Below, piece by piece: positions 1 to 32,000 of a stretch of DNA of 32,000 bases. The stretch comes from Sinorhizobium meliloti. Lineage in GTDB: Bacteria > Pseudomonadota > Alphaproteobacteria > Rhizobiales > Rhizobiaceae. The notes under the pieces were generated by a model. It saw only the letters and a program-made list of their open reading frames with translations, made no database searches and had not been told where the DNA came from. The stretch spans positions 60,001 through 92,000 of the forward strand of contig NZ_JAGIOS010000004.1 of NCBI RefSeq assembly GCF_017876815.1, in the 5' to 3' direction. The translations under genes were made by a program, and so were the position numbers. How positions within the stretch are numbered: the stretch's first letter is position 1; the number at the start of each line of letters is the position of its first letter.

Positions 1-341
1 TGGCAATGCGAGACACATGTGGATGTCGGCATGAATAGGATGCGATCACGGTATTTTTGGATGATGTTGCCCGTTGTGTCTGGCGGCATGTTGACCCTGT
101 CATCAACAAAGTCAGGAACCTCGCCGGGTGCCCGTATTTTGAGGCGCTCGTTCGTGGGATAAACCATACGATGGAGGGGACCTTCGGTATGGCCAAGGTG
201 CTTAATTTCGTCGTTTACTTTCCGTTTAAAGAACGGTGAGACTTTAATCGGCAGCAAACCCTCCCGTTCTCGCAATACCTCAAACGACTCATTCACTATC
301 CCCTGCCGCTGCGGGTTTGTTCTCAACGGTTCATGTTTCAT
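1..341 (-). CDS. KamA-family radical SAM protein (lysine 2,3-aminomutase-like), N-terminal ~113 codons; the gene continues past the window start
   Basis: Manual minus-strand translation from the ATG at 341-339 gives MKHEPLRTNPQRQGIVNESFEVLREREGLLPIKVSPFFKRKV..PLHRMVYPTNERL..GNIIQKYRDRILFMPTSTCVSHC. The YRDRILF-x-T-x-TC-xxx-C stretch matches the HRYPDRVLL..C-xxx-C-xx-C region recalled for KamA/EpmB enzymes. It is absent from the ORF track because it has no stop inside the window. Confidence 0.65.
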   Translation of the reverse strand, partial: MKHEPLRTNPQRQGIVNESFEVLREREGLLPIKVSPFFKRKVNDEIKHLGHTEGPLHRMVYPTNERLKIRAPGEVPDFVDDRVNMPPDTTGNIIQKYRDRILFMPTSTCVSHC

Positions 342-556
342 TTCCTACCCTCATTGTTCCCATGCGGTGCTATCGCGAGACAGGCTTTTGCGCGGCCGAC
401 ACGCTCTTCAATCAGTGAGGATTCAATGGACCAGAGGACCCGATGCAACGTTTCAAGGTCAACCGACGGAGGCGATTTCCCTCCTGGTGATTGTTCGCCA
501 TCTCTCAGTGTTGAGTCTTCCAAGATTACGTCTTCGCGAAACATCAATCCATCCAT
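338..556 (-). pseudogene. 72-aa ORF with the LRDGEQ motif of homocitrate/isopropylmalate-synthase-type enzymes; far too short, so probably a remnant
   Basis: The ORF reads MDGLMFREDVILEDSTLRDGEQSPGG... Its stop overlaps the kamA-like start as ATGA (338-341). Full-length family members are over 350 aa. Confidence 0.35.
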
Positions 557-559
557 CTC

Positions 560-1160
560 TCGTAGCCCGACTCGCGCCGTTCACGATTCGTGCCAATTAG
601 CTCGCCGAAATGAAGAAAAGCGCTTTGTGGTGACTGTCAGCAAGTTAGCCTAAATAAGGATAGGAGTCTGGCTAACAAGTCTGCGTAGCGAGCCTTACAA
701 ACCACTGAAGGTCTCGGATGGCTAACTGCACGCTGCACACACCTTCTGCACGCCGAGACTCGCTCGGTGACTACCAGAAGATGCTGCTGAGCCCGTGCCA
801 TGCCGGTCAAGGCGAGCGCGAGAAGCTCCCGCGAACGCTCCTGCATATGCCGGCGCCCGAAGACGGCCAGTGTTGTTTCCGTGATGGCTTCCGCAAAGAA
901 AGCATGGTTGGGTCCCGCTGCGAAACCGAACATTTCGCCTGGGAGATGAAAGGATACGACTTGTCGGCGTCCATCTGAAAGGAGGCGGTGACACGCACGG
1001 CTCCGGTCGAAACCTGATAGCACTTGTCGTTCAGATCCCCCTGCGCATAGATGTCGCGACCCGGCTTGTAGGTGGCGACAAGATGCGGCCCAGAAACTGG
1101 GGCCGGTCCAAGGTGTTCGGCCTCGATGGACTGTGGTTTGGCTTGTGCAGCGGCGTACAT
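560..1160 (-). pseudogene. Crp/Fnr-family (FixK-like) transcriptional regulator, decayed
   Basis: The N-terminal cNMP-binding part (..VATYKPGRDIYAQGDLNDKCYQVSTGAVRV) is in one frame. The continuation (LLSDGRRQVVSFHLPGEMFGFAAGPNHAFFAEAITETTLAVFGRR..) is in another, with a frameshift near 985-995. The HTH region is recognisable only across further shifts and an in-frame stop (..YPYLG*LADSHHKAL..). Confidence 0.6.
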
Positions 1161-1239
1161 GAATTATCCCCCGTTCGATGTGGGGACAGATTGCCAATTC
1201 GCGTGACCCGGGGATATTCGGTTAGATCACTAAAGGGAA

Positions 1240-1336
1240 CTACTTAGCCGCCTCGATCAGGCTGTTGATCACGCCGAGCAGGTCGGCACCGGTGAACGGT
1301 TTCGTCAATGTCGTGTAGTCCACACGTTGCTGAAGG
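1240..1336 (-). pseudogene. C-terminal scrap of a response-regulator receiver domain
   Basis: The minus-strand translation is ..LQQRVDYTTLTKPFTGADLLGVINSLIEAAK*. The KPF motif followed by a terminal helix is typical of receiver domains. The upstream part is replaced by the IS66-A tnpB fragment. Confidence 0.25.
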
Positions 1337-1483
1337 GCCGACAAGCCATCAAGCGGATACTTTCCCTGGCCGACGGCGAAAGAAGGAGTTGCGCATCTGA
1401 CGCAGGCTCAGCTTTCGATGCTTGTCGAAGGGATTGATTGGCGTCGACCGGCGTGGACTTCCGCTCCAGCTCGGACCGGCTAA
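1337..1483 (+). pseudogene. tnpB: IS66 TnpB (Orf2) C-terminal fragment
   Basis: The translation ..SGYFPWPTAKEGVAHLTQAQLSMLVEGIDWRRPAWTSAPARTG* has the GIDWRxP tail typical of IS66 Orf2. An in-frame TGA lies at 1331-1333. Confidence 0.7.
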
Positions 1484-1546
1484 GAGCTTTATTTTGCTTG
1501 AAAATCTGGGCAAAATGCTAGCGCTTCAGGCGCAAATCGGCTAGGT

Positions 1547-2898
1547 TTGCGGTCATGGAAACGACGTCGCTGGACAGTCGTGACGAAGTATCTGCATTGC
1601 GCGCTCTTCGCTGAACAGGCGGCGAAACTTGAGAGCCAAGAAGCCGAAGTCAGCAAGCGCGACTCCATTATCGGTCTTCTACGCGCACAGTTGGAACTGC
1701 TCCGCCATCGGCAGCACGGTCCTTCCTCTGAAAAGATCGACCGGAAGATCGAGCAATTTGAACTGATGCTGGAGGAGATCGAGGCCTCCCGTGCCGAGGC
1801 TGAGATGCGTTCTGGCAAGAACCCTTTACCGGAGCTGGACGACGCATTCGAGAAGCCGAAGCGCAAACCGTTGCCCGATGGTCTTCCAACCGAAGAGCGG
1901 GTCTATGCAGCGCCCTGCAATTGTCCGACGTGTGGTGGCGCATCGTTCCTGAAGGCCGCCGACAAGGTCGTTCAGGTGATGGAGCACGTGCCGGCGTCCG
2001 TTAAGGTTGTCCGCCATGTCGAGAAGCGCATGATCTGCAGGGACTGCGATACGACGGTATCCGGCGAAATGCCTACCTTGCCGATCGAGCGAGGCAAGCC
2101 CGGACCGGGCTTGCTCGCGCATATCATGGTCGCCAAGTTCGACGATCACATTCCGCTCTATCGTCTATCCGAGATGTACGACCGGCTGGGAATAGACATC
2201 TCCCGCTCCGTCATGGCGGACTGGGTGGGCCGTGTGTCCGTTCTGCTTGCGCCGCTCATCTTGCTGATTAGAGCGCATATCGCAGCGGTCGACCGAATAC
2301 ATACGGATGATACCCCGGTCGATGTTCTCGACCCAGGGCGAGGAAGGACCAAAACCGGCAGGGTCTGGGTCTACGTCTTCGATGGTAGCGGCTACCAAGA
2401 TACCACTCCCGGAGCCATTGCCTAATACTATAGCCCCGACCGTAAGGGCGCGCATCCGGCCGACCATCTCGCAAACTTCAGCGGTGTGATGCATGCCGAT
2501 GGCTATGGTGGTTACAAGAAGCTCTACGGCAACCAGATCGTCGAGGCCCCCTGCATGGCGCATGTGCGCTGCAAGTTCCATGATGTGATCAAGCTGAAGC
2601 CATCCCCGATCGCCGACGAAGCGCTGTCGCGCATCGGTGCGCTCTACGATATTGAGGATCGTATCCGCGGGATGTCGGCTGACCAGCGGCGTACACTGCG
2701 CCAGCAACATGCCAGGCCCATTCTGGCGGATCTCAAGAGCTGGATAGAAGAGACGCTTTCGACGCTGCCACACAAGCAGAAGCTGGCCGAGGCAATGCGA
2801 TATGCCCTCTCGCGATGGGCAGCATTGAGCGTTTACATCGACGATGGCCGTGTCGAAATCGATAACAACATAGCTGAACGAGCCATGCGTCCGCTTGG
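1547..2898 (+). pseudogene. tnpC: IS66 transposase TnpC of element A, 5' part
   Basis: The translation shows CPxCGG..CRDC zinc-finger-like motifs, ..HIPLYRLSEMY.. and ..HTDDTPVDVLDPG..GRVWVY... There is an in-frame TAA at 2423-2425. Reading stops making sense after ..NNIAERAMRPLG at 2898, and the sequence continues exactly at 12594 (..IGRKNWLFAGSDKGG..). Confidence 0.85.
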
Positions 2899-2926
2899 CG
2901 GGCCTGAGTCATTACGCACTCCTTCT

Positions 2927-4986
2927 TTAAGTATCTGTAAACATTGGAAGCGTCTCCGCGTCGGCGATGTGACACGGGCGCGCCTTTCGGGCTATCGCGG
3001 CTTGGACCGTCGCAGAAGCCAGGTCGCTGGCCCGGATTTGGTACGGCGCGCCGGGAACCACCTGCTCAGCAGACAACATCTTCGTCTTGATCAGGTGGCG
3101 TATCCGATGGTTGGTAACGCCCAAGGCCGCCGCAGCCTCTGTCATGGTCATCCACTCGCCGTCCTTGTCTGCTGATTTGTACGCGTGGATTGCGCGTACG
3201 CGCCTTACAGAAGCGACACGGTGTGCCGTCCAGGTTTTTCCTTGCCCCGTGGGCATGCCCATTCGATTGAGCGACGCGGCGATATGTTCATCCGACCAGC
3301 GCCCAGCCATGCTGCGCATCACCCCCAGCGCATCCTCCGTGGTGGCACAACCGTGCTCGCCGCTCTGGGGTTTGCGTACTTTTAGCTCTGAATGCTGACC
3401 ACCCTTCCAATGGATCGTCAGCACCACCTCACGCACCGCATCGTCGACATCAACGACAATGTCGGCAATCATGGTACGGAGCAATTGCTGGCGCGCGCGC
3501 ATGGTCACATCGGGTGAATCCCAGGCAGCCTGTAGATTATCGGCAAGGTTCGTGAAGGTGTCTGGGTCGACCTCGATGGTCGAAGGACTGTCGGCAGGCT
3601 TGCGCACTTCCAGGTCTCGCACGCGGCGTAACGCAGTCTCCCAATTCTTCTCAAGCTGCGCAGCAATCAGACGGTTGTCGGGGTCACATGCCGCATAGCG
3701 CCGCTCGGCAAGGCTAGCCTCGTAGCGGGCCTGCCGCAGTTCCAAATCGTGAATGTGGCGCTGATCTTCCTGTCGCTCCCGGTGCATCCGCTCTGCTTCA
3801 AAGGTCGCCTCGATTGCTAACGGTTCTACCGCGCGCAACAACTCGCGCGCAACCGCCGCGTCGACCCGCGGGCCGCCGAACGTCATGCATCGCGGCAAGC
3901 CCATCATCAGATTTGGCTTGTCGCAGCGATAGACCGGCCGACTTTGCGGATTGCCCGTATAGGCAACACTTAGTCGCCGCCCACACCGTCCGCAGGTCAG
4001 TAGACCCGATAATAGCGCCTTGCCGCCGCGGCCCGATTTGGTCCCGCCCGAGCGGCCATAATTGTTAAGCGCCAGTTGCTGTTGGTTGCGCTCGTACTCG
4101 TCCCAGGTGATGTAACCTTCGTGATGGTCTCTGATCATTACCTCCCACGTGCCAGCCGGCTTGCCGTGCCCGTAAGTCCGCCGCGCCCGGCCATCGACGT
4201 TGGCAGTCCGCTTCTCGCTCTTTCCATAAACATAGACGCCGGCATAGAAGGGGTTTTTGAGCATTACGGTAGCGGACTGGCGTCCAGACGAAGCTGGTCA
4301 TGCGACCTTCATCGGACGGCCGTGGGAAATGGACCTGATCCTTCGTCATCGACAGCAGCACCTGACGTGCACTTCCAAGCTCATGGAAGCGGGTGAAGAT
4401 GGATCGGATTACCTCCTGCAGACGCAGATCAGGATCAAGCCCGAGCCCGGCCTCTCTATGCCAGATGTAGCCGAACGGTACAGAAAGGCGCAATTCGCCG
4501 CGCCGCGCCTTCGATCTGGCGGCATCGAGCATTCGGGCTCTTAGCACACCCAATTCAAACTCGCTGATACTGCCCTTCATGCCCAGTAGCAGACGATCGT
4601 TGGGCCGACATGGATTGTAGACACCGTCATGGTCTATGACGCGGGCTTCAACGAGACCGCATAGTTCGAGCAGATGGTGCCAGTCGCGGCCGTTGCGTGC
4701 GAGCCGTGAGGCATCGAAACACAAAACGGCACCAACTTTGCCGGCGCACAACAAGGCGACGAGACGATCAAAGCCGGGGCGTGCAACCGTTCCGCTGGCA
4801 GAGCGTCCGAGGTCGTCGTCGATGACCTCAATGTCGCCGAAGCCGCGTTGTCGCGCGACGTCAACAAGATCATACTGGTCGCTGGCTTTCCAGATTGGTC
4901 ATGACCTGCGACTGAGTGGATTGCCGCACATAAACGACTGCCTTGCGCGCGAGTAGCGCTGCCGGAATTAAGTCAGTGCTGGTCAT
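2927..4986 (-). pseudogene. Large serine recombinase of copy X, with at least two frameshifts
   Basis: The start reads MTSTDLIPAALLARKAVVYVRQSTQSQVMTNLESQR, and a frameshift near 4885 precedes QYDLVDVARQRGFGDIEVIDDDLGRSASGTVARPGFDRLVALLCAGKVGAVLCFDASRLARNGRDWHHL... A second shift lies near 4270 before MLKNPFYAGVYVYG..HEGYITWDEYERNQ..CGRCGRRL... It is colinear with the intact 696-aa paralog at 7540-9630. Confidence 0.85.
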
Positions 4987-5127
4987 CGTTGAGCTCCTCG
5001 ACGACCAGACCGGCAGCCTGCATCAGCAGGCAAGCCAGTGTTGATGTCGCCTGCTTGCGCTCTTTGTCGCTCAGTCCGTCGAGTGTTCGCGCCTTGAATA
5101 TCAGGTCGAGCTGTCGGCCCGACGCCG
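4973..5127 (-). pseudogene. C-terminal part of small ORF b of copy X, cut by IS66-B
   Basis: The translation ..GRQLDLIFKARTLDGLSDKERKQATSTLACLLMQAAGLVVEELNDDQH* is homologous to the tail of ORF b in copy Y (..DQLVLELERQ..GLVETLADLLLEALE..DDHEDHV*). The N-terminal 12 codons lie at 12279-12252. Confidence 0.5.
5120..5127. repeat. 8-bp target-site duplication of IS66-B (CGACGCCG), left copy
   Basis: CGACGCCG immediately precedes GTAAGCG at 5128, and an identical octamer lies at 12244-12251 just beyond the other terminus. IS66-family elements are known to make 8-bp duplications. Confidence 0.85.
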
Positions 5128-5149
5128 GTAAGCGCTCATTTCCATGCGC
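5128..5149. repeat. IS66-B terminal inverted repeat (tnpC-proximal end)
   Basis: GTAAGCGCTCATTTCCATGCGC is identical to the reverse complement of the other end. Confidence 0.85.
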
Positions 5150-5198
5150 GTTGACGCGGCCCGTTTGACCGGGGTCGCTGTGCGACGGCTGCATTGGA

Positions 5199-6818
5199 TC
5201 AGGCAGCGGCTGCTTTGGTGAAGTTGAAGGGCAAGAGATCGGTGATGTCAGTATCTGTTGCGCGCTGTGGCAATTCACTAAGCACGTGGCGCAAGTAGGC
5301 CAAGGGCTCGACGCCGCAGGCGCGACAGGTCAGCATGATGCTGTAGACGACAGCGCTGGCCCTGGCTCCCTCCACGGTATCGCTGAACAGCCAGGATTTT
5401 CTTCCAGTGGCAAAAATCCTGATATCGCGTTCGAGAAGGTTGTTGTCGATCGACATCCTGCCGTCTTCGGTGTAGCGCGTCAGGTATTCCCACTGGTTCA
5501 GGGTGTAGGATACGGCGTCGCCGATCTTGCTATCGGGCAAGACCTTCGGCGCGATGTCATCGAGCCATGCCTTGAGAGCGATCAGGATGGGGACGCTGTG
5601 TTGTTGGCGGAAACGGCGGATGCAGTCGGCTTGCGTTTCGCCAACTTCCGGCTTTTCGTTCTTGGCTTGGCTTTCAATCCGGTAGAGCTGCTCGAAGAAC
5701 TTCAGCGCCTGCTCCGGCGGTCCGCCGCCTTTCTTCCTTGTCTTCAGAGCATCGATGAAGCGACGCCTCGAATGGGCCATACACCCAATATGGGTCGCTC
5801 CTGCCAGAGTGCGCCAGGCGGTGTAACCATCGCTCATCAATATGCCGCGGTAGTCGCCGAGGAAGGCCTGCGGATAAATCTGGCCGCGGCCGGGTTGATA
5901 ATCGAGCAGCACGATCGGCTCGCCGCTGTCTTCACCGCTCCTGTATGCCCACATGAAGGATGTGCTGGTGGCCTCCCTGTCCTTTTCCTTCAGCACCTGG
6001 ACCGTTGTCTCGTCACCATGGATCAGCGGTTGTGAACGAAGCCGGAGCTTCAGCGCGTCATAGATGCGAGAGAGATGCCTCTCGCTCGAGCCGATCACCC
6101 AGTGACCCAAAGCACCGCGGCTGACGGGAACGCCGGCGCGCTCGAAGGCCTGGGCGAGACGGTAGAGCGGCGTGCCGTCGATGTATTTGTGGACCAGTGC
6201 AAATGCCAGCGTCGAGGCCGTGGCGATGCTGCCCGGCAAGGGCTGCGCGGGCATTGGCGCGAGAACGACAGGCGTGTTGATGCCGGTCCGGTCGCAATGG
6301 CGGCAGGCGTACTTGAACCGCACATTCTGCAGGACCTTGGCCTTCACCTCGATATGGAGCTGCTCGGTGACGGCCTCACCCATGCGATGCATCTGATGAC
6401 GGCAGCAAGGGCAGGCCTTCTGGCCGTCGGCAAGGTCATACTCGACACGCTCGCGCGGCAGGTGTTCCGGCAGGGGCTTGCGGCCACGCTTCTTGCCCTC
6501 CGGTTTCTCGATCGTCGCAAAACCGGTTTCCGGCAGGTCGACGACCTCGCCATCTTCTCCGCTGGCGTCGTCTTCATCGGCAACCTGCTCGGCTTCATCG
6601 AAGAGGCGGTCCACATGCTTTTCGCTCTTCGGCGCAAAACGATGCAGCCGCGCCAGCTCCAACTCTTCCTCGAGCTTGACCACGCGGGCGCTGAGCGCTT
6701 CTTTCTCGGCTTTCAGCGCGGCGATTTCGGCAGCATTTGCCGCCAACTGCGCCATCAGTTCTGCAACGCTTGGTTCGCCGGATCGAGTCATCGTAGTTTT
6801 GAATCTGAACCGCACCAC
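5199..6818 (-). CDS. tnpC: IS66 transposase TnpC of element B, intact (539 aa)
   Basis: This full-length ORF has a leucine-zipper-like N-terminus, CPCC..CRHC motifs, ..GDETTVQVL.., ..SIDNNLLERDIRIFATGRKSWLF.. and a conserved C-terminus. Confidence 0.9.
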   Translation of the reverse strand: MVRFRFKTTMTRSGEPSVAELMAQLAANAAEIAALKAEKEALSARVVKLEEELELARLHRFAPKSEKHVDRLFDEAEQVADEDDASGEDGEVVDLPETGFATIEKPEGKKRGRKPLPEHLPRERVEYDLADGQKACPCCRHQMHRMGEAVTEQLHIEVKAKVLQNVRFKYACRHCDRTGINTPVVLAPMPAQPLPGSIATASTLAFALVHKYIDGTPLYRLAQAFERAGVPVSRGALGHWVIGSSERHLSRIYDALKLRLRSQPLIHGDETTVQVLKEKDREATSTSFMWAYRSGEDSGEPIVLLDYQPGRGQIYPQAFLGDYRGILMSDGYTAWRTLAGATHIGCMAHSRRRFIDALKTRKKGGGPPEQALKFFEQLYRIESQAKNEKPEVGETQADCIRRFRQQHSVPILIALKAWLDDIAPKVLPDSKIGDAVSYTLNQWEYLTRYTEDGRMSIDNNLLERDIRIFATGRKSWLFSDTVEGARASAVVYSIMLTCRACGVEPLAYLRHVLSELPQRATDTDITDLLPFNFTKAAAA

Positions 6819-6845
6819 CGCGTCAACCGCAGAAGTTCAGAGCCG

Positions 6846-7046
6846 TCAGCCGGCGATCTGATATTGCCGCACAGGGTGGCGCACCATGGCGTCGATATCG
6901 ATGCCGTCGAGAATCCAGTGAAGCTGCTCAGTCGAAAGCGTCACCACCGCCGTCTCCCGGCGTGGCCATCTGAACCGATCTTCGGTCAATCGCTTCAGGA
7001 CCATCACAAAACCGGACCGATCGAAGAACAGGAGCTTCATCCGGTC
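6846..7046 (-). pseudogene. tnpB: IS66 TnpB of element B, C-terminal 66 codons (split by LSR copy Y)
   Basis: The translation is DRMKLLFFDRSGFVMVLKRLTEDRFRWPRRETAVVTLSTEQLHWILDGIDIDAMVRHP... Joined to 9810-9658 it gives an in-frame 117-aa TnpB, the normal size (the intact copy at 24479-24835 is 118 aa). Confidence 0.85.
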
Positions 7047-7126
7047 ACGCCAGCGACCGACATTCTACATACGGTTTTCGTTTTGCGACGATAGCCTATC
7101 CGTGGCATCCACTATTCGGCTGCAAG

Positions 7127-7543
7127 GTGCAGGTCTCGCGTTATCGTCGCGGCAAGACGCTGATGCGAATCCATACGGACGAGCGTCCCGATCATCTCTC
7201 CCGTGAGTTGCCGAACTGGATGTTTGACGAGACTTATTGCAGCGGCATGAGGCTTGGATCACCCGAGATCAGCATTGATGGCCTGAATGAATTGGCGGCC
7301 GCGTTGGCGTCGTTCGACGCGACTCAGGCAGGAGGCGCAAGATCTCGTCCTTCGAGGAAGAAGGAGAAGGGTGATGCGAAGCAGGCGACATCAAAATCGC
7401 GACCAACTCGTTCTGGAGTTGGAGCGTCAAAATCGTCAGGTTCCGGTGGTCAAGAACGTCAAAGGACTGGTGGAAACGCTGGCGGATCTTCTGTTGGAGG
7501 CTTTGGAAGCGAGCAGAACGGCGAAGACGGGAGGCGTAGATGA
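7127..7543 (+). CDS. Small ORF a of copy Y (hypothetical; conserved N-terminal WM-D---C-GM-LG motif)
   Basis: It starts with GTG, and its stop overlaps the recombinase ATG as ATGA (7540-7543). The N-terminal half (..LPNWMFDETYCSGMRLGSPEISIDGLNELAAAL..) is homologous to copy X (..AGWMVDPVVCAGMTMGLARVDLAALIELNGL..). The C-terminal half is low-complexity R/G/S and may be out of frame. Confidence 0.4.
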   Translation: MQVSRYRRGKTLMRIHTDERPDHLSRELPNWMFDETYCSGMRLGSPEISIDGLNELAAALASFDATQAGGARSRPSRKKEKGDAKQATSKSRPTRSGVGASKSSGSGGQERQRTGGNAGGSSVGGFGSEQNGEDGRRR

Positions 7544-7562
7544 CCACGAAGATCACGTCTGA
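7374..7562 (+). CDS. Small ORF b of copy Y (62 aa, hypothetical; basic N-terminus, helical acidic C-terminus)
   Basis: The ATG at 7374 is preceded by AAGGAG (7361-7366). The product is MRSRRHQNRDQLVLELERQNRQVPVVKNVKGLVETLADLLLEALEASRTAKTGGVDDHEDHV. The same frame, the same Shine-Dalgarno plus ATG arrangement and a homologous sequence occur in copy X. It overlaps the recombinase start. Confidence 0.4.
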   Translation: MRSRRHQNRDQLVLELERQNRQVPVVKNVKGLVETLADLLLEALEASRTAKTGGVDDHEDHV

Positions 7563-9630
7563 CCATCTGGGCCGCGCCGCGGTGGTCTATGTCCGCCAGT
7601 CAACCATGGCGCAAGTGACGGGCAATCTCGAAAGCCAGCGCCGGCAATATGATCTGGCTGGCGCCGCCGCAACGACCGGGTTTGCATCGGTAACTGTGAT
7701 TGATGATGACCTTGGACGCTCAGGCTCAGGCAGCGTGGAGCGACCCGGGTTTGAGCGGCTTGTCGCGCTGGTCTGCTCAGGCAATGTAGGAGCGGTCTAC
7801 TGCATCGAGGCATCGCGTCTGGCGCGCAATGGGCGGGACTGGCATCATCTGATCGATCTGTGCGCGCTCACCGGTACGCTGGTCATCGATCCAGATGGCG
7901 CCTTTGATCCAAGGCTTGTCAATGATCGTCTGCTGCTTGGGCTGAAAGGCACGATGTCGGAGTACGAACTGAGCTTGATCCGTCAGCGCGGCATTGCCGC
8001 GCGCGATTCCAAGGCGGGACGCGGGGAGTTCCGGTTCATGTTACCTCCGGGCTTCTGCTGGAGTGAGGCGGGCAAGATCGAGATCGATCCGGACGAACAT
8101 GTGGCGGAGACGATCAAGCTCGTCTTTGCCAAATTCCGGGAACTGGGAAGTGGGCGACAAGTCTTTTTGTGGCTGCGGTCGGCCGATATCAAGATGCCCG
8201 TCGTCTTGCGCAACGTGGAAGTGCGCAAGCTCGTCTGGAAGGCGCCAGCTTATCATAGCGTCATGCAGACCCTCCACAATCCACTCTACGCGGGCGCCTA
8301 TGCCTTCGGAAGGCGAGCACAACGAACGTTGATCATCGATGGTCGCGCTCGCAAGGCCAACGGGCTGCGCAAGCCCAGGGATGATTGGAGTGTATTGCTG
8401 CGCGACAATCATGAAGGTTACATCACCTGGCGGGAGTATGAAGAGAACCAGAAGCTTCTGACCGAGAACGCACACATGAAGAGGAATTGTGATCGCAAAT
8501 CGGCGCGCGGCGGCCGTGCCCTATTGACGGGACTGATGCGATGCGGCCGCTGTGGCCGAATGATGCGCGTCTTCTACGGCAGCGCAAAAGGCAACGCGCA
8601 TCGCTATCAGTGCCGCGGCGACGACGCTCGTGTGGGTCTTGGGCTTTGCATCGGAATTGGCGGCGTGAGGGTCGATCGTGCCGTGGCCACTCAGATTCTG
8701 GAAGCGGTTTCGGATCGCGCTGTCGAAGCGGCGATCTTCGCCTCGGATCAGGTCGAGCGGTCCGCAAGAGATGTTATAGCGGCAATTGAGCGGGACCTTG
8801 AAGGCGCACGCTATGAGGCGTCACTGGCCGGACGCAGATACGAGCTGGTCGATCCGGCCAAACGTCATGTCGCACGCGAACTGGAAGCCCGTTGGAACGA
8901 TGCACTGGAACGTGTGAGCGTGCTTGAGCGCAAGATCGAAGAATTGTCCGCGCTGTCGGCAGCACGTCCTGCAATTGATCGTGGTCGGCTTCTACAGCTT
9001 GCCCATGACTTACCGACAGTCTGGAATGCACCATCAACCGATACGCGGACAAAGCAGCGGCTCATCCATATTCTGGTCCAGGAGATCATCTGCGATCTCG
9101 ACGATACGACCAACGAGGCTGTGCTCTTGATCCATTGGACCGGCGGTCGCCATACCGAAGTGCGCGTGGCGCGGGTCAAGACTGGCCGATATCCGAGCGA
9201 CATGGCACCGCCCGCCGTAGAGGCGCTACGAAAGCTGGGCGGACATTGGCCAGATCGGGAGCTCGCAGTGTCCCTCAATCGGATGCTTTGCAAGACCGGT
9301 GATGGTGAGGGTTGGACGGCCGTGCGTGTCCGCGACATGCGCGAGCGGCTGGGCATTCCAGAATATGATCCCACAAAAGCGGGCAGTCCCGTGATTAGCC
9401 TGATGAAAGCTGCCGAAAAGCTCGGTATCTGCATCGGATCGGCCAAGAGCCTGGTGCAGAAAGGAATTCTACCTGCAACGCAGATCCTTCCAGGCTCGCC
9501 ATGGATGGTTCCCATAGAAGCACTAACGTCAGAGGCCGTTCTGATAGGGGTGCAGGGTGTGGTTGGGCGGCGGCCCAAGATTTATGAAGATTATCAATAC
9601 GATAAAGTTGTCAGATTGCCCGGACTCTAA
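7540..9630 (+). CDS. Large serine recombinase (696 aa), intact
   Basis: It has a resolvase-type catalytic N-terminus (AVVYVRQSTMAQV..ESQRRQY..DDDLGRSGS..IEASRLARNGRDWHHL), a recombinase domain (..NPLYAGAYAFGRR..), a zinc-ribbon-like CGRCGRMM..YQC, a long coiled-coil-like region and a C-terminal extension. Confidence 0.9.
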   Translation: MTTKITSDHLGRAAVVYVRQSTMAQVTGNLESQRRQYDLAGAAATTGFASVTVIDDDLGRSGSGSVERPGFERLVALVCSGNVGAVYCIEASRLARNGRDWHHLIDLCALTGTLVIDPDGAFDPRLVNDRLLLGLKGTMSEYELSLIRQRGIAARDSKAGRGEFRFMLPPGFCWSEAGKIEIDPDEHVAETIKLVFAKFRELGSGRQVFLWLRSADIKMPVVLRNVEVRKLVWKAPAYHSVMQTLHNPLYAGAYAFGRRAQRTLIIDGRARKANGLRKPRDDWSVLLRDNHEGYITWREYEENQKLLTENAHMKRNCDRKSARGGRALLTGLMRCGRCGRMMRVFYGSAKGNAHRYQCRGDDARVGLGLCIGIGGVRVDRAVATQILEAVSDRAVEAAIFASDQVERSARDVIAAIERDLEGARYEASLAGRRYELVDPAKRHVARELEARWNDALERVSVLERKIEELSALSAARPAIDRGRLLQLAHDLPTVWNAPSTDTRTKQRLIHILVQEIICDLDDTTNEAVLLIHWTGGRHTEVRVARVKTGRYPSDMAPPAVEALRKLGGHWPDRELAVSLNRMLCKTGDGEGWTAVRVRDMRERLGIPEYDPTKAGSPVISLMKAAEKLGICIGSAKSLVQKGILPATQILPGSPWMVPIEALTSEAVLIGVQGVVGRRPKIYEDYQYDKVVRLPGL

Positions 9631-9657
9631 CAGAGGGATGCATTATGAAACGCGCTG

Positions 9658-9810
9658 GCGGCGGCGATTGCAAAAGGCAAAGACCGCAGGCGCAAACGGG
9701 TCGAGCTCCATCGTCTCCTGCACCAGGACCGCAAGGCTGTTGATGCCGGCGCGGAAGTCGATCGGTTCGCGGTGCAGGTAGACCTTGAGATCAGCGCCCA
9801 GTCTGAACAT
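9658..9810 (-). pseudogene. tnpB: IS66 TnpB of element B, N-terminal 51 codons
   Basis: The translation MFRLGADLKVYLHREPIDFRAGINSLAVLVQETMELDPFAPAVFAFCNRRR then runs into the end of copy Y. Confidence 0.85.
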
Positions 9811-10249
9811 GGCCCAATGCTCCAATGACAGCCGTCAACGCATCCACATCCCTGCATTCCAGCGAAAGCTTCACGCCGTTTGGCAGCAACGCGCTGATTT
9901 TGGATAAACCTGACGGATGGCCCGTTTTCTCCAGTGATGCTCGTTGTTCTTCATCACACGTGACCGACATATCCAGCGAGCAGGTCCCGACAGGCAGGCT
10001 GCCGTCTGCTGCCACGACCGGGATAAACGCCGATCGTGGAGATACCGCCAGGGGGCCAGACTCCCTGGCCTCCTTGACCCACTTGCGCAGTAGGTTGGCA
10101 TTGATCCCATGCGTAAGCGCAAGGCCGGATATCGACACACCAGGTTCAAGGCAGGCCGCAACAAGCCGCGCCTTTGATCCTGGATCGTAGCGGCGTCGAC
10201 CATCGCGCCCCACATGCCGCACACGCAGTTTCTGCTCTTCGTCACTCAT
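9791..10249 (-). CDS. tnpA: IS66 TnpA (Orf1) of element B
   Basis: This 152-aa ORF has the HTH-like segment ..SKARLVAACLEPGVSISGLALTHGINANLLRKWVKE.. typical of IS66 Orf1. It overlaps the tnpB start. Confidence 0.85.
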   Translation of the reverse strand: MSDEEQKLRVRHVGRDGRRRYDPGSKARLVAACLEPGVSISGLALTHGINANLLRKWVKEARESGPLAVSPRSAFIPVVAADGSLPVGTCSLDMSVTCDEEQRASLEKTGHPSGLSKISALLPNGVKLSLECRDVDALTAVIGALGHVQTGR

Positions 10250-10308
10250 ATTTGGTGTCCACCTATTTTAAGTGGACACTTCATGCGGCAGAGGCATCAA
10301 CGAGAAAA

Positions 10309-10330
10309 GGCGCATGGAAATGAGCGCTTA
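10309..10330. repeat. IS66-B terminal inverted repeat (tnpA-proximal end), lacking its outermost base, which sits at 12243 beyond the intron
   Basis: The plus strand reads GGCGCATGGAAATGAGCGCTTA, followed by the intron GTGCGG. Confidence 0.85.
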
Positions 10331-10358
10331 GTGCGGCTGCAAAGCCGATGAAAGATAG

Positions 10359-12185
10359 TTGATGAAAGTTCAACACGGAGAAGAAGTGGCGAATCACTCT
10401 GACCCCGAGTCATGCGGCGCACATCGCGAGGTGTGCGTCGAAGCGTTGACAGGGGAAACCGGCAGGCCGGCCATTGAGCCGCGAAATGATCAATTCGGGA
10501 TGCCGACGCTGTTAAGCGAAGCGGAAGGCAACACGGTGCATGGCGTCAATCGCAAGCCATGCCCCGATCCCGCGCGGTCGGAGACCCTGTGCATGTCGGG
10601 AAGTCTTTCATACGGAAGCAGCGAGATCTCATCAGTGTCCAGTGCAAATGGACTGGACGGGGCTGGGAAGGTCGTTGATCATAATCCGGTCGTCAACGCT
10701 GATGAGAAGTCGGATACACCCATAGTACCGCAGAAGTTGCCGAACAAAGGAGATGATCCTGCGGAGGCAATGGAGGGAAGGGGTGTAATCGGAGGGAACG
10801 CCTTTGAGACTCCAGCGTGCCGGACGCAGAGCCGGATAAAACACGCTTCGATGGGGATCGAAGGTGTACGGGAAGCCGCCAAGCGGGACCCGAAGATGCG
10901 TTTCACGGCGCTGATGCACCACATCACTCCGACGCTATTGGTGAAGAGCTTCCATGCGCTGCGCAAGCAAGCGGCGAGCGGTGTGGATGGCGTGACGTGG
11001 TACGACTATGAGAAGACCCTCGAAGGGCGCGTGCACGAACTGCACCGGGAGATTCAATCCGGTGCCTATCGTGCTCAACCCTCCCGACGGGTCTACATTC
11101 CGAAGAATGACGGCAGGCTCCGTCCTCTCGGCATTGCAGCGCTGGAAGAAAAAGTCGTGCAGATGGCCGTCACCACGGTTCTGAACGCGATCTATGAGCA
11201 AGACTTCCTCGGCTTCTCATACGGGTTCCGGCAAGGAAGGGGCCAGCATGACGCGCTGGACGCCTTGTGGGTTGGGATCGACAAGCGGAAGATCAACTGG
11301 ATACTGGACGCGGATATTCGCTCGTTTTACGATGAAATCGATCACGAGTGGATGCTTCGTTTCCTGTCGCATCGAGTTGGTGACCGCCGGCTGATACGTC
11401 TGATCCACAAATGGTTGAAAGCGGGCACGATTGAGGATGGCCGCCGCGTCGCATCAACGCGAGGAACTCCTCAGGGCTCTGTAATTAGCCCGGTGCTATC
11501 GAATATCTATCTGCATTACGCATTGGATTTATGGGTCCAGCAATGGCGTACTCGAAATGCTAAAGGCGACGTGATCATTGTACGTTATGCCGACGACAGC
11601 GTGATTGGGTTCCAGTACGAAGGAGAGGCGCAGCGCTTCCTGCAAGCATTGCGGGAGCGTCTCGCTCAGTTTGGTTTGCAGCTACACCCGGAAAAGACGC
11701 GGCTGATACGCTTTGGGCGGTATGCTGCGCGAAACTGCCGGGAGCGTGGTATCCGCAAGCCAGAGACCTTCGACTTTTTGGGATTCACGCACTGCTGCGG
11801 CAGGCGGCGCAATGATGGGGGCTTCAAGATTGTCCGTCTAACGATCAAGAAGCGCATGCGCACGACGCTGGAGGCCATTCGGGGAACGCTTATGCGACGA
11901 CGCCATGAACCGGTGGCAGTAGTAGGTCGGTGGCTACGGCAAGTGTTACAGGGGTATTTGAACTACCATGCGGTGCCAGACAATCTGAGAAGATTGGGAG
12001 GATTCCGCTGGGAAGTTGGTCGCGCTTGGCGACACGCGCTGATGCGTCGGAGCCAACGACACCGGCTGTCTTGGGAGCGTTTCCAAAGGCTGCTTCGCAA
12101 ATACCTGCCACCGTGCCGCCTGATGCATCCGCATCCAGATGCTCGGCTTACCGTCACAACATCCGATAGGAGCCGTATGCGGTAG
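10359..12185 (+). CDS. Group II intron-encoded reverse transcriptase/maturase; the true start is probably internal (ATG 10770 or 10851, or a non-ATG codon near 10690)
   Basis: RT blocks are present (..RVYIPKNDGRLRPLGIAALEEKVVQ.., ..RGTPQGSVISPVLSNIYL.., ..IVRYADDSVIGF..), as is the maturase region (..FDFLGFTH.., ..GYLNYHAVP..). No HNH endonuclease tail was seen. The first ~140 codons run through intron domains I-III. Confidence 0.9.
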   Translation: MMKVQHGEEVANHSDPESCGAHREVCVEALTGETGRPAIEPRNDQFGMPTLLSEAEGNTVHGVNRKPCPDPARSETLCMSGSLSYGSSEISSVSSANGLDGAGKVVDHNPVVNADEKSDTPIVPQKLPNKGDDPAEAMEGRGVIGGNAFETPACRTQSRIKHASMGIEGVREAAKRDPKMRFTALMHHITPTLLVKSFHALRKQAASGVDGVTWYDYEKTLEGRVHELHREIQSGAYRAQPSRRVYIPKNDGRLRPLGIAALEEKVVQMAVTTVLNAIYEQDFLGFSYGFRQGRGQHDALDALWVGIDKRKINWILDADIRSFYDEIDHEWMLRFLSHRVGDRRLIRLIHKWLKAGTIEDGRRVASTRGTPQGSVISPVLSNIYLHYALDLWVQQWRTRNAKGDVIIVRYADDSVIGFQYEGEAQRFLQALRERLAQFGLQLHPEKTRLIRFGRYAARNCRERGIRKPETFDFLGFTHCCGRRRNDGGFKIVRLTIKKRMRTTLEAIRGTLMRRRHEPVAVVGRWLRQVLQGYLNYHAVPDNLRRLGGFRWEVGRAWRHALMRRSQRHRLSWERFQRLLRKYLPPCRLMHPHPDARLTVTTSDRSRMR

Positions 12186-12242
12186 TGCCGCACGTACGGA
12201 TCTGACCGGGGGGCGATGGGTAACCATCGTCCCTACCGGGAC
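12170..12242 (+). ncRNA. Group II intron domains V and VI (catalytic hairpin and branch-point hairpin)
   Basis: The folds were done by hand and are described under the intron feature. Confidence 0.7.
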
Positions 12243-12243
12243 C

Positions 12244-12251
12244 CGACGCCG
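12244..12251. repeat. 8-bp target-site duplication of IS66-B (CGACGCCG), right copy
   Basis: It is identical to 5120-5127. Confidence 0.85.
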
Positions 12252-12445
12252 GCGCCAGCGTATTGCGGGATCTCATCATCTTCCTCCTGAGTGATTCTAC
12301 GTCCACCTCGGAAGAGTGCAGGCTTGTCGCCGCCTGTGACCAGCCCGTTAAGTTCGATCAGCGCCGCAAGATCCACGCGTGCCAGACCCATCGTCATGCC
12401 GGCGCACACCACAGGATCAACCATCCATCCGGCAATCGAAACCAC
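12252..12445 (-). pseudogene. Small-ORF region (ORF a N-terminal part, ORF b first 12 codons) of LSR copy X, separated from the rest by IS66-B
   Basis: ORF a reads ..VVSIAGWMVDPVVCAGMTMGLARVDLAALIELNGLVTGGDKPALFRGGRRITQEEDDEIPQYAGAGVG. ORF b starts at AGGAGGAAGATGATG (ATG at 12279 or 12276) in the +1 frame: MMRSRNTLAPAS, continued at 5127. Confidence 0.45.
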
Positions 12446-12593
12446 GGCACCTGTCGGCCCTAAAACATGCAGAAATTGACCTGTCGCTCGTTCGTCGACG
12501 CGGCGAACGCTAACCTTTTGTCCAAAATATGGATGCCAGCGATAATGAACCTCGACTTCATCGCCGACATGGGCAGAATGAACGGGGGATGGG

Positions 12594-12814
12594 AATCGGA
12601 AGAAAAAACTGGCTCTTCGCCGGGTCAGACAAGGGCGGCGAGCGCATCGCCAATATCCTGACGATCATCGAGACTGCCAAACAACATGGCCTCAAATCCG
12701 GAGGCCTATCTCACAGACGTCCTGACCCGGATCCAGAGCCATTCAAAGGATCGGCTCCAGGAATTGCTGCCGTGGCAGTGGGCGCCGGCGAAAGACCGAT
12801 ACGAGGCTGCGTGA
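12594..12814 (+). pseudogene. tnpC: IS66 transposase TnpC of element A, 3' part
   Basis: The translation ..IGRKNWLFAGSDKGGERIANILTIIETAKQHGL is followed by a one-base frameshift (extra A near 12697). The expected tail NPEAYLTDVLTRIQSHSKDRLQELLPWQWAPAKDRYEAA* then ends at 12812-12814. Confidence 0.8.
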
Positions 12815-13119
12815 TGGCACGGTCGAGGTTCATCTACACGCTCAAAGAAGTCGCCGTCATGATCGGGGAGAATCTCGAATTAATCGAGGAGGTGACGGCC
12901 AACTCGGACAATATCGCCGAAGGCGAATTGGTTTATGTCCGCGATGGCAGTGAAGATGGCACCAAAGGCCTGACCGAAAATGGAATTGACGACCTTCGAG
13001 ATCTCCTGGCCGACATACGAACGTGGGATGGTGGAATCCGCCAGTTCCTCGTCGATGAACAATGCGACCTCGAGATGATCGAGCGCGTCATGGCAGATGA
13101 GGTGAAGCGCGTCCTATAG
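12814..13119 (+). CDS. Hypothetical acidic 101-aa protein, extra ORF inside IS66-A downstream of tnpC
   Basis: Its ATG overlaps the tnpC stop (TGATG, 12812-12816). It lies between tnpC and the IS terminus at 13164. The product, MARSRFIYTLKEVAVMIGENLELIEEVTANSDN.., matched no family I recognise. Confidence 0.45.
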   Translation: MARSRFIYTLKEVAVMIGENLELIEEVTANSDNIAEGELVYVRDGSEDGTKGLTENGIDDLRDLLADIRTWDGGIRQFLVDEQCDLEMIERVMADEVKRVL

Positions 13120-13141
13120 CTTCGGCGGCTCGACCAAGCAG

Positions 13142-13164
13142 AAATGCTTTCGCCGGACGCTCAC
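13142..13164. repeat. Right terminal inverted repeat of IS66-A
   Basis: The reverse complement, GTGAGCGTCCGGCGAAAGCATTT, begins like the other IS66 termini in this window. Confidence 0.6.
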
Positions 13165-13547
13165 GCGATAACGACGGGCCTTCGGGTCCGAACCCTGAGA
13201 TCATTGAGGGTTCGTACGACGTCCAGCCCTGCGAGAACGCCTAAAACGCCGTCGTATTTCCCGCCGGTGGGCTGAGTATCAAGGTGACTGCCGATATACA
13301 GTGGCAAGGCTTCACCGTCAGACCCATCTCGCTGTGCGAACATGTTTCCCATGTCGTCGACAGCCACCGCCATACCGGCTTCAACGCACCACTTCGCGAA
13401 TAACCTCCGGCCTTGCGCGTCCTCATCTGTGAGTGCTTGTCGATTATTGCCGCCAGCTATCCCGGGTCCGATTTTAGCCATCTCCATTAAAATATTTTAA
13501 AGACGATCTGGATTGACTAACGCGTTGCTGAGGTTACTCCTGCTCAT
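13165..13547 (-). pseudogene. M20-family amidohydrolase (N-carbamoyl-amino-acid / allantoate amidohydrolase type), N-terminal ~125 codons only
   Basis: The translation is MSRSNLSNALVNPDRL*NILMEMAKIGPGIAGGNNRQALTDEDAQGRRLFAKWCVEAGMAVAVDDMGNMFAQR..IGSHLDTQPTGGKYDGVLGVLAGLDVVRTLN... There is an in-frame TAA at 13497-13499, and the gene is cut off by the IS66-A terminus at 13164/13165. Confidence 0.75.
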
Positions 13548-14208
13548 TCGGCCTCCTGAGATAGGTAACGGCGCCCATTAGAACCAGAACGATGGCGGCA
13601 TAGGTCAGCGCCACCACTGAAAACATTTCGACGGGTGCAAAGTTTGATGACGAAATTCTTCGTGCGACCCCGAGCAAGTCTGCAACCGCTATTGCGCTCA
13701 GTAGGGCGCTTCCTTTCAGCAAGAAGATGATCTCGTTGAGATATGCTGGGAGTATCAGGCGCACTGCCTGGGGAAAAATAACGCGGGTAAATGCCGTTCG
13801 CTTCTGAAGACCAAGCGATCGTGCAGCCTCCCACTGCCCCCGATGCACATTTGCAAACGCCCCGGCCCACAGTGGCGTGAGGTAGCCTGCGTGGTTGATG
13901 GCGAATACTACGGTTGCACACGAGATCGGGTCTTTGAGGATCCACCAGACAGGCGAGCTTCGAATCCATGAGAATTGAGCAAAACCGTAGTAGACGAAGA
14001 ACAATTGGACCAGAATGGGGGTGCCCCGTATGATCCCGGCGCCCACCTGCACAATCGTGCGCAGTTCCCGTTTGGGAGATAGCATCAGAAGCGAAGCCGC
14101 CAACGCCAAGGTGCCTCCTATCAAGGCAGCGCTGACGACGATCTGCAGGGTATTCTGAAGTCCTTTTGCCAGTGCAGGCAGGCTGGACGAAATTAGATCG
14201 ACATCCAT
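13534..14208 (-). CDS. Polar amino-acid/opine-type ABC transporter permease (HisM/OccM-like)
   Basis: This multi-pass membrane protein has the EAA-like loop ..EAARSLGLQKRTAFTRVIFPQAVRLILPAY... The ATG at 14208 overlaps the stop of the upstream permease. Confidence 0.8.
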   Translation of the reverse strand: MDVDLISSSLPALAKGLQNTLQIVVSAALIGGTLALAASLLMLSPKRELRTIVQVGAGIIRGTPILVQLFFVYYGFAQFSWIRSSPVWWILKDPISCATVVFAINHAGYLTPLWAGAFANVHRGQWEAARSLGLQKRTAFTRVIFPQAVRLILPAYLNEIIFLLKGSALLSAIAVADLLGVARRISSSNFAPVEMFSVVALTYAAIVLVLMGAVTYLRRPNEQE

Positions 14209-14879
14209 CGGTGAGGCTCCCTGAGTTCCCCTCGAGAGGAAAGGCGGCGACCCAAAAACAGATTTGAGCAATACGTCATCGCCAAGTAGATGCATCCAGC
14301 CAAAGCGTAGAATTCGAAAGAGGCACCGGTCACCCGAGCGGCTACAGTTGAATTCCTCATCAGTTCGGCCACGCCAATGAGCGAAACGATAGATGTGTCC
14401 TTAACGAGTGAGACCCAGAGATTTAATGCGCCCGGGCCTGCAATCCTAACGGCGAGCGGCGCTCGTATAAGGAAGAACGATTGCCGGCGATGAAGCCCAA
14501 GAGCGTCAGCCGCTTCAACGAGACCGCGGTTTACATCCCTTAGGGCACCGCGCATAAGCTCGCCAAAATACGTGGCGTAGGCGACCCCAAGCGCGCTGCC
14601 CCCGCCCCAAAAGGGCGACAATTGAAAGTCACTGCCGAATATCTTCTGCAAGAGGAGGGTTCCGGCGAAGTAAAGCACGAGAAGCGTGATGAATTCGGGT
14701 ACGGCCATGACTGCTAAGCAGAAGCTCCGGAGCAACACCGCGCCAGGGCCTCCTTCATAAGTCAGAGTCGCATAGATCAAGCCGACTGTGACGGCTATCA
14801 CGGCGCTGACTAGCGAAAGCGTGACGGTAAGCGCCACGCCCTCGAGTATGAGATATCCGTAGCCACCGAGAAAGCTCAT
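14193..14879 (-). CDS. Polar amino-acid/opine-type ABC transporter permease (HisQ/OccQ-like)
   Basis: The loop ..EAADALGLHRRQSFFLIRAPLAVRIAGPG.. is present. The ATG at 14879 overlaps the upstream stop as ATGA. Confidence 0.8.
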   Translation of the reverse strand: MSFLGGYGYLILEGVALTVTLSLVSAVIAVTVGLIYATLTYEGGPGAVLLRSFCLAVMAVPEFITLLVLYFAGTLLLQKIFGSDFQLSPFWGGGSALGVAYATYFGELMRGALRDVNRGLVEAADALGLHRRQSFFLIRAPLAVRIAGPGALNLWVSLVKDTSIVSLIGVAELMRNSTVAARVTGASFEFYALAGCIYLAMTYCSNLFLGRRLSSRGELREPHRWMSI

Positions 14880-15787
14880 GCTGCCACGGGCTCTCGCTTC
14901 AGCGGCATCGTTAGGCAATGAATGCCGCTGCCACCTTTGGCGAATTCCGGAAAATAGGGATCCACCACCTTGAGACCCTCTGCCCGCAATTTGTCGATCA
15001 CAGAGCGATTGTGTCTGGACGTCATAACGCGGTCATCTCCCAGAGAAACAACGTTGCATCCAAGCTCCATCGCCTCCTTGTACGTTACCGGGATGATCCG
15101 GATTTTCTCCTCCCGAAGAAGGTCAACGAGGGAATCCGGAGCGACTTCAGTGCAAACCAGTGCCAAATTTTCCGCCGCCATGCTGAAAATGACATCCAAA
15201 TGTAGGAAGTGCTCCGGGAACGGCTGCAAATGCACCCTCCAGCCGTTCTTTTTGAACAGCGAAGTGAATTCCTCAGCGCCATCCCGCGTTGTGCGTTCAC
15301 CGCTGTATCCGACGATGACCAACCCAGGCTTCGTGACTGAAATATCGCCACCTTCAATCGTGCCTCTGGACGACATCAGGGGGATAGGAATGCCCTTCGA
15401 CCGATAGAAATCGATCACCGATGCGTACTCGCCCCGCCGCTCAATGTGTCTGAGTTGGAGGATTGCGGCACCCCAAGGGGTCATCTGACTGCTGTCGCGT
15501 GTGTCGCTCTGAAAAATCAGGTGGGGCTGAGGCTCAAGAAAGTGCACGTTGACACCATTCTCCCCGAAGGCAGACACGATTTCGTCGTGCTGGGACATCG
15601 CAGCCACCACGTCCGGAACGTTTTCGGTCATCTTTTCCCTGACGACCGAATTGATCGGCACCCATCCGTAATGCTGCGGCGAGCACAGCAATACGTCCTT
15701 CAACACGCCGTACTCAGAGTCCACCCCCCATTTGTCCGTTTCGAGAGACGCTTCTGCGGTCACGTTTGGCGAATCATGCAACGACAT
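14876..15787 (-). CDS. Guanidino-group-modifying enzyme fold (amidinotransferase / dimethylarginine dimethylaminohydrolase / arginine deiminase superfamily)
   Basis: The protein is 303 aa. The C-terminal ..GGSGIHCLTMPL.. matches the catalytic-Cys motif of this superfamily, and ..HLDVIFSM.. is a mid-protein motif. Confidence 0.65.
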   Translation of the reverse strand: MSLHDSPNVTAEASLETDKWGVDSEYGVLKDVLLCSPQHYGWVPINSVVREKMTENVPDVVAAMSQHDEIVSAFGENGVNVHFLEPQPHLIFQSDTRDSSQMTPWGAAILQLRHIERRGEYASVIDFYRSKGIPIPLMSSRGTIEGGDISVTKPGLVIVGYSGERTTRDGAEEFTSLFKKNGWRVHLQPFPEHFLHLDVIFSMAAENLALVCTEVAPDSLVDLLREEKIRIIPVTYKEAMELGCNVVSLGDDRVMTSRHNRSVIDKLRAEGLKVVDPYFPEFAKGGSGIHCLTMPLKREPVAA

Positions 15788-15790
15788 TTT

Positions 15791-16564
15791 TTACCTCAGG
15801 TCGTATGGAAAGTATTTCTTGTTGATGCTCTCGTATTTCCCGCTGGAGATCACGTTATCCAGAGCGCTATTCAGCTCGTCACGAAGTTCCGTATTTGTCT
15901 TTGCAACGGCGATACCTACGCCTTCACCCAGCATGGGATCGACCACCGGCTCGCCGATCAGGCGCAGGGCGCCAGCTTCACCATCTCGCTTGATGGCGAA
16001 GTAGCTGGAGTTGGCATCGTTGAGGACGTAGTCGATACGCTCGGATTTCAGATCGGCGAAGGCTTCTGTGACCGTGGGATACTCACGAATCGCAACGCGA
16101 TCGCCGAATTTAGTTTCAAGATACTTGCCGTACGCTGTCGCGGTTTCAACACCGACGGTCTTCCCATCCAGCTCAGCCGCGGTGATCTGCTCGACAGAAT
16201 TTGTGCCAGCACCGACGAATAATGCCTTTGCGGCATAGTAGGGCTTTGTGAAAAGAACCTTTTGCTTGCGCTCAGGCGTGATGAGCATGCTGGCGAGAAT
16301 TGCATCAAACTTGTTCGCTTGCAAACCCGGGATTAGTGCATCCCACTCCTGACGCACCCAAACGCATTTGCGCTTCATTTCCGCGCAGAGCGCCTCCCCC
16401 AGATCGATGTCGAAGCCAACCAGCTGGCCCTCGGTGTTCGGCGATGCAAACGGGGGATAACCTCCATCAAGCCCGAAGCGAAGTTCGCCGTCCGCAGCCA
16501 TGCTGGCCGAATACGACACGATCGATGCTGCACTCATCATCAAGGCAAATAGGTACTTTCGCAT
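15791..16564 (-). CDS. Periplasmic substrate-binding protein, family 3 (Lys/Arg/Orn/His/opine type)
   Basis: It has a signal-peptide-like N-terminus (MRKYLFALMMSAASIVSYSASMA) and segments ..GYPPFAS.., ..GFDIDLGEALC.., ..WDALIPGLQANKFDAILASM... Confidence 0.8.
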   Translation of the reverse strand: MRKYLFALMMSAASIVSYSASMAADGELRFGLDGGYPPFASPNTEGQLVGFDIDLGEALCAEMKRKCVWVRQEWDALIPGLQANKFDAILASMLITPERKQKVLFTKPYYAAKALFVGAGTNSVEQITAAELDGKTVGVETATAYGKYLETKFGDRVAIREYPTVTEAFADLKSERIDYVLNDANSSYFAIKRDGEAGALRLIGEPVVDPMLGEGVGIAVAKTNTELRDELNSALDNVISSGKYESINKKYFPYDLR

Positions 16565-16582
16565 TGCATTGTTCCCTTTCTT

Positions 16583-17953
16583 CTATTGTGAATTTTCCAG
16601 TTCCAAACGCATCGCGGCCTCCAGTATCAGCGCGTCCCGGTACTTCCCCGCAGCGATCTGAACCGCGATCGGTAGTCCGGTTTTCGAACGCCTCATCGGG
16701 AAGGACATCGCAGGAGATTGCGAGAGGTTGAAAAGATAAAGGTTTGCGGCCCAATCGAGCCAACTCGTCATTCCCATTTCAACCGGGAAGTCCTGGCCTA
16801 CGTCGAAGGCAGCGAACGGCGTCGCAGGCATCAACAGGACATCGAAGCTGTTGAGGAAAACATTTATCGAACTGGCCAGGACGGCACGTTGATAATCGGC
16901 ATTCGCCATTTCGACGGCCGAAAGGCGCAGTCCCGATTGCGCCATCTCCGCCAAACCAGGATCTAGGAGGTGGCGCCTGTCGGCGGGGGTGCGGTCCCAA
17001 TCCATAGCGCTGTCGCGGGCCCAGAAAATCTCGATCAGCTGGCGAACTTCGTCGAAAGTCACCGGGAGCGTCACCGGGATGATCGACCCGTTCGATCCGG
17101 CCAGGATTGTTGCCGCTTCTTCTACAGCCAGGCGAACGTCTTCGCTTGGCTCGGGGCCAAGGCCGGCGGCACATACACCAATTCTCAGAGGTTTTTTTTC
17201 GCCGCCAGCGGGCGACTGGAATACGTTCGAACTCGTGGCGAGCCAATCTCGGGGATCATGCTTGCCGGCATGCCGGAGCGAAATGGCAGCCTCGTGAACG
17301 GTTGCAGTAATCGGGGCGTGGCTAGACATCGTCGAGACAAGCGGAAACTGCGGCACGGCACCGAAGGATGGCTTCAGCCCAACGACTCCGCAAAATGCGG
17401 AAGGGATACGAATGGATCCGCCGCCATCAGATCCCGTATGTATTCTTCCGATCCCGAGAGCTGCGGCCACGGCCGCTCCTCCACTACTGCCGCCTGAAAC
17501 CTTGGACTTGTCCCATGGATTTCGCGTCAGCCCGGTTAGCGGACTATCTGTAACCCCCTTCCAACCAAATTCCGGCACGGTCGTTTTTCCAAGAAAAACA
17601 CAACCAGCTTCTCGAAGGCGAGCCACCAAAGGAGAGTCCTGGCGCGCTGGATTCTTCTCATCGGAGCTACAAGTCGAGGAGCCTGCAAATGTTTTCCAGC
17701 CAGCAACGTGATGTAGATCCTTAATAGTAGCTGGAATCCCATCAATGTCGCTCAGCGGCTTCCCAGAAACCCAACGCCGCTCGGACTCTTTCGCCTGTGC
17801 AAATGCCGTTTCCGGATCGAGGTAAACGAAGGCGTTATATTCCGCAGCCTCGCCAGCTCTAGAAAAGGCATCCGCCGCGACTTCAAGTGGTGAAAACTGG
17901 CCAGCTTCATATCCGCGCGTAAGCTGCGGGATAGTCCAATCTTTGAACGACAT
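16583..17953 (-). CDS. Amidase-signature family amidase
   Basis: The protein is 456 aa, with the ..GGSSGGAAVAAALG.. signature and the ..IPATIKDL.. and ..DGGGSIRIPSAFCG.. motifs. Confidence 0.85.
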   Translation of the reverse strand: MSFKDWTIPQLTRGYEAGQFSPLEVAADAFSRAGEAAEYNAFVYLDPETAFAQAKESERRWVSGKPLSDIDGIPATIKDLHHVAGWKTFAGSSTCSSDEKNPARQDSPLVARLREAGCVFLGKTTVPEFGWKGVTDSPLTGLTRNPWDKSKVSGGSSGGAAVAAALGIGRIHTGSDGGGSIRIPSAFCGVVGLKPSFGAVPQFPLVSTMSSHAPITATVHEAAISLRHAGKHDPRDWLATSSNVFQSPAGGEKKPLRIGVCAAGLGPEPSEDVRLAVEEAATILAGSNGSIIPVTLPVTFDEVRQLIEIFWARDSAMDWDRTPADRRHLLDPGLAEMAQSGLRLSAVEMANADYQRAVLASSINVFLNSFDVLLMPATPFAAFDVGQDFPVEMGMTSWLDWAANLYLFNLSQSPAMSFPMRRSKTGLPIAVQIAAGKYRDALILEAAMRLELENSQ

Positions 17954-17999
17954 TCACTTGAGCTCCACCATCGGCCCAGCTTTAAGGCCTCTTGCGTTT

Positions 18000-18018
18000 C
18001 ATTATAATTGTTATAATG
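18000..18018. promoter_or_regulatory. Perfect 8-3-8 palindrome CATTATAA-TTG-TTATAATG in the divergent promoter region; candidate operator and/or back-to-back -10 boxes
   Basis: It is read directly from the AT-rich 122-bp gap between the amidase and aminotransferase operons. A GntR-family regulator is encoded in the right-hand operon. Confidence 0.4.
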
Positions 18019-18075
18019 ATTATATGCGTAAGCACATTTCGAAACGCAGTCAACCAATGTTTGGAGTCCGCTACG

Positions 18076-19329
18076 GTGAATGATCTGGATGAGCTCAACG
18101 AAGCGGTGGAGCGCGAAAGAGCGGAGATTGCTGCCGCCAACCCGAAGAGCGCTGCTCTCTACGACGAAGCGGCAGCATTTCCCGGCGGAAGTACGAGGAG
18201 CGTGCTGTATTATCCGCCGTTTCCGCTATCGATCGTCAAAGGTGAAAAGTCGAAGATTTGGGATGCAGACGGCCACGCGTACACAGATTTTCTGAATGAA
18301 TATTCGGCCGGGCTATTTGGCCATTCGAATGCCGCGATCAAGCGCGCTATCCTTGCAGCACTGGAAGACGGTATCAGCTTGGGCGGCCCCAATCGGTTCG
18401 AGGCACAACTCGCCAACTGTTTGACAAAACGGTTCGCAGCAATGGAGCGAATTAGATTTTGTAATACGGGCACCGAAGCGAATATTGCCGCCCTTCAACT
18501 GGCACTACACATTACTCGCAGAGATAAAGTATTGTTTTTCAAAGGAGGTTACCATGGAGGATTTATATGGTTCCCGGAAACGCGAATGCCGCTCAACATC
18601 AACTTCAACGCAGTAATCTCGCCATTCAACGATGAAGCCGCGTTGGAGGCCGTATTTGGAATCCATGGCGATCGGCTTGGCGCCTGCATCGTCGAACCTG
18701 TAATGTCCGCCGGAGGCGCCATACCTGCCGACCGATCTTTTCTTGCGAAACTGAAGGAGAGATGCGACCATCATGGGATCGTATTGATCTTCGATGAAGT
18801 GGTATCTTCCCGCCTCGATGTTGGTGGCATGCAAGCGGTTCACGGCATCTACCCCGATATCACTACTCTGGGAAAATACATTGGTGGCGGCCTAAGCTTC
18901 GGCGCTTTCGGGGGAAAAGCAGAGCTCATCGATAGACTGGACATGCGCCGGCAAGATGCAGTGCCCCACGCTGGAACATTCAATAACAATATTCTATCGA
19001 TGGCGGCAGGCCTTGCGGCAGCATCAGTTCTAACTCCCGAGGCCATCGCGCGCATCAATGCACTCGGTGACTTTTTCAGAAGGGAATTTGCGGGCATCTC
19101 ACCCGATCAATCGAAGATGAGCGCGAGCGGCTTCGGGTCACTGTCATGCGTACATTTCGCGTCCAAGCAGCTGCACGACCTGTTCCATCTGCACCTCCTT
19201 CGGAGCGGTTACTACACGGCTCGAAGAGGATCTGTGTATCTCTCGCTTGAAACGACAGAGGAAGAAGTTTCCGGGCTACTTCGGGCCTCAAAAGCCTTTG
19301 TTGAACGTTTTGGTTCATACCTTCGATGA
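18076..19329 (+). CDS. Class III aminotransferase (glutamate-1-semialdehyde aminomutase-like)
   Basis: The translation shows ..GGSTRSVLYYPPFPL..G..SKIWDADGHAYTDF..YSAGLFGHSN.., ..FCNTGTEAN.., ..LIFDEVVSSRL.. and a ..LGKYIGGG.. lysine region. The GTG start at 18076 follows GGAG; the ORF track start at 17992 is probably too early. Confidence 0.8.
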   Translation: MNDLDELNEAVERERAEIAAANPKSAALYDEAAAFPGGSTRSVLYYPPFPLSIVKGEKSKIWDADGHAYTDFLNEYSAGLFGHSNAAIKRAILAALEDGISLGGPNRFEAQLANCLTKRFAAMERIRFCNTGTEANIAALQLALHITRRDKVLFFKGGYHGGFIWFPETRMPLNINFNAVISPFNDEAALEAVFGIHGDRLGACIVEPVMSAGGAIPADRSFLAKLKERCDHHGIVLIFDEVVSSRLDVGGMQAVHGIYPDITTLGKYIGGGLSFGAFGGKAELIDRLDMRRQDAVPHAGTFNNNILSMAAGLAAASVLTPEAIARINALGDFFRREFAGISPDQSKMSASGFGSLSCVHFASKQLHDLFHLHLLRSGYYTARRGSVYLSLETTEEEVSGLLRASKAFVERFGSYLR

Positions 19330-19360
19330 ACCATGAACCCGATAGGAGGCCCGACTCATC

Positions 19361-20149
19361 GTGTCGATAAAGCCATACGATCACCCCGAAAAGGTTACGT
19401 TAGGTCAACCACAAAAGGGACTAAGCCGCCGTCAGGCGTGGCACATCGCAGACCATATCCGCAAGGAGATAATAAAGCAGGGCCTTAGCCCGGGTGATCG
19501 CCTGCCCGGCGAGAAGCATCTCATCGAACAGTTTGGCTTGGCTCGGGCCACAGTTAGAGAGGGTCTCGCGATCCTTGAAGCGCAAGGGCTTGTTTCGATT
19601 TCGCCGGGCAGAAGCGGAGGGGTATTGGTCTCTGCCATTCCGACTGATGCCATAACCGACGGCATGGCTGCCTACCTCTATTTCGAAAGCGCAACGTGGT
19701 CCGATCTGTATCAAGCGAGGCTCGTGATAGAGCCGTTCGTAGCAGGTCTATCCTTCGACGCGATCGAAGATGATGGCATCAAGCAGATGCAGGAATCCAT
19801 CGATGAATGTAATCGCGGCGTCAGAGGCGAAATTAGCCCCCGAATGCATAAGATGGCTGAGATCAACTTTCATTCCGTCATAGCCCAGTTCTGCCCAAAC
19901 CCCATCTTGCGATTGAGCGCGCTCCATCTCGTCCGAGCTATGGAGGACATGGTCGATTCCTTGCTTATCGTAGACACGGACGACGCTGCAAAGCGCATCA
20001 TCAGGGATCACAAAGTAATCCTCGGCGCATTCATCTCCGGCTCAAAGGCCGATGTGGAAAATCTGATCAGAAAGCACATCGTCGACACAGAGACCGAGCT
20101 CCTAAGGCTTGTGCAAGATCAAGGCTCTCGAGCGTTTAGACAAGCGTGA
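19361..20149 (+). CDS. GntR-family transcriptional regulator (FadR/FCD subfamily)
   Basis: The winged-HTH segment ..GDRLPGEKHLIEQFGLARATVREGLAILEAQGLVSISPGRSGGVLV.. is followed by a helical C-terminal domain. Confidence 0.85.
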   Translation: MSIKPYDHPEKVTLGQPQKGLSRRQAWHIADHIRKEIIKQGLSPGDRLPGEKHLIEQFGLARATVREGLAILEAQGLVSISPGRSGGVLVSAIPTDAITDGMAAYLYFESATWSDLYQARLVIEPFVAGLSFDAIEDDGIKQMQESIDECNRGVRGEISPRMHKMAEINFHSVIAQFCPNPILRLSALHLVRAMEDMVDSLLIVDTDDAAKRIIRDHKVILGAFISGSKADVENLIRKHIVDTETELLRLVQDQGSRAFRQA

Positions 20150-20196
20150 ATAAATCGAGCGATACGCTCTGCTCAAGTGCAAATTGTGGGAACTTT

Positions 20197-21120
20197 ATGG
20201 CCGACATCAATTCCAAGGTAATCATCACCTGCGCGATCACTGGGTCAATACACACCCCGTCCATGTCGCCTTATCTACCGCTTTCGCCGGAGCAGATCGC
20301 GGTTCAGGCTATCGACGCCGCAAACGCCGGCGCTGCTATGTTGCACTTGCACGCCCGTGACCCGGAAACTGGACAACCCACACCCGACCCGAGCGTCTTT
20401 CGGCAATTCGTGCCTCGCATCAGAGACGCGACGGATGCGATTATAGCCCTCACCACCGGTGGAAGTGCGTCTATGAGTCTTGATGAGCGCTTGCAAGCCC
20501 CGAGCGAATTGAGGCCCGAGATGTGCTCACTTAACATGGGCACGATGAATTTTGGCATATTTCCATTAGCACAGAAGGAACGCACCTGGATCCACCAGTG
20601 GGAGAGATCGTTCTTGGAGTCGTCGCGAAGTGGCATGTTCCGGAACACTTTCGCGGATATCGAAAAGATTATATGTCGAATGAGTGAAATGGGAACGCGG
20701 TTTGAGTTCGAGTGCTACGACATCGGTCACCTCTATACTTTGGCATACTTTCTTGAGCAATCCTTGGTAAAACCTCCTCTATTCATCCAATCTGTCGTGG
20801 GAATACTTGGTGGCATAGGCAGCGACCACGAATCCCTCCAGCAAATGCGAGCAACGGCAGATCGACTTTTCGGAAGCGATTACCAGTGGTCCGTACTCGC
20901 CGCGGGCCGAAGTCAGATGCGATTGGGAACAATGGCAGCACTAATGGGCGGGCACGTCCGGGTGGGTTTAGAGGATAATCTTTGGCTCGAAAAGGGACGG
21001 CTCGCACCCGATAATGCGTCCCAAGTGACGAAAATGCGGTGCATCCTTTCAGAACTCGGGCTTGAGGTTGCGACACCCTCTCAAGCGCGTGAACTGTTGG
21101 GGATCACCACGCGGAGCTAG
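20197..21120 (+). CDS. BKACE-family enzyme (3-keto-5-aminohexanoate cleavage enzyme-like, DUF849)
   Basis: The translation ..KVIITCAITGSIHTPSMSPYLPLSPEQIAVQAIDAANAGAAMLHLHARDPETGQPT.. is the characteristic N-terminal region of this family. The ATG at 20197 is preferred over the track start at 20146. Confidence 0.75.
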   Translation: MADINSKVIITCAITGSIHTPSMSPYLPLSPEQIAVQAIDAANAGAAMLHLHARDPETGQPTPDPSVFRQFVPRIRDATDAIIALTTGGSASMSLDERLQAPSELRPEMCSLNMGTMNFGIFPLAQKERTWIHQWERSFLESSRSGMFRNTFADIEKIICRMSEMGTRFEFECYDIGHLYTLAYFLEQSLVKPPLFIQSVVGILGGIGSDHESLQQMRATADRLFGSDYQWSVLAAGRSQMRLGTMAALMGGHVRVGLEDNLWLEKGRLAPDNASQVTKMRCILSELGLEVATPSQARELLGITTRS

Positions 21121-21124
21121 AAAA

Positions 21125-21571
21125 ATGCCGTCAGCTATCGAGAGACTAAACGCGATTCGGAATGGCGTTGGTGCTGCTCCGCCAATTTACAAACTACTGG
21201 ATATTTCGGTCGTTGAAGCCAGAGAAGGCGAAGTTTCGTTGCAATTTAGGCCCCATGAAGGCCTTAGGAATCCGATTGGATTGGTTGCGGGAGGAGCAAT
21301 AGCAACCCTCCTCGACACCGCCCTCGCCTGGGCTTGCGACACTTGCGTTCCCAGCGATCAGGTGTCCACCACAATTGAGCTAAAAGTGAATTTCTTGCGG
21401 CCGGTGTCGGTCAGTGGCGGGACAGTCGTCGCAACCGCTCGCGTAATTCATCCAGGTAATCGCATATTGGTAGCCACGGCAGACCTGAGACAAATGGGCA
21501 TAGATGGTGCTCAAGCTCTCAATTGCGCCGTAGCGACGGCCACGTGTATGATCATACCTGCTACGGGATAG
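21125..21571 (+). CDS. PaaI/hotdog-fold thioesterase
   Basis: The translation reads ..PPIYKLLDISVVEAREGEVSLQFRPHEGLRNPIGLVAGGAIATLLDTALAWAC... The ATG is at 21125. Confidence 0.7.
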   Translation: MPSAIERLNAIRNGVGAAPPIYKLLDISVVEAREGEVSLQFRPHEGLRNPIGLVAGGAIATLLDTALAWACDTCVPSDQVSTTIELKVNFLRPVSVSGGTVVATARVIHPGNRILVATADLRQMGIDGAQALNCAVATATCMIIPATG

Positions 21572-21618
21572 GAAGGCAGGAGCATACGTGGATGATGGAT
21601 AGAGCTGCCTCGGGGATT

Positions 21619-21805
21619 TGAACAGCGCGGATAAGTGGAATTCCTGCCTGTGTTTGGCTTAGATGCCGGAAACAGGAGATAGCATGACGAGACGACCGCG
21701 CCGGAACCACAGCCCGGCTTTCAAGGCGAAAGTAGCGCTTGCCGCGATCAGGGGCGAACAGACCTGGCGGAACTGTCGCAGCAATTCGACGTGCCGAACA
21801 GGTCG
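21619..21805 (+). mobile_element. IS3-family left end with a frameshifted orfA fragment
   Basis: A TG-initiated end (TGAACAGCGCGGATAAGTGG..) is followed by an ATG at 21684 encoding MTRRPRRNHSPAFKAKVALAAIRGEQT. A one-base loss precedes ..LAELSQQFDV-PN.. Homology stops near 21805. Confidence 0.6.
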
Positions 21806-21814
21806 CGTTTGTCT

Positions 21815-22139
21815 TCGACACTGGCACTTGGCCATCCTCGAAAGTAGGGAAAGCCGCTGGTCTGATGAACACATCGCGGCCACCTTAAACCGGATGGGCG
21901 ATTGCCCAAGGCAAGACCTGGGCGGCAAAGCGCGTCGGCTCAACACGGCGCGCGTGGAATTTGCCTGCCCAACAAGTTGTCCCGCGCGCTCCGTACCAGA
22001 TTAACGCCACGGATCTTCGCAATCTTCGGGTCGCCACTCGATGACGCCTAAAGGGCGCGCGTGGCAGTCCCCGCCGGAAACTCAAAAATCCAATGTTTGC
22101 AGTCACTTGAAGAGGGAGTGTGTAATGAATGCGACGTTG
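21815..22139 (+). pseudogene. Third copy (Z) of the LSR element: decayed 3' end of the recombinase gene plus the element terminus
   Basis: The translation ..AILESRESRWSDEHIAATLNRMG is followed by a frameshift, then ..GQGKTWAAKRVGSTRR.., a ~35-codon deletion, then ..QQVVPRAPYQINATDL.. and ..PMFAVT* at 22110. The terminus CCAATGTTTGCAGTCACTTGAAGAGGGAGTGTGTAATGAA is nearly identical to copy X (reverse complement of 2906-2945). Confidence 0.7.
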
Positions 22140-22172
22140 CAAAAACTCTGATGTCGCGCTCAAAGATGGGTA
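22140..22172 (-). pseudogene. tnpC: Scrap of a fourth IS66-family tnpC abutting the end of copy Z
   Basis: The minus-strand translation ..IFERDIRVFAT matches IS66-B TnpC (LLERDIRIFAT-GRKSWLF). Its nucleotide sequence differs from the IS66-A copy. Confidence 0.6.
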
Positions 22173-22227
22173 GTGTGCTGAAGGTTCTGCAAATTCACTG
22201 AGAGAGGCGGTCATGGCAGGTTGGTGA

Positions 22228-22236
22228 TGTTGAACG
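22228..22236. repeat. Target-site duplication of IS66-C, left copy (TGTTGAACG; 8 of these 9 nt)
   Basis: The same 9-mer lies directly outside both termini (22228-22236 and 25384-25392). Confidence 0.8.
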
Positions 22237-22295
22237 GTGAGCGCAACGAATGGCCCACGGCTTTCATGATTGACGGATAGGTTTCTGGCGCTCGG

Positions 22296-22859
22296 TCAGA
22301 ACTTCTGCTTTGCCCGCTTCGGCATAAAGTAGGTTCGGATATTGACGAGTGCTTCGGCGACGTCAGCAGCATCCTGGCTTGTCACTTTCCGTTTTGCCTC
22401 GCCGAGCTTGCGGATGGGTGCGATGATATCCCCAGTGACGGCATGACCACGAAGAACCGGCTGCCAAAGCCTCGGCGCGTATCCAGTTCCCAACAAAAAG
22501 CAGAGGTCCCAATCGAAGATATCAAAGGTCTGATCATCGATCCGGGTGAACCGGGGCCGGTGGTCTTTCGGTGTTTCGGAAAGGCTAGCCGAGATGCGGT
22601 TATATTCCGCAACAATGGTCTGTACGGCCCGATGCTCGGTCGTTTCCATCGGCAGGTTCAGGGCATCCGGACCGGTCAGTTCCGGGATCCATTTGCGTGG
22701 GTCGATGAACTTCGGTCCGATGATGAGAGCCGTAAGATAACCATCGAGACCGCTCATTGACCAGATTGGCGATGCTGGACGGCGTGCCCTGATAAACGCC
22801 TCGAACGCCTTTTCATCGAGCTTCGGTCGTGCCGTCGTCCCTTGGCTGTTCTGTGTCAT
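22296..22859 (-). CDS. UPF0149/YecA-like family protein, carried inside IS66-C
   Basis: The translation MTQNSQGTTARPKLDEKAFEAFIRARRPASPIWSMSGLDGYLTALIIGPKFIDPRKWIPEL.. matches the LDGFLTAL-type motif I recall for UPF0149 proteins. The ATG at 22859 overlaps the tnpC stop as ATGA. The stop at 22296 is 59 bp inside the IS terminus. Confidence 0.6.
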   Translation of the reverse strand: MTQNSQGTTARPKLDEKAFEAFIRARRPASPIWSMSGLDGYLTALIIGPKFIDPRKWIPELTGPDALNLPMETTEHRAVQTIVAEYNRISASLSETPKDHRPRFTRIDDQTFDIFDWDLCFLLGTGYAPRLWQPVLRGHAVTGDIIAPIRKLGEAKRKVTSQDAADVAEALVNIRTYFMPKRAKQKF

Positions 22860-24463
22860 GCCGCCCGTCGCTCCTGACGTGCAATGGCCTCGCGTTCGGC
22901 CTTCCAGGCCCATGGGAAGAGCGTATCCATCCGGTTCGCGGGCACCTTGCCCGAGATGATGCGCTCAAGCACATCGGCAAGCCAGACCTCGGGGTCAACA
23001 CTATTGAGCTTTGCTGTGTTGACGAGCGATGCCAGGACCGCGAAGGACTTGCCACCGCGTTCGTTGCCCACGAACAACGAGTTCTTCCTCGTCAGAGCCA
23101 CCGATTTCATTGAACGCTCGACCACATTGGAGTCCGCTTCGATCCGGCCATCCTCCAGGAAGGCTGCCAGCCCGTTCCAATGATTGAGCGCGTAGGAGAC
23201 GGCCTTGCCCAGCGCCGATTTTGACGACACCTCTTCGCTCAGTTCGGTGAGCTGGACCTTCAGTTCTCGCATGATGGGTGCTGTCTCGCGACGCCGTACC
23301 GTGAGCCGGGTATCGGCACTTTCGCCGCGCAGTTTCGCCTCGATGCGATAGACCTCGGCGATCCTGGCCAGGATCGACAGCGCCTCCGAAGAGCCGGTCA
23401 GCTTGACGACATCGACGAACTTGCGTCGCGCGTGAGCAAGGCAGAACGCCAGCCGCATGGGGGCGACATTGCTCTTCCCCCGGCGCTTGGCCAAGGTTTT
23501 ATAGGCCTGGTATCCATCGACCTGAAGTACGCCGGCAAACGACGACAGTTGCCCCTCGACCTCGCGAGCGCTGCGGCTTTCAGCAAAAGTATAGGCCACC
23601 GCCGGCGGCGCCGGACCATTCCATGGCCGGTCGTCGACCGCCTGCGCCCAGAGTTGACAAAGCTTGGTGCGTTTGCGTCCCGGATCGAGCCGCGGAAGCG
23701 GCGTCTCGTCACAAAACACCCTTGGCTGGGAGCGGATGAAGGCGGTAAGCGCATCGTAGAGAAGCTCGAGCCACCAGGCGACCCGCGTCACCCAGGCGCC
23801 AAGCGTGCCGCGATCGATGATCACGCCGCAGGAGGCAAGCATCTGCGCCTGGCGATGCAGCGGCAGATGCCAGGCAAACTTCGAAACGGCGATATGGGCT
23901 GCAAACGCCGTAGTCACCATGCCGCCGTCCATCACGCGCGCCGGTGCGGGCGCTTGCACAATGACGCTTTCGCAGGCCCGGCATGCATAGCGCGGCCGGA
24001 TCGTCCGCTTCACCCGGACAACCGCCGGCACGATGTCGAGCGCCTCACTGACGTCCGTGCCGATGCAATGAAGCTCGAACGAGCAGCACGGGCAAATCTT
24101 GCTCTCCGGCTCGATGAGCTCTTCATACCGTGAGAGGTGCTTGGGCAAACGGCCGATGTTGCGCGACGGCGATCGCCGCTCCTGTCTTGGCCCTTCAGCC
24201 ACGGGTGCAACATCGTCATTGGCCGCCTCGGGAATGTCGCTGAGATCGCCAAGCTCGAGCGTCGCCTGCGTCGGGTCGATCGCCGTCATCTTCTCCGATT
24301 TCGGTCCAAAGAGCTGACCCTCCAGGAAGGCAACGCGCGCCTTGAGGTCGGCATTCTCCGCATCGAGCGAGAGAATGATCCGGCTCAATTGGGCGGCATC
24401 CTGAGGTAAAGGGTCGGGTCGAAGCGGCATGGCTGACCCTAGCACATGTTCCTGAATCTTCAA
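22856..24463 (-). CDS. tnpC: IS66 transposase TnpC of element C, intact (535 aa)
   Basis: It has CPCC..CRAC motifs, ..CDETPLPRLDPG.., ..DSNVVERSMKSVALTRKNSLFVG.. and a conserved tail. Confidence 0.9.
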   Translation of the reverse strand: MKIQEHVLGSAMPLRPDPLPQDAAQLSRIILSLDAENADLKARVAFLEGQLFGPKSEKMTAIDPTQATLELGDLSDIPEAANDDVAPVAEGPRQERRSPSRNIGRLPKHLSRYEELIEPESKICPCCSFELHCIGTDVSEALDIVPAVVRVKRTIRPRYACRACESVIVQAPAPARVMDGGMVTTAFAAHIAVSKFAWHLPLHRQAQMLASCGVIIDRGTLGAWVTRVAWWLELLYDALTAFIRSQPRVFCDETPLPRLDPGRKRTKLCQLWAQAVDDRPWNGPAPPAVAYTFAESRSAREVEGQLSSFAGVLQVDGYQAYKTLAKRRGKSNVAPMRLAFCLAHARRKFVDVVKLTGSSEALSILARIAEVYRIEAKLRGESADTRLTVRRRETAPIMRELKVQLTELSEEVSSKSALGKAVSYALNHWNGLAAFLEDGRIEADSNVVERSMKSVALTRKNSLFVGNERGGKSFAVLASLVNTAKLNSVDPEVWLADVLERIISGKVPANRMDTLFPWAWKAEREAIARQERRAA

Positions 24464-24478
24464 GCAAATCCAATAAGA

Positions 24479-24835
24479 TCAGCCCACTTTCGTCGGCCGC
24501 TTTACGACGTTCCGTTTAACCCGAGTCCAGTCGATACCGGCCAGCAAAAGCGAGAACTCTTGGCTACTCATCTGCATCGCGCCATCGCGGATCGGTGGCC
24601 AAACGAACTTGCCCGCCTCAAGCCACTTCGTCGCTAGGATCATGCCCGACCCGTCCCAATAAATGCAGCGCAGGCGATCGCACCGCTTGGCGCGGAACAC
24701 AAACACGTCACCACAGTAGGGATCAGCCGAAAGCGCTGACGCCACCAGCGCAACAAGGCCATTCATGCCGCGCCGGAAGTCGACAGGCTGCGTCGCCACC
24801 ATGATCTTCACGCCATTCGGCGAAAGTCCGATCAC
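24479..24835 (-). CDS. tnpB: IS66 TnpB (Orf2) of element C, intact (118 aa)
   Basis: The translation is ..VATQPVDFRRGMNGLVALVASALSADPYCGDVFVFRAKRCDRLRCIYWDGSGMILATKWLEAGKFVWPP... Confidence 0.9.
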   Translation of the reverse strand: MIGLSPNGVKIMVATQPVDFRRGMNGLVALVASALSADPYCGDVFVFRAKRCDRLRCIYWDGSGMILATKWLEAGKFVWPPIRDGAMQMSSQEFSLLLAGIDWTRVKRNVVKRPTKVG

Positions 24836-25278
24836 CGGCGTGCTCGCAACGCTGCCACGATCGCCTGCGCCAACTCGGGCGCCACCGAGCCGATCACGGT
24901 CATGCGTGCTCCGGCAATCTCGATCTCAATTCGGCCGGAAGCAACGGAAGCGATATCCGACGACGCGCTCTGGGGAGGCGCTCGTTCTCCAACGACGGTC
25001 ACCGGCACGAACATGGCCTGCTGCGCGCAGGCTTGCACGGATCGTCGAGCGGTCAGCCCGGCTTGGCGGCGCCAGACATTCAGCAAACCACGGTTGACGC
25101 CCCAGCGCCGGGCGACGGCCGAGATGTTCACGTCGGGTTCTGCGCTTTCAGCAAGGATCCGCGCCTTCTCTTCGTCGGTCCAATTCCGCCGCTGTCGTCG
25201 ACCGGTGATCACCTCGATCCGCCGGTAGACTCCATCATGCCTGGCTTCATCCATGGCTTCATCCATGACTCCAAGCAT
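24832..25278 (-). CDS. tnpA: IS66 TnpA (Orf1) of element C (start uncertain; ORF open to 25347)
   Basis: The translation is ..YRRIEVITGRRQRRNWTDEEKARILAESAEPDVNISAVARRWGVNRGLLNVWRRQ... Confidence 0.8.
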   Translation of the reverse strand: MLGVMDEAMDEARHDGVYRRIEVITGRRQRRNWTDEEKARILAESAEPDVNISAVARRWGVNRGLLNVWRRQAGLTARRSVQACAQQAMFVPVTVVGERAPPQSASSDIASVASGRIEIEIAGARMTVIGSVAPELAQAIVAALRARR

Positions 25279-25383
25279 GGCACCAGCGCGATCTCCAACC
25301 ATCCCGTTCCACTCCTGCAGATGAAGGAGCTTATCTCGCGGTCTCAATCAGCAAAGAAAAGGTGGGCTGTTCGTCGCGCTCAC

Positions 25384-25392
25384 TGTTGAACG
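25384..25392. repeat. Target-site duplication of IS66-C, right copy
   Basis: TGTTGAACG is identical to 22228-22236. Confidence 0.8.
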
Positions 25393-25444
25393 TCACCTGA
25401 TTCCCTGGAAGGAACGCCACCATGACCAAGACTGAAGGTAAGAC

Positions 25445-25705
25445 TGCCACCAGCGCCCGCTCGGAGCGCTGATAGCGTTCGAACAATTCGGTGGAGAAGT
25501 GCCCCGAGCGATCCTGCGGCACCCGCAGCTCGAGCTTGCCCACCCGCGTGATCAGCGTGCGGCCATAGTGGCCCGAACGGTAGCCGAGCCGATCCGGCGT
25601 GCGCTCGCCTTTCGCAGCTCCCAGCGCCTCGTCCATCTCCGCTTCCAGCACCTCCTGCATCACCGTGCGGATCACCTCGCGCAGCCCATCGGGGTTCGAA
25701 AGCAA
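25445..25705 (-). pseudogene. IS256-family transposase fragment (about residues 38-125)
   Basis: The translation is LSNPDGLREVIRTVMQEVLEAEMDEALGAAKGERTPDRLGYRSGHYGRTLITRVGKLELRVPQDRSGHFSTELFERYQRSERALVA. Confidence 0.75.
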
Positions 25706-25710
25706 AATGG

Positions 25711-25812
25711 ACCTTGGCGGAGATGTATGTGCAAGGGGTGTCGACGCGGAAGGTCAAGGCGATCACCGAGGAGCTGTGCGGCCATGCCTTCTCGGCGTCA
25801 TCGATCTCGGCA
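25711..25812 (+). pseudogene. IS256-family transposase fragment (the next ~34 residues), in opposite orientation
   Basis: TLAEMYVQGVSTRKVKAITEELCGHAFSASSIS is the segment that normally follows ..ERALVA. Confidence 0.75.
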
Positions 25813-25821
25813 GATTTACCG

Positions 25822-26094
25822 ATGAACGTTCATTCCCGCCGTCCGGATCGTTCCCCGGAAGCTATCGAGAAGCGGCGCAAGGCCGCCGAGCAGGCGCGCG
25901 CTGCCAATATCCGGCAGGGCTACGTTCACGATCCTGCCCTCGAGGAGGCGATCGTGCGGTATGTCGCCGGCGACATCACCCGCGGGGAATACCGGCAGCT
26001 CATGATTGAGGCGCCTGTCAAGATAACCCCCGATCAACCTTCAAGAGCAGAAGGCCGCCTGCTTAGAGCTGACAGCTTTTTGTTGAGCTTCGCC
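25822..26094 (+). CDS. VbhA-like Fic antitoxin candidate (no stop before the Fic start; reads through in frame)
   Basis: The product MNVHSRRPDRSPEAIEKRRKAAEQARAANIRQGYVHDPALEEAIVRYVAGDITRGEYRQLM.. has the overall pattern of the small VbhA family. The position of the S/T-xxx-E-G/N inhibitory motif reads A-NIR-Q-G. Confidence 0.35.
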
Positions 26095-27059
26095 ATGGCT
26101 GATGAGCGCCCAAAGGTTCCTACACCTATCCTGTTACGTCAGACGATCCGGACCGGACGAACGTTCTGAAAAACAGATGGGGCATTGAAACCGATCGGAG
26201 CTGCGCGTGAATGAGTATCGAGCGACCGCCGTGCGGTTAGCGGAAATTGCTGAAGGCGATGGCCCGGAAGGCAATTTCGACAAAGCTCACCTGAAAGCGC
26301 TTCACGGTTACATTTTTCAGGATGTGTATGAATGGGCCGGTCATACGCGCAACGAAAGTCCGATAGTTGAGGGCAGCGCGTAGAGCCGATCGGTGGCCAC
26401 TCCAAGGGGGCTCGTCATTCCTGCCCTGCCCGCGCATAGAAGTGGGCCTGGACGAGGCGCTGAAACCGATCCGAGAACCGCAGGCCCTTCGCAATGCAAC
26501 GCCCGAAGAGTTCGCTGAGCGGGCCGGAAGAGTCCTCTCAGAGCTGAATTATGTGCACCCGTTCAGAGAGGGAAACGGACGTGCCCAGGAGGCGTTTATT
26601 TCCGAGCTGGGCCGCCGCTACGGCCGCGAAATCGATTTGTCGGTAATCACCAGGCCGCGCATGATCGAGGCGTCAATCGAGATCACGAACGACCCGTCCA
26701 GTCCCGTGATGAAGCACGTCATTGAGGACGCGATGAACCCGGGCCGTCGGGAGGCCATTCGATCTGCATTCGAAGACTTGCGGGAGGCCGGTGAAGAGCC
26801 TTTGCACCATCATGTTCGCACTACCCGCGCCAGAGAAGAAATCACTGGCCAGATTCTCGGCCACGACAATCGCGTCGCCAGCCTTGTGACCGATCAAGGG
26901 ATTGTCGTCGCCGATCGCGCGGACCTGCCGGAGAGGTTGCCAGACGACGAGGAGATCACCTTCACTGCCCGGTCGGACTTCTCCCGAGTGGCGCGAGCTG
27001 CCGGCCCAGGAGGCGCAATCGCAGCCGGCGCCAACGCCGCAGCCACAGCAGGACCATAA
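26095..27059 (+). pseudogene. Fic-domain protein (VbhT/class I-like), with multiple frameshifts
   Basis: The pieces lie in different frames: MADERPK / SYTYPVTSDDPDRTNVLKNRWGIETD / ELRVNEYRATAVRLAEIAEG..FDKAHLKALHGYIFQDVYEWAGHTRNESPIVEGSA* / VEPIGGHSKG / GSSFLPCPRIEVGLDEAL..LNYVHPFREGNGRAQEAFISEL... The Fic motif HPFREGNGR lies at 26556-26582. The C-terminus may continue in another frame to 27138. Confidence 0.75.
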
Positions 27060-27357
27060 CTCGGAGTTTAAGGCGATCGAGGCGCAATCGGTGGCACAGC
27101 GCAGTCGGGAGCGTGATGACGACGATCGCGAGCGGTAACCTGCCCACTGGCTCTTTAAGCTGCAAGAGCTATCCGTGAGCGAGGCGCCGATGTTCTGCGC
27201 CCTCCCCTTCCGTTGGGTGATTTGCCGGACAAGCTACAATAGCCCCTCCCCCACTCAACCGCTGTGGCGGTCCTCCACTGTGTTGCGGCCCTTCGGGTGC
27301 ATCGGCTCGCTTCGGCTATCTCCGTTTTTTGCCGTCAACCAACGGAAGGAGACGGCA

Positions 27358-28245
27358 ATGCAGAGCATCAAGGACACCTACCAGGGCATCACCGATACCA
27401 TCATCGAGCAGCTTGAAGCCGGCACAAAGCCGTGGATCCGGCCCTGGCGCGGAAACAGCCGCGGCTCCCTCGTCCCGCGCCGCGCCACCGGCGAAGCCTA
27501 TCGCGGGATCAACGTCCTGATGCTGTGGCTCGCAAGCGAGCTCGCCGGCTATGAGGAAAACACCTGGATGACCTACCGCCAAGCTCAAGATCTCGGCGGC
27601 CAGGTCCGAAAGGGCGAGAAAGGTTCCCTCGTCGTCAAGTACGGCACCTTCACCCCCAATGAGCGCGAGGATGACGACGAACGCGCAATTCCCTATCTCA
27701 AGGGCTACACGGTCTTCAACGTCGAGCAGATCGAGAACCTTCCAGACCCGTTCTATCGACCGGCGGAGGAGCTGCCGGCGACGCCAGTTCCGCATCTTGA
27801 GACTGTCGAAACCTTCGTCCGCAACACCGGCGCAGCGATCACCTACGGCGGAACGACCGCCTGCTATCGTCCCGCCCCTGACGACATCCTCATGCCCGAT
27901 CGGGCACGCTTCGTCGACGAGGTTCACCTCTACTCGACCGTGCTTCACGAGATGTCGCATTGGTCAGGCGCAAAGCATCGCCTGGACCGTGACTTGAGCG
28001 GCCGTTTCGGCAGTGAAAGCTACGCCGTCGAGGAGCTGGTTGCCGAGCTCTCGGCTGCGTTCCTCTGCGCTGATCTTGGAGTGGCCCACGATCCTCGCGA
28101 CAATACCGCAACCTATCTGGAAAGCTGGCTCAAGGTGCTGAAGAACGACAAGCGGGCGATCATCACCGCGGCCGCCAAGGCTCAGGCAGCAGCCGACTAT
28201 CTGCACGGGCTGCAAGCGCGGAAGCAGCGCAGGGCCGCCGCTTAG
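27358..28245 (+). CDS. ardC: ArdC-like antirestriction protein (N-terminal ssDNA-binding DUF1738 domain plus C-terminal zincin-like metalloprotease domain)
   Basis: The ATG at 27358 follows GGAAGGAG. The N-terminus reads MQSIKDTYQGITDTIIEQLEAGTKPWIRPW..YRGINVLMLW..W-TYRQAQDLGGQVRKGEKG.. and the C-terminal half carries HEMSHW (HExxH). Confidence 0.8.
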   Translation: MQSIKDTYQGITDTIIEQLEAGTKPWIRPWRGNSRGSLVPRRATGEAYRGINVLMLWLASELAGYEENTWMTYRQAQDLGGQVRKGEKGSLVVKYGTFTPNEREDDDERAIPYLKGYTVFNVEQIENLPDPFYRPAEELPATPVPHLETVETFVRNTGAAITYGGTTACYRPAPDDILMPDRARFVDEVHLYSTVLHEMSHWSGAKHRLDRDLSGRFGSESYAVEELVAELSAAFLCADLGVAHDPRDNTATYLESWLKVLKNDKRAIITAAAKAQAAADYLHGLQARKQRRAAA

Positions 28246-28478
28246 CGGCGTTCGCTCCTCCGCTTCATTTGGCACGCCATCGAGCGACCGCTTCTGCGAC
28301 ATCGGGAGTCGCCAAGCCACCTTGGAAGAACGCTATTCCTGGAGAGGATAGTCGCTTCGTGACCAGCCAGTACCGGTCGCTTCGTGCTGTCAGATACATT
28401 GGCGAGTCGCAACGCCTGCAACCGATTCGGTCGCAGAGTCCAATTTTGCGGCGGCTTAAGCTCAGTTTCTCTACTGGA

Positions 28479-28494
28479 GTTGTCAACTGACAAT
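28479..28494. promoter_or_regulatory. parS-like 16-bp palindrome upstream of repA (GTTGTCAACTGACAAT)
   Basis: It fits the repABC parS consensus GTTNNCNGCNGNNAAC at 14 of 16 defined or symmetric positions. It is near-identical to the site at 30844-30859. Confidence 0.55.
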
Positions 28495-28632
28495 TCATGT
28501 AAGTCTTTGATATTACACACAGTGGCGGATTCGCCGCAACCGTTAATCTCAGTTAACTAAAAACTCCTTGACGCGAACCCGTGTTTCAAGATCATTTGCG
28601 GAAACTTCATTGAATTTTTGGATTTTGCGTGA

Positions 28633-29850
28633 ATGGCGACGAAAGCTGCGATTGTTGAAAACCGACAGAAGCGTGCCCGTGTTTCAATCGACGAAACGAT
28701 AGCGCACGACTCGGCCTCGCTTAGTGGCCAGCTGCAGATCTTATTCGAGAAGCTCTTTTCGCCAAACGCCAGTAAAACGCTGCGGCGTTTCAGTAGCACG
28801 GAAGCCGCAAAGCTTCTCGGTGTCACTGACAGCTACGTTCGTCACATCGCCTCGCAGGAAGAGGCCGTCACATCCGAAAAGACTGCGGCAGGTCGAAGGA
28901 CATTCTCGCTTGAAGAAGTGAACATGATCCGGCAGCTTCTCGGACGAACGAAGCCAGCGTACTTGCCCGGCCGCCGCGAAGGCGATCACGTTCAGGTGGT
29001 CGCGGTGACCAATTTTAAAGGCGGGTCTGGCAAAACAACGACCACAACGCATTTGGCCCAGTATCTTGCCTTGCGCGGCTATCGTGTTTTGGCGGTCGAC
29101 CTCGATCCTCAAGCCTCCATGTCAGCCATGCTCGGCTTCCAGCCTGAGTTTGATGTGAACGACAATGAGACGCTCTACGGTGCTATCCGTTACGACGCCG
29201 AACGGCGGCCAGTAGGGGAGGTGGTCCGGCAAACCTATTTCGCCGGTTTGGACCTGATACCGGGGAACCTGGAGCTTCACGAGTTTGAGCACGACACGCC
29301 GCGGGCGCTCGCATCTCGGGACTCGGCCGATACCGACATGTTCTTCATGCGCGTCGGCAATGCGCTCATGGATCTAGAGGATCGCTACGATGTCGTAGTT
29401 ATCGACTGCCCGCCGACACTTGGCTTCCTCACGCTCTCGGCACTGTGTGCGGCAACTTCGGTGCTGATCACCGTTCACCCGCAAATGCTCGATGTCGCAT
29501 CGATGAACCAGTTCCTATCGATGACCTCGGATCTGCTCGGGGTGGTGAAGGAGGCCGGAGGTAATCTTGACTACGACTGGATGCGGTACCTAGTGACCAG
29601 GTACGAACCCAACGACGGGCCTCAGGCACAAATCGTTGCGTTTCTCAGAAGCCTTTTTGGCGAACGCGTTCTGACTTCGATGATGGTCAAGTCGACCGCT
29701 GTCTCTGACGCTGGCCTATCCAAGCAGACGATCTACGAGGCGGGCCGCGAAACGATGCACCGACAAACCTACGACAGGGCCGTTGAAGCTATGGACAGCG
29801 TGAACTCCGAAGTCGAGGCGCTCATCCGAACTGCATGGGGTAGGGCATGA
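28633..29850 (+). CDS. repA: RepA, ParA-type partition ATPase of a repABC replicon
   Basis: The protein is 405 aa, with the deviant Walker A box ..VAVTNFKGGSGKTTTTTHLAQYLALRGYRVLAVDLDPQAS.., and is followed by repB and repC. Confidence 0.92.
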   Translation: MATKAAIVENRQKRARVSIDETIAHDSASLSGQLQILFEKLFSPNASKTLRRFSSTEAAKLLGVTDSYVRHIASQEEAVTSEKTAAGRRTFSLEEVNMIRQLLGRTKPAYLPGRREGDHVQVVAVTNFKGGSGKTTTTTHLAQYLALRGYRVLAVDLDPQASMSAMLGFQPEFDVNDNETLYGAIRYDAERRPVGEVVRQTYFAGLDLIPGNLELHEFEHDTPRALASRDSADTDMFFMRVGNALMDLEDRYDVVVIDCPPTLGFLTLSALCAATSVLITVHPQMLDVASMNQFLSMTSDLLGVVKEAGGNLDYDWMRYLVTRYEPNDGPQAQIVAFLRSLFGERVLTSMMVKSTAVSDAGLSKQTIYEAGRETMHRQTYDRAVEAMDSVNSEVEALIRTAWGRA

Positions 29851-30839
29851 AAGGCAGAGACATTCTCAAGAGCATGGTGAACTCGGCCGAGCACACCAAG
29901 ACGGAAGCTCCGCAAACGCCGGTGGCACACAAGCCAGCCGGCGCTGTCCGTGCGATGAACCTGTCGCTCGGGCGTTTGAATGAAGAGGCAGCGGCGGCCA
30001 AGGAATTGCGCGAGGCGATCGCTGCGGGCGACAAGGTCGTTGAACTCAATCCCGCTCTCGTAGAGGTCTCATTTATTCGGGATCGCATACCGCTCGAAGG
30101 GGATCCGCAATTTGACGAGCTAAAGGCGTCGATCGCAGACAGCGGCCAGCAGGTGCCCATCCTCGTCAGGCCGCACCCCACTAGGACGAGCAACTATCAG
30201 GCGGCATACGGCCACAGACGTCTGCGTGCTGCAGCCGACCTCGGCCGGCCCGTCAAGGCGATTGTTCGTAACCTGACTGATGAGCAAGTCATTCTCGCAC
30301 AGGGCCAGGAGAACGGCCCTCGTGTTGACCTCAGTTTCATTGAACGGGCTCTGTTTGCACGCCGTTTGGAAGAACACGGGTTCGACCGCGATACGATTGC
30401 CAAGGCATTGTCTGTCGACAAGCCGGAGATCTCCCGGCTGTTGCAAGTTGCTGAAGGTGTCCCATCTGAAATTATCCTGGCTGTAGGCCCGGCCCCGAAA
30501 GTCGGGCGGCCGCGCTGGCTGGCTTTCGCCGAGAGGCTGAAGGATAGCGAGTCGACCAAACGGCTCGAGAAGGAAATTGAGGCGCCTGATTTTTCGGCGG
30601 ACGAGACCAACAAGCGATTCGATCGTCTATGGAAAGCTATGACGGCAACCGAAAAAAGATCGAAGGATGTCGAAGCGGTGCGAACCAAAAAAGGCTTACC
30701 TCTCGCATCAATCGAACGCAATGCCCGCGGTTCGAAGATCACGGTGACATCGGCAGAGTTCGCAGAATTCCTTTCCTCACACATGCATGAGTTAGTTGCG
30801 AGGTTTGAGCAGGAAAAACACGGAACATCAGCGGACTGA
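29847..30839 (+). CDS. repB: RepB, ParB-type partition protein
   Basis: The protein is 330 aa and overlaps the repA stop. It has the ParB-box region ..QQVPILVRPHP..YQAAYGHRRLRAA.. and an HTH segment ..TIAKALSVDKPEISRLL... Confidence 0.9.
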   Translation: MKGRDILKSMVNSAEHTKTEAPQTPVAHKPAGAVRAMNLSLGRLNEEAAAAKELREAIAAGDKVVELNPALVEVSFIRDRIPLEGDPQFDELKASIADSGQQVPILVRPHPTRTSNYQAAYGHRRLRAAADLGRPVKAIVRNLTDEQVILAQGQENGPRVDLSFIERALFARRLEEHGFDRDTIAKALSVDKPEISRLLQVAEGVPSEIILAVGPAPKVGRPRWLAFAERLKDSESTKRLEKEIEAPDFSADETNKRFDRLWKAMTATEKRSKDVEAVRTKKGLPLASIERNARGSKITVTSAEFAEFLSSHMHELVARFEQEKHGTSAD

Positions 30840-30843
30840 TTAA

Positions 30844-30859
30844 ATTGTCAGCTGACAAT
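30844..30859. promoter_or_regulatory. parS-like perfect 16-bp palindrome just downstream of repB (ATTGTCAGCTGACAAT)
   Basis: This perfect palindrome lies 5 bp after the repB stop and matches the inner 14 positions of the repABC parS consensus. Confidence 0.6.
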
Positions 30860-30886
30860 CGGAGCAAGTAGGAGATTAGAACCGCA

Positions 30887-30942
30887 AAAGAAAAAGGCCC
30901 CCCAAACGTCGCCGTCGTGGAAGCCTCTCTCATATCTAAGCA
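30887..30942 (-). ncRNA. Candidate repABC counter-transcribed RNA (ctRNA, incompatibility determinant) in the repB-repC gap
   Basis: On the minus strand, TTGACG (complement of 30971-30976), a 17-nt spacer and GATTCT (complement of 30949-30954) precede a ~56-nt segment. That segment ends in a hairpin (AGGCUUCC..GGGGGGCCU, 30897-30928) followed by UUUUUCUUUU. The position, size and orientation match the known ctRNA of repABC operons. Confidence 0.55.
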
Positions 30943-31035
30943 ATCTGAGAATCGCATTTCCCCGAATCCCCGTCAAGAGTCTTTGGCGCCGTTTTTGGTG
31001 AGCGGATTTCTTTTGCCTTCTGAAAGGTGAAGGAA

Positions 31036-32000
31036 ATGCAGGTTGGAAATGTGACGACGCCCTTCGGGCGGCGGTCGGTTACGCTTGCCCAAATTAAAGG
31101 GCAGATGCGGACGGCCGAAATAAAAGCCGGCAAGAAAGCCGACAAATGGAAGGTGTTTCACGACGCTTGCGATGCGAGGGCGGTGCTCGGCATCCAGGAC
31201 CGTGCTCTGGCGGTCCTGGATGCGCTGTTGACGTTCTACCCGGACAACGAGCTTTGCGAGGAGCGGGGTCTCGTTGTATTCCCGTCGAACGACCAGCTTT
31301 CGGTCCGCGCACACGGCATCGCCGGCACGACTCTGCGCCGGCATCTTGCCGCGCTTGTCGACGCCGGCCTGATCCAGCGCAAGGACAGCGCCAACGGTAA
31401 GCGCTACGCCCGGAAGGACGAAACTGGCGGAATCGAAGAGGCGTTCGGCTTCAGCCTAGCGCCGCTGCTTGCGCGCGCCGAGGAGCTCGCGCACGCCGCG
31501 CAGCAGGTGGCGGCCGAGCGCAAGCGGTTCCGCATCACTAAGGAAGCGCTGTCGATCTGCCGGCGCGACGTCCGCAAGTTGATCAGCGCTGCGGCAGAGG
31601 AGGGGGCTGCCGGCGACTGGGGACACATCGAGGAGATGTTCCTCGGCCTGACCGGGCGTATCCCCCGCACGCCGACGGTTGCCGACCTACAGCAAATCCT
31701 CGAGGAAATGGAGATGCTGCGCGAGGAAATCATCAACCGGCTGGAAATTCAGGAAAATTCCGAAAATATGGACAGCAATGCTGTTCAAAATGAACGTCAC
31801 TTACAGAATTCAAATACCGAATCCAGCAATGAACTTGAACCTAGCTCCGGAAAAGAGCAGGGGGCGAAATCGAGCCAAGCCATCCGGCCGACAAAAGAGC
31901 CGACAAAGGCATTTCCGCTTGGTATGGTGCTGCAGGCATGCCCAGGTATCCGCGACTATGGGCCGAGCGGTAATGTCGAAAGCTGGCGAGACCTGATGTC
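31036..32000 (+). CDS. repC: RepC replication initiator, N-terminal ~321 codons; continues beyond the window end
   Basis: The frame is open from the ATG at 31036 (after AAGGTGAAGGAA) to the window end. The translation reads MQVGNVTTPFGRRSVTLAQIKGQM..DKWKVFHDACDARAVLGIQDRALAVLDALLTFYPDNELCEERGLVVFPSNDQLSVRAHGIAGTTLRRHLAALVDAGLIQRKDSANGKRYARKDETGGIEEAFGFSLAPLLARAEEL... It is missing from the ORF track because it has no stop in the window. Confidence 0.9.
   Translation, partial: MQVGNVTTPFGRRSVTLAQIKGQMRTAEIKAGKKADKWKVFHDACDARAVLGIQDRALAVLDALLTFYPDNELCEERGLVVFPSNDQLSVRAHGIAGTTLRRHLAALVDAGLIQRKDSANGKRYARKDETGGIEEAFGFSLAPLLARAEELAHAAQQVAAERKRFRITKEALSICRRDVRKLISAAAEEGAAGDWGHIEEMFLGLTGRIPRTPTVADLQQILEEMEMLREEIINRLEIQENSENMDSNAVQNERHLQNSNTESSNELEPSSGKEQGAKSSQAIRPTKEPTKAFPLGMVLQACPGIRDYGPSGNVESWRDLM
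31741..31850. other. AT-rich stretch inside repC, candidate oriV
   Basis: There is a local drop in GC (..GGAAATTCAGGAAAATTCCGAAAATATGGACAGCAATGCTGTTCAAAATGAACG..AATTCAAATACCGAATCC..). In characterised repABC plasmids the origin lies in an AT-rich region within repC. Confidence 0.4.

Follow-up and report, generated by a model that had tools for sequence, protein, structure and literature searches.

Mobile elements nested in each other are an ordinary phenomenon, and the stratigraphy of nested transposons is known both from the nested LTR retrotransposons of maize intergenic DNA and from the IS-within-IS mosaics of rhizobial symbiotic plasmids. Large serine recombinases (LSRs) move the clostridial elements Tn4451 and Tn4453 (TnpX) and Tn5397 (TndX) via a circular intermediate, and serine recombinases are likewise found in gene-interrupting excision elements, namely, skin in sigK, with SpoIVCA, and the fdxN element, with XisF. 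In Sinorhizobium, group II introns home into insertion sequences: RmInt1 into ISRm2011-2, RmInt2 into the inverted repeats of ISRm17, and Sr.md.I1 into the transposase ORF of an IS66 element (PMC4615759, PMC5894124). ISRm17 itself belongs to ISNCY (PMC10194956).

Here, we describe an 11.8-kb stretch within a 32,000-nucleotide window of Sinorhizobium meliloti DNA (contig NZ_JAGIOS010000004.1, positions 60,001 to 92,000; hereafter, the window) which in all likelihood is a real five-layer nest, involving three different mobility mechanisms and one deletion (Table 1). The nest yields a partial order of events, less than was claimed in the original prediction, which had been made from the sequence alone. 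Its most interesting parts are the small recombinase elements that home into the transposition genes of IS66.

Structure of the nest

Table 1. Positions and strands of the features that make up the nest in the window
Feature	Position	Strand	Description
Backbone gene, 3' remnant	1243..1352	-	Cut at 1352; left side of the deletion junction
IS66-A head	1353..2898	+	Last ~130 bp of tnpB-A (1353-~1483) and 5' 1.34 kb of tnpC-A (ATG 1556)
LSR element X, right-hand part	2899..5127	-	Recombinase pseudogene (2927-4986), preceded by 141 bp of the small-ORF region; attR core CC at 2897-2898
Target site duplication (TSD), left copy	5120..5127		CGACGCCG, made by IS66-B
IS66-B	5128-10330 plus base 12243		Inside X; 22-nt perfect inverted repeats, 8-bp TSD
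IS66-B left part	5128..7047	-	IRL 5128-5149, intact tnpC-B (5199-6818, 539 aa), 3' 67 codons of tnpB-B (7049-6846)
LSR element Y	7050..9660	+	2611 bp counting one core; core CG at 7048-7049 and 9659-9660
IS66-B right part	9661..10330	-	5' 50 codons of tnpB-B (9810-9661), intact tnpA-B (9791-10249), IRR minus its last base
Group II intron	10331..12242	+	5' GTGCG, 3' AC; antisense to the IS66-B genes, 1 nt inside IRR
IS66-B IRR last base and TSD right copy	12243..12251		C at 12243; CGACGCCG at 12244-12251
LSR element X, left-hand part	12252..12593	-	Small-ORF region; attL core CC at 12592-12593
IS66-A tail	12594..13164	+	3' end of tnpC-A (RKNWLF... motif), fourth ORF (12814-13119), IRR ending ...GGACGCTCAC
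Peptidase_M20 'Zn-dependent hydrolase', 5' remnant	13165..13547	-	Codons 1-127, TAA at codon 17

All the inner boundaries of the original prediction hold to within 2 bp, and the comparison that it proposed, with relatives lacking individual layers, produced an "empty site" for each of them: S. medicae ml42 pMl1 (L001) for the M20 gene, the same replicon and the window's own tnpC-B for X, AK21 and a second X copy (contig C4, C4:56464-56474) for IS66-B, and the copies in GR4 and contig C3 for both Y and the intron. IS66 LZ, zf and DDE domains were identified in both tnpC genes (Pfam).

The nest is carried by a Sinorhizobium plasmid and lies beside a broken hydrolase gene. The outermost element, IS66-A, does not have the two ends and the target duplication of a complete IS66 element and is a truncated remnant, the complete form of which is present in AK21. 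It is without IRL, tnpA and the 5' part of tnpB, and retains the 3' part of tnpB, the split tnpC, the fourth ORF and IRR. The left end had been placed at 1337; the homology boundary is instead 1352/1353 and is not an IS end, given that the interior of tnpB-A is fused there to the interior of a backbone gene that runs on beyond 1352 in its paralogous copies on contig C3 and in the copy on ml42 pMl1. In the comparison with AK21, window position 1353 falls inside tnpB. IS66-A was cut within tnpB by a deletion that also took the 3' end of the hydrolase gene, and none of the four contigs of the genome contains the left part of IS66-A or the 3' part of the M20 gene (867 bp).

At the other edge, the backbone of the syntenic ml42 pMl1 resumes at window position 13164, inside an intact 416-aa Peptidase_M20 gene (Peptidase_M20 and M20_dimer domains, E 1.8e-26, Pfam), the DNA of which is 97% identical to the remnant in the window; the 109-aa remnant alone produced no Pfam match. 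The claim that IS66-A cut an M20 gene at 13164/13165 stands insofar as IS66-A abuts the truncated gene, and falls short in that no TSD can confirm a simple insertion, because the left end of IS66-A is gone. A simple insertion at this position is expected to leave an 8-bp duplication of GCGATAAC beside a kept left end. In ml66 pMl1, the IS66-A tail lies within this M20 gene too, at a point 426 bp closer to the 3' end of the gene, so that the junction in the window may be secondary, the product of an adjacent deletion.

The predicted splitting of tnpC-A by a 2.6-kb LSR element, X, is borne out by an uninterrupted IS66 element of ml42 pMl1 (85% identical) that aligns to window positions 1353-2898 and 12592-13164 with a 2-bp overlap. 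The X recombinase is 99.1% identical to an intact 690-aa gene of ml28, and its Resolvase, Recombinase and Zn_ribbon domains (Pfam) are spread across frameshifted pieces. All X-type copies in this genome (6/6) are located at one tnpC codon, antisense to tnpC, with CC or GC cores.

The second IS66 element, IS66-B, was likewise correctly recognized within X, with its inverted repeats and 8-bp duplication: IRL is GTAAGCGCTCATTTCCATGCGC (5128-5149), and IRR, when the intron is taken out, matches over 22 nt without a mismatch. It possesses the tnpA-tnpB-tnpC genes, the DDE_Tnp_IS66 domain, the repeats starting with GTAAGCG and the 8-bp target duplication of the IS66 family, with HTH_Tnp_1 in tnpA and LZ, zf, DDE_Tnp_IS66 and the IS66 C-terminal element in the 539-aa TnpC (Pfam). 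The IS66-B copies in GR4 and contig C3 have the same G...C ends and their own 8-bp TSDs (GATATTTT and GAGCTTGC, respectively).

The location of the second LSR element, Y, in tnpB-B also stands: removal of Y, with one core kept, yields an intact 117-codon tnpB-B ORF. The Y recombinase is intact (7540-9630, 696 aa), with the Resolvase, Recombinase and Zn_ribbon domains in one ORF. The open frame of the small ORF spans 7052 to 7543, and an ATG at 9645 reads over the reconstructed attP into it. The 57 Y-type relatives in other species all occupy one tnpB site; those with a CG or GC core occur in both orientations, and among those with a GG core, 14 are co-directional and one is antisense, with GG on the other strand of its target. 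Judged from these relatives by core and from the uniformly antisense X-type copies, the central dinucleotide sets the orientation of LSR integration.

Both X and Y are 2.6 kb long and carry no cargo, with the domain order Resolvase, Recombinase, zinc ribbon and with conservative attP x attB exchange at a shared core and no target duplication. Comparison of attB, attL and attR gives overlaps of 2 bp (CC) for X, 3 bp (GGC) for the C3 type and CG for Y, and the attP arms (AATGA, 22 nt, TCATT) are conserved among the three. Excision of X and Y through a circular intermediate is suggested by the reconstructed attP and by the ORF that starts at the right end of the element and continues at the left end.

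The intron that had been predicted in the terminal repeat of IS66-B shows the features of a mobile group II intron, namely, ribozyme domains (Rfam group-II-D1D4-6, 194.8 bits at 10365-10587, and Intron_gpII, 42.5 bits at 12168-12242), 5' GUGYG and 3' AY boundaries, and an intact RT/maturase ORF (core about 10926-12185, with RVT_1). It was found in 36 PLSDB records (query coverage at least 80%), and each of the listed matches has its start inside an IS66-B-like repeat end or a few nt ahead of it.

Order of events and decay

The order X, then IS66-B, then Y and the intron is well supported by the relatives that lack layers and by private junctions: no PLSDB record covers the border between X and IS66-B or that between Y and an IS66-B at least 97% identical, which makes both junctions private to this genome. 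By contrast, the first step of the predicted order, IS66-A into the M20 gene before X, is not readable from the sequence, because LSR integration is site-specific, conservative and, to judge from other LSR elements, presumably reversible, AK21 has the IS66-A::X composite at a different place, and X readily changes its IS66 partners. The predicted chronology holds from X inwards and missed an additional event, the deletion of the left end of IS66-A with the 3' end of the M20 gene.

The predicted gradient of decay is upheld. Five frame-breaking lesions were detected in the outer layers, three in tnpC-A (a 2-bp deletion at ~1599, a TAA stop at 2423-2425 and a 1-bp insertion at ~12695) and two in the X recombinase (a 2-bp deletion at ~4877 and an 11-bp deletion at ~4261), and none in the inner ones, where tnpC-B, the Y recombinase and the intron ORF are full length. 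All five are private to this copy. By our own arithmetic, a uniform distribution would place all five within the 3.6 kb of outer as opposed to the 5.8 kb of inner coding sequence with a probability of about 0.009. Toward the inner layers, identity to the nearest relative increases (IS66-A, 98.4-98.8%; X, 98.5-99.1%; IS66-B, 99.3-99.6%; intron, 99.6%; Y, 99.85%), a trend that depends on database sampling and is not a clock. The "reciprocal conflict" between IS66 and LSR elements seen in the original prediction was an over-reading. The relationship is lopsided because LSR entry into IS66 is programmed and recurrent, with six X-type copies at one tnpC codon and 57 Y-type relatives at one tnpB site, whereas the entry of IS66-B into X is a one-off event private to this genome.

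X may have been resident in IS66-A before the latter reached the M20 gene, because in AK21 an entire IS66-A::X, including tnpA and tnpB, lies at a different locus (99% identical in head, tail and the 3' 1.4 kb of X), and R. rhizogenes pRiA4 carries an old copy whose head (87%), X (85-90%) and tail (84%) have diverged together. More generally, at least one pair of layers, above all IS66-A::X, could have been already combined on arrival, a possibility that we consider real if rather doubtful. The composite would have been mobilized in trans, or restored by excision of X, transposed and re-invaded; conservative LSR excision would restore tnpC exactly, on the same principle as in the reconstruction of tnpB-B, and 17 PLSDB records span a junction of an IS66-A-like head with X. 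Were this the case, the depth of the nest would exaggerate how many successive events took place here, and the entry of X would precede the encounter with the M20 gene. Against such joint arrival, the same X variant (at least 98.5% identical) resides in three or four different IS66 hosts, and three LSR variants occur in partnership with the IS66-A tail, one of them a C3-type element beside the same M20 gene in ml66, so that independent LSR entries are clearly common; furthermore, the lesions in tnpC-A are absent from AK21. An IS66-B::Y composite, too, could in principle have been mobilized in trans, because Y leaves the ends of IS66-B untouched.

Some junctions, in particular the two outer ones of IS66-A, could have arisen by rearrangement rather than insertion, that is, by homologous or LSR-mediated recombination among scattered copies of X or IS66, or by deletion next to an IS. 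Several observations fit such a reading: the 1352/1353 boundary is a deletion junction, the M20 junction in ml66 is displaced, in ml28 pSymB an unrelated IS66 head gives way, precisely at the att junction, to X and the IS66-A tail (about 99%), the X of AK21 is a mosaic (99% identity in the 3' part, 76-90% in the 5' part), and the IS66-A tail in the window contains a short patch resembling the ml42-type IS66. As an account of the nest, rearrangement nevertheless appears unlikely, given that the head and the tail of IS66-A are cognate, each about 98.5-99% identical to the single element of AK21, and that all the inner junctions bear clean TSD or att signatures.

A chimera assembled from collapsed or mis-joined IS66, LSR or intron repeats is highly improbable, although near-identical repeats exist elsewhere in the genome (the contig C3 copy of IS66-B, 98-99.6% identical over at most 1.3 kb, and an X' fragment, 97% over 643 bp). 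The assembly consists of four contigs of replicon size, identity between X and Y is only 68%, IS66-A and IS66-B have no nucleotide similarity, and each partial state is present in independent assemblies. Each inner element, moreover, has one end in either half of a single outer element, and the TSD or att cores at its two ends match. The 22-nt inverted repeats with the 8-bp TSD, the 2-3-bp att cores and the conserved attP arms are marks that mis-assembly cannot make.

Under the preferred reading, a real nest with one deletion, IS66-A would have come to abut the M20 hydrolase gene by DDE transposition, a route that we infer and do not show, because only the right junction survives. The cargo-free X integrated conservatively, as shown by the att sites, at the CC core in the G-I-G-R-K-N-W-L-F codons of tnpC-A, with either order possible between these two steps. 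The transposition of IS66-B followed, as shown by its inverted repeats, 8-bp duplication and empty sites; its target was the small-ORF region of X, immediately before the start of the recombinase gene. Later, and in either order, the diverged Y would have integrated at the palindromic CG core in the F-C-N-R-R / R-D-R-M-K codons of tnpB-B, and the intron would have retrohomed to its position in the right repeat of IS66-B. Some time after the arrival of IS66-A, the deletion would have removed IRL, tnpA, 5' tnpB and the 3' 867 bp of the hydrolase gene, fusing tnpB-A to the backbone gene, and the disrupted outer genes would have decayed neutrally while the inner ones stayed intact.

Comparison with known systems

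As in other nested transposons, an inner element must have entered the outer one and disrupted outer copies decay, so that a relative order can be read. The nest in the window differs in that two of its mechanisms, LSR integration (presumably also reversible) and intron retrohoming, are site-specific and recurrent; hence, nesting here orders entry into a sequence, not arrival at a locus. Unlike the LTR nests of maize, it has no internal clock comparable to LTR divergence.

The intron resembles RmInt2 of ISRm17 in its location in an IS terminal inverted repeat, and in ml42 pMl2 it is present in both repeats of the same IS, as is the case for RmInt2. Identity with RmInt2 was considered and is not supported by the homing site: the host IS belongs to the IS66 family and not to ISNCY, as ISRm17 does, and the selected IBS2 reported for RmInt2 (CTAGTTC) is not in the IS66-B repeat. 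The relationship is one of analogy only.

With Tn4451, Tn4453 and Tn5397, X and Y share a large serine recombinase as the sole mobility enzyme, conservative insertion with a 2-bp core and no target duplication, and a putative circular form. They differ from these elements in their small, cargo-free organization, in the single codon region that each type targets, within IS66 tnpC for the X type and within tnpB for the Y type, and in a small ORF that has its start at the opposite end and thus is whole only across attP. Like skin and the fdxN element, X and Y are LSR-bearing inserts that split a gene which exact excision would restore, as the removal of Y does for tnpB. Unlike those elements, they split genes that belong to another mobile element, outside any developmental program, and they are multi-copy and move between different IS66 hosts.

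Anatomy of the nest and the empty sites of its layers

The structure analyzed here lies in the window (C4:60001-92000) on contig C4, a 229.5-kb plasmid in a 7.34-Mb genome assembled in four contigs. The plasmid is of the repABC type, as judged from Rfam matches to a ctRNA and an S-element, and the nearest public relatives are Sinorhizobium plasmids. The anatomy, read from the ORF listing combined with Pfam and Rfam searches, is that of an outer, truncated IS66 remnant (IS66-A) set against an M20 peptidase gene, with its tnpC split by X, a 2.6-kb large serine recombinase (LSR) element. X contains a second IS66 (IS66-B), which in turn holds a second LSR element, Y, in tnpB and a group II intron in its right terminal repeat.

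Features of the nest and of the plasmid replication region (window positions)
Feature	Position	Strand	Evidence or remark
IS66-type tnpC-A pieces	1547-2425, 2486-2896, again from 12594	+	ORF/Pfam
Large serine recombinase of X, frameshifted	2927-4986	-	ORF/Pfam
IS66 tnpC-B, intact	5199-6818	-	ORF/Pfam
Large serine recombinase of Y, intact, 696 aa	7540-9630	+	ORF/Pfam
IS66 tnpA-B	9791-10249	-	ORF/Pfam
Group II intron, with RVT_1 ORF	D1-D4 model 10365-10587; D5-D6 model 12168-12242		Rfam + Pfam
ctRNA_p42d and S-element	30884-31038	ctRNA_p42d -, S-element +	Rfam; directly upstream of a repC-like ORF that leaves the window

IS66-B starts with GTAAGCG at 5128, and its right repeat reads ...GAGCGCTTA up to 10330, where it is interrupted by the intron (GTGCG at 10331 to ...GGGAC at 12242); base 12243, a C, is the final base of IS66-B, and the whole is bracketed by CGACGCCG at 5120-5127 and 12244-12251. 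Because the IS66-B copies in S. meliloti GR4 and on contig C3 of the same genome have G...C termini, each with its own 8-bp duplication, the intron is placed 1 nt within the repeat and not at the edge of the IS.

The nested layers of the original prediction were borne out except at the left edge, with relatives that lack given layers located for X, IS66-B, Y, the intron, and the interruption of the M20 gene. The empty site of X is an uninterrupted IS66 on S. medicae ml42 pMl1, 85% identical to IS66-A, whose two alignments to the window, at 1353-2898 and at 12592-13164, overlap by 2 bp; comparison of attB, attL, and attR gives CC as the core. On C3, a related LSR element (C3 type) occupies the homologous tnpC codon of an IS66-B copy, for which tnpC-B in the window is the empty site, with the overlap GGC. 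IS66-B is missing from the complete IS66-A::X composite of S. meliloti AK21 and from a second X fragment (C4:56123-57099), and its target octamer is present only once in each of these empty sites. The IS66-B copies of GR4 and of C3 have neither Y nor the intron, and removal of Y, with one core retained, leaves tnpB-B as an intact ORF of 117 codons. Finally, the ml42 pMl1 backbone parallels the window to 1352 and again from 13164, there within an intact 416-aa Peptidase_M20 gene, of which only codons 1-127 survive in the window, codon 17 being a TAA.

The IS66-B copy on C3 forms a second nest (C3:579023-587356), in which the tnpC site is occupied by the C3-type LSR element (C3:579307-581890) and the equivalent of window 5766-5774 by another IS66-family insertion (C3:582255-585404), and from which Y and the intron are both missing.

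Attachment sites and targets of the LSR elements

Apart from X in the window, X-type copies are found in this genome at C4:44820, C4:56639, C3:579821, C3:653470, and C3:905233. Each adjoins an IS66 tnpC truncated at one common residue, and all are antisense to tnpC, with host transposases that are only about 30% identical to each other. In the attP sites reconstructed for X, the C3 type, and Y, the arms AATGA...TCATT are common to all three, exactly 22 nt apart, and enclose a central crossover pair that is CC in X, GC in the C3 type, and CG in Y, where the center is a perfect palindrome (CGCTGG-CG-CCAGCG). The right arm holds an ATG, the reading frame of which runs on into the left end of the element, so that this small gene is whole only across attP. 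In the Pfam search, DUF5372 matched the small ORF of X below the cut-off (E 0.053), and the ORF of Y gave no match.

The target of Y, which lies at 7048-9660 of the window, is the tnpB stretch that encodes F-C-N-R-R|R-D-R-M-K. A 96%-identical Y of Mesorhizobium huakuii (L004:2963-5653) occupies the same tnpB site in the reverse orientation, beside a copy of that IS with no Y in it (L004:8545-8625), and the exchange is precisely at CG. Elsewhere, Y is 99.85% identical within an IS66 that is just 75-83% identical to IS66-B. Y-type elements often appear as separate contigs of 2.5-2.6 kb in short-read assemblies (L015, L019, L025, L027, L079, and others), which is what a multi-copy repeat with precisely this unit length should give.

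Orientation was surveyed among 80 Y-type relatives (loci L013-L092; one genome per species; 63-98% amino-acid identity). TnpB fragments split at the F-C-N-R-R|R-D-R-M-K motif directly flank 57 of the 80, with the element antisense in 26 cases and co-directional in 31. The palindromic cores CG and GC are seen both ways round; loci with the GG core are co-directional in 14 cases and antisense in one, and this single antisense case has GG on the other strand of the target. At these 57 loci, each from a different species, Y-type elements are oriented according to the core dinucleotide. The hosts in the census extend from Alphaproteobacteria to Burkholderiales and Verrucomicrobiota.

Pairing of LSR elements with IS66 hosts

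The composite in the window is ~99% identical to that of AK21 in the head (the part of IS66-A left of X), the 3' 1.4 kb of X, and the tail (the part right of X), and identity drops to 76-90% over the 5' third of X and the small-ORF region, so that the X of AK21 is a mosaic. On pSymB of S. meliloti ml28, X and the tail are ~99% identical to the window with an unrelated IS66 head, and the switch falls at the att junction. The same X variant resides in an ml42-type IS66 on ml56 pSymB and at C4:56123, and R. rhizogenes pRiA4 carries a co-diverged composite. The pairing of LSR element and IS66 is therefore fluid, and both independent entry and co-descent occur. The ml28 switch and the mosaic X of AK21 suggest that IS66 halves are reshuffled when dispersed LSR copies recombine. 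Within the tail, a short patch at 12680-12700, beside a private 1-bp insertion, agrees with the ml42-type IS66 but differs from AK21, ml28, and ml66, and is possibly a gene-conversion tract.

On S. meliloti ml66 pMl1 (L008:15745-16900), the IS66-A tail (98.8%) is paired with a C3-type LSR fragment that was truncated by another IS. This tail adjoins the same M20 gene as in the window, at a point 426 bp closer to the 3' end of the gene. The offset would stem from a hot spot for insertion or from a deletion next to the IS in one of the lineages. A shared target-site duplication in ml66, considered because the BLAST alignment runs 9 bp beyond the end of IS66-A, was rejected as chance similarity given this offset. 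The M20 junction in the window may itself be primary or may have arisen through an adjacent deletion.

A deletion junction at the left edge

The left boundary of the original prediction (1337) was not borne out, and the left edge is not an IS end. Position 1353 falls within tnpB-A, ahead of which AK21 has tnpA and the 5' part of tnpB, and the backbone gene left of 1352, which stops in the window, goes on in ml42 pMl1 and in three paralogs on C3. An inversion or a translocation was rejected as the origin of the 1352/1353 junction because neither the left part of IS66-A nor the 3' 867 bp of the M20 gene was found anywhere in the genome. We therefore attribute both losses to one deletion, which is datable only as later than the arrival of IS66-A.

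The adjoining region (637-1352), of which C3 has three copies (90-96% identical), combines an ORF region that is Crp/FixK-like with the 3' end of an upstream gene. Annotations in other records are of cyclic-nucleotide-binding or HTH regulators, and in the window each end of the region has an apparent frameshift. Just upstream of the window (C4:55545-57319), an X copy that is cut short (97-98.6% identity to X) lies in an ml42-type IS66 tail and stops abruptly at C4:57099, ~220 bp ahead of syntenic backbone, which marks a further rearrangement junction.

Order of insertion and decay of the layers

Nesting identifies each outer element as the sequence that the inner one entered. The proposed succession (IS66-A into M20, X into IS66-A, IS66-B into X, and then Y and the intron into IS66-B) was supported in part. 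The intron cuts the last base of IS66-B from the rest of its repeat, which makes transposition after intron entry unlikely, so that the intron is placed after the insertion of IS66-B into X. This intron is present in 36 PLSDB records (at least 80% query coverage) and, in all of the matches listed, starts in, or a few nucleotides before, the end of an IS66-B-like repeat; on ml42 pMl2, it occupies both repeats of the IS. Y leaves the ends of IS66-B intact, and IS66-B::Y could in principle have been mobilized in trans. Given that the genome contains no intact IS66-B, the entry of Y after that of IS66-B into X is the parsimonious reading. More than 20 PLSDB records hold an IS66-B at least 97% identical with an uninterrupted tnpB, and 17 cross a junction between an IS66-A-like head and X; no PLSDB record spans the junction of X with IS66-B or that of Y with an IS66-B at least 97% identical.

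For the two outermost steps, the evidence cuts both ways: the ml66 case mildly favors the presence of IS66-A at M20 before the LSR entries, and the AK21 composite mildly favors the entry of X into IS66-A before IS66-A reached M20. Dating of the layers by dS was judged not to be meaningful because they belong to different families with different nearest relatives and evident mosaicism.

The greater decay of the outer layers was confirmed by comparison with intact homologs. tnpC-A has lost 2 bp at ~1599, gained 1 bp at ~12695, and carries a TAA at 2423-2425, none of the three lesions being present in AK21, nor in ml28 and ml66 where these are comparable; the X recombinase has two frameshifts, from a 2-bp and an 11-bp deletion. 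No lesions were detected in tnpA-B, tnpB-B, tnpC-B, the Y recombinase, or the intron ORF. Identity to the nearest relative climbs from the outer to the inner layers, a trend that fits the proposed order but is a measure of how long ago the layers were inactivated and of database sampling, and gives no dates of insertion.

Discussion

With five layers in 11.8 kb, built through DDE transposition, serine recombination, and retrohoming, the nest is a clean, unusually deep worked example of an ordinary kind of structure. It also exposes the limits of "stratigraphic" reasoning in bacteria: with inserts that are site-specific, recurrent, and maybe excisable, nesting orders entry into a sequence, and not the arrival of elements at the locus. 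What is noteworthy in the nest are its LSR components, which are of more value than the nest itself.

The sharp drops in identity exactly at the att junctions, the 99.85%-identical Y within a diverged IS66, and the orientation census argue that the LSR mini-elements are active, independent parasites of IS66. We consider it moderately probable that X and Y represent a widespread and so far undescribed family, the members of which are serine-recombinase elements of 2.6 kb that have no cargo and are confined to IS66 transposition genes. On this reading, the X type uses a single codon region of tnpC and the Y type a single one of tnpB, integration is conservative in an orientation set by the core dinucleotide, and the elements move between IS66 hosts only 30-80% identical. 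They would be hyperparasites by which IS66 is turned off and on and, through dispersed copies, would reshuffle IS66 heads and tails; by analogy, they could be able to excise again. If so, the nest would record not a simple pile-up but an ongoing three-way contest between IS66, LSR elements, and the group II intron. LSR mini-elements of this kind would bear on the control of IS66 activity and of plasmid rearrangement in rhizobia, and could provide natural LSR/att pairs with defined short targets.

The "reciprocal conflict" initially proposed holds in one direction. Insertion of LSR elements into IS66 is programmed and recurrent, but that of IS66-B into X is an event unique in PLSDB, with no evident target preference of IS66-B for the LSR element. 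Its insertion point is in the small-ORF region, just upstream of the X recombinase gene, so that X would be crippled.

Searches of the literature accessible without subscription turned up nothing relevant on LSR elements that target IS66, which is no proof of absence. Homing of Sinorhizobium introns into IS repeats is known, for example, that of RmInt2 in ISRm17 (PMC4615759, PMC5894124). IS66-B is not ISRm17, which is an ISNCY element (PMC10194956), and identification of the intron as RmInt2 was rejected because the reported target motif of RmInt2 is not in the IS66-B repeat, which leaves an analogy only.

The dependence of Y-type orientation on the core is as expected of large serine recombinases. 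In phiC31 and Bxb1, the central dinucleotide alone determines polarity.

Follow-up and report, generated by a model that had tools for sequence, protein, structure and literature searches.

A cargo-free 2.6-kb element with a large serine recombinase as its probable transposase, inserted at a conserved codon of IS66 tnpB

The element designated here as Y lies in a 32,000-nucleotide window of Sinorhizobium meliloti DNA (contig NZ_JAGIOS010000004.1, positions 60,001 to 92,000; all coordinates below refer to this window). With a probability that we put at roughly 85%, judging from comparative sequence analysis, Y is a cargo-free autonomous transposable element that uses a large serine recombinase (LSR) as its transposase and has integrated conservatively into tnpB of the insertion sequence (IS) IS66, presumably excising as a circle. 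When the flanks of Y were joined, they matched an uninterrupted S. meliloti IS66 over 800 of 800 nt (99.6% identity) and encoded a 117-aa TnpB_IS66 protein (PF05717; E value, 5e-38). The empty site (L084/L085) reads ...CATCCGGTCA[CG]GCGGCGATTGC..., and in the window CG at 7048 to 7049 is followed by element DNA, which in turn is followed by CG at 9659 to 9660. By this comparison, the insertion measures 2,611 bp (7050 to 9660, one core copy counted); a megablast search against plasmids placed the limits of the homology unit at ca. 7048/7056 and 9657/9660. The two CG dinucleotides are the crossover cores of attL and attR, the left one corresponding to the first two bases of codon 51 of the minus-strand tnpB, after which the gene is interrupted. 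A sequence-only reading of the window had placed Y at 7047 to 9657, which was right within 2 to 3 nt, and had predicted that excision would restore a 117-codon tnpB with no target duplication or deletion. The length of the protein and the conservative nature of the event held, but codon 51 is CGT and not the CGC of that earlier join, and a 2-bp crossover sequence common to both junctions has to be added.

The largest gene of Y (7540 to 9630, plus strand) encodes a 696-aa LSR in which an N-terminal Resolvase catalytic domain (PF00239; E value, 2.5e-21) is followed by the Recombinase (PF07508; 1.8e-10) and Zn_ribbon_recom (PF13408; 1.5e-7) domains, that is, the architecture of the LSR. The protein matched a PHROG integrase (E value, 7e-55), the closest solved structure was that of SPbeta SprA/YokA with an E value of just 1e-6, and none of the NCBIfam equivalogs was reached, all named-family scores being far under the cut-offs. 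At the left end, a P' arm (CCAGCGACCGACATTCTACATACGG; 7050 to 7075, plus strand), predicted to bind the recombinase from the attP consensus and information content of 42 unique sequences, is an imperfect inverted repeat of the right-end P arm (9631 to 9658, plus strand), which contains the SD-like sequence AGAGGGA and an ATG (9645 to 9647) located 11 nt before the core. The predicted attP is GGGATGCATTATGAAACGCGCTGG-CG-CCAGCGACCGACATTCTACATACGG, within which the reconstructed window version has the perfect palindrome CGCTGG-CG-CCAGCG, and the predicted target in tnpB is CTTCATCCGGTCA-CG-GCGGCGATTGCAAAAGG. The 3' motif GCATTATGAA was kept across ca. 80 loci. The LSR, the small overlapping ORFs, and the conserved 3' end first read from the sequence were all upheld by the domains and the related loci.

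These loci come from a collection of 349 relatives of Y, of which 80 were fetched. Their LSRs are 63 to 98% identical, and they are found in Alpha-, Beta-, and Gammaproteobacteria, Verrucomicrobiota, Acidobacteria, and Gemmatimonadota. Element length was constant (2594 to 2625 bp, i.e., 2.59 to 2.63 kb), and cargo was absent. Of 58 loci, 52 had the same core dinucleotide at the two junctions and 6 had unequal cores, and by our own count 46 of the 49 informative loci had the insertion in tnpB at the same codon. Together with the empty site, these figures bear out the view that integration was conservative and driven by a serine recombinase, not a DDE transposition. The split fell at residues ca. 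50 to 52, in both orientations, in tnpB genes only 31 to 50% identical to that of the window, and the reconstructed targets read as TnpB. The target is thus a site of ca. 50 bp spanning codon 51 of IS66 tnpB, with the protein motif F-R-G-R-R-[G/R/A/P]-D-L-I-K-V-L-W. The rare off-target insertions sit in look-alike DNA, for instance in a ligase-like gene between GNRG and LWLKVK (translation read by eye). Along with this IS66 association, the elements were never found within a larger element, and their flanks joined into intact genes. On each of these counts, and in the lack of any catalogue entry, the conditions under which the sequence-only reading would have failed turned out in its favor. 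Many of the relatives were stand-alone contigs of ca. 2.6 kb, one of them at 252× coverage, which point to what is apparently a multicopy repeat of that length. Copies 95 to 99.7% identical at the DNA level were found in different contexts, there are many copies per replicon, and they are spread across phyla on plasmids. Since the same element occupies the same IS66 codon in many bacterial phyla, the Y type would be a widespread, essentially unannotated parasite of another mobile element, a parasite of a parasite.

The orientation of the insertions followed a simple pattern. Elements with a GG core were inserted in the sense direction (GGN codon) and those with a CC core in the antisense direction, while the palindromic CG or GC cores were found both ways; the pattern was reversed at two loci (L074 and L076) in which the target codon is CCN. 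In every case, the orientation was explained by matching the core of the element to that of the target. By this comparison, the central dinucleotide evidently dictates insertion polarity, which is lost when the core is palindromic; such is the behavior of a large serine recombinase. Antisense orientation, initially noted for all three copies in the window, does not characterize the family and follows instead from the core dinucleotide, as both orientations occur elsewhere. In the loci with anchorable ends, these form an imperfect inverted repeat with the layout ATG-N11-core-N11-CAT.

The host of Y in the window, IS66-B (5128 to 10330, minus strand), is delimited by its own inverted repeats (5129 to 5152 and 10307 to 10330) and an 8-bp duplication. 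It contains tnpC (5199 to 6818), tnpA (9791 to 10249), and the two parts of tnpB, also on the minus strand: the 5' part at 9659 to 9810 (codons 1 to 50 and the initial two bases of codon 51) and the 3' part at 6846 to 7049 (codons 51 to 117 and the stop). Such LSR modules are nearly always inside IS66, and it could be argued that they are passengers or integral parts (a resolvase or an invertase) of a variant IS66 and move only with it. Along similar lines, a single Mesorhizobium plasmid carries two IS66::Y copies with 98.3% identity over 4.8 kb, so IS66 or duplication could account for some of the spread. However, Y has inverted-repeat ends of its own inside tnpB and a common 2-bp core, near-identical Y-free IS66 copies match the joined flanks base for base, the hosts of the Y type diverge in TnpB as described above, and insertions outside IS66 exist in look-alike sites. 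Furthermore, at one locus (L001) the element is in the opposite orientation to that of the window, with an LSR 97% identical and a tnpB 92% identical. We therefore ruled out Y as a part of IS66 and give almost no credence to the passenger explanation, which is already effectively refuted.

Two further pieces of related DNA, X and Z, had been taken for diverged copies of Y. Instead, they belong to a sister lineage that targets IS66 tnpC and has an LSR only 43.7% identical to that of Y. The 3' two-thirds of X (2899 to 5127, minus strand) comprises the frameshifted LSR gene and the right end, with its ATG at 2912 to 2910 (minus strand) and a core that is CC in element orientation (GG at 2897 to 2898 on the plus strand). 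The 5' part (12252 to 12593, minus strand; core at 12592 to 12593) holds the left end and ORF1 (HSAHVGDEVEVHYRWHPYFGQ...). As had been described, X is about half identical to Y (38 to 48% in LSR tblastn segments), frameshifted (at least two frameshifts), and split, in this case by IS66-B, which is flanked by the 8-bp duplication CGACGCCG at 5120 to 5127 and 12244 to 12251. The joined flanks of X restored, as anticipated, the tnpC frame of IS66-A (5' part at 1601 to 2898, plus strand, continuing at 12594 to 12781) through ...AMRPL-G-IGRKNWLF. The target of the lineage lies in tnpC, one codon before (I/L)GRK(N/S)WLF. Among four further plasmids with X-type elements, the three in which both junctions were located had the insertion at that same codon, and all four had IS66 tnpB or tnpC annotated alongside. 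X shares the ATG-N11-core-N11-CAT layout, and its junction reads in frame (hand translation). Z (approximately 21720 to 22140, plus strand; blastx E value, 2e-7) is, as had been said, a decayed 3' remnant, with the C-terminal portion of an X-type LSR and an X-type right end (ATG at 22125 to 22127, core position 22139 to 22140). The claim that all copies lie in IS66 genes was confirmed for Y and X but not for Z, whose right flank matched tnpC only at an E value of 0.34 and whose left neighbor is an IS3-type orfA fragment (read by eye).

Upstream of the LSR gene, Y has two small ORFs. The body of ORF1 (7052 to 7543, plus strand; supported by codon-position variation, hhalign, and junction-frame analysis) is possibly a distant DUF5372-like protein, and it ends in a TGA that overlaps the ATG of the LSR gene (ATGA); such a stop-start overlap was found in 45 of 52 loci. 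Third codon positions vary beneath invariant residues (codon-position entropy), which shows that the gene is under protein-level selection. It had no Pfam match, its predicted structure model was uninformative, and hhalign against the DUF5372 protein of the element NGRIS-4 gave a probability of 72% (E value of 3e-5 over 76 columns). ORF2 (7374 to 7562, plus strand; MRSRRHQNRDQLVLELERQ...GLVETLADLLLEAL), in a different frame, overlaps both the tail of ORF1 and the LSR gene, the latter over its first 23 nt. ORF2 is conserved, its 62-aa product was also called as a gene on an independent contig, and family profile searches found no match. Always intact, it is the leading candidate for a directionality or accessory factor.

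In Y, ORF1 has no start codon of its own 5' of a conserved Y-x-W-H-P-L-x-G motif. Its start codon and the SD-like motif are at the right end of the element and its body at the left end, and therefore the gene would be complete only in the excised circle, an arrangement that appears to be new here. In the reconstructed circle, the right-end ATG (9645 to 9647) is in frame with ORF1, and the junction-spanning ORF was open for 163 to 184 codons in 49 of 52 loci. An SD-like motif preceded the ATG, with the correct spacing, in 43 of 46 unique sequences, and in 27 of these 46, the window copy included, there was no alternative in-frame start before Y22-W-H-P-L-x-G29. The other 19 had an incidental in-frame GTG or TTG, possible internal starts. 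The latter are one of the reasons to consider that the element is indeed LSR driven but ORF1 is not specific to the circle, its start being internal or in the flank. Since the ATG is also within the inverted repeat (ATG...CAT, at symmetric positions), it could be conserved solely as a recombinase-binding base triplet, and the purine tract likewise as part of a binding site. Gene callers place ORF1 starts in the flank, and some database proteins are fusions of the TnpB N terminus to ORF1, a hint that in some copies ORF1 is expressed while integrated. On the other hand, in antisense insertions the upstream flank cannot provide a tnpB start, and the frame is also kept in the X lineage. Weighing the open junction, the SD-like motif, and the sequences without any other possible start, we consider a non-circle ORF1 unlikely, though a serious contender.

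Neither two scans of metagenome contigs nor one of viral contigs found an excised circle or attP junction, and a 202-nt synthetic junction was covered at ≥80% by 0 of 63 plasmid records. Along with counting for an ORF1 expressed without the circle, this would be expected if all present copies were fossils, once mobile and now persisting by riding IS66 and plasmids, and both X and Z are dead. Nevertheless, dozens of lineages keep the LSR, ORF1, and ORF2 of the Y type intact under purifying selection, and the nearly identical copies in different contexts and in both orientations also speak against it, making a family of fossils quite improbable.

The mobility of Y as an autonomous element would then proceed as follows. 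Y would excise as a circle carrying attP, which the LSR would recombine with the tnpB site of any IS66 copy; a conserved coding segment of a multicopy, horizontally moving IS may offer a harmless landing pad in each new host, with the element carried along by the IS and its plasmids. In the circle, ORF1 would be complete, and recombinase translation may be boosted because the ORF1 stop overlaps the LSR start, favoring re-integration, while in the integrated state low recombinase translation would favor stability. ORF2 may take part in this regulation as the candidate directionality factor. No promoter was detected inside Y. The host IS would be inactivated by the insertion unless TnpB were supplied in trans. 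Given that all three IS66-family ORFs are reportedly required for transposition, that Y- and X-type elements always disrupt one of them (tnpB or tnpC), and that relatives break catalytic motifs in other transposases, the element might be mainly a host-beneficial or domesticated silencer kept for knocking out an active transposon. However, the collapsed 2.6-kb repeat contigs, the many copies per replicon, and the cross-phylum spread on plasmids are the distribution of a multicopy mobile element, many copies are decayed (X and Z among them), and nothing ties the Y type to host regulation. We consider such a role improbable, if slightly less so than the fossil explanation, and it is compatible with an autonomous element, not exclusive of it.

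Searches of the literature and catalogues found no paper or entry describing a Y-type element, as expected of an undescribed family, but NGRIS-4 (Sinorhizobium fredii NGR234, pNGR234a 33949 to 37270) is a distant four-ORF relative that also interrupts a transposase gene, at the conserved motif PQAKGRVER (between PQAK and GRVER). Its largest gene is the LSR, preceded by small ORFs, and a TT dinucleotide is present at both junctions, comparable to the shared CG of Y. The two LSRs are not close (36.8% identity over 653 aa). NGRIS-4 is 3,320 bp long with four ORFs including an HTH_28, whereas Y has 2.6 kb, two small ORFs, and no HTH; the first small ORF of NGRIS-4 (DUF5372) lies wholly inside the element, unlike ORF1 of Y; and it targets rve-type DDE transposases, in contrast to IS66 tnpB (Y) and tnpC (X). 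All nine NGRIS-4 copies reportedly lie within other ISs. We found no description in the literature of its recombinase-driven nature, crossover, or orientation logic. In one database record, an LSR of the Y type bears the name "transposase number 4 for insertion sequence NGRIS-4e."

It is possible, at somewhat less than even odds, that a single unrecognized, widespread superfamily of minimal LSR transposons comprises Y, X, NGRIS-4, and their relatives, that each lineage targets a highly conserved stretch of the transposition gene of another IS, and that ORF1 of Y and X and, through translational coupling, their LSR are fully expressed only from the circle. The target genes seen were IS66 tnpB, IS66 tnpC, IS21-like istA, IS3-like orfB, an IS4/5 DDE transposase, and an rve-like transposase. 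Within that reading, the split ORF1 would be a coding-sequence version of a junction-promoter switch. If true, ISs, which are the simplest parasites of bacteria, have hyperparasites dedicated to them. These would be phylogenetically widespread and would recognize the most conserved DNA of the IS genes, which bears on how IS activity is curbed. It would also explain many of the "recombinase family protein" and "hypothetical protein" genes and of the split tnpB/tnpC pseudogenes in rhizobial plasmids and metagenomes. The compact LSRs of the family are also a natural set of tools for recombinase engineering; they come with defined targets of ca. 50 bp, natural off-target sites, and a readable rule linking core dinucleotide and orientation. 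A gene that integration breaks and excision restores would sense the state of the element in a very simple way.

Other systems share some of these features. Tn4451/Tn4453 (TnpX) and Tn5397 (TndX), like Y, use an LSR as transposase with a 2-bp crossover and no target duplication, moving via a circular intermediate, as would Y. According to PMC13023037, the Tn4451 circle junction creates the signal expressing the recombinase (Lyras & Rood 2000, cited there), and ICEclc/ICEKp1 are a further precedent of circle-specific expression. This is the logic that we propose for ORF1 and the LSR, except that what is split in Y is a coding sequence (start codon from body) and not a promoter. The clostridial transposons carry resistance cargo and have relaxed targets, whereas Y has no cargo and inserts at a single codon within one gene family. 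DUF4368, which is usual in the multi-targeting LSR clade (PMC10083194), was not found by Pfam in the LSR of Y; with this, the constant length, the absence of cargo, and the single tnpB codon, we rejected Y as a TnpX/TndX-type multi-targeting transposon. The integrases and recombinases of phiC31, Bxb1, SPbeta (SprA), CcrAB, and XisF share with Y the domain architecture, a central dinucleotide that dictates polarity, and gene-specific integration, and the LSR of Y matches SprA, XisF, and Ccr weakly. Their attP × attB reaction would be that of Y as well. However, phage and ICE integrases mobilize tens of kilobases into single-copy host genes, while that of Y would move only its own gene and two small ORFs, and the recipient gene belongs to a multicopy mobile element.

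IS607 resembles Y in being IS sized, moved by a serine recombinase, and free of target duplication. Its serine recombinase is small, has the DNA-binding domain at the N terminus, is usually accompanied by a TnpB nuclease gene, and shows little target specificity. We ruled out this assignment for Y on the grounds of its 696-aa LSR, N-terminal catalytic domain, LSR-specific Recombinase and Zn-ribbon domains, and high site specificity, and the tnpB adjoining Y belongs to the unrelated IS66 Orf2 family (PF05717) and not to the IS607 type. Group II introns found in ISs, like Y, have in the conserved sequence of a multicopy IS a safe and widely available landing site, which they reach by retrohoming and Y by serine recombination. 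One group II intron sits one base inside the terminal repeat of IS66-B and displaces the last base of this IS to 12243.

Element Y, the 2.6-kb unit in the tnpB gene of the copy IS66-B, encodes a 696-aa large serine recombinase (LSR) (7540-9630) with the Resolvase, Recombinase, and zinc-ribbon domains of that architecture. When window positions 6800-9900 were compared with 72,556 plasmids by megablast, 138 plasmid records matched, nearly all from rhizobia and close relatives, and in those holding the whole unit the homology spanned positions ~7048/7056 to 9657/9660. An empty-site query was built from the 400 nt on either side of the Y boundaries proposed by the sequence-only reading. The joined flanks matched IS66 on S. 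meliloti pSymA and pSymB in one piece (800/800 nt, ≤99.6% identity), so that the empty counterparts implied by that reading do exist. The empty site, that is, the repaired tnpB, reads CATCCGGTCA-CG-GCGGCGATTGC, while the left and right junctions of Y read CATCCGGTCA-CG-ccagcg... and ...gcgctgg-CG-GCGGCGATTGC. Comparison of the empty and occupied sites gave an insertion of 2,611 bp and showed the proposed coordinates to be right to within three bases. No base was lost or duplicated except one CG dinucleotide, present at both junctions; the earlier statement that the target suffered neither deletion nor duplication thus holds for losses and needs amending for this dinucleotide. Excision restores, as had been claimed, a 117-aa TnpB_IS66 protein, in which CG forms the first two bases of codon 51. 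The ends of Y make an imperfect inverted repeat around this core (the crossover dinucleotide), and the attP reconstructed for the window, in which the element ends are joined, holds the perfect palindrome CGCTGG-CG-CCAGCG. An excised Y circle would carry the predicted junction ...GGGATGCATTATGAAACGCGCTGG-CG-CCAGCGACCGACATTCTACATACGG.... We are highly confident of the element itself and of the chemistry by which it integrates.

One genome per species (GTDB) was scanned for LSRs related to that of Y, and the best 80 of 349 loci were kept, with LSRs 63 to 98% identical to that of Y. Hosts among these 80 included Alpha-, Beta-, and Gammaproteobacteria, Verrucomicrobiota, Acidobacteria, and Gemmatimonadota. 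Many contigs were stand-alone pieces of 2.5 to 2.7 kb, one at 252× coverage, the hallmark of a multicopy repeat of this size. By tblastn with the IS66 proteins of the window, TnpB residues ~1-50 lay to one side of the LSR and the residues from ~52 on lay to the other, in both LSR orientations and in tnpB genes just 31 to 50% identical to the window's. Junction dinucleotides, read by anchoring on conserved end motifs at 58 loci with both ends, were the same at both junctions in 52 (GG, 19; CC, 17; CG, 8; GC, 6; CA, 1; AG, 1). Element length was 2,594 to 2,625 bp in every case measured, and the reconstructed targets translated as G-x-(L/V)-(F/Y)-V-F-R-G-(R/K)-R-[G/R/A/P]-D-L-I-K-V-L-W. By our count, tnpB at this codon was the target in 46 of 49 informative loci. 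The off-target insertions (L064, L055, and L039) had intact, equal cores and lay in DNA-level look-alikes of the tnpB site (insertion points marked by a slash): a gene that we read from its translation as ligase-like (...VPGNRG/LWLKVKC...), the zinc-ribbon region of another LSR (CGHCG/RKLHV), and an unidentified ORF (NGRG/VKLLTW). They form a natural pseudo-site series for the Y-type recombinase.

All three copies in the window had been read as antisense to the IS66 gene that they interrupt, but this is an accident of the window, as orientation follows the core in the surveyed loci. Where codon 51 reads GGN, elements with a GG core were in the sense orientation relative to tnpB and those with a CC core were antisense; in two loci with a CCN codon (L074 and L076), the pattern was reversed. 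With the palindromic cores CG or GC, both orientations were found; for instance, Y of the window is antisense, while its counterpart in locus L001 is sense, with LSRs 97% and tnpB genes 92% identical. In large serine integrases, the central dinucleotide alone determines polarity, and here orientation is entirely explained by it. The same dependence rules out that Y is a mere part of a variant IS66. In two loci with GC-core elements (L056 and L072), both flanks were the same 5' half of tnpB in inverted orientation, as expected if oppositely oriented copies in two IS66s had recombined and inverted the intervening DNA.

The element X (2899-5127 plus 12252-12593, minus strand), inserted in IS66-A, had been taken for a diverged, frameshifted copy of Y with the same layout. 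Its LSR is indeed frameshifted, and its ends have the geometry of Y (ATG, 11 nt, core CC, 11 nt, CAT). However, an intact X-type LSR was 43.7% identical to that of Y, which makes X a member of a sister lineage and not a diverged Y copy. Restoration of the IS66-A tnpC frame by excision of X was borne out, since the joined flanks read as TnpC through ...AMRPL-G-IGRKNWLF, where the core supplies bases one and two of the Gly codon. Four further X-type elements were fetched (from S. meliloti, R. johnstonii 3841, R. etli CFN42 p42d, and pRiA4), all with IS66 tnpB or tnpC annotated beside them. The three with both junctions located lay antisense in tnpC and split it at the codon used by X, ahead of (I/L)GRK(N/S)WLF, and their cores were equal in two (CC/CC and GC/GC) and mismatched in one (CC/GC). 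Z (~21720-22140) consists of a decayed X-type LSR C terminus and an X-type right end, and its assignment as a Y-type copy was rejected; blastn gave no match between Z and X, and blastx and local alignment were needed to link them. Z is thus a decayed remnant, as had been suggested, but its placement inside an IS66 gene was not confirmed: its left neighbor is, by eye, an IS3-type orfA fragment, and the sole tnpC match of its short right flank was nonsignificant (E = 0.34). Double occupancy of the kind found in the window was met again in two loci (L015, 6853-9841, and L059, 25-3576), where an IS66 had a Y-type element in tnpB and a second LSR, 40 to 42% identical to that of Y, beside or in tnpC.

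Two conserved reading frames precede the LSR gene in Y. ORF2 (7374-7562; 62 aa) is wholly inside the element. The protein motif of ORF1, R-H-S-A-Y...Y-(P/R)-W-H-P-L-x-G...R-E-L-P-x-W-M-x-D...C, starts at the extreme left end, and third codon positions are free under its unchanging residues, indicating conservation at the protein level. No in-frame ATG, GTG, or TTG was found before its conserved Y22 in 27 of 46 distinct sequences, the window copy included. A purine-rich tract is conserved at the right end of the element, together with an ATG separated from the core by exactly 11 nt; with this spacing (ATG + 11 + 2 + 11 nt), joining the ends brings the ATG into the ORF1 frame. The junction-spanning ORF1 was open for 163 to 184 codons in 49 of 52 loci, with an SD-like motif before the right-end ATG in 43 of 46 distinct sequences, and in 45 of 52 loci the ORF1 stop shares bases with the LSR start (ATGA or TGATG). 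In X, which shares this end geometry, the junction ORF was also in frame by hand translation.

These sequence features point, with moderate confidence, to a gene model in which ORF1 would be complete in the excised circle alone. Translational coupling would then lead to abundant recombinase from the circle and little after integration. The split ORF1 would be the coding-sequence counterpart of the junction promoters known, according to PMC13023037, for Tn4451/TnpX, ICEclc, and ICEKp1. A promoter scan inside Y, of a kind uninformative for alphaproteobacterial promoters, found none. An in-frame fusion of TnpB to ORF1, or of the ORF1 start to TnpB, was rejected as the normal state, since standard insertions leave the two in different frames and the TnpB-ORF1 fusions in databases depend on additional frameshifts or deletions. 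In four database proteins (P0129, P0144, P0155, and P0167), the TnpB N terminus has been brought into one frame with ORF1 through a frameshift or a short deletion, and there the tnpB start could drive ORF1 in the integrated state, be it decay or an alternative expression route. Neither ORF1 nor ORF2 found a match in Pfam, NCBIfam, or PHROGs. ORF1 was distantly DUF5372-like by hhalign (72% probability; E, 3e-5), a domain undetected in it by Pfam, and its AlphaFold2 model from a 33-sequence alignment was too poor to use (mean pLDDT, 54.7).

The attP junction was not found in two IUPAC scans of metagenome contigs and one of viral contigs, nor among finished plasmids searched by blastn with a 202-nt synthetic attP. 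The plasmid matches to the latter all ended at the predicted ends (query 95-109), which confirms them. A 2,666-bp Logan contig, considered as a circle (2,611 bp plus k-mer overlap), was actually the element with 30-nt tnpB flanks. Mesorhizobium sp. AR07 had two IS66::Y copies 98.3% identical; because they are cut by the record start or truncated, movement of the unit and independent site-specific insertion are indistinguishable there.

The Y LSR reached no named NCBIfam equivalog (the best, XisF, scored 84 bits against a cutoff of 375), and its nearest solved structure was SPbeta SprA, with remote similarity. One database record names a Y-type LSR "transposase number 4 for insertion sequence NGRIS-4e." We located NGRIS-4 on pNGR234a as a 3,320-bp element with DUF5372, HTH, small ORF, and LSR genes, the last 36 to 37% identical to the Y and X LSRs. 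Like Y, it has the same dinucleotide at both junctions, in this case TT. It sits in a transposase gene with N-terminal HTH domains, at PQAK/GRVER, which we read as an rve-type catalytic motif; Pfam found the HTH domains alone. Perret et al. (1997) reportedly found all nine NGRIS-4 copies within other ISs. Four further relatives of the NGRIS-4 LSR were sampled. One interrupts an IS21-like istA precisely where the rve core ends, another, in Rhodococcus, adjoins IS3-like rve_2/rve_3 sequence, and a cyanobacterial one adjoins an IS4/5 DDE transposase ending ...KRWVVE. In the fourth (L094, 1642-5118), the LSR represents a third lineage, 47% identical to the NGRIS-4 LSR, and is accompanied by an HTH gene and a clear DUF5372 gene; this element interrupts IS66 tnpB at a profile position (~50) that roughly matches that of Y, which suggests convergent or inherited use of the tnpB site by distant relatives. 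In this small sample, the whole clade appears to reside inside transposition genes.

Given that LSR transposons of the TnpX/TndX type are known and that NGRIS-4 is an old, little-noticed relative, the kind of element is not new. What appear to be undescribed are the 2.6-kb architecture with two small ORFs, the strict targeting of one IS66 tnpB codon across phyla (tnpC in the sister lineage), the readable link between core dinucleotide and orientation, and the split ORF1. The suspicion of an undescribed family was sustained to this extent: with NGRIS-4 as a distant relative, no description of a Y-type element was found in the literature searched or in the LSR atlas of Durrant et al. and its supplements, and database labels for the genes are merely "recombinase family protein" or "hypothetical protein."

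The window itself is probably repABC plasmid DNA of Sinorhizobium meliloti, since it carries the repABC replication-control RNAs ctRNA_p42d (RF00489) and S-element (RF00490) at 30884-31038; its closest database matches were S. meliloti plasmids. Positions 1352-13119 show four-level nesting, in which IS66-A tnpC contains X, X contains IS66-B (5128-10330), and IS66-B contains Y, in tnpB, and a group II intron. The entry of IS66-B into X left 8 bp, CGACGCCG, duplicated at 5120-5127 and 12244-12251. The nesting gives the order of insertion: first X into IS66-A, next IS66-B into X, which was thereby killed, and last Y and the intron into IS66-B. The intron (10331-12242, plus strand; Rfam RF02005 at 10365-10587 and RF00029 at 12168-12242; reverse-transcriptase ORF at 10359-12185) begins GTGCG, finishes GGGAC, and is antisense to the IS66 genes. 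It is inserted one base inside the IS66-B terminal repeat, with only the final C beyond it (...GCGCTTA^C), so that one IS holds two unrelated homing elements. The third IS66, IS66-C, has an intact tnpB (24479-24835, minus strand) that reads AAG CGG TGC GAT at the Y target position; its dinucleotide is TG, a mismatch to a CG core that may account for the lack of an insertion in this copy. A UPF0149 (YecA-like) ORF (22296-22913, minus strand) overlaps the 3' end of IS66-C tnpC (22856-24463) by 58 nt and may be a passenger or an adjacent gene, with remnant Z just upstream.

Follow-up and report, generated by a model that had tools for sequence, protein, structure and literature searches.

A 1912-nt class E (IIE) group II intron without an endonuclease domain interrupts the outermost end of an IS66-family insertion sequence (IS66-B) in Sinorhizobium meliloti, one nucleotide inside the terminal inverted repeat, and it very probably arrived there by retrohoming into IS66-B, after or independently of the insertion of the IS itself. 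The intron occupies positions 10331-12242 on the forward strand of the window, by which we mean the whole 32,000-nt stretch of DNA that was analysed, and runs from 5′ GTGCG to 3′ ...GAC. It lies at the tnpA-side end of IS66-B, on the strand opposite the IS genes, and reads outward.

IS66-B carries the tnpA-tnpB-tnpC gene set of the IS66 family, with tnpB in two parts, all on the minus strand: tnpA at 9791-10249 (HTH_Tnp_1, PF01527), the N-terminal half of tnpB at 9643-9825 (PF05717 profile positions 2-47), its C-terminal half at 6846-7040 (profile positions 47-99), and the transposase tnpC at 5199-6818 (PF03050, E 5e-88; NF033517, 424 bits). The tnpC-side terminal inverted repeat, GTAAGCGCTCATTTCCATGCGC, is intact on the plus strand at 5128-5149, and the tnpA-side repeat at 10310-10330 is its reverse complement minus the final C. 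A repeat finder returned these arms as 24 nt with 96% complementarity. Membership of IS66 is also supported by features shared between both copies of the IS in this genome, namely 22-nt repeats beginning GTAAGCG and 8-bp target duplications. We take GTAAGCG to be the IS66 consensus tip, in line with the tips seen among the relatives described below. The 8-bp duplication CGACGCCG is identical at 5120-5127 and 12244-12251 and encloses IS66-B and the intron together. Since tnpB is interrupted by a 2.6-kb insert with a 696-aa large serine recombinase (about 7057-9658, plus strand), IS66-B is already inactive. The same insert also carries a 138-aa ORF, and recombinase gene fragments flanking IS66-B (2927-4754) resemble another copy of it. 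Two more IS66-family transposase genes, at 1826-2890 and 22958-25167, are 32-33% identical to the tnpC of IS66-B, and there is no further CGCTTAC tip elsewhere in the window. A ctRNA (RF00489) and an S-element (RF00490) of the repABC type at 30884-31038 indicate that the window is part of a rhizobial repABC plasmid.

The sequence-only reading of this DNA had proposed that the intron sits one nucleotide inside the IS terminus, and the sequence agrees in each respect: the repeat is complete at 5128-5149, its partner at 10310-10330 lacks only the final C, and that C stands at 12243, directly followed by the second copy of the duplication. The intron begins with GTGCGG at 10331 and ends with ...CCCTACCGGGAC at 12242, thus splitting the inverted repeat between A (10330) and C (12243). 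The 1-2 nt ambiguity that the same reading had allowed for the boundary is removed by an intron-free sister copy of IS66-B in the same genome (C3:579023-587357, 8.3 kb), in which both tips read uninterrupted as ...GCGCTTA-C; the insertion comprises precisely 10331-12242, and no shift of even one base is possible. The sister copy is bracketed by its own 8-bp duplication, GAGCTTGC, and copy-to-copy comparison showed that it lacks the 2.6-kb insert of IS66-B. It has two further insertions, of about 2.6 and 3.1 kb, in tnpC and is therefore also inactive. Both of its tips, together with 5128-5149 on the minus strand, make three empty homing sites in the genome that are identical to the occupied one.

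Judging from its ribozyme domains and reading frame, the intron is apparently full length and intact. Its limits, as set by the intron-free sister site, agree with the group II boundary sequences 5′ GUGYG and 3′ AY. The domain I core lies at 10365-10587 (RF02005, group-II-D1D4-6; 194.8 bits, E 1.4e-57), and a match to RF00029, the model for domains V/VI, covers 12168-12242 with 42.5 bits (gathering score 40) and ends on the proposed 3′ end. Domain V (12170-12202) contains the catalytic AGC at 12171-12173, and the branch-point A of domain VI (12204-12242) is bulged and lies at 12235, 7 nt upstream of the 3′ splice site. The intron-encoded protein (IEP) is a reverse transcriptase/maturase of 471 aa, read on the plus strand from an ATG at 10770 to 12185. 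It matches TIGR04416 (347.9 bits, cut-off 300) and PF00078, has the YADD motif and an X-domain-like tail, and terminates about 130 aa past the RT domain with no HNH match. Its stop codon (12183-12185) falls inside the domain V loop, so that the coding sequence runs into the ribozyme core at its 3′ end. In most relatives the IEP frame stays open for about 390-410 nt upstream of the ATG (10359-10769 here), through domains I-III, and PGAP annotates a 607/608-aa ltrA ORF starting at 10359/10362. We rejected this longer ORF: substitutions in the upstream part are spread nearly evenly over codon positions (e.g., 17/21/24), compared with 80/48/186 in the IEP proper, and the 5′ extension is probably not coding.

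Only one copy of the intron was found in the 7.3-Mb genome. Among PLSDB plasmids, copies 99.1-99.7% identical occur in other S. meliloti and in S. medicae, and copies 93-95% identical in Rhizobium and S. fredii; the PLSDB matches end 1-5 nt beyond the intron. A consensus scan of the plus strand upstream of the intron detected no promoter reading out of the IS, which leaves expression of the intron at this end unexplained.

The intron is class E, endonuclease-less and distinct from the class D intron RmInt2 of the same species, a classification that follows from the domain I model and the IEP. RF02005 is common to this intron and to S.me.I4, a disrupted class E intron on pRmeGR4b (Toro et al. 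2002, as cited in PMC5894124), whereas class D copies match RF01999. In pairwise comparisons the IEP was 54% identical to that of S.me.I4 versus 34-35% to class D IEPs. S. meliloti GR4 carries one copy of RmInt1 (class D) on pRmeGR4b and five on pSymA, as well as four copies of RmInt2 (class D) on pSymA (PMC5894124). Searching these replicons with the IEP gave one broken match at 54% identity and one at 34% on pRmeGR4b, and five matches at 34% and four at 35% on pSymA, counts that reproduce the published GR4 inventory exactly. Two RmInt2-type class D introns are also present in the genome studied here (C3:596194-597357 and C4:159971-161134), with the 5′ exon CTAGTGCCCGTCCATA and the same scores as RmInt2 in GR4.

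The last six bases of the 5′ exon, CGCTTA (IBS1, 10325-10330), are complementary in 6/6 positions to UAAGCG at 10513-10518, which the covariance-model alignment to RF02005 places at the tip of a hairpin, in a 9-nt terminal loop that is unconserved in the model. Domain I sequences from 50 introns were aligned, and this loop was set against each 5′ exon. The aligned introns comprised 19 distinct exon/loop combinations with 17 distinct IBS1 hexamers, and cognate pairing was 6/6 in 15/19 combinations (mean 5.8 pairs), while non-cognate pairing averaged 3.8 pairs and reached 6 in 4%. Single-base variants of the IS66 tip are followed by the loop: CGCATA is matched by UAUGCG at three loci and CGGTTA is compensated by UAACCG, and the exon AUCCUUA is likewise compensated by UAAGGAU. 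Sequence data alone could not make a stronger case for this EBS1.

EBS2 fared differently. The sequence-only reading had named both EBS1 and EBS2 as positions to be confirmed by folding domain I; the structure and covariation upheld EBS1 in its hairpin loop at the place first suggested and gave no such support for EBS2. A candidate EBS2, UCAAUUC (10490-10496), occupies the internal loop on the 5′ side of the EBS1 hairpin and would form 6/7 pairs with a candidate IBS2, GAAATGA (10317-10323, exon -14 to -8), the exception being an A.A mismatch at -11. In relative L075, the same loop contains an EBS2 that pairs perfectly over 8 bp. When we took the longest ungapped duplex between the loop (10482-10499) and exon positions -7 to -22, cognate pairs had no advantage over non-cognate pairs across the family (4.5 vs 4.4), and the register differed between IS66 subgroups. 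Introns with an identical internal loop occupy IS66 repeats that differ at -7 to -14, which fits the report that IIE introns self-splice in vitro without needing EBS2-IBS2 pairing (PMC3753933) and the relaxed state of this pairing in RmInt2 (PMC4615759). For EBS3, every domain I alignment column was scanned against the +1 base and no clean column emerged, because few relatives carry a base other than C at +1.

A search for related introns recovered 80 loci with IEPs 53-98% identical to that of the window. CGCTTA ended the 5′ exon in 30/51 relatives with a readable 5′ junction, one-base variants did so in five more, and +1 was C in all of these loci, one-base variants included, that also had a readable 3′ end. 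An IS66 tnpC or tnpA, 28-94% identical to the window proteins, was present upstream in 21 loci. Introns occupied the tnpC end in nine of these, in the sense of tnpC, and the tnpA end in twelve, and were always outward-reading. For roughly twelve loci whose 5′ exon is CGCTTA, tblastn gave no match to an IS66 protein within 2 kb. On pEm1132a, an ORF annotated by PGAP as an 'IS66-like element ISRm2 family transposase' ends 70 nt before the intron. Other copies of the intron and its relatives thus lie at IS66 tips and not in unrelated targets, with their 5′ exons on record from other genomes, and the initial suggestion that the end of an IS family serves as a repeated intron target holds. One locus from a Pseudomonas MAG (L027:113-157) has a complete IS66 tip (..TATGGAGCGCTTAC), directly after it a second, partial repeat, GTTTATGGAGCGCTTA, and then the intron, an arrangement that looks like two abutted IS ends.

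Hosts of the related introns included Rhizobium, Mesorhizobium, Labrys, Caballeronia, Halothiobacillus, Rhodocyclaceae, Pseudomonas, Methylobacter, Gallionella, Alcaligenaceae and others. In a quick IQ-TREE phylogeny, the introns sharing this target formed one clade (SH-aLRT 99, 36 rows) that spans alpha-, beta- and gammaproteobacteria, and within it only a small branch (L034/L020/L023) had changed EBS1 and target. More distant class E introns were found in unrelated targets, most of them still with C at +1. The 7-nt tip GTAAGCG is common to very different IS66-family members, at both ends and on opposite strands, which suggests that this intron clade uses IS66 tips as a regular, harmless and horizontally travelling landing site.

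A plausible route into IS66-B begins with pairing. The intron RNP would locate its DNA target through EBS1 (UAAGCG) and CGCTTA, which corresponds to positions 2-7 of the inverted repeat read outward, and the terminal C of the repeat (12243) would serve as the first 3′-exon base (IBS3), the +1 base preferred by the class. The weak EBS2 contact (UCAAUUC/GAAAUGA) may add affinity and looks dispensable. The intron RNA would then reverse-splice between A and C on the strand carrying CGCTTA/C, where the slash marks the insertion point. Endonuclease-less RmInt1 primes DNA synthesis from nascent DNA at the replication fork, and copying of this intron was presumably primed in the same way.

By analogy with other systems, an insertion of this kind should disable the invaded IS66 end for transposition, since it cuts the terminal base off from the remainder of the repeat. 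In a rival reading, the intron entered an ancestral IS66 once and has since been carried as a passenger by transposition of the IS. The 8-bp duplication encloses IS and intron alike, and the order of events is unreadable from this copy alone. Yet the transposase would then have to act on a repeat split by 1.9 kb, and the sister copy of the same IS is without the intron. In addition, introns that are almost the same (IEPs 96-98% identical, EBS loops identical) are found at either end of IS66 members whose repeats differ and whose TnpC proteins are 67-94% identical, and EBS1 covaries with single-base variants of the tip. We therefore regard carriage from a single ancestral entry as very improbable. 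The idea of a one-off ectopic insertion whose IS66 tip is coincidental would account for the single copy in the genome, but it is refuted by the recurrence of the same junction in 30 or more relatives from Rhizobium to Gallionella, by their IS66 context and by the covariation of EBS1, and it has a negligible probability. Identity with RmInt2, or with another class D relative of RmInt1 behaving as in ISRm17, deserved attention since RmInt2 homes into IS inverted repeats in S. meliloti (PMC4615759) and RmInt2-type copies occur in this very genome. That identity is likewise rejected with near certainty: the IEPs of RmInt1 and RmInt2 share only 34-35% identity with that of this intron, both of those introns match RF01999 and not RF02005, and the RmInt2 junction (...CTAGTGCCCrTCCATA/.../AAC..) apparently lies in a different repeat, so neither a close relationship to RmInt1/RmInt2 nor the ISRm17 target applies.

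Whether the intron still moves is a separate matter. Its current mobility in this genome is unproven because it is present as a single copy and the three identical homing sites are empty. The intron could be an immobile relic, structurally complete and unable to splice or move in this host, and the persistence of empty cognate sites, the lack of a detected promoter reading out of the IS, and the hydrolytic splicing of tested IIE introns in vitro (PMC3753933) are all compatible with such a state. Against it stand the intact ORF and catalytic motifs and the >99% identity to copies in other strains, and we consider immobility possible, if somewhat unlikely. Retrohoming of a class E intron into the tip of IS66-B remains the reading that we favor for the origin of the insertion.

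A stronger version of this reading would make the class E clade an obligate hyperparasite of IS66, one for which the 7-nt tip (EBS1 plus the +1 C) is sufficient and whose RNP may prime from DNA ends or from replication started during IS66 transposition. We think this improbable. If true, the intron would have settled on the part of the IS that is unable to mutate without loss of transposition, the location of its site, a single base away from where the transposase cleaves, may be more than an accident, and intron spread would be coupled to IS activity while the invaded end is disabled.

Introns residing inside IS elements are textbook knowledge. Parasitism of other mobile DNA is an established habit of bacterial introns, to which the IS66-tip intron clearly adds a new case. 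In the literature on IS66/ISRm2 and group II introns, we found no description of class E introns keyed to the IS66 tip, and a prior description is possible in older literature partly outside our reach. The case is exact to the base, with one selfish element specialized on the most constrained few bases of another, and the support for it comes from natural covariation instead of mutagenesis. Symbiosis, virulence and resistance plasmids commonly carry IS66-family elements, and if insertion blocks the invaded end, these introns would act as a natural brake on such elements. The clade-wide target CGCTTA/C also offers a test bed for the minimal pairing required in endonuclease-less IIE retrohoming, including the role of EBS2 in mobility.

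Among known systems, RmInt2 is similar in several ways. It is an endonuclease-less group II intron of the same species that uses an IS inverted repeat, that of ISRm17 (PMC4615759), as its homing site, with two targets per IS on opposite strands and relaxed EBS2/IBS2 pairing that leaves -11 unpaired. It differs in being class D (RF01999) with 35% IEP identity, in its IS and repeat sequence, and in its IBS3, which is A where the IS66-tip intron has C. From the flanks in GR4 and in this genome, the RmInt2 site apparently lies about 16 nt inside the repeat, reading inward. S.me.I4 shares RF02005, 54% IEP identity, the species and the type of plasmid with the IS66-tip intron, but it is broken and its 5′ exon (...CCCTGGGA/GTACG) is not an IS66 tip. 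RmInt1 also colonizes a multicopy IS, ISRm2011-2, whose spread it is believed to restrict (PMC5894124), although that intron is class D and is situated within a transposase gene, that of an element of the IS630 family, and not at the tip of a repeat. Class C (IIC) introns as a whole target a short DNA motif that recurs widely, and no single gene (PMC4424553). Theirs is recognition of a stem-loop at terminators and attC sites without EBS2, whereas the IS66-tip intron uses ordinary EBS1/IBS1 pairing with a 6+1-nt sequence.

Follow-up and report, generated by a model that had tools for sequence, protein, structure and literature searches.

Compact large serine recombinase elements inserted at a conserved codon of IS66 tnpC in Sinorhizobium meliloti and other bacteria

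As shown in Table 1, three copies (X, Y and Z) of elements encoding a large serine recombinase (LSR) lie among IS66 genes in the window, the whole stretch of 32,000 nt of Sinorhizobium meliloti DNA that was analysed. The IS66-A tnpC gene, which is interrupted by copy X, was already decayed in its N-terminal part, with an in-frame stop near 2425, and the Pfam DDE_Tnp_IS66 architecture was observed on an intact paralogue. Copy X spans 2899-12591 overall and is split by later insertions; the homologous locus L001, which carries an intact copy, is colinear across this gap, and 11 nt are duplicated at the two edges of the gap. On the tnpC strand the flank of copy X reads NNIAERAMRPLG, and tnpC resumes at 12592 as (G)IGRKNWLF before it is frameshifted farther along. 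The recombinase DNA of copy X is 95.5% identical to that of the intact L001 copy, and its Resolvase, Recombinase and Zn_ribbon_recom domains are found in separate frames. In the 3' arm of copy X, the stop codon of the recombinase gene is accompanied by a Shine-Dalgarno-like GGAG and by an ATG (2912-2910), while the P half-site at the other end consists of a spacer (12591-12582) and TCATTCTGCCCAT (12581-12569).

Table 1 Coordinates of the element copies and of the surrounding IS66 features in the window.
Feature	Position	Strand	Detail
IS66-A tnpC, N-terminal part, ends ..NNIAERAMRPL + GG	1547-2898	+	ORF translations; tblastn of TnpC references on homologous locus L001
Copy X crossover core, recombinase-3' junction	2897-2898		GG on tnpC strand, CC on recombinase strand
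Copy X 3' arm (attP P' half-site)	2899-2950	-	..CCAATGTTTACAGATACTTAA-AGAAGGAG-TGCGTA-ATG-A-CTCAGGCCCG
Copy X large serine recombinase, pseudogene, at least 2 frameshifts	2927-4986	-	ORFs 2927-4264, 4065-4754
Copy X orfB, C-terminal part (..GRQLDLIFKARTLDGLSDKERKQATSTLACLLMQAAGLVVEELNDDQH)	4973-5128	-	Element cut at 5128 by IS66-B
Later insertion inside copy X: IS66-B with copy Y, plus group II intron	5129-12241	-	
IS66-B genes	tnpC 5199-6818; tnpB split at 7047/9661; tnpA 9791-10249	-	ORFs
Empty target site in IS66-B tnpC	5410-5411	-	GC of ..ERDIRIF-GCC-ACT GGA AGA..
Copy Y, sister-lineage element, antisense in IS66-B tnpB	7048-9660	+	..FCNRR-R/DRMKLLFFD..
Group II intron in copy X insertion	~10331-12241	+	Rfam group-II-D1D4-6, Intron_gpII; RVT_1 domain
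Copy X 5' part: attP P half-site and orfA body (PSPVHSAHVGDEVEVHYRWHPYFG..)	12242-12591	-	
Second GG core and resumed IS66-A tnpC, C-terminal part ((G)IGRKNWLFAGSDKGGER..)	12592-12816	+	Core 12592-12593
Copy Z, decayed 3' recombinase remnant and 3' arm	~21843-22138	+	
Copy Z crossover core GC	22139-22140		ATGA + 10 nt spacing as in at least 80 relatives
Third IS66 tnpC remnant (..FERDIRVF)	22141-22166	-	~26 nt surviving
Empty target codon in intact IS66-C tnpC (22856-24463)	23097-23098	-	GC of GCT in ..ERSMKSV-A-LTRKNSLF..

Copy Y encodes an intact recombinase (7540-9630, 696 aa), with the orfA body from 7049, orfB at ~7287-7562, a Shine-Dalgarno sequence and ATG (9645-9647), and a CG core at 7048-7049 and 9659-9660. 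A left end at ~7085 was considered for this copy and ruled out, as the geometry of the family and the tnpB reading frame place it at 7048-7050. Copy Z has an internal deletion of ~114 nt and is cut on its left side by an IS3 orfA fragment; its ATG is at 22125-22127 and its spacer at 22129-22138. IS66-C was ruled out as the neighbour that truncated the flank of copy Z, since its inverted repeats begin only at 22223. A repeat search of the window missed X, Y and Z, which are too diverged from one another; they were located from the flank sequence and by alignment.

Window positions 22091-22128 (+) matched the reverse complement of 2909-2950 at 33/39 positions (CCAATGTTTgCAGtcACTTgAAGAgGGAGTGtGTAATGA), and this homology between X and Z extended left of the shared terminus into the 3' end of the recombinase gene. 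The two copies are ends of ~2.58-kb elements, each of which has two small ORFs besides an LSR of ~690 aa; frameshifts and later insertions have disrupted X, and of Z only a stump is left. The first-pass annotation had placed both copies at the same codon of tnpC, and both junctions were indeed found on bases 1-2 of a Gly/Ala codon (..NNxxERxxRxx[G/A]xGRKNWLF..). It had also put the break after the second base of the eighth codon downstream of ER; the base and the sharing of the codon were correct, and the codon is the sixth after ER, or the eighth if counted from E. This 2-nt break is the crossover core. The tail of 10 nt after ATGA, which had been assumed, was seen as the geometry ATGA-N10-[2-nt core]-flank in at least 80 relatives, and contigs of the element alone start and stop exactly at the core.

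For copy X, the core GG (2897-2898 and 12592-12593) is the sole dinucleotide common to both junctions, and it is the only choice that mends the tnpC frame (CTT GGA ATC GGA AGA). Cores shifted by +1 or -1 were ruled out for X and many other copies, where such a shift makes the two junctions inconsistent or disrupts the tnpC reading frame. The flank of copy Z, reverse-complemented, gives FERDIRVF followed by GC. An origin in tnpC, as claimed earlier for the whole 33-nt flank, held for ~26 nt (22141-22166) and failed for the full length: the 'AT' of its 'FAT' is spelled largely by the element's own spacer, and the sequence upstream of ER (..STLPI) showed no match to the usual DGRxxIDNNxx and has a stop 12 codons upstream. 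The first 24 bases of this flank matched that of an intact Z-type copy, L002, at 22/24 positions; the L002 flank is unambiguously tnpC (..TDDGRMPIDSNLLERDIRIFA/TGRKSWLF), and GC was found at both of its junctions.

A census was made of 85 related element copies, with LSRs 61-100% identical, of which 77 had at least one readable flank. The flank abutted tnpC exactly at the Gly/Ala codon in 70/77 copies (91%), and lay outside tnpC in 7/77. Because so many database copies share this codon, a chance coincidence of X and Z was excluded, and the proposed site-specific targeting was supported, with most insertions at this very codon. All 53 copies with both flanks matching tnpC profiles had the core at the same codon, and these 53 copies occupied 53 distinct 68-nt targets (52 clusters at 90% identity), in agreement with the earlier view that the insertions were independent. 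After removal of the element in silico, most of the 53 gave one unbroken tnpC frame, and the locus L003 so treated was identical to the uninterrupted IS66-B tnpC of the window at 137/140 positions. The further claim, that tnpC is at its most conserved here, can be accepted only loosely: the insertion site falls within a conserved block, NNxxER..R...GRKNWLF, found where the DDE_Tnp_IS66 domain has its C-terminal end. The hosts belong to Alpha-, Beta- and Gammaproteobacteria and other phyla, and X-like DNA was present on 185 plasmid records. X and Z are thus members of a widespread family of ~2.6-kb mobile elements that insert in IS66 tnpC. A sister lineage, which includes copy Y, has IS66 tnpB and not tnpC as its target, and its recombinases are 44% identical to those of the X/Z lineage.

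These data also bear on whether the element moves on its own, for it might be a non-autonomous cassette that was inserted once in ancient times, was inherited vertically in one IS66 subfamily and was spread by IS66 transposition. An IS66 with the element inside it, as a composite unit, could be mobilised in trans by further IS66 copies, and the orientation is nearly uniform, X/Z-type copies with the palindromic GC core being antisense to tnpC by 46:3. However, such a cassette fits poorly with the 53 distinct targets, whose flanks are on average ~49% identical as against 66% for the elements, with a weak correlation between the two (r = 0.29). Elements 99-100% identical were found in flanks just 27-57% identical on at least one side, that is, in unrelated tnpC genes, suggesting recent mobility, and the identity data suggest that the recombinase and tnpC trees are incongruent. 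Intact IS66 copies without the element lie in the same window, and contigs of the element alone and contigs with an attP junction (see below) exist. We therefore consider a passively spread cassette very improbable, and favor an element moved by its own recombinase.

The ends of the elements have the classic att layout of LSRs, with an inverted GCAnAATGA motif, 10 nt, the 2-nt core, 10 nt and the motif again. The arms (inverted GCAcAATGA / GCAGAATGA) lie on either side of the core, at positions 11-19 counted from it, and form an imperfect dyad, so that the consensus attP reads ..GGrG-TGCAcA-ATGA-N10-[core]-N10-TCATTCTGCCCAT..; the att geometry of the Y lineage is the same. BLAST matches to a synthetic attP stopped exactly at the junction. 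The cores of the two junctions were identical in 56/68 X/Z-type copies, and differed by one base in ~12/68 X/Z-type and ~6 Y-type copies, a difference that is not expected to arise directly from canonical LSR chemistry. In the Y lineage, orientation was sense with core GG, antisense with CC and of both kinds with the palindromic GC, as serine-recombinase chemistry predicts. The non-palindromic cores of the X/Z lineage fit the same polarity rule, AC being antisense (L015) and the complementary GT sense (L024). The 46:3 bias with the GC core points to a further influence on orientation besides the core, through bias or selection.

Two metagenome contigs, L165 and L166, which were reached via the N-termini of database proteins, have the 3' end, the core and the 5' end joined as attP predicts. 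L165 runs from LSR residues 523-690 through ATGA-CTCAAGCATC-GC-CATCACCCGT-TCATTCTGCCCAT into orfA and on to LSR residues 1-109, and L166 has the same kind of junction. Both contigs probably represent free circles rather than tandem copies, from which they could also derive. The attP junction was not found in the 164 fetched loci, in IMG/VR or in plasmid assemblies. For strains with intact copies, such as S. meliloti ml56 (pSymB, CP140921) and S. medicae ml42 (pMl2, NZ_CP140903), the predicted circle junction would read ..GCGCAATGACTCAGGCCCG-CC-CATCCCCCGTTCATTCTGCCC...

We next consider the enzyme. The recombinase of copy Y matched Pfam PF00239 (2.5e-21), PF07508 (1.8e-10) and PF13408 (1.5e-7), with the catalytic domain at the N-terminus (residues 14-162 of 696) and the LSR-specific domains after it. 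The motif VYVRQSTxxQ, which contains the catalytic serine, was invariant among the recombinases, and the closest solved structures were those of SPbeta and Bxb1-type integrases. An extra ~150 aa at the C-terminus holds a sub-threshold excisionase-like HTH. The serine recombinase is the sole enzyme encoded, orfA and orfB having no recombinase domain, and we infer from its sequence that it catalyses the reaction. The ORF content of the elements included no cargo genes.

A homing mechanism, either intron- or intein-like or driven by an endonuclease through gene conversion, could in principle take the place of serine-recombinase recombination, given that homing elements typically target highly conserved coding motifs in multicopy genes and that a true group II intron lies nearby. 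Yet the element is antisense to tnpC and could not be spliced from the tnpC transcript, and Rfam found an intron solely at 10365-12242, with none in X, Y and Z proper. Neither an endonuclease nor a reverse transcriptase is encoded beside the LSR. The dyad symmetry of the ends about the 2-nt core, the dependence of Y-lineage orientation on the core and the existence of the circle junction likewise speak against homing, which we rank as the least probable of all the readings considered.

Taken together, copies X and Z are best read as compact ~2.58-kb LSR integrative elements that would arise by recombination of a circle-borne attP with an attB in tnpC, as proposed, with a probability of about 0.88 judged from sequence comparison. 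The element would excise as a circle bearing attP, and the LSR would join this attP conservatively to the attB inside an IS66-family tnpC. The exchange would take place at the 2-nt core, which coincides with the first two bases of the Gly/Ala codon within ..ERxxRxx[G/A]xGRKNWLF... An element of this kind explains the insertion specificity. It would sit in, and inactivate, another mobile element, and IS66 would serve as a host that is multicopy, plasmid-borne and dispensable to the cell; excision would mend tnpC exactly.

The 3' end of the element carries a Shine-Dalgarno sequence and an ATG in frame with the conserved orfA body at the 5' end. Since start signals and body lie at opposite ends, orfA would be complete only in the excised circle. 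The junction ATG was in frame with orfA in 63/66 X/Z-type elements, copy X included, and in 49/53 Y-type elements, and an SD-like sequence preceded it in 75/78 and 68/70 elements, respectively. Entropy by codon position in the orfA frame was 0.96/0.83/1.50, and the first internal start fell at a median of codon 36, inside the predicted fold. This predicted fold is a generic SH3/Tudor-like barrel, and Foldseek against PDB returned just generic SH3/Tudor/KOW barrels at E ~0.05-0.2. Searches of Pfam, NCBIfam and PHROGs gave no homologues of known function for orfA or orfB. No sigma-70 promoter was found at the 3' end of the element: the TATAAT-like box there coincides in part with the ATG, and no -35 lies at a suitable distance from it. 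These features suggest that orfA is made only from the circle and may help to drive or control re-integration. OrfB (~60 aa) or the extra C-terminal HTH region of the recombinase may supply directionality control.

The same LSR element might also exist with an orfA that is not confined to the circle, AATGA and GGAG being just the recombinase binding site and the integrated element yielding orfA protein by use of fortuitous or non-canonical starts. The first nine codons of orfA, which are the spacer, have no coding signature. Binding of a protein could be the sole reason for the conservation of AATGA, and the motif recurs in mirror image on the opposite arm, in a place where it can have no start role. 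In tnpC variants with ..KSW.. the antisense strand provides an in-frame ATG, which gene callers use for orfA, and an in-frame start before orfA codon 18 was present in 12/65 elements, in 11 of them at codon 7, the first codon wholly within the element. Nevertheless, in most elements no internal start precedes the N-terminal strands, which are conserved and confidently folded, the database gene calls for orfA have wildly different N-termini taken from the flanks, and the frame, the SD-like sequence and the ATG have been retained in both lineages, 44% identical as their recombinases are. Translation in the integrated state seems less likely, though it deserves clearly more weight than the cassette or homing; an orfA expressed from the circle remains our preferred reading.

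In the searchable literature no description of LSR elements in IS66 was found. Tn4451/Tn4453 (TnpX) and Tn5397 (TndX) are LSR-moved transposons with a circular intermediate, and in work of Lyras and Rood from 2000 the circle junction reportedly creates a promoter for tnpX. The present elements resemble Tn4451 and Tn5397 in using a single LSR as mobility enzyme, an excised circle and a 2-nt core exchange, but they are free of cargo, measure 2.6 kb as against at least 6 kb, and have a strict coding motif of ~40-60 bp as target instead of relaxed GA-type sites. Their junction assembles an ORF, from SD and ATG to body, rather than or besides a promoter of the tnpX type. Durrant et al. mention a TndX-like LSR subfamily; transposons of the TnpX/TndX type are marked by relaxed target choice and cargo genes, and DUF4368 is common in the clade (PMC10083194). 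DUF4368 was absent from the Pfam matches here. The Resolvase, Recombinase and Zn ribbon architecture is shared with phage serine integrases (phiC31, Bxb1, SPbeta SprA/YokA, A118), as is the att logic of dyad arms, a matching 2-nt core and, in the Y lineage, core-set polarity; those integrases likewise enter conserved coding sequences. Unlike them, the present systems are non-phage, have three genes in 2.6 kb and use a gene of another transposable element, so that a genome offers many attB copies.

TnpA of the IS607 family belongs to the small serine recombinases; it has a MerR-like HTH at its N-terminus and the catalytic domain at its C-terminus, and shows little target specificity. The present elements are likewise IS-sized and mobilised by a serine recombinase, but their enzyme, an LSR of 690 aa, has its catalytic domain at the N-terminus and a strict target. 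Other mobile elements also hunt mobile elements, namely the 'res hunters' Tn5053/Tn402, IS1111-attC in integron attC sites and RmInt1-type group II introns in ISs. The strategy is the same, a conserved sequence of another mobile element serving as a harmless, mobile and multicopy landing pad, whereas the enzymes of those hunters are DDE, DEDD and reverse transcriptase, and here an LSR. To our knowledge, none of them is an LSR element or targets IS66 tnpC or tnpB. In mycobacteriophage integration-dependent immunity attP lies inside a gene whose C-terminus is truncated by integration, and in IS911, IS30, IS110 and IS621 the circle junction assembles a promoter. As in those switches, the recombination site splits an expression unit and the integrated and excised products differ; unlike in them, a small ORF that precedes the recombinase gene has its start signals parted from its body by integration. 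In Cupriavidus metallidurans, inactivation of an IS66-family tnpA gene by a RIT (recombinase-in-trio) element has been reported (PMC2864759). RIT elements are also small, recombinase-only elements of Alpha- and Betaproteobacteria, but they carry three consecutive tyrosine recombinase genes, with other chemistry and ends, and their association with IS66 is a single observation, whereas IS66 is the family-wide target of the serine recombinase elements.

At even odds, in our judgment, the two lineages make up an undescribed, widespread class of minimal 'IS-hunters' (an LSR plus two tiny ORFs), keyed to tnpC ..R..[G/A].GRKNWLF and tnpB ..FRGrR[G/A]D..K, respectively. In this class a circle-only orfA would act as a switch for re-integration, and the core mismatches may hint at re-keying to GGN, GCN, GTN and ACN codons via mismatch-tolerant recombination.

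The elements represent a layered parasitism, in which one mobile element has become a specialist for a gene of another, either the transposase gene tnpC or the accessory gene tnpB. As a landing pad, IS66 would be conserved, present in many copies, able to spread horizontally and without cost to the host, and insertion would also silence IS66 copies. The family accounts for many pairs of 'recombinase family protein' and 'hypothetical protein', and for many broken IS66 transposase annotations, on rhizobial plasmids and in Proteobacteria generally. It also offers natural LSR/attP/attB sets by the dozen, for which cores and orientations are known; in some of them near-identical enzymes act on divergent attB. 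Such sets may be useful for studies of LSR specificity and as integration tools. The ORF that spans attP would be a simple, checkable case in which the topological state of an element decides whether a gene is expressed and, if true, a circle-only orfA would give these elements a built-in, circle-specific switch for re-integration.

Copies X and Z were each found to lie in tnpC of an IS66 element. To the right of X, tnpC restarts at 12592 as GG-A ATC GGA AGA AAA AAC TGG, that is (G)IGRKNWLF, and GG (2897-2898 and 12592-12593) is the sole dinucleotide that is common to both junctions and restores the tnpC frame. The Z flank, when reverse-complemented, gives FERDIRVF followed by GC. The first-pass annotation had taken 33 nt of this flank as tnpC. 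Its origin stood, because the intact Z-type relative L002 has tnpC there: the same terminus adjoins ..TDDGRMPIDSNLLERDIRIF-GC, 22/24 of the first flank bases match, and the other side of L002 reads GC-C ACT GGA AGA AAA TCC TGG, or (A)TGRKSWLF. The length was overstated, as only ~26 nt (22141-22166) are tnpC-like. For the ~55 nt between this remnant and the inverted repeat of IS66-C (22167-22222), no match was identified. The core, the crossover dinucleotide, is GC in L002 and Z, and the cores of X and of L002/Z form bases 1-2 of one and the same tnpC codon, which confirmed the shared codon proposed earlier.

Features of the window around the recombinase elements
Feature	Position	Strand	Detail
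IS66-A tnpC, left of X	1547-2898		reads ..NNIAERAMRPL-GG
Copy X	2899-12591	recombinase minus	from colinearity with L001
Empty target site, IS66-B tnpC	5410-5411
Copy Y	7048-9660		antisense in IS66-B tnpB; intact 696-aa recombinase
Group II intron	10331-12242	+	Rfam group-II-D1D4-6 (194.8 bits) and Intron_gpII; RT ORF 10359-12185
Copy Z	~21843 to junction near 22139	+	stump, homology by alignment; internal deletion ~114 nt
IS66-C, intact	22223-25397	-	inverted repeats 22223-22258, 25362-25397
Empty target site, IS66-C	23097-23098
ArdC-like antirestriction gene	27175-28245
ParA-like RepA	28633-29850
ctRNA_p42d	30884-30930	-
S-element	30971-31038

Within the window, 22091-22139 (plus strand) is the end of a stretch aligning to the reverse complement of 2899-3330, the 3' end of the minus-strand recombinase gene, and X and Z are identical at 33/39 nt directly before their divergence point. 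An IS3-family orfA fragment (MTRRPRRNHSPAFKAKVALAAIRGEQT.., 21663-21810, plus strand) adjoins the truncated left end of Z. The recombinase gene of X (2927-4986, minus strand) is frameshifted, with its Resolvase, Recombinase and Zn_ribbon_recom domains in separate ORFs. L001, from S. meliloti pSymB, carries an intact homologue and aligns colinearly first with window 2229-5128 and next with 12242-13165, from which the span of X in the table follows; by this layout, X was split at 5128/12242, after its insertion, by IS66-B and a group II intron. A four-level nesting is seen at 1547-12816, in which IS66-A tnpC contains X, X contains IS66-B, and IS66-B contains Y. The intron lies at the left edge of IS66-B, abutting the IS66-B end and the resumed X sequence, and two copies of an 11-nt GGCCCGACGCC, at 5118-5128 and 12242-12252, bracket the block of IS66-B and intron. 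Downstream of tnpC, and still between its repeats, IS66-C has an additional ORF (22296-22913, 205 aa, family UPF0149). Judging from the repABC features at 28633-31038, the window is part of a Rhizobiaceae repABC plasmid.

All relatives showed the layout [core]-N10-TCATTCTGCCCAT...recombinase...GGrG-TGCAcA-ATGA-N10-[core], in agreement with the 10 nt after ATGA assumed earlier for both copies, and an inverted GCAnAATGA motif occupies positions 11-19 from the core on both arms. In sequence, a core with inverted-motif arms is the anatomy of the attP of a large serine recombinase (LSR). Element-only short contigs of 2565-2596 nt start and stop with the core, and when a synthetic attP was used as BLAST query, the matches broke at the junction in 89/89 plasmid records. 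Mechanistically, these are LSR integrative elements, and the membership features that sequence can show are present, with orientation by the core clear for the Y lineage.

X-like DNA was found in 185 plasmid records from Rhizobium, Sinorhizobium, Agrobacterium, Mesorhizobium and others. A one-genome-per-species scan returned at least 80 loci, whose recombinases share 61-94% identity with that of X, and the hosts among the matches listed were Alpha-, Beta- and Gammaproteobacteria together with bins labelled Acidobacteria, Gemmatimonas, Verrucomicrobia and others. The census covered 85 copies in loci L001-L084, of which 77 had at least one readable flank. tnpC was present on both sides, at the same codon and antisense to the recombinase, in 53/77; another 10 had a single readable flank with tnpC at the target codon, 3 had tnpC on one side only, 4 carried the C-terminal tnpC part in sense at the 3' junction, and 7, mostly with the most divergent recombinases, were outside tnpC. 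Aligned across database copies, the junction positions were not scattered, and with tnpC at this codon next to 70/77 copies the targeting of this gene suggested by the first-pass annotation was borne out. The 53 two-flank copies had 53 distinct 68-nt targets (52 clusters at 90% identity), and joining their flanks via one core copy placed both tnpC halves in one frame, unbroken in most (..NNAAERALRGIALGRKSWLFAG.. and many variants). Element identity correlated weakly with flank identity (r = 0.29), and in several pairs of 99-100% identical elements (L003/L004, L046/L047, L050/L052, L064/L065, L067/L068) flank identity fell to 27-57% on one side or both. After in-silico excision, L003 was identical to the uninterrupted IS66-B tnpC of the window at 137/140 positions. 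Given distinct targets, identical elements in unlike flanks and a close excision match, these sequences indicate that the tnpC insertions are site-specific and, as had been claimed for X and Z, independent; in some genomes they are recent.

In both lineages, the recombinases that diverge most lie outside IS66 genes. Non-IS66 sites were occupied by the X/Z-type copies L058, L067, L073, L078, L079, L026 and L060 and by the Y-type relatives L147, L152-L158 and L160, and the L073 site (..EALRDL-A-RWLYRQ..) is faintly like the tnpC target. Such insertions may be in secondary sites, or the lineages may have acquired new targets.

The sister lineage was found on tnpB. The recombinase of Y is 44% identical to that of X, and the Y flanks, ..AVFAFCNRR-CG and CG-T GAC CGG ATG AAG.., rebuild NRRRDRMKLL. 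Among 80 metagenomic relatives (64-98% identical), both flanks rebuilt tnpB at ..FRG(R/K)R-[G/A]-D(L/R)xK.. in 33 copies, 19 sense and 14 antisense, and 23 further copies had tnpB on the single available flank. Read on the recombinase strand, a GG core went with sense insertion, CC with antisense, and the palindromic GC with both orientations. Polarity set by the core is an established rule for serine integrases, and as Y-type orientation follows it, the pattern of cores argues strongly, on mechanistic grounds, for serine-integrase action.

Canonical serine-recombinase exchange does not lead one to expect a core mismatch between junctions. The cores differed by one base in ~12/68 X/Z-type copies (among them L003, L004, L022, L033, L039, L047, L050, L057 and L072) and ~6 Y-type copies (L088, L091, L100, L106, L115, L122), and in every case the base concerned was the second of the target codon; one L003 junction carries GG, whereas the empty site has GC. 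Such pairs may have arisen when an element integrated across a one-base mismatch and the site was then replicated, or when copies whose sites had unlike cores recombined. A 3' flank is common to L050 and L052, which differ in core and 5' flank. A palindromic core should not set orientation, and X/Z-type copies with GC cores were antisense to tnpC by 46:3 (L005-L084). The exceptions were L024, L032, L035 and L044; in L032 and L044 the C-terminal tnpC part stands on both sides, a layout that suggests the copies have rearranged with one another.

Two contigs show that the attP junction occurs naturally. L165 (JGI Ga0182038_10281753) opens with recombinase residues 523-690, followed by the stop codon, AAGAAGGA, ATGCACA and the junction ATGA-CTCAAGCATC-GC-CATCACCCGT-TCATTCTGCCCAT, after which come orfA, orfB and recombinase residues 1-109. 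L014, an integrated copy, has identical spacers and an identical core. In L166 (ENA k141_2149456), the element's last 49 nt come first and run through an AC core into the 5' end, while at the far end the same 3' end is joined to a flank. Formally, both junctions could also derive from head-to-tail tandem copies instead of circles. The contigs were reached through two database homologues of OrfA whose N-termini are as the circle junction predicts.

orfA (~100 conserved residues, HSAHVGxEVEVHYRWHP..AAWMLDP..C..M..G.PRV..AL..L) lies upstream of the recombinase, and orfB (~60 aa, ..RQLxLxFD....ER....LAxLLMQAAG..) overlaps the recombinase start in another frame; profile searches gave no profile-library match for either. 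The AlphaFold model of OrfA, confident at residues 10-80, shows an SH3/Tudor-like barrel and then helices, with generic structural matches only. The orfA frame is open up to the element's extreme 5' end, and most copies have no start codon before the conserved part; within the element, the earliest in-frame start is at median codon 36. The conserved AATGA of the 3' end holds an ATG, preceded by an SD-like GGAG/GGGG in 75/78 X/Z-type and 68/70 Y-type copies. The N10-core-N10 spacing is fixed, so that once the ends are joined in a circle the ATG and orfA share a reading frame; this is the case in 63/66 X/Z-type and 49/53 Y-type elements, and the codon-position entropy (0.96/0.83/1.50) supports coding in the ATG-orfA frame. 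The N-termini that gene callers assign to orfA homologues vary, being drawn from whichever flank adjoins. Full-length OrfA would be made from the circle only, and the circle state may raise recombinase synthesis too, because the recombinase gene and the two small ORFs overlap. Tn4451 and several IS families have junction promoters, to which an attP-split orfA would be analogous. Where tnpC ..K-S-W.. is written TCA TGG, the antisense strand gives an ATG in frame with orfA (flanks of many integrated copies, e.g. L005, L007; proteins P0004, P0016, P0018), and some integrated copies may still make OrfA with a different N-terminus. The LSRs have an extra C-terminal region, which at residues ~616-660 (L001 3928-6000, minus strand) matches TIGR01764, an excisionase-type HTH, below the cut-off (22.2 bits, cut-off 28.8); this extension might play a part in recognising the site or in directionality.

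Mobile elements serve as landing pads for others in res-hunter transposons, the IS1111-attC group and some group II introns. Unlike phage integrases, the elements described here are not phage and have three genes only; they differ from TnpX/TndX transposons in their strict target and in lacking cargo and DUF4368, and from IS607, with its small serine recombinase, in carrying an LSR. A literature search, mostly without subscription journals, found no description of LSR elements in IS66 tnpC or tnpB, and in their systematic survey of LSRs Durrant et al. (PMC10083194) make no mention of IS66 in the text or supplements searched. A tyrosine-recombinase RIT element was once seen inside IS66 tnpA (PMC2864759). 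The points of note are a family-wide specialisation on two genes, tnpC and tnpB, of one transposon family, a Y lineage that is a natural illustration of core-dictated polarity, and orfA as a gene that would span attP.
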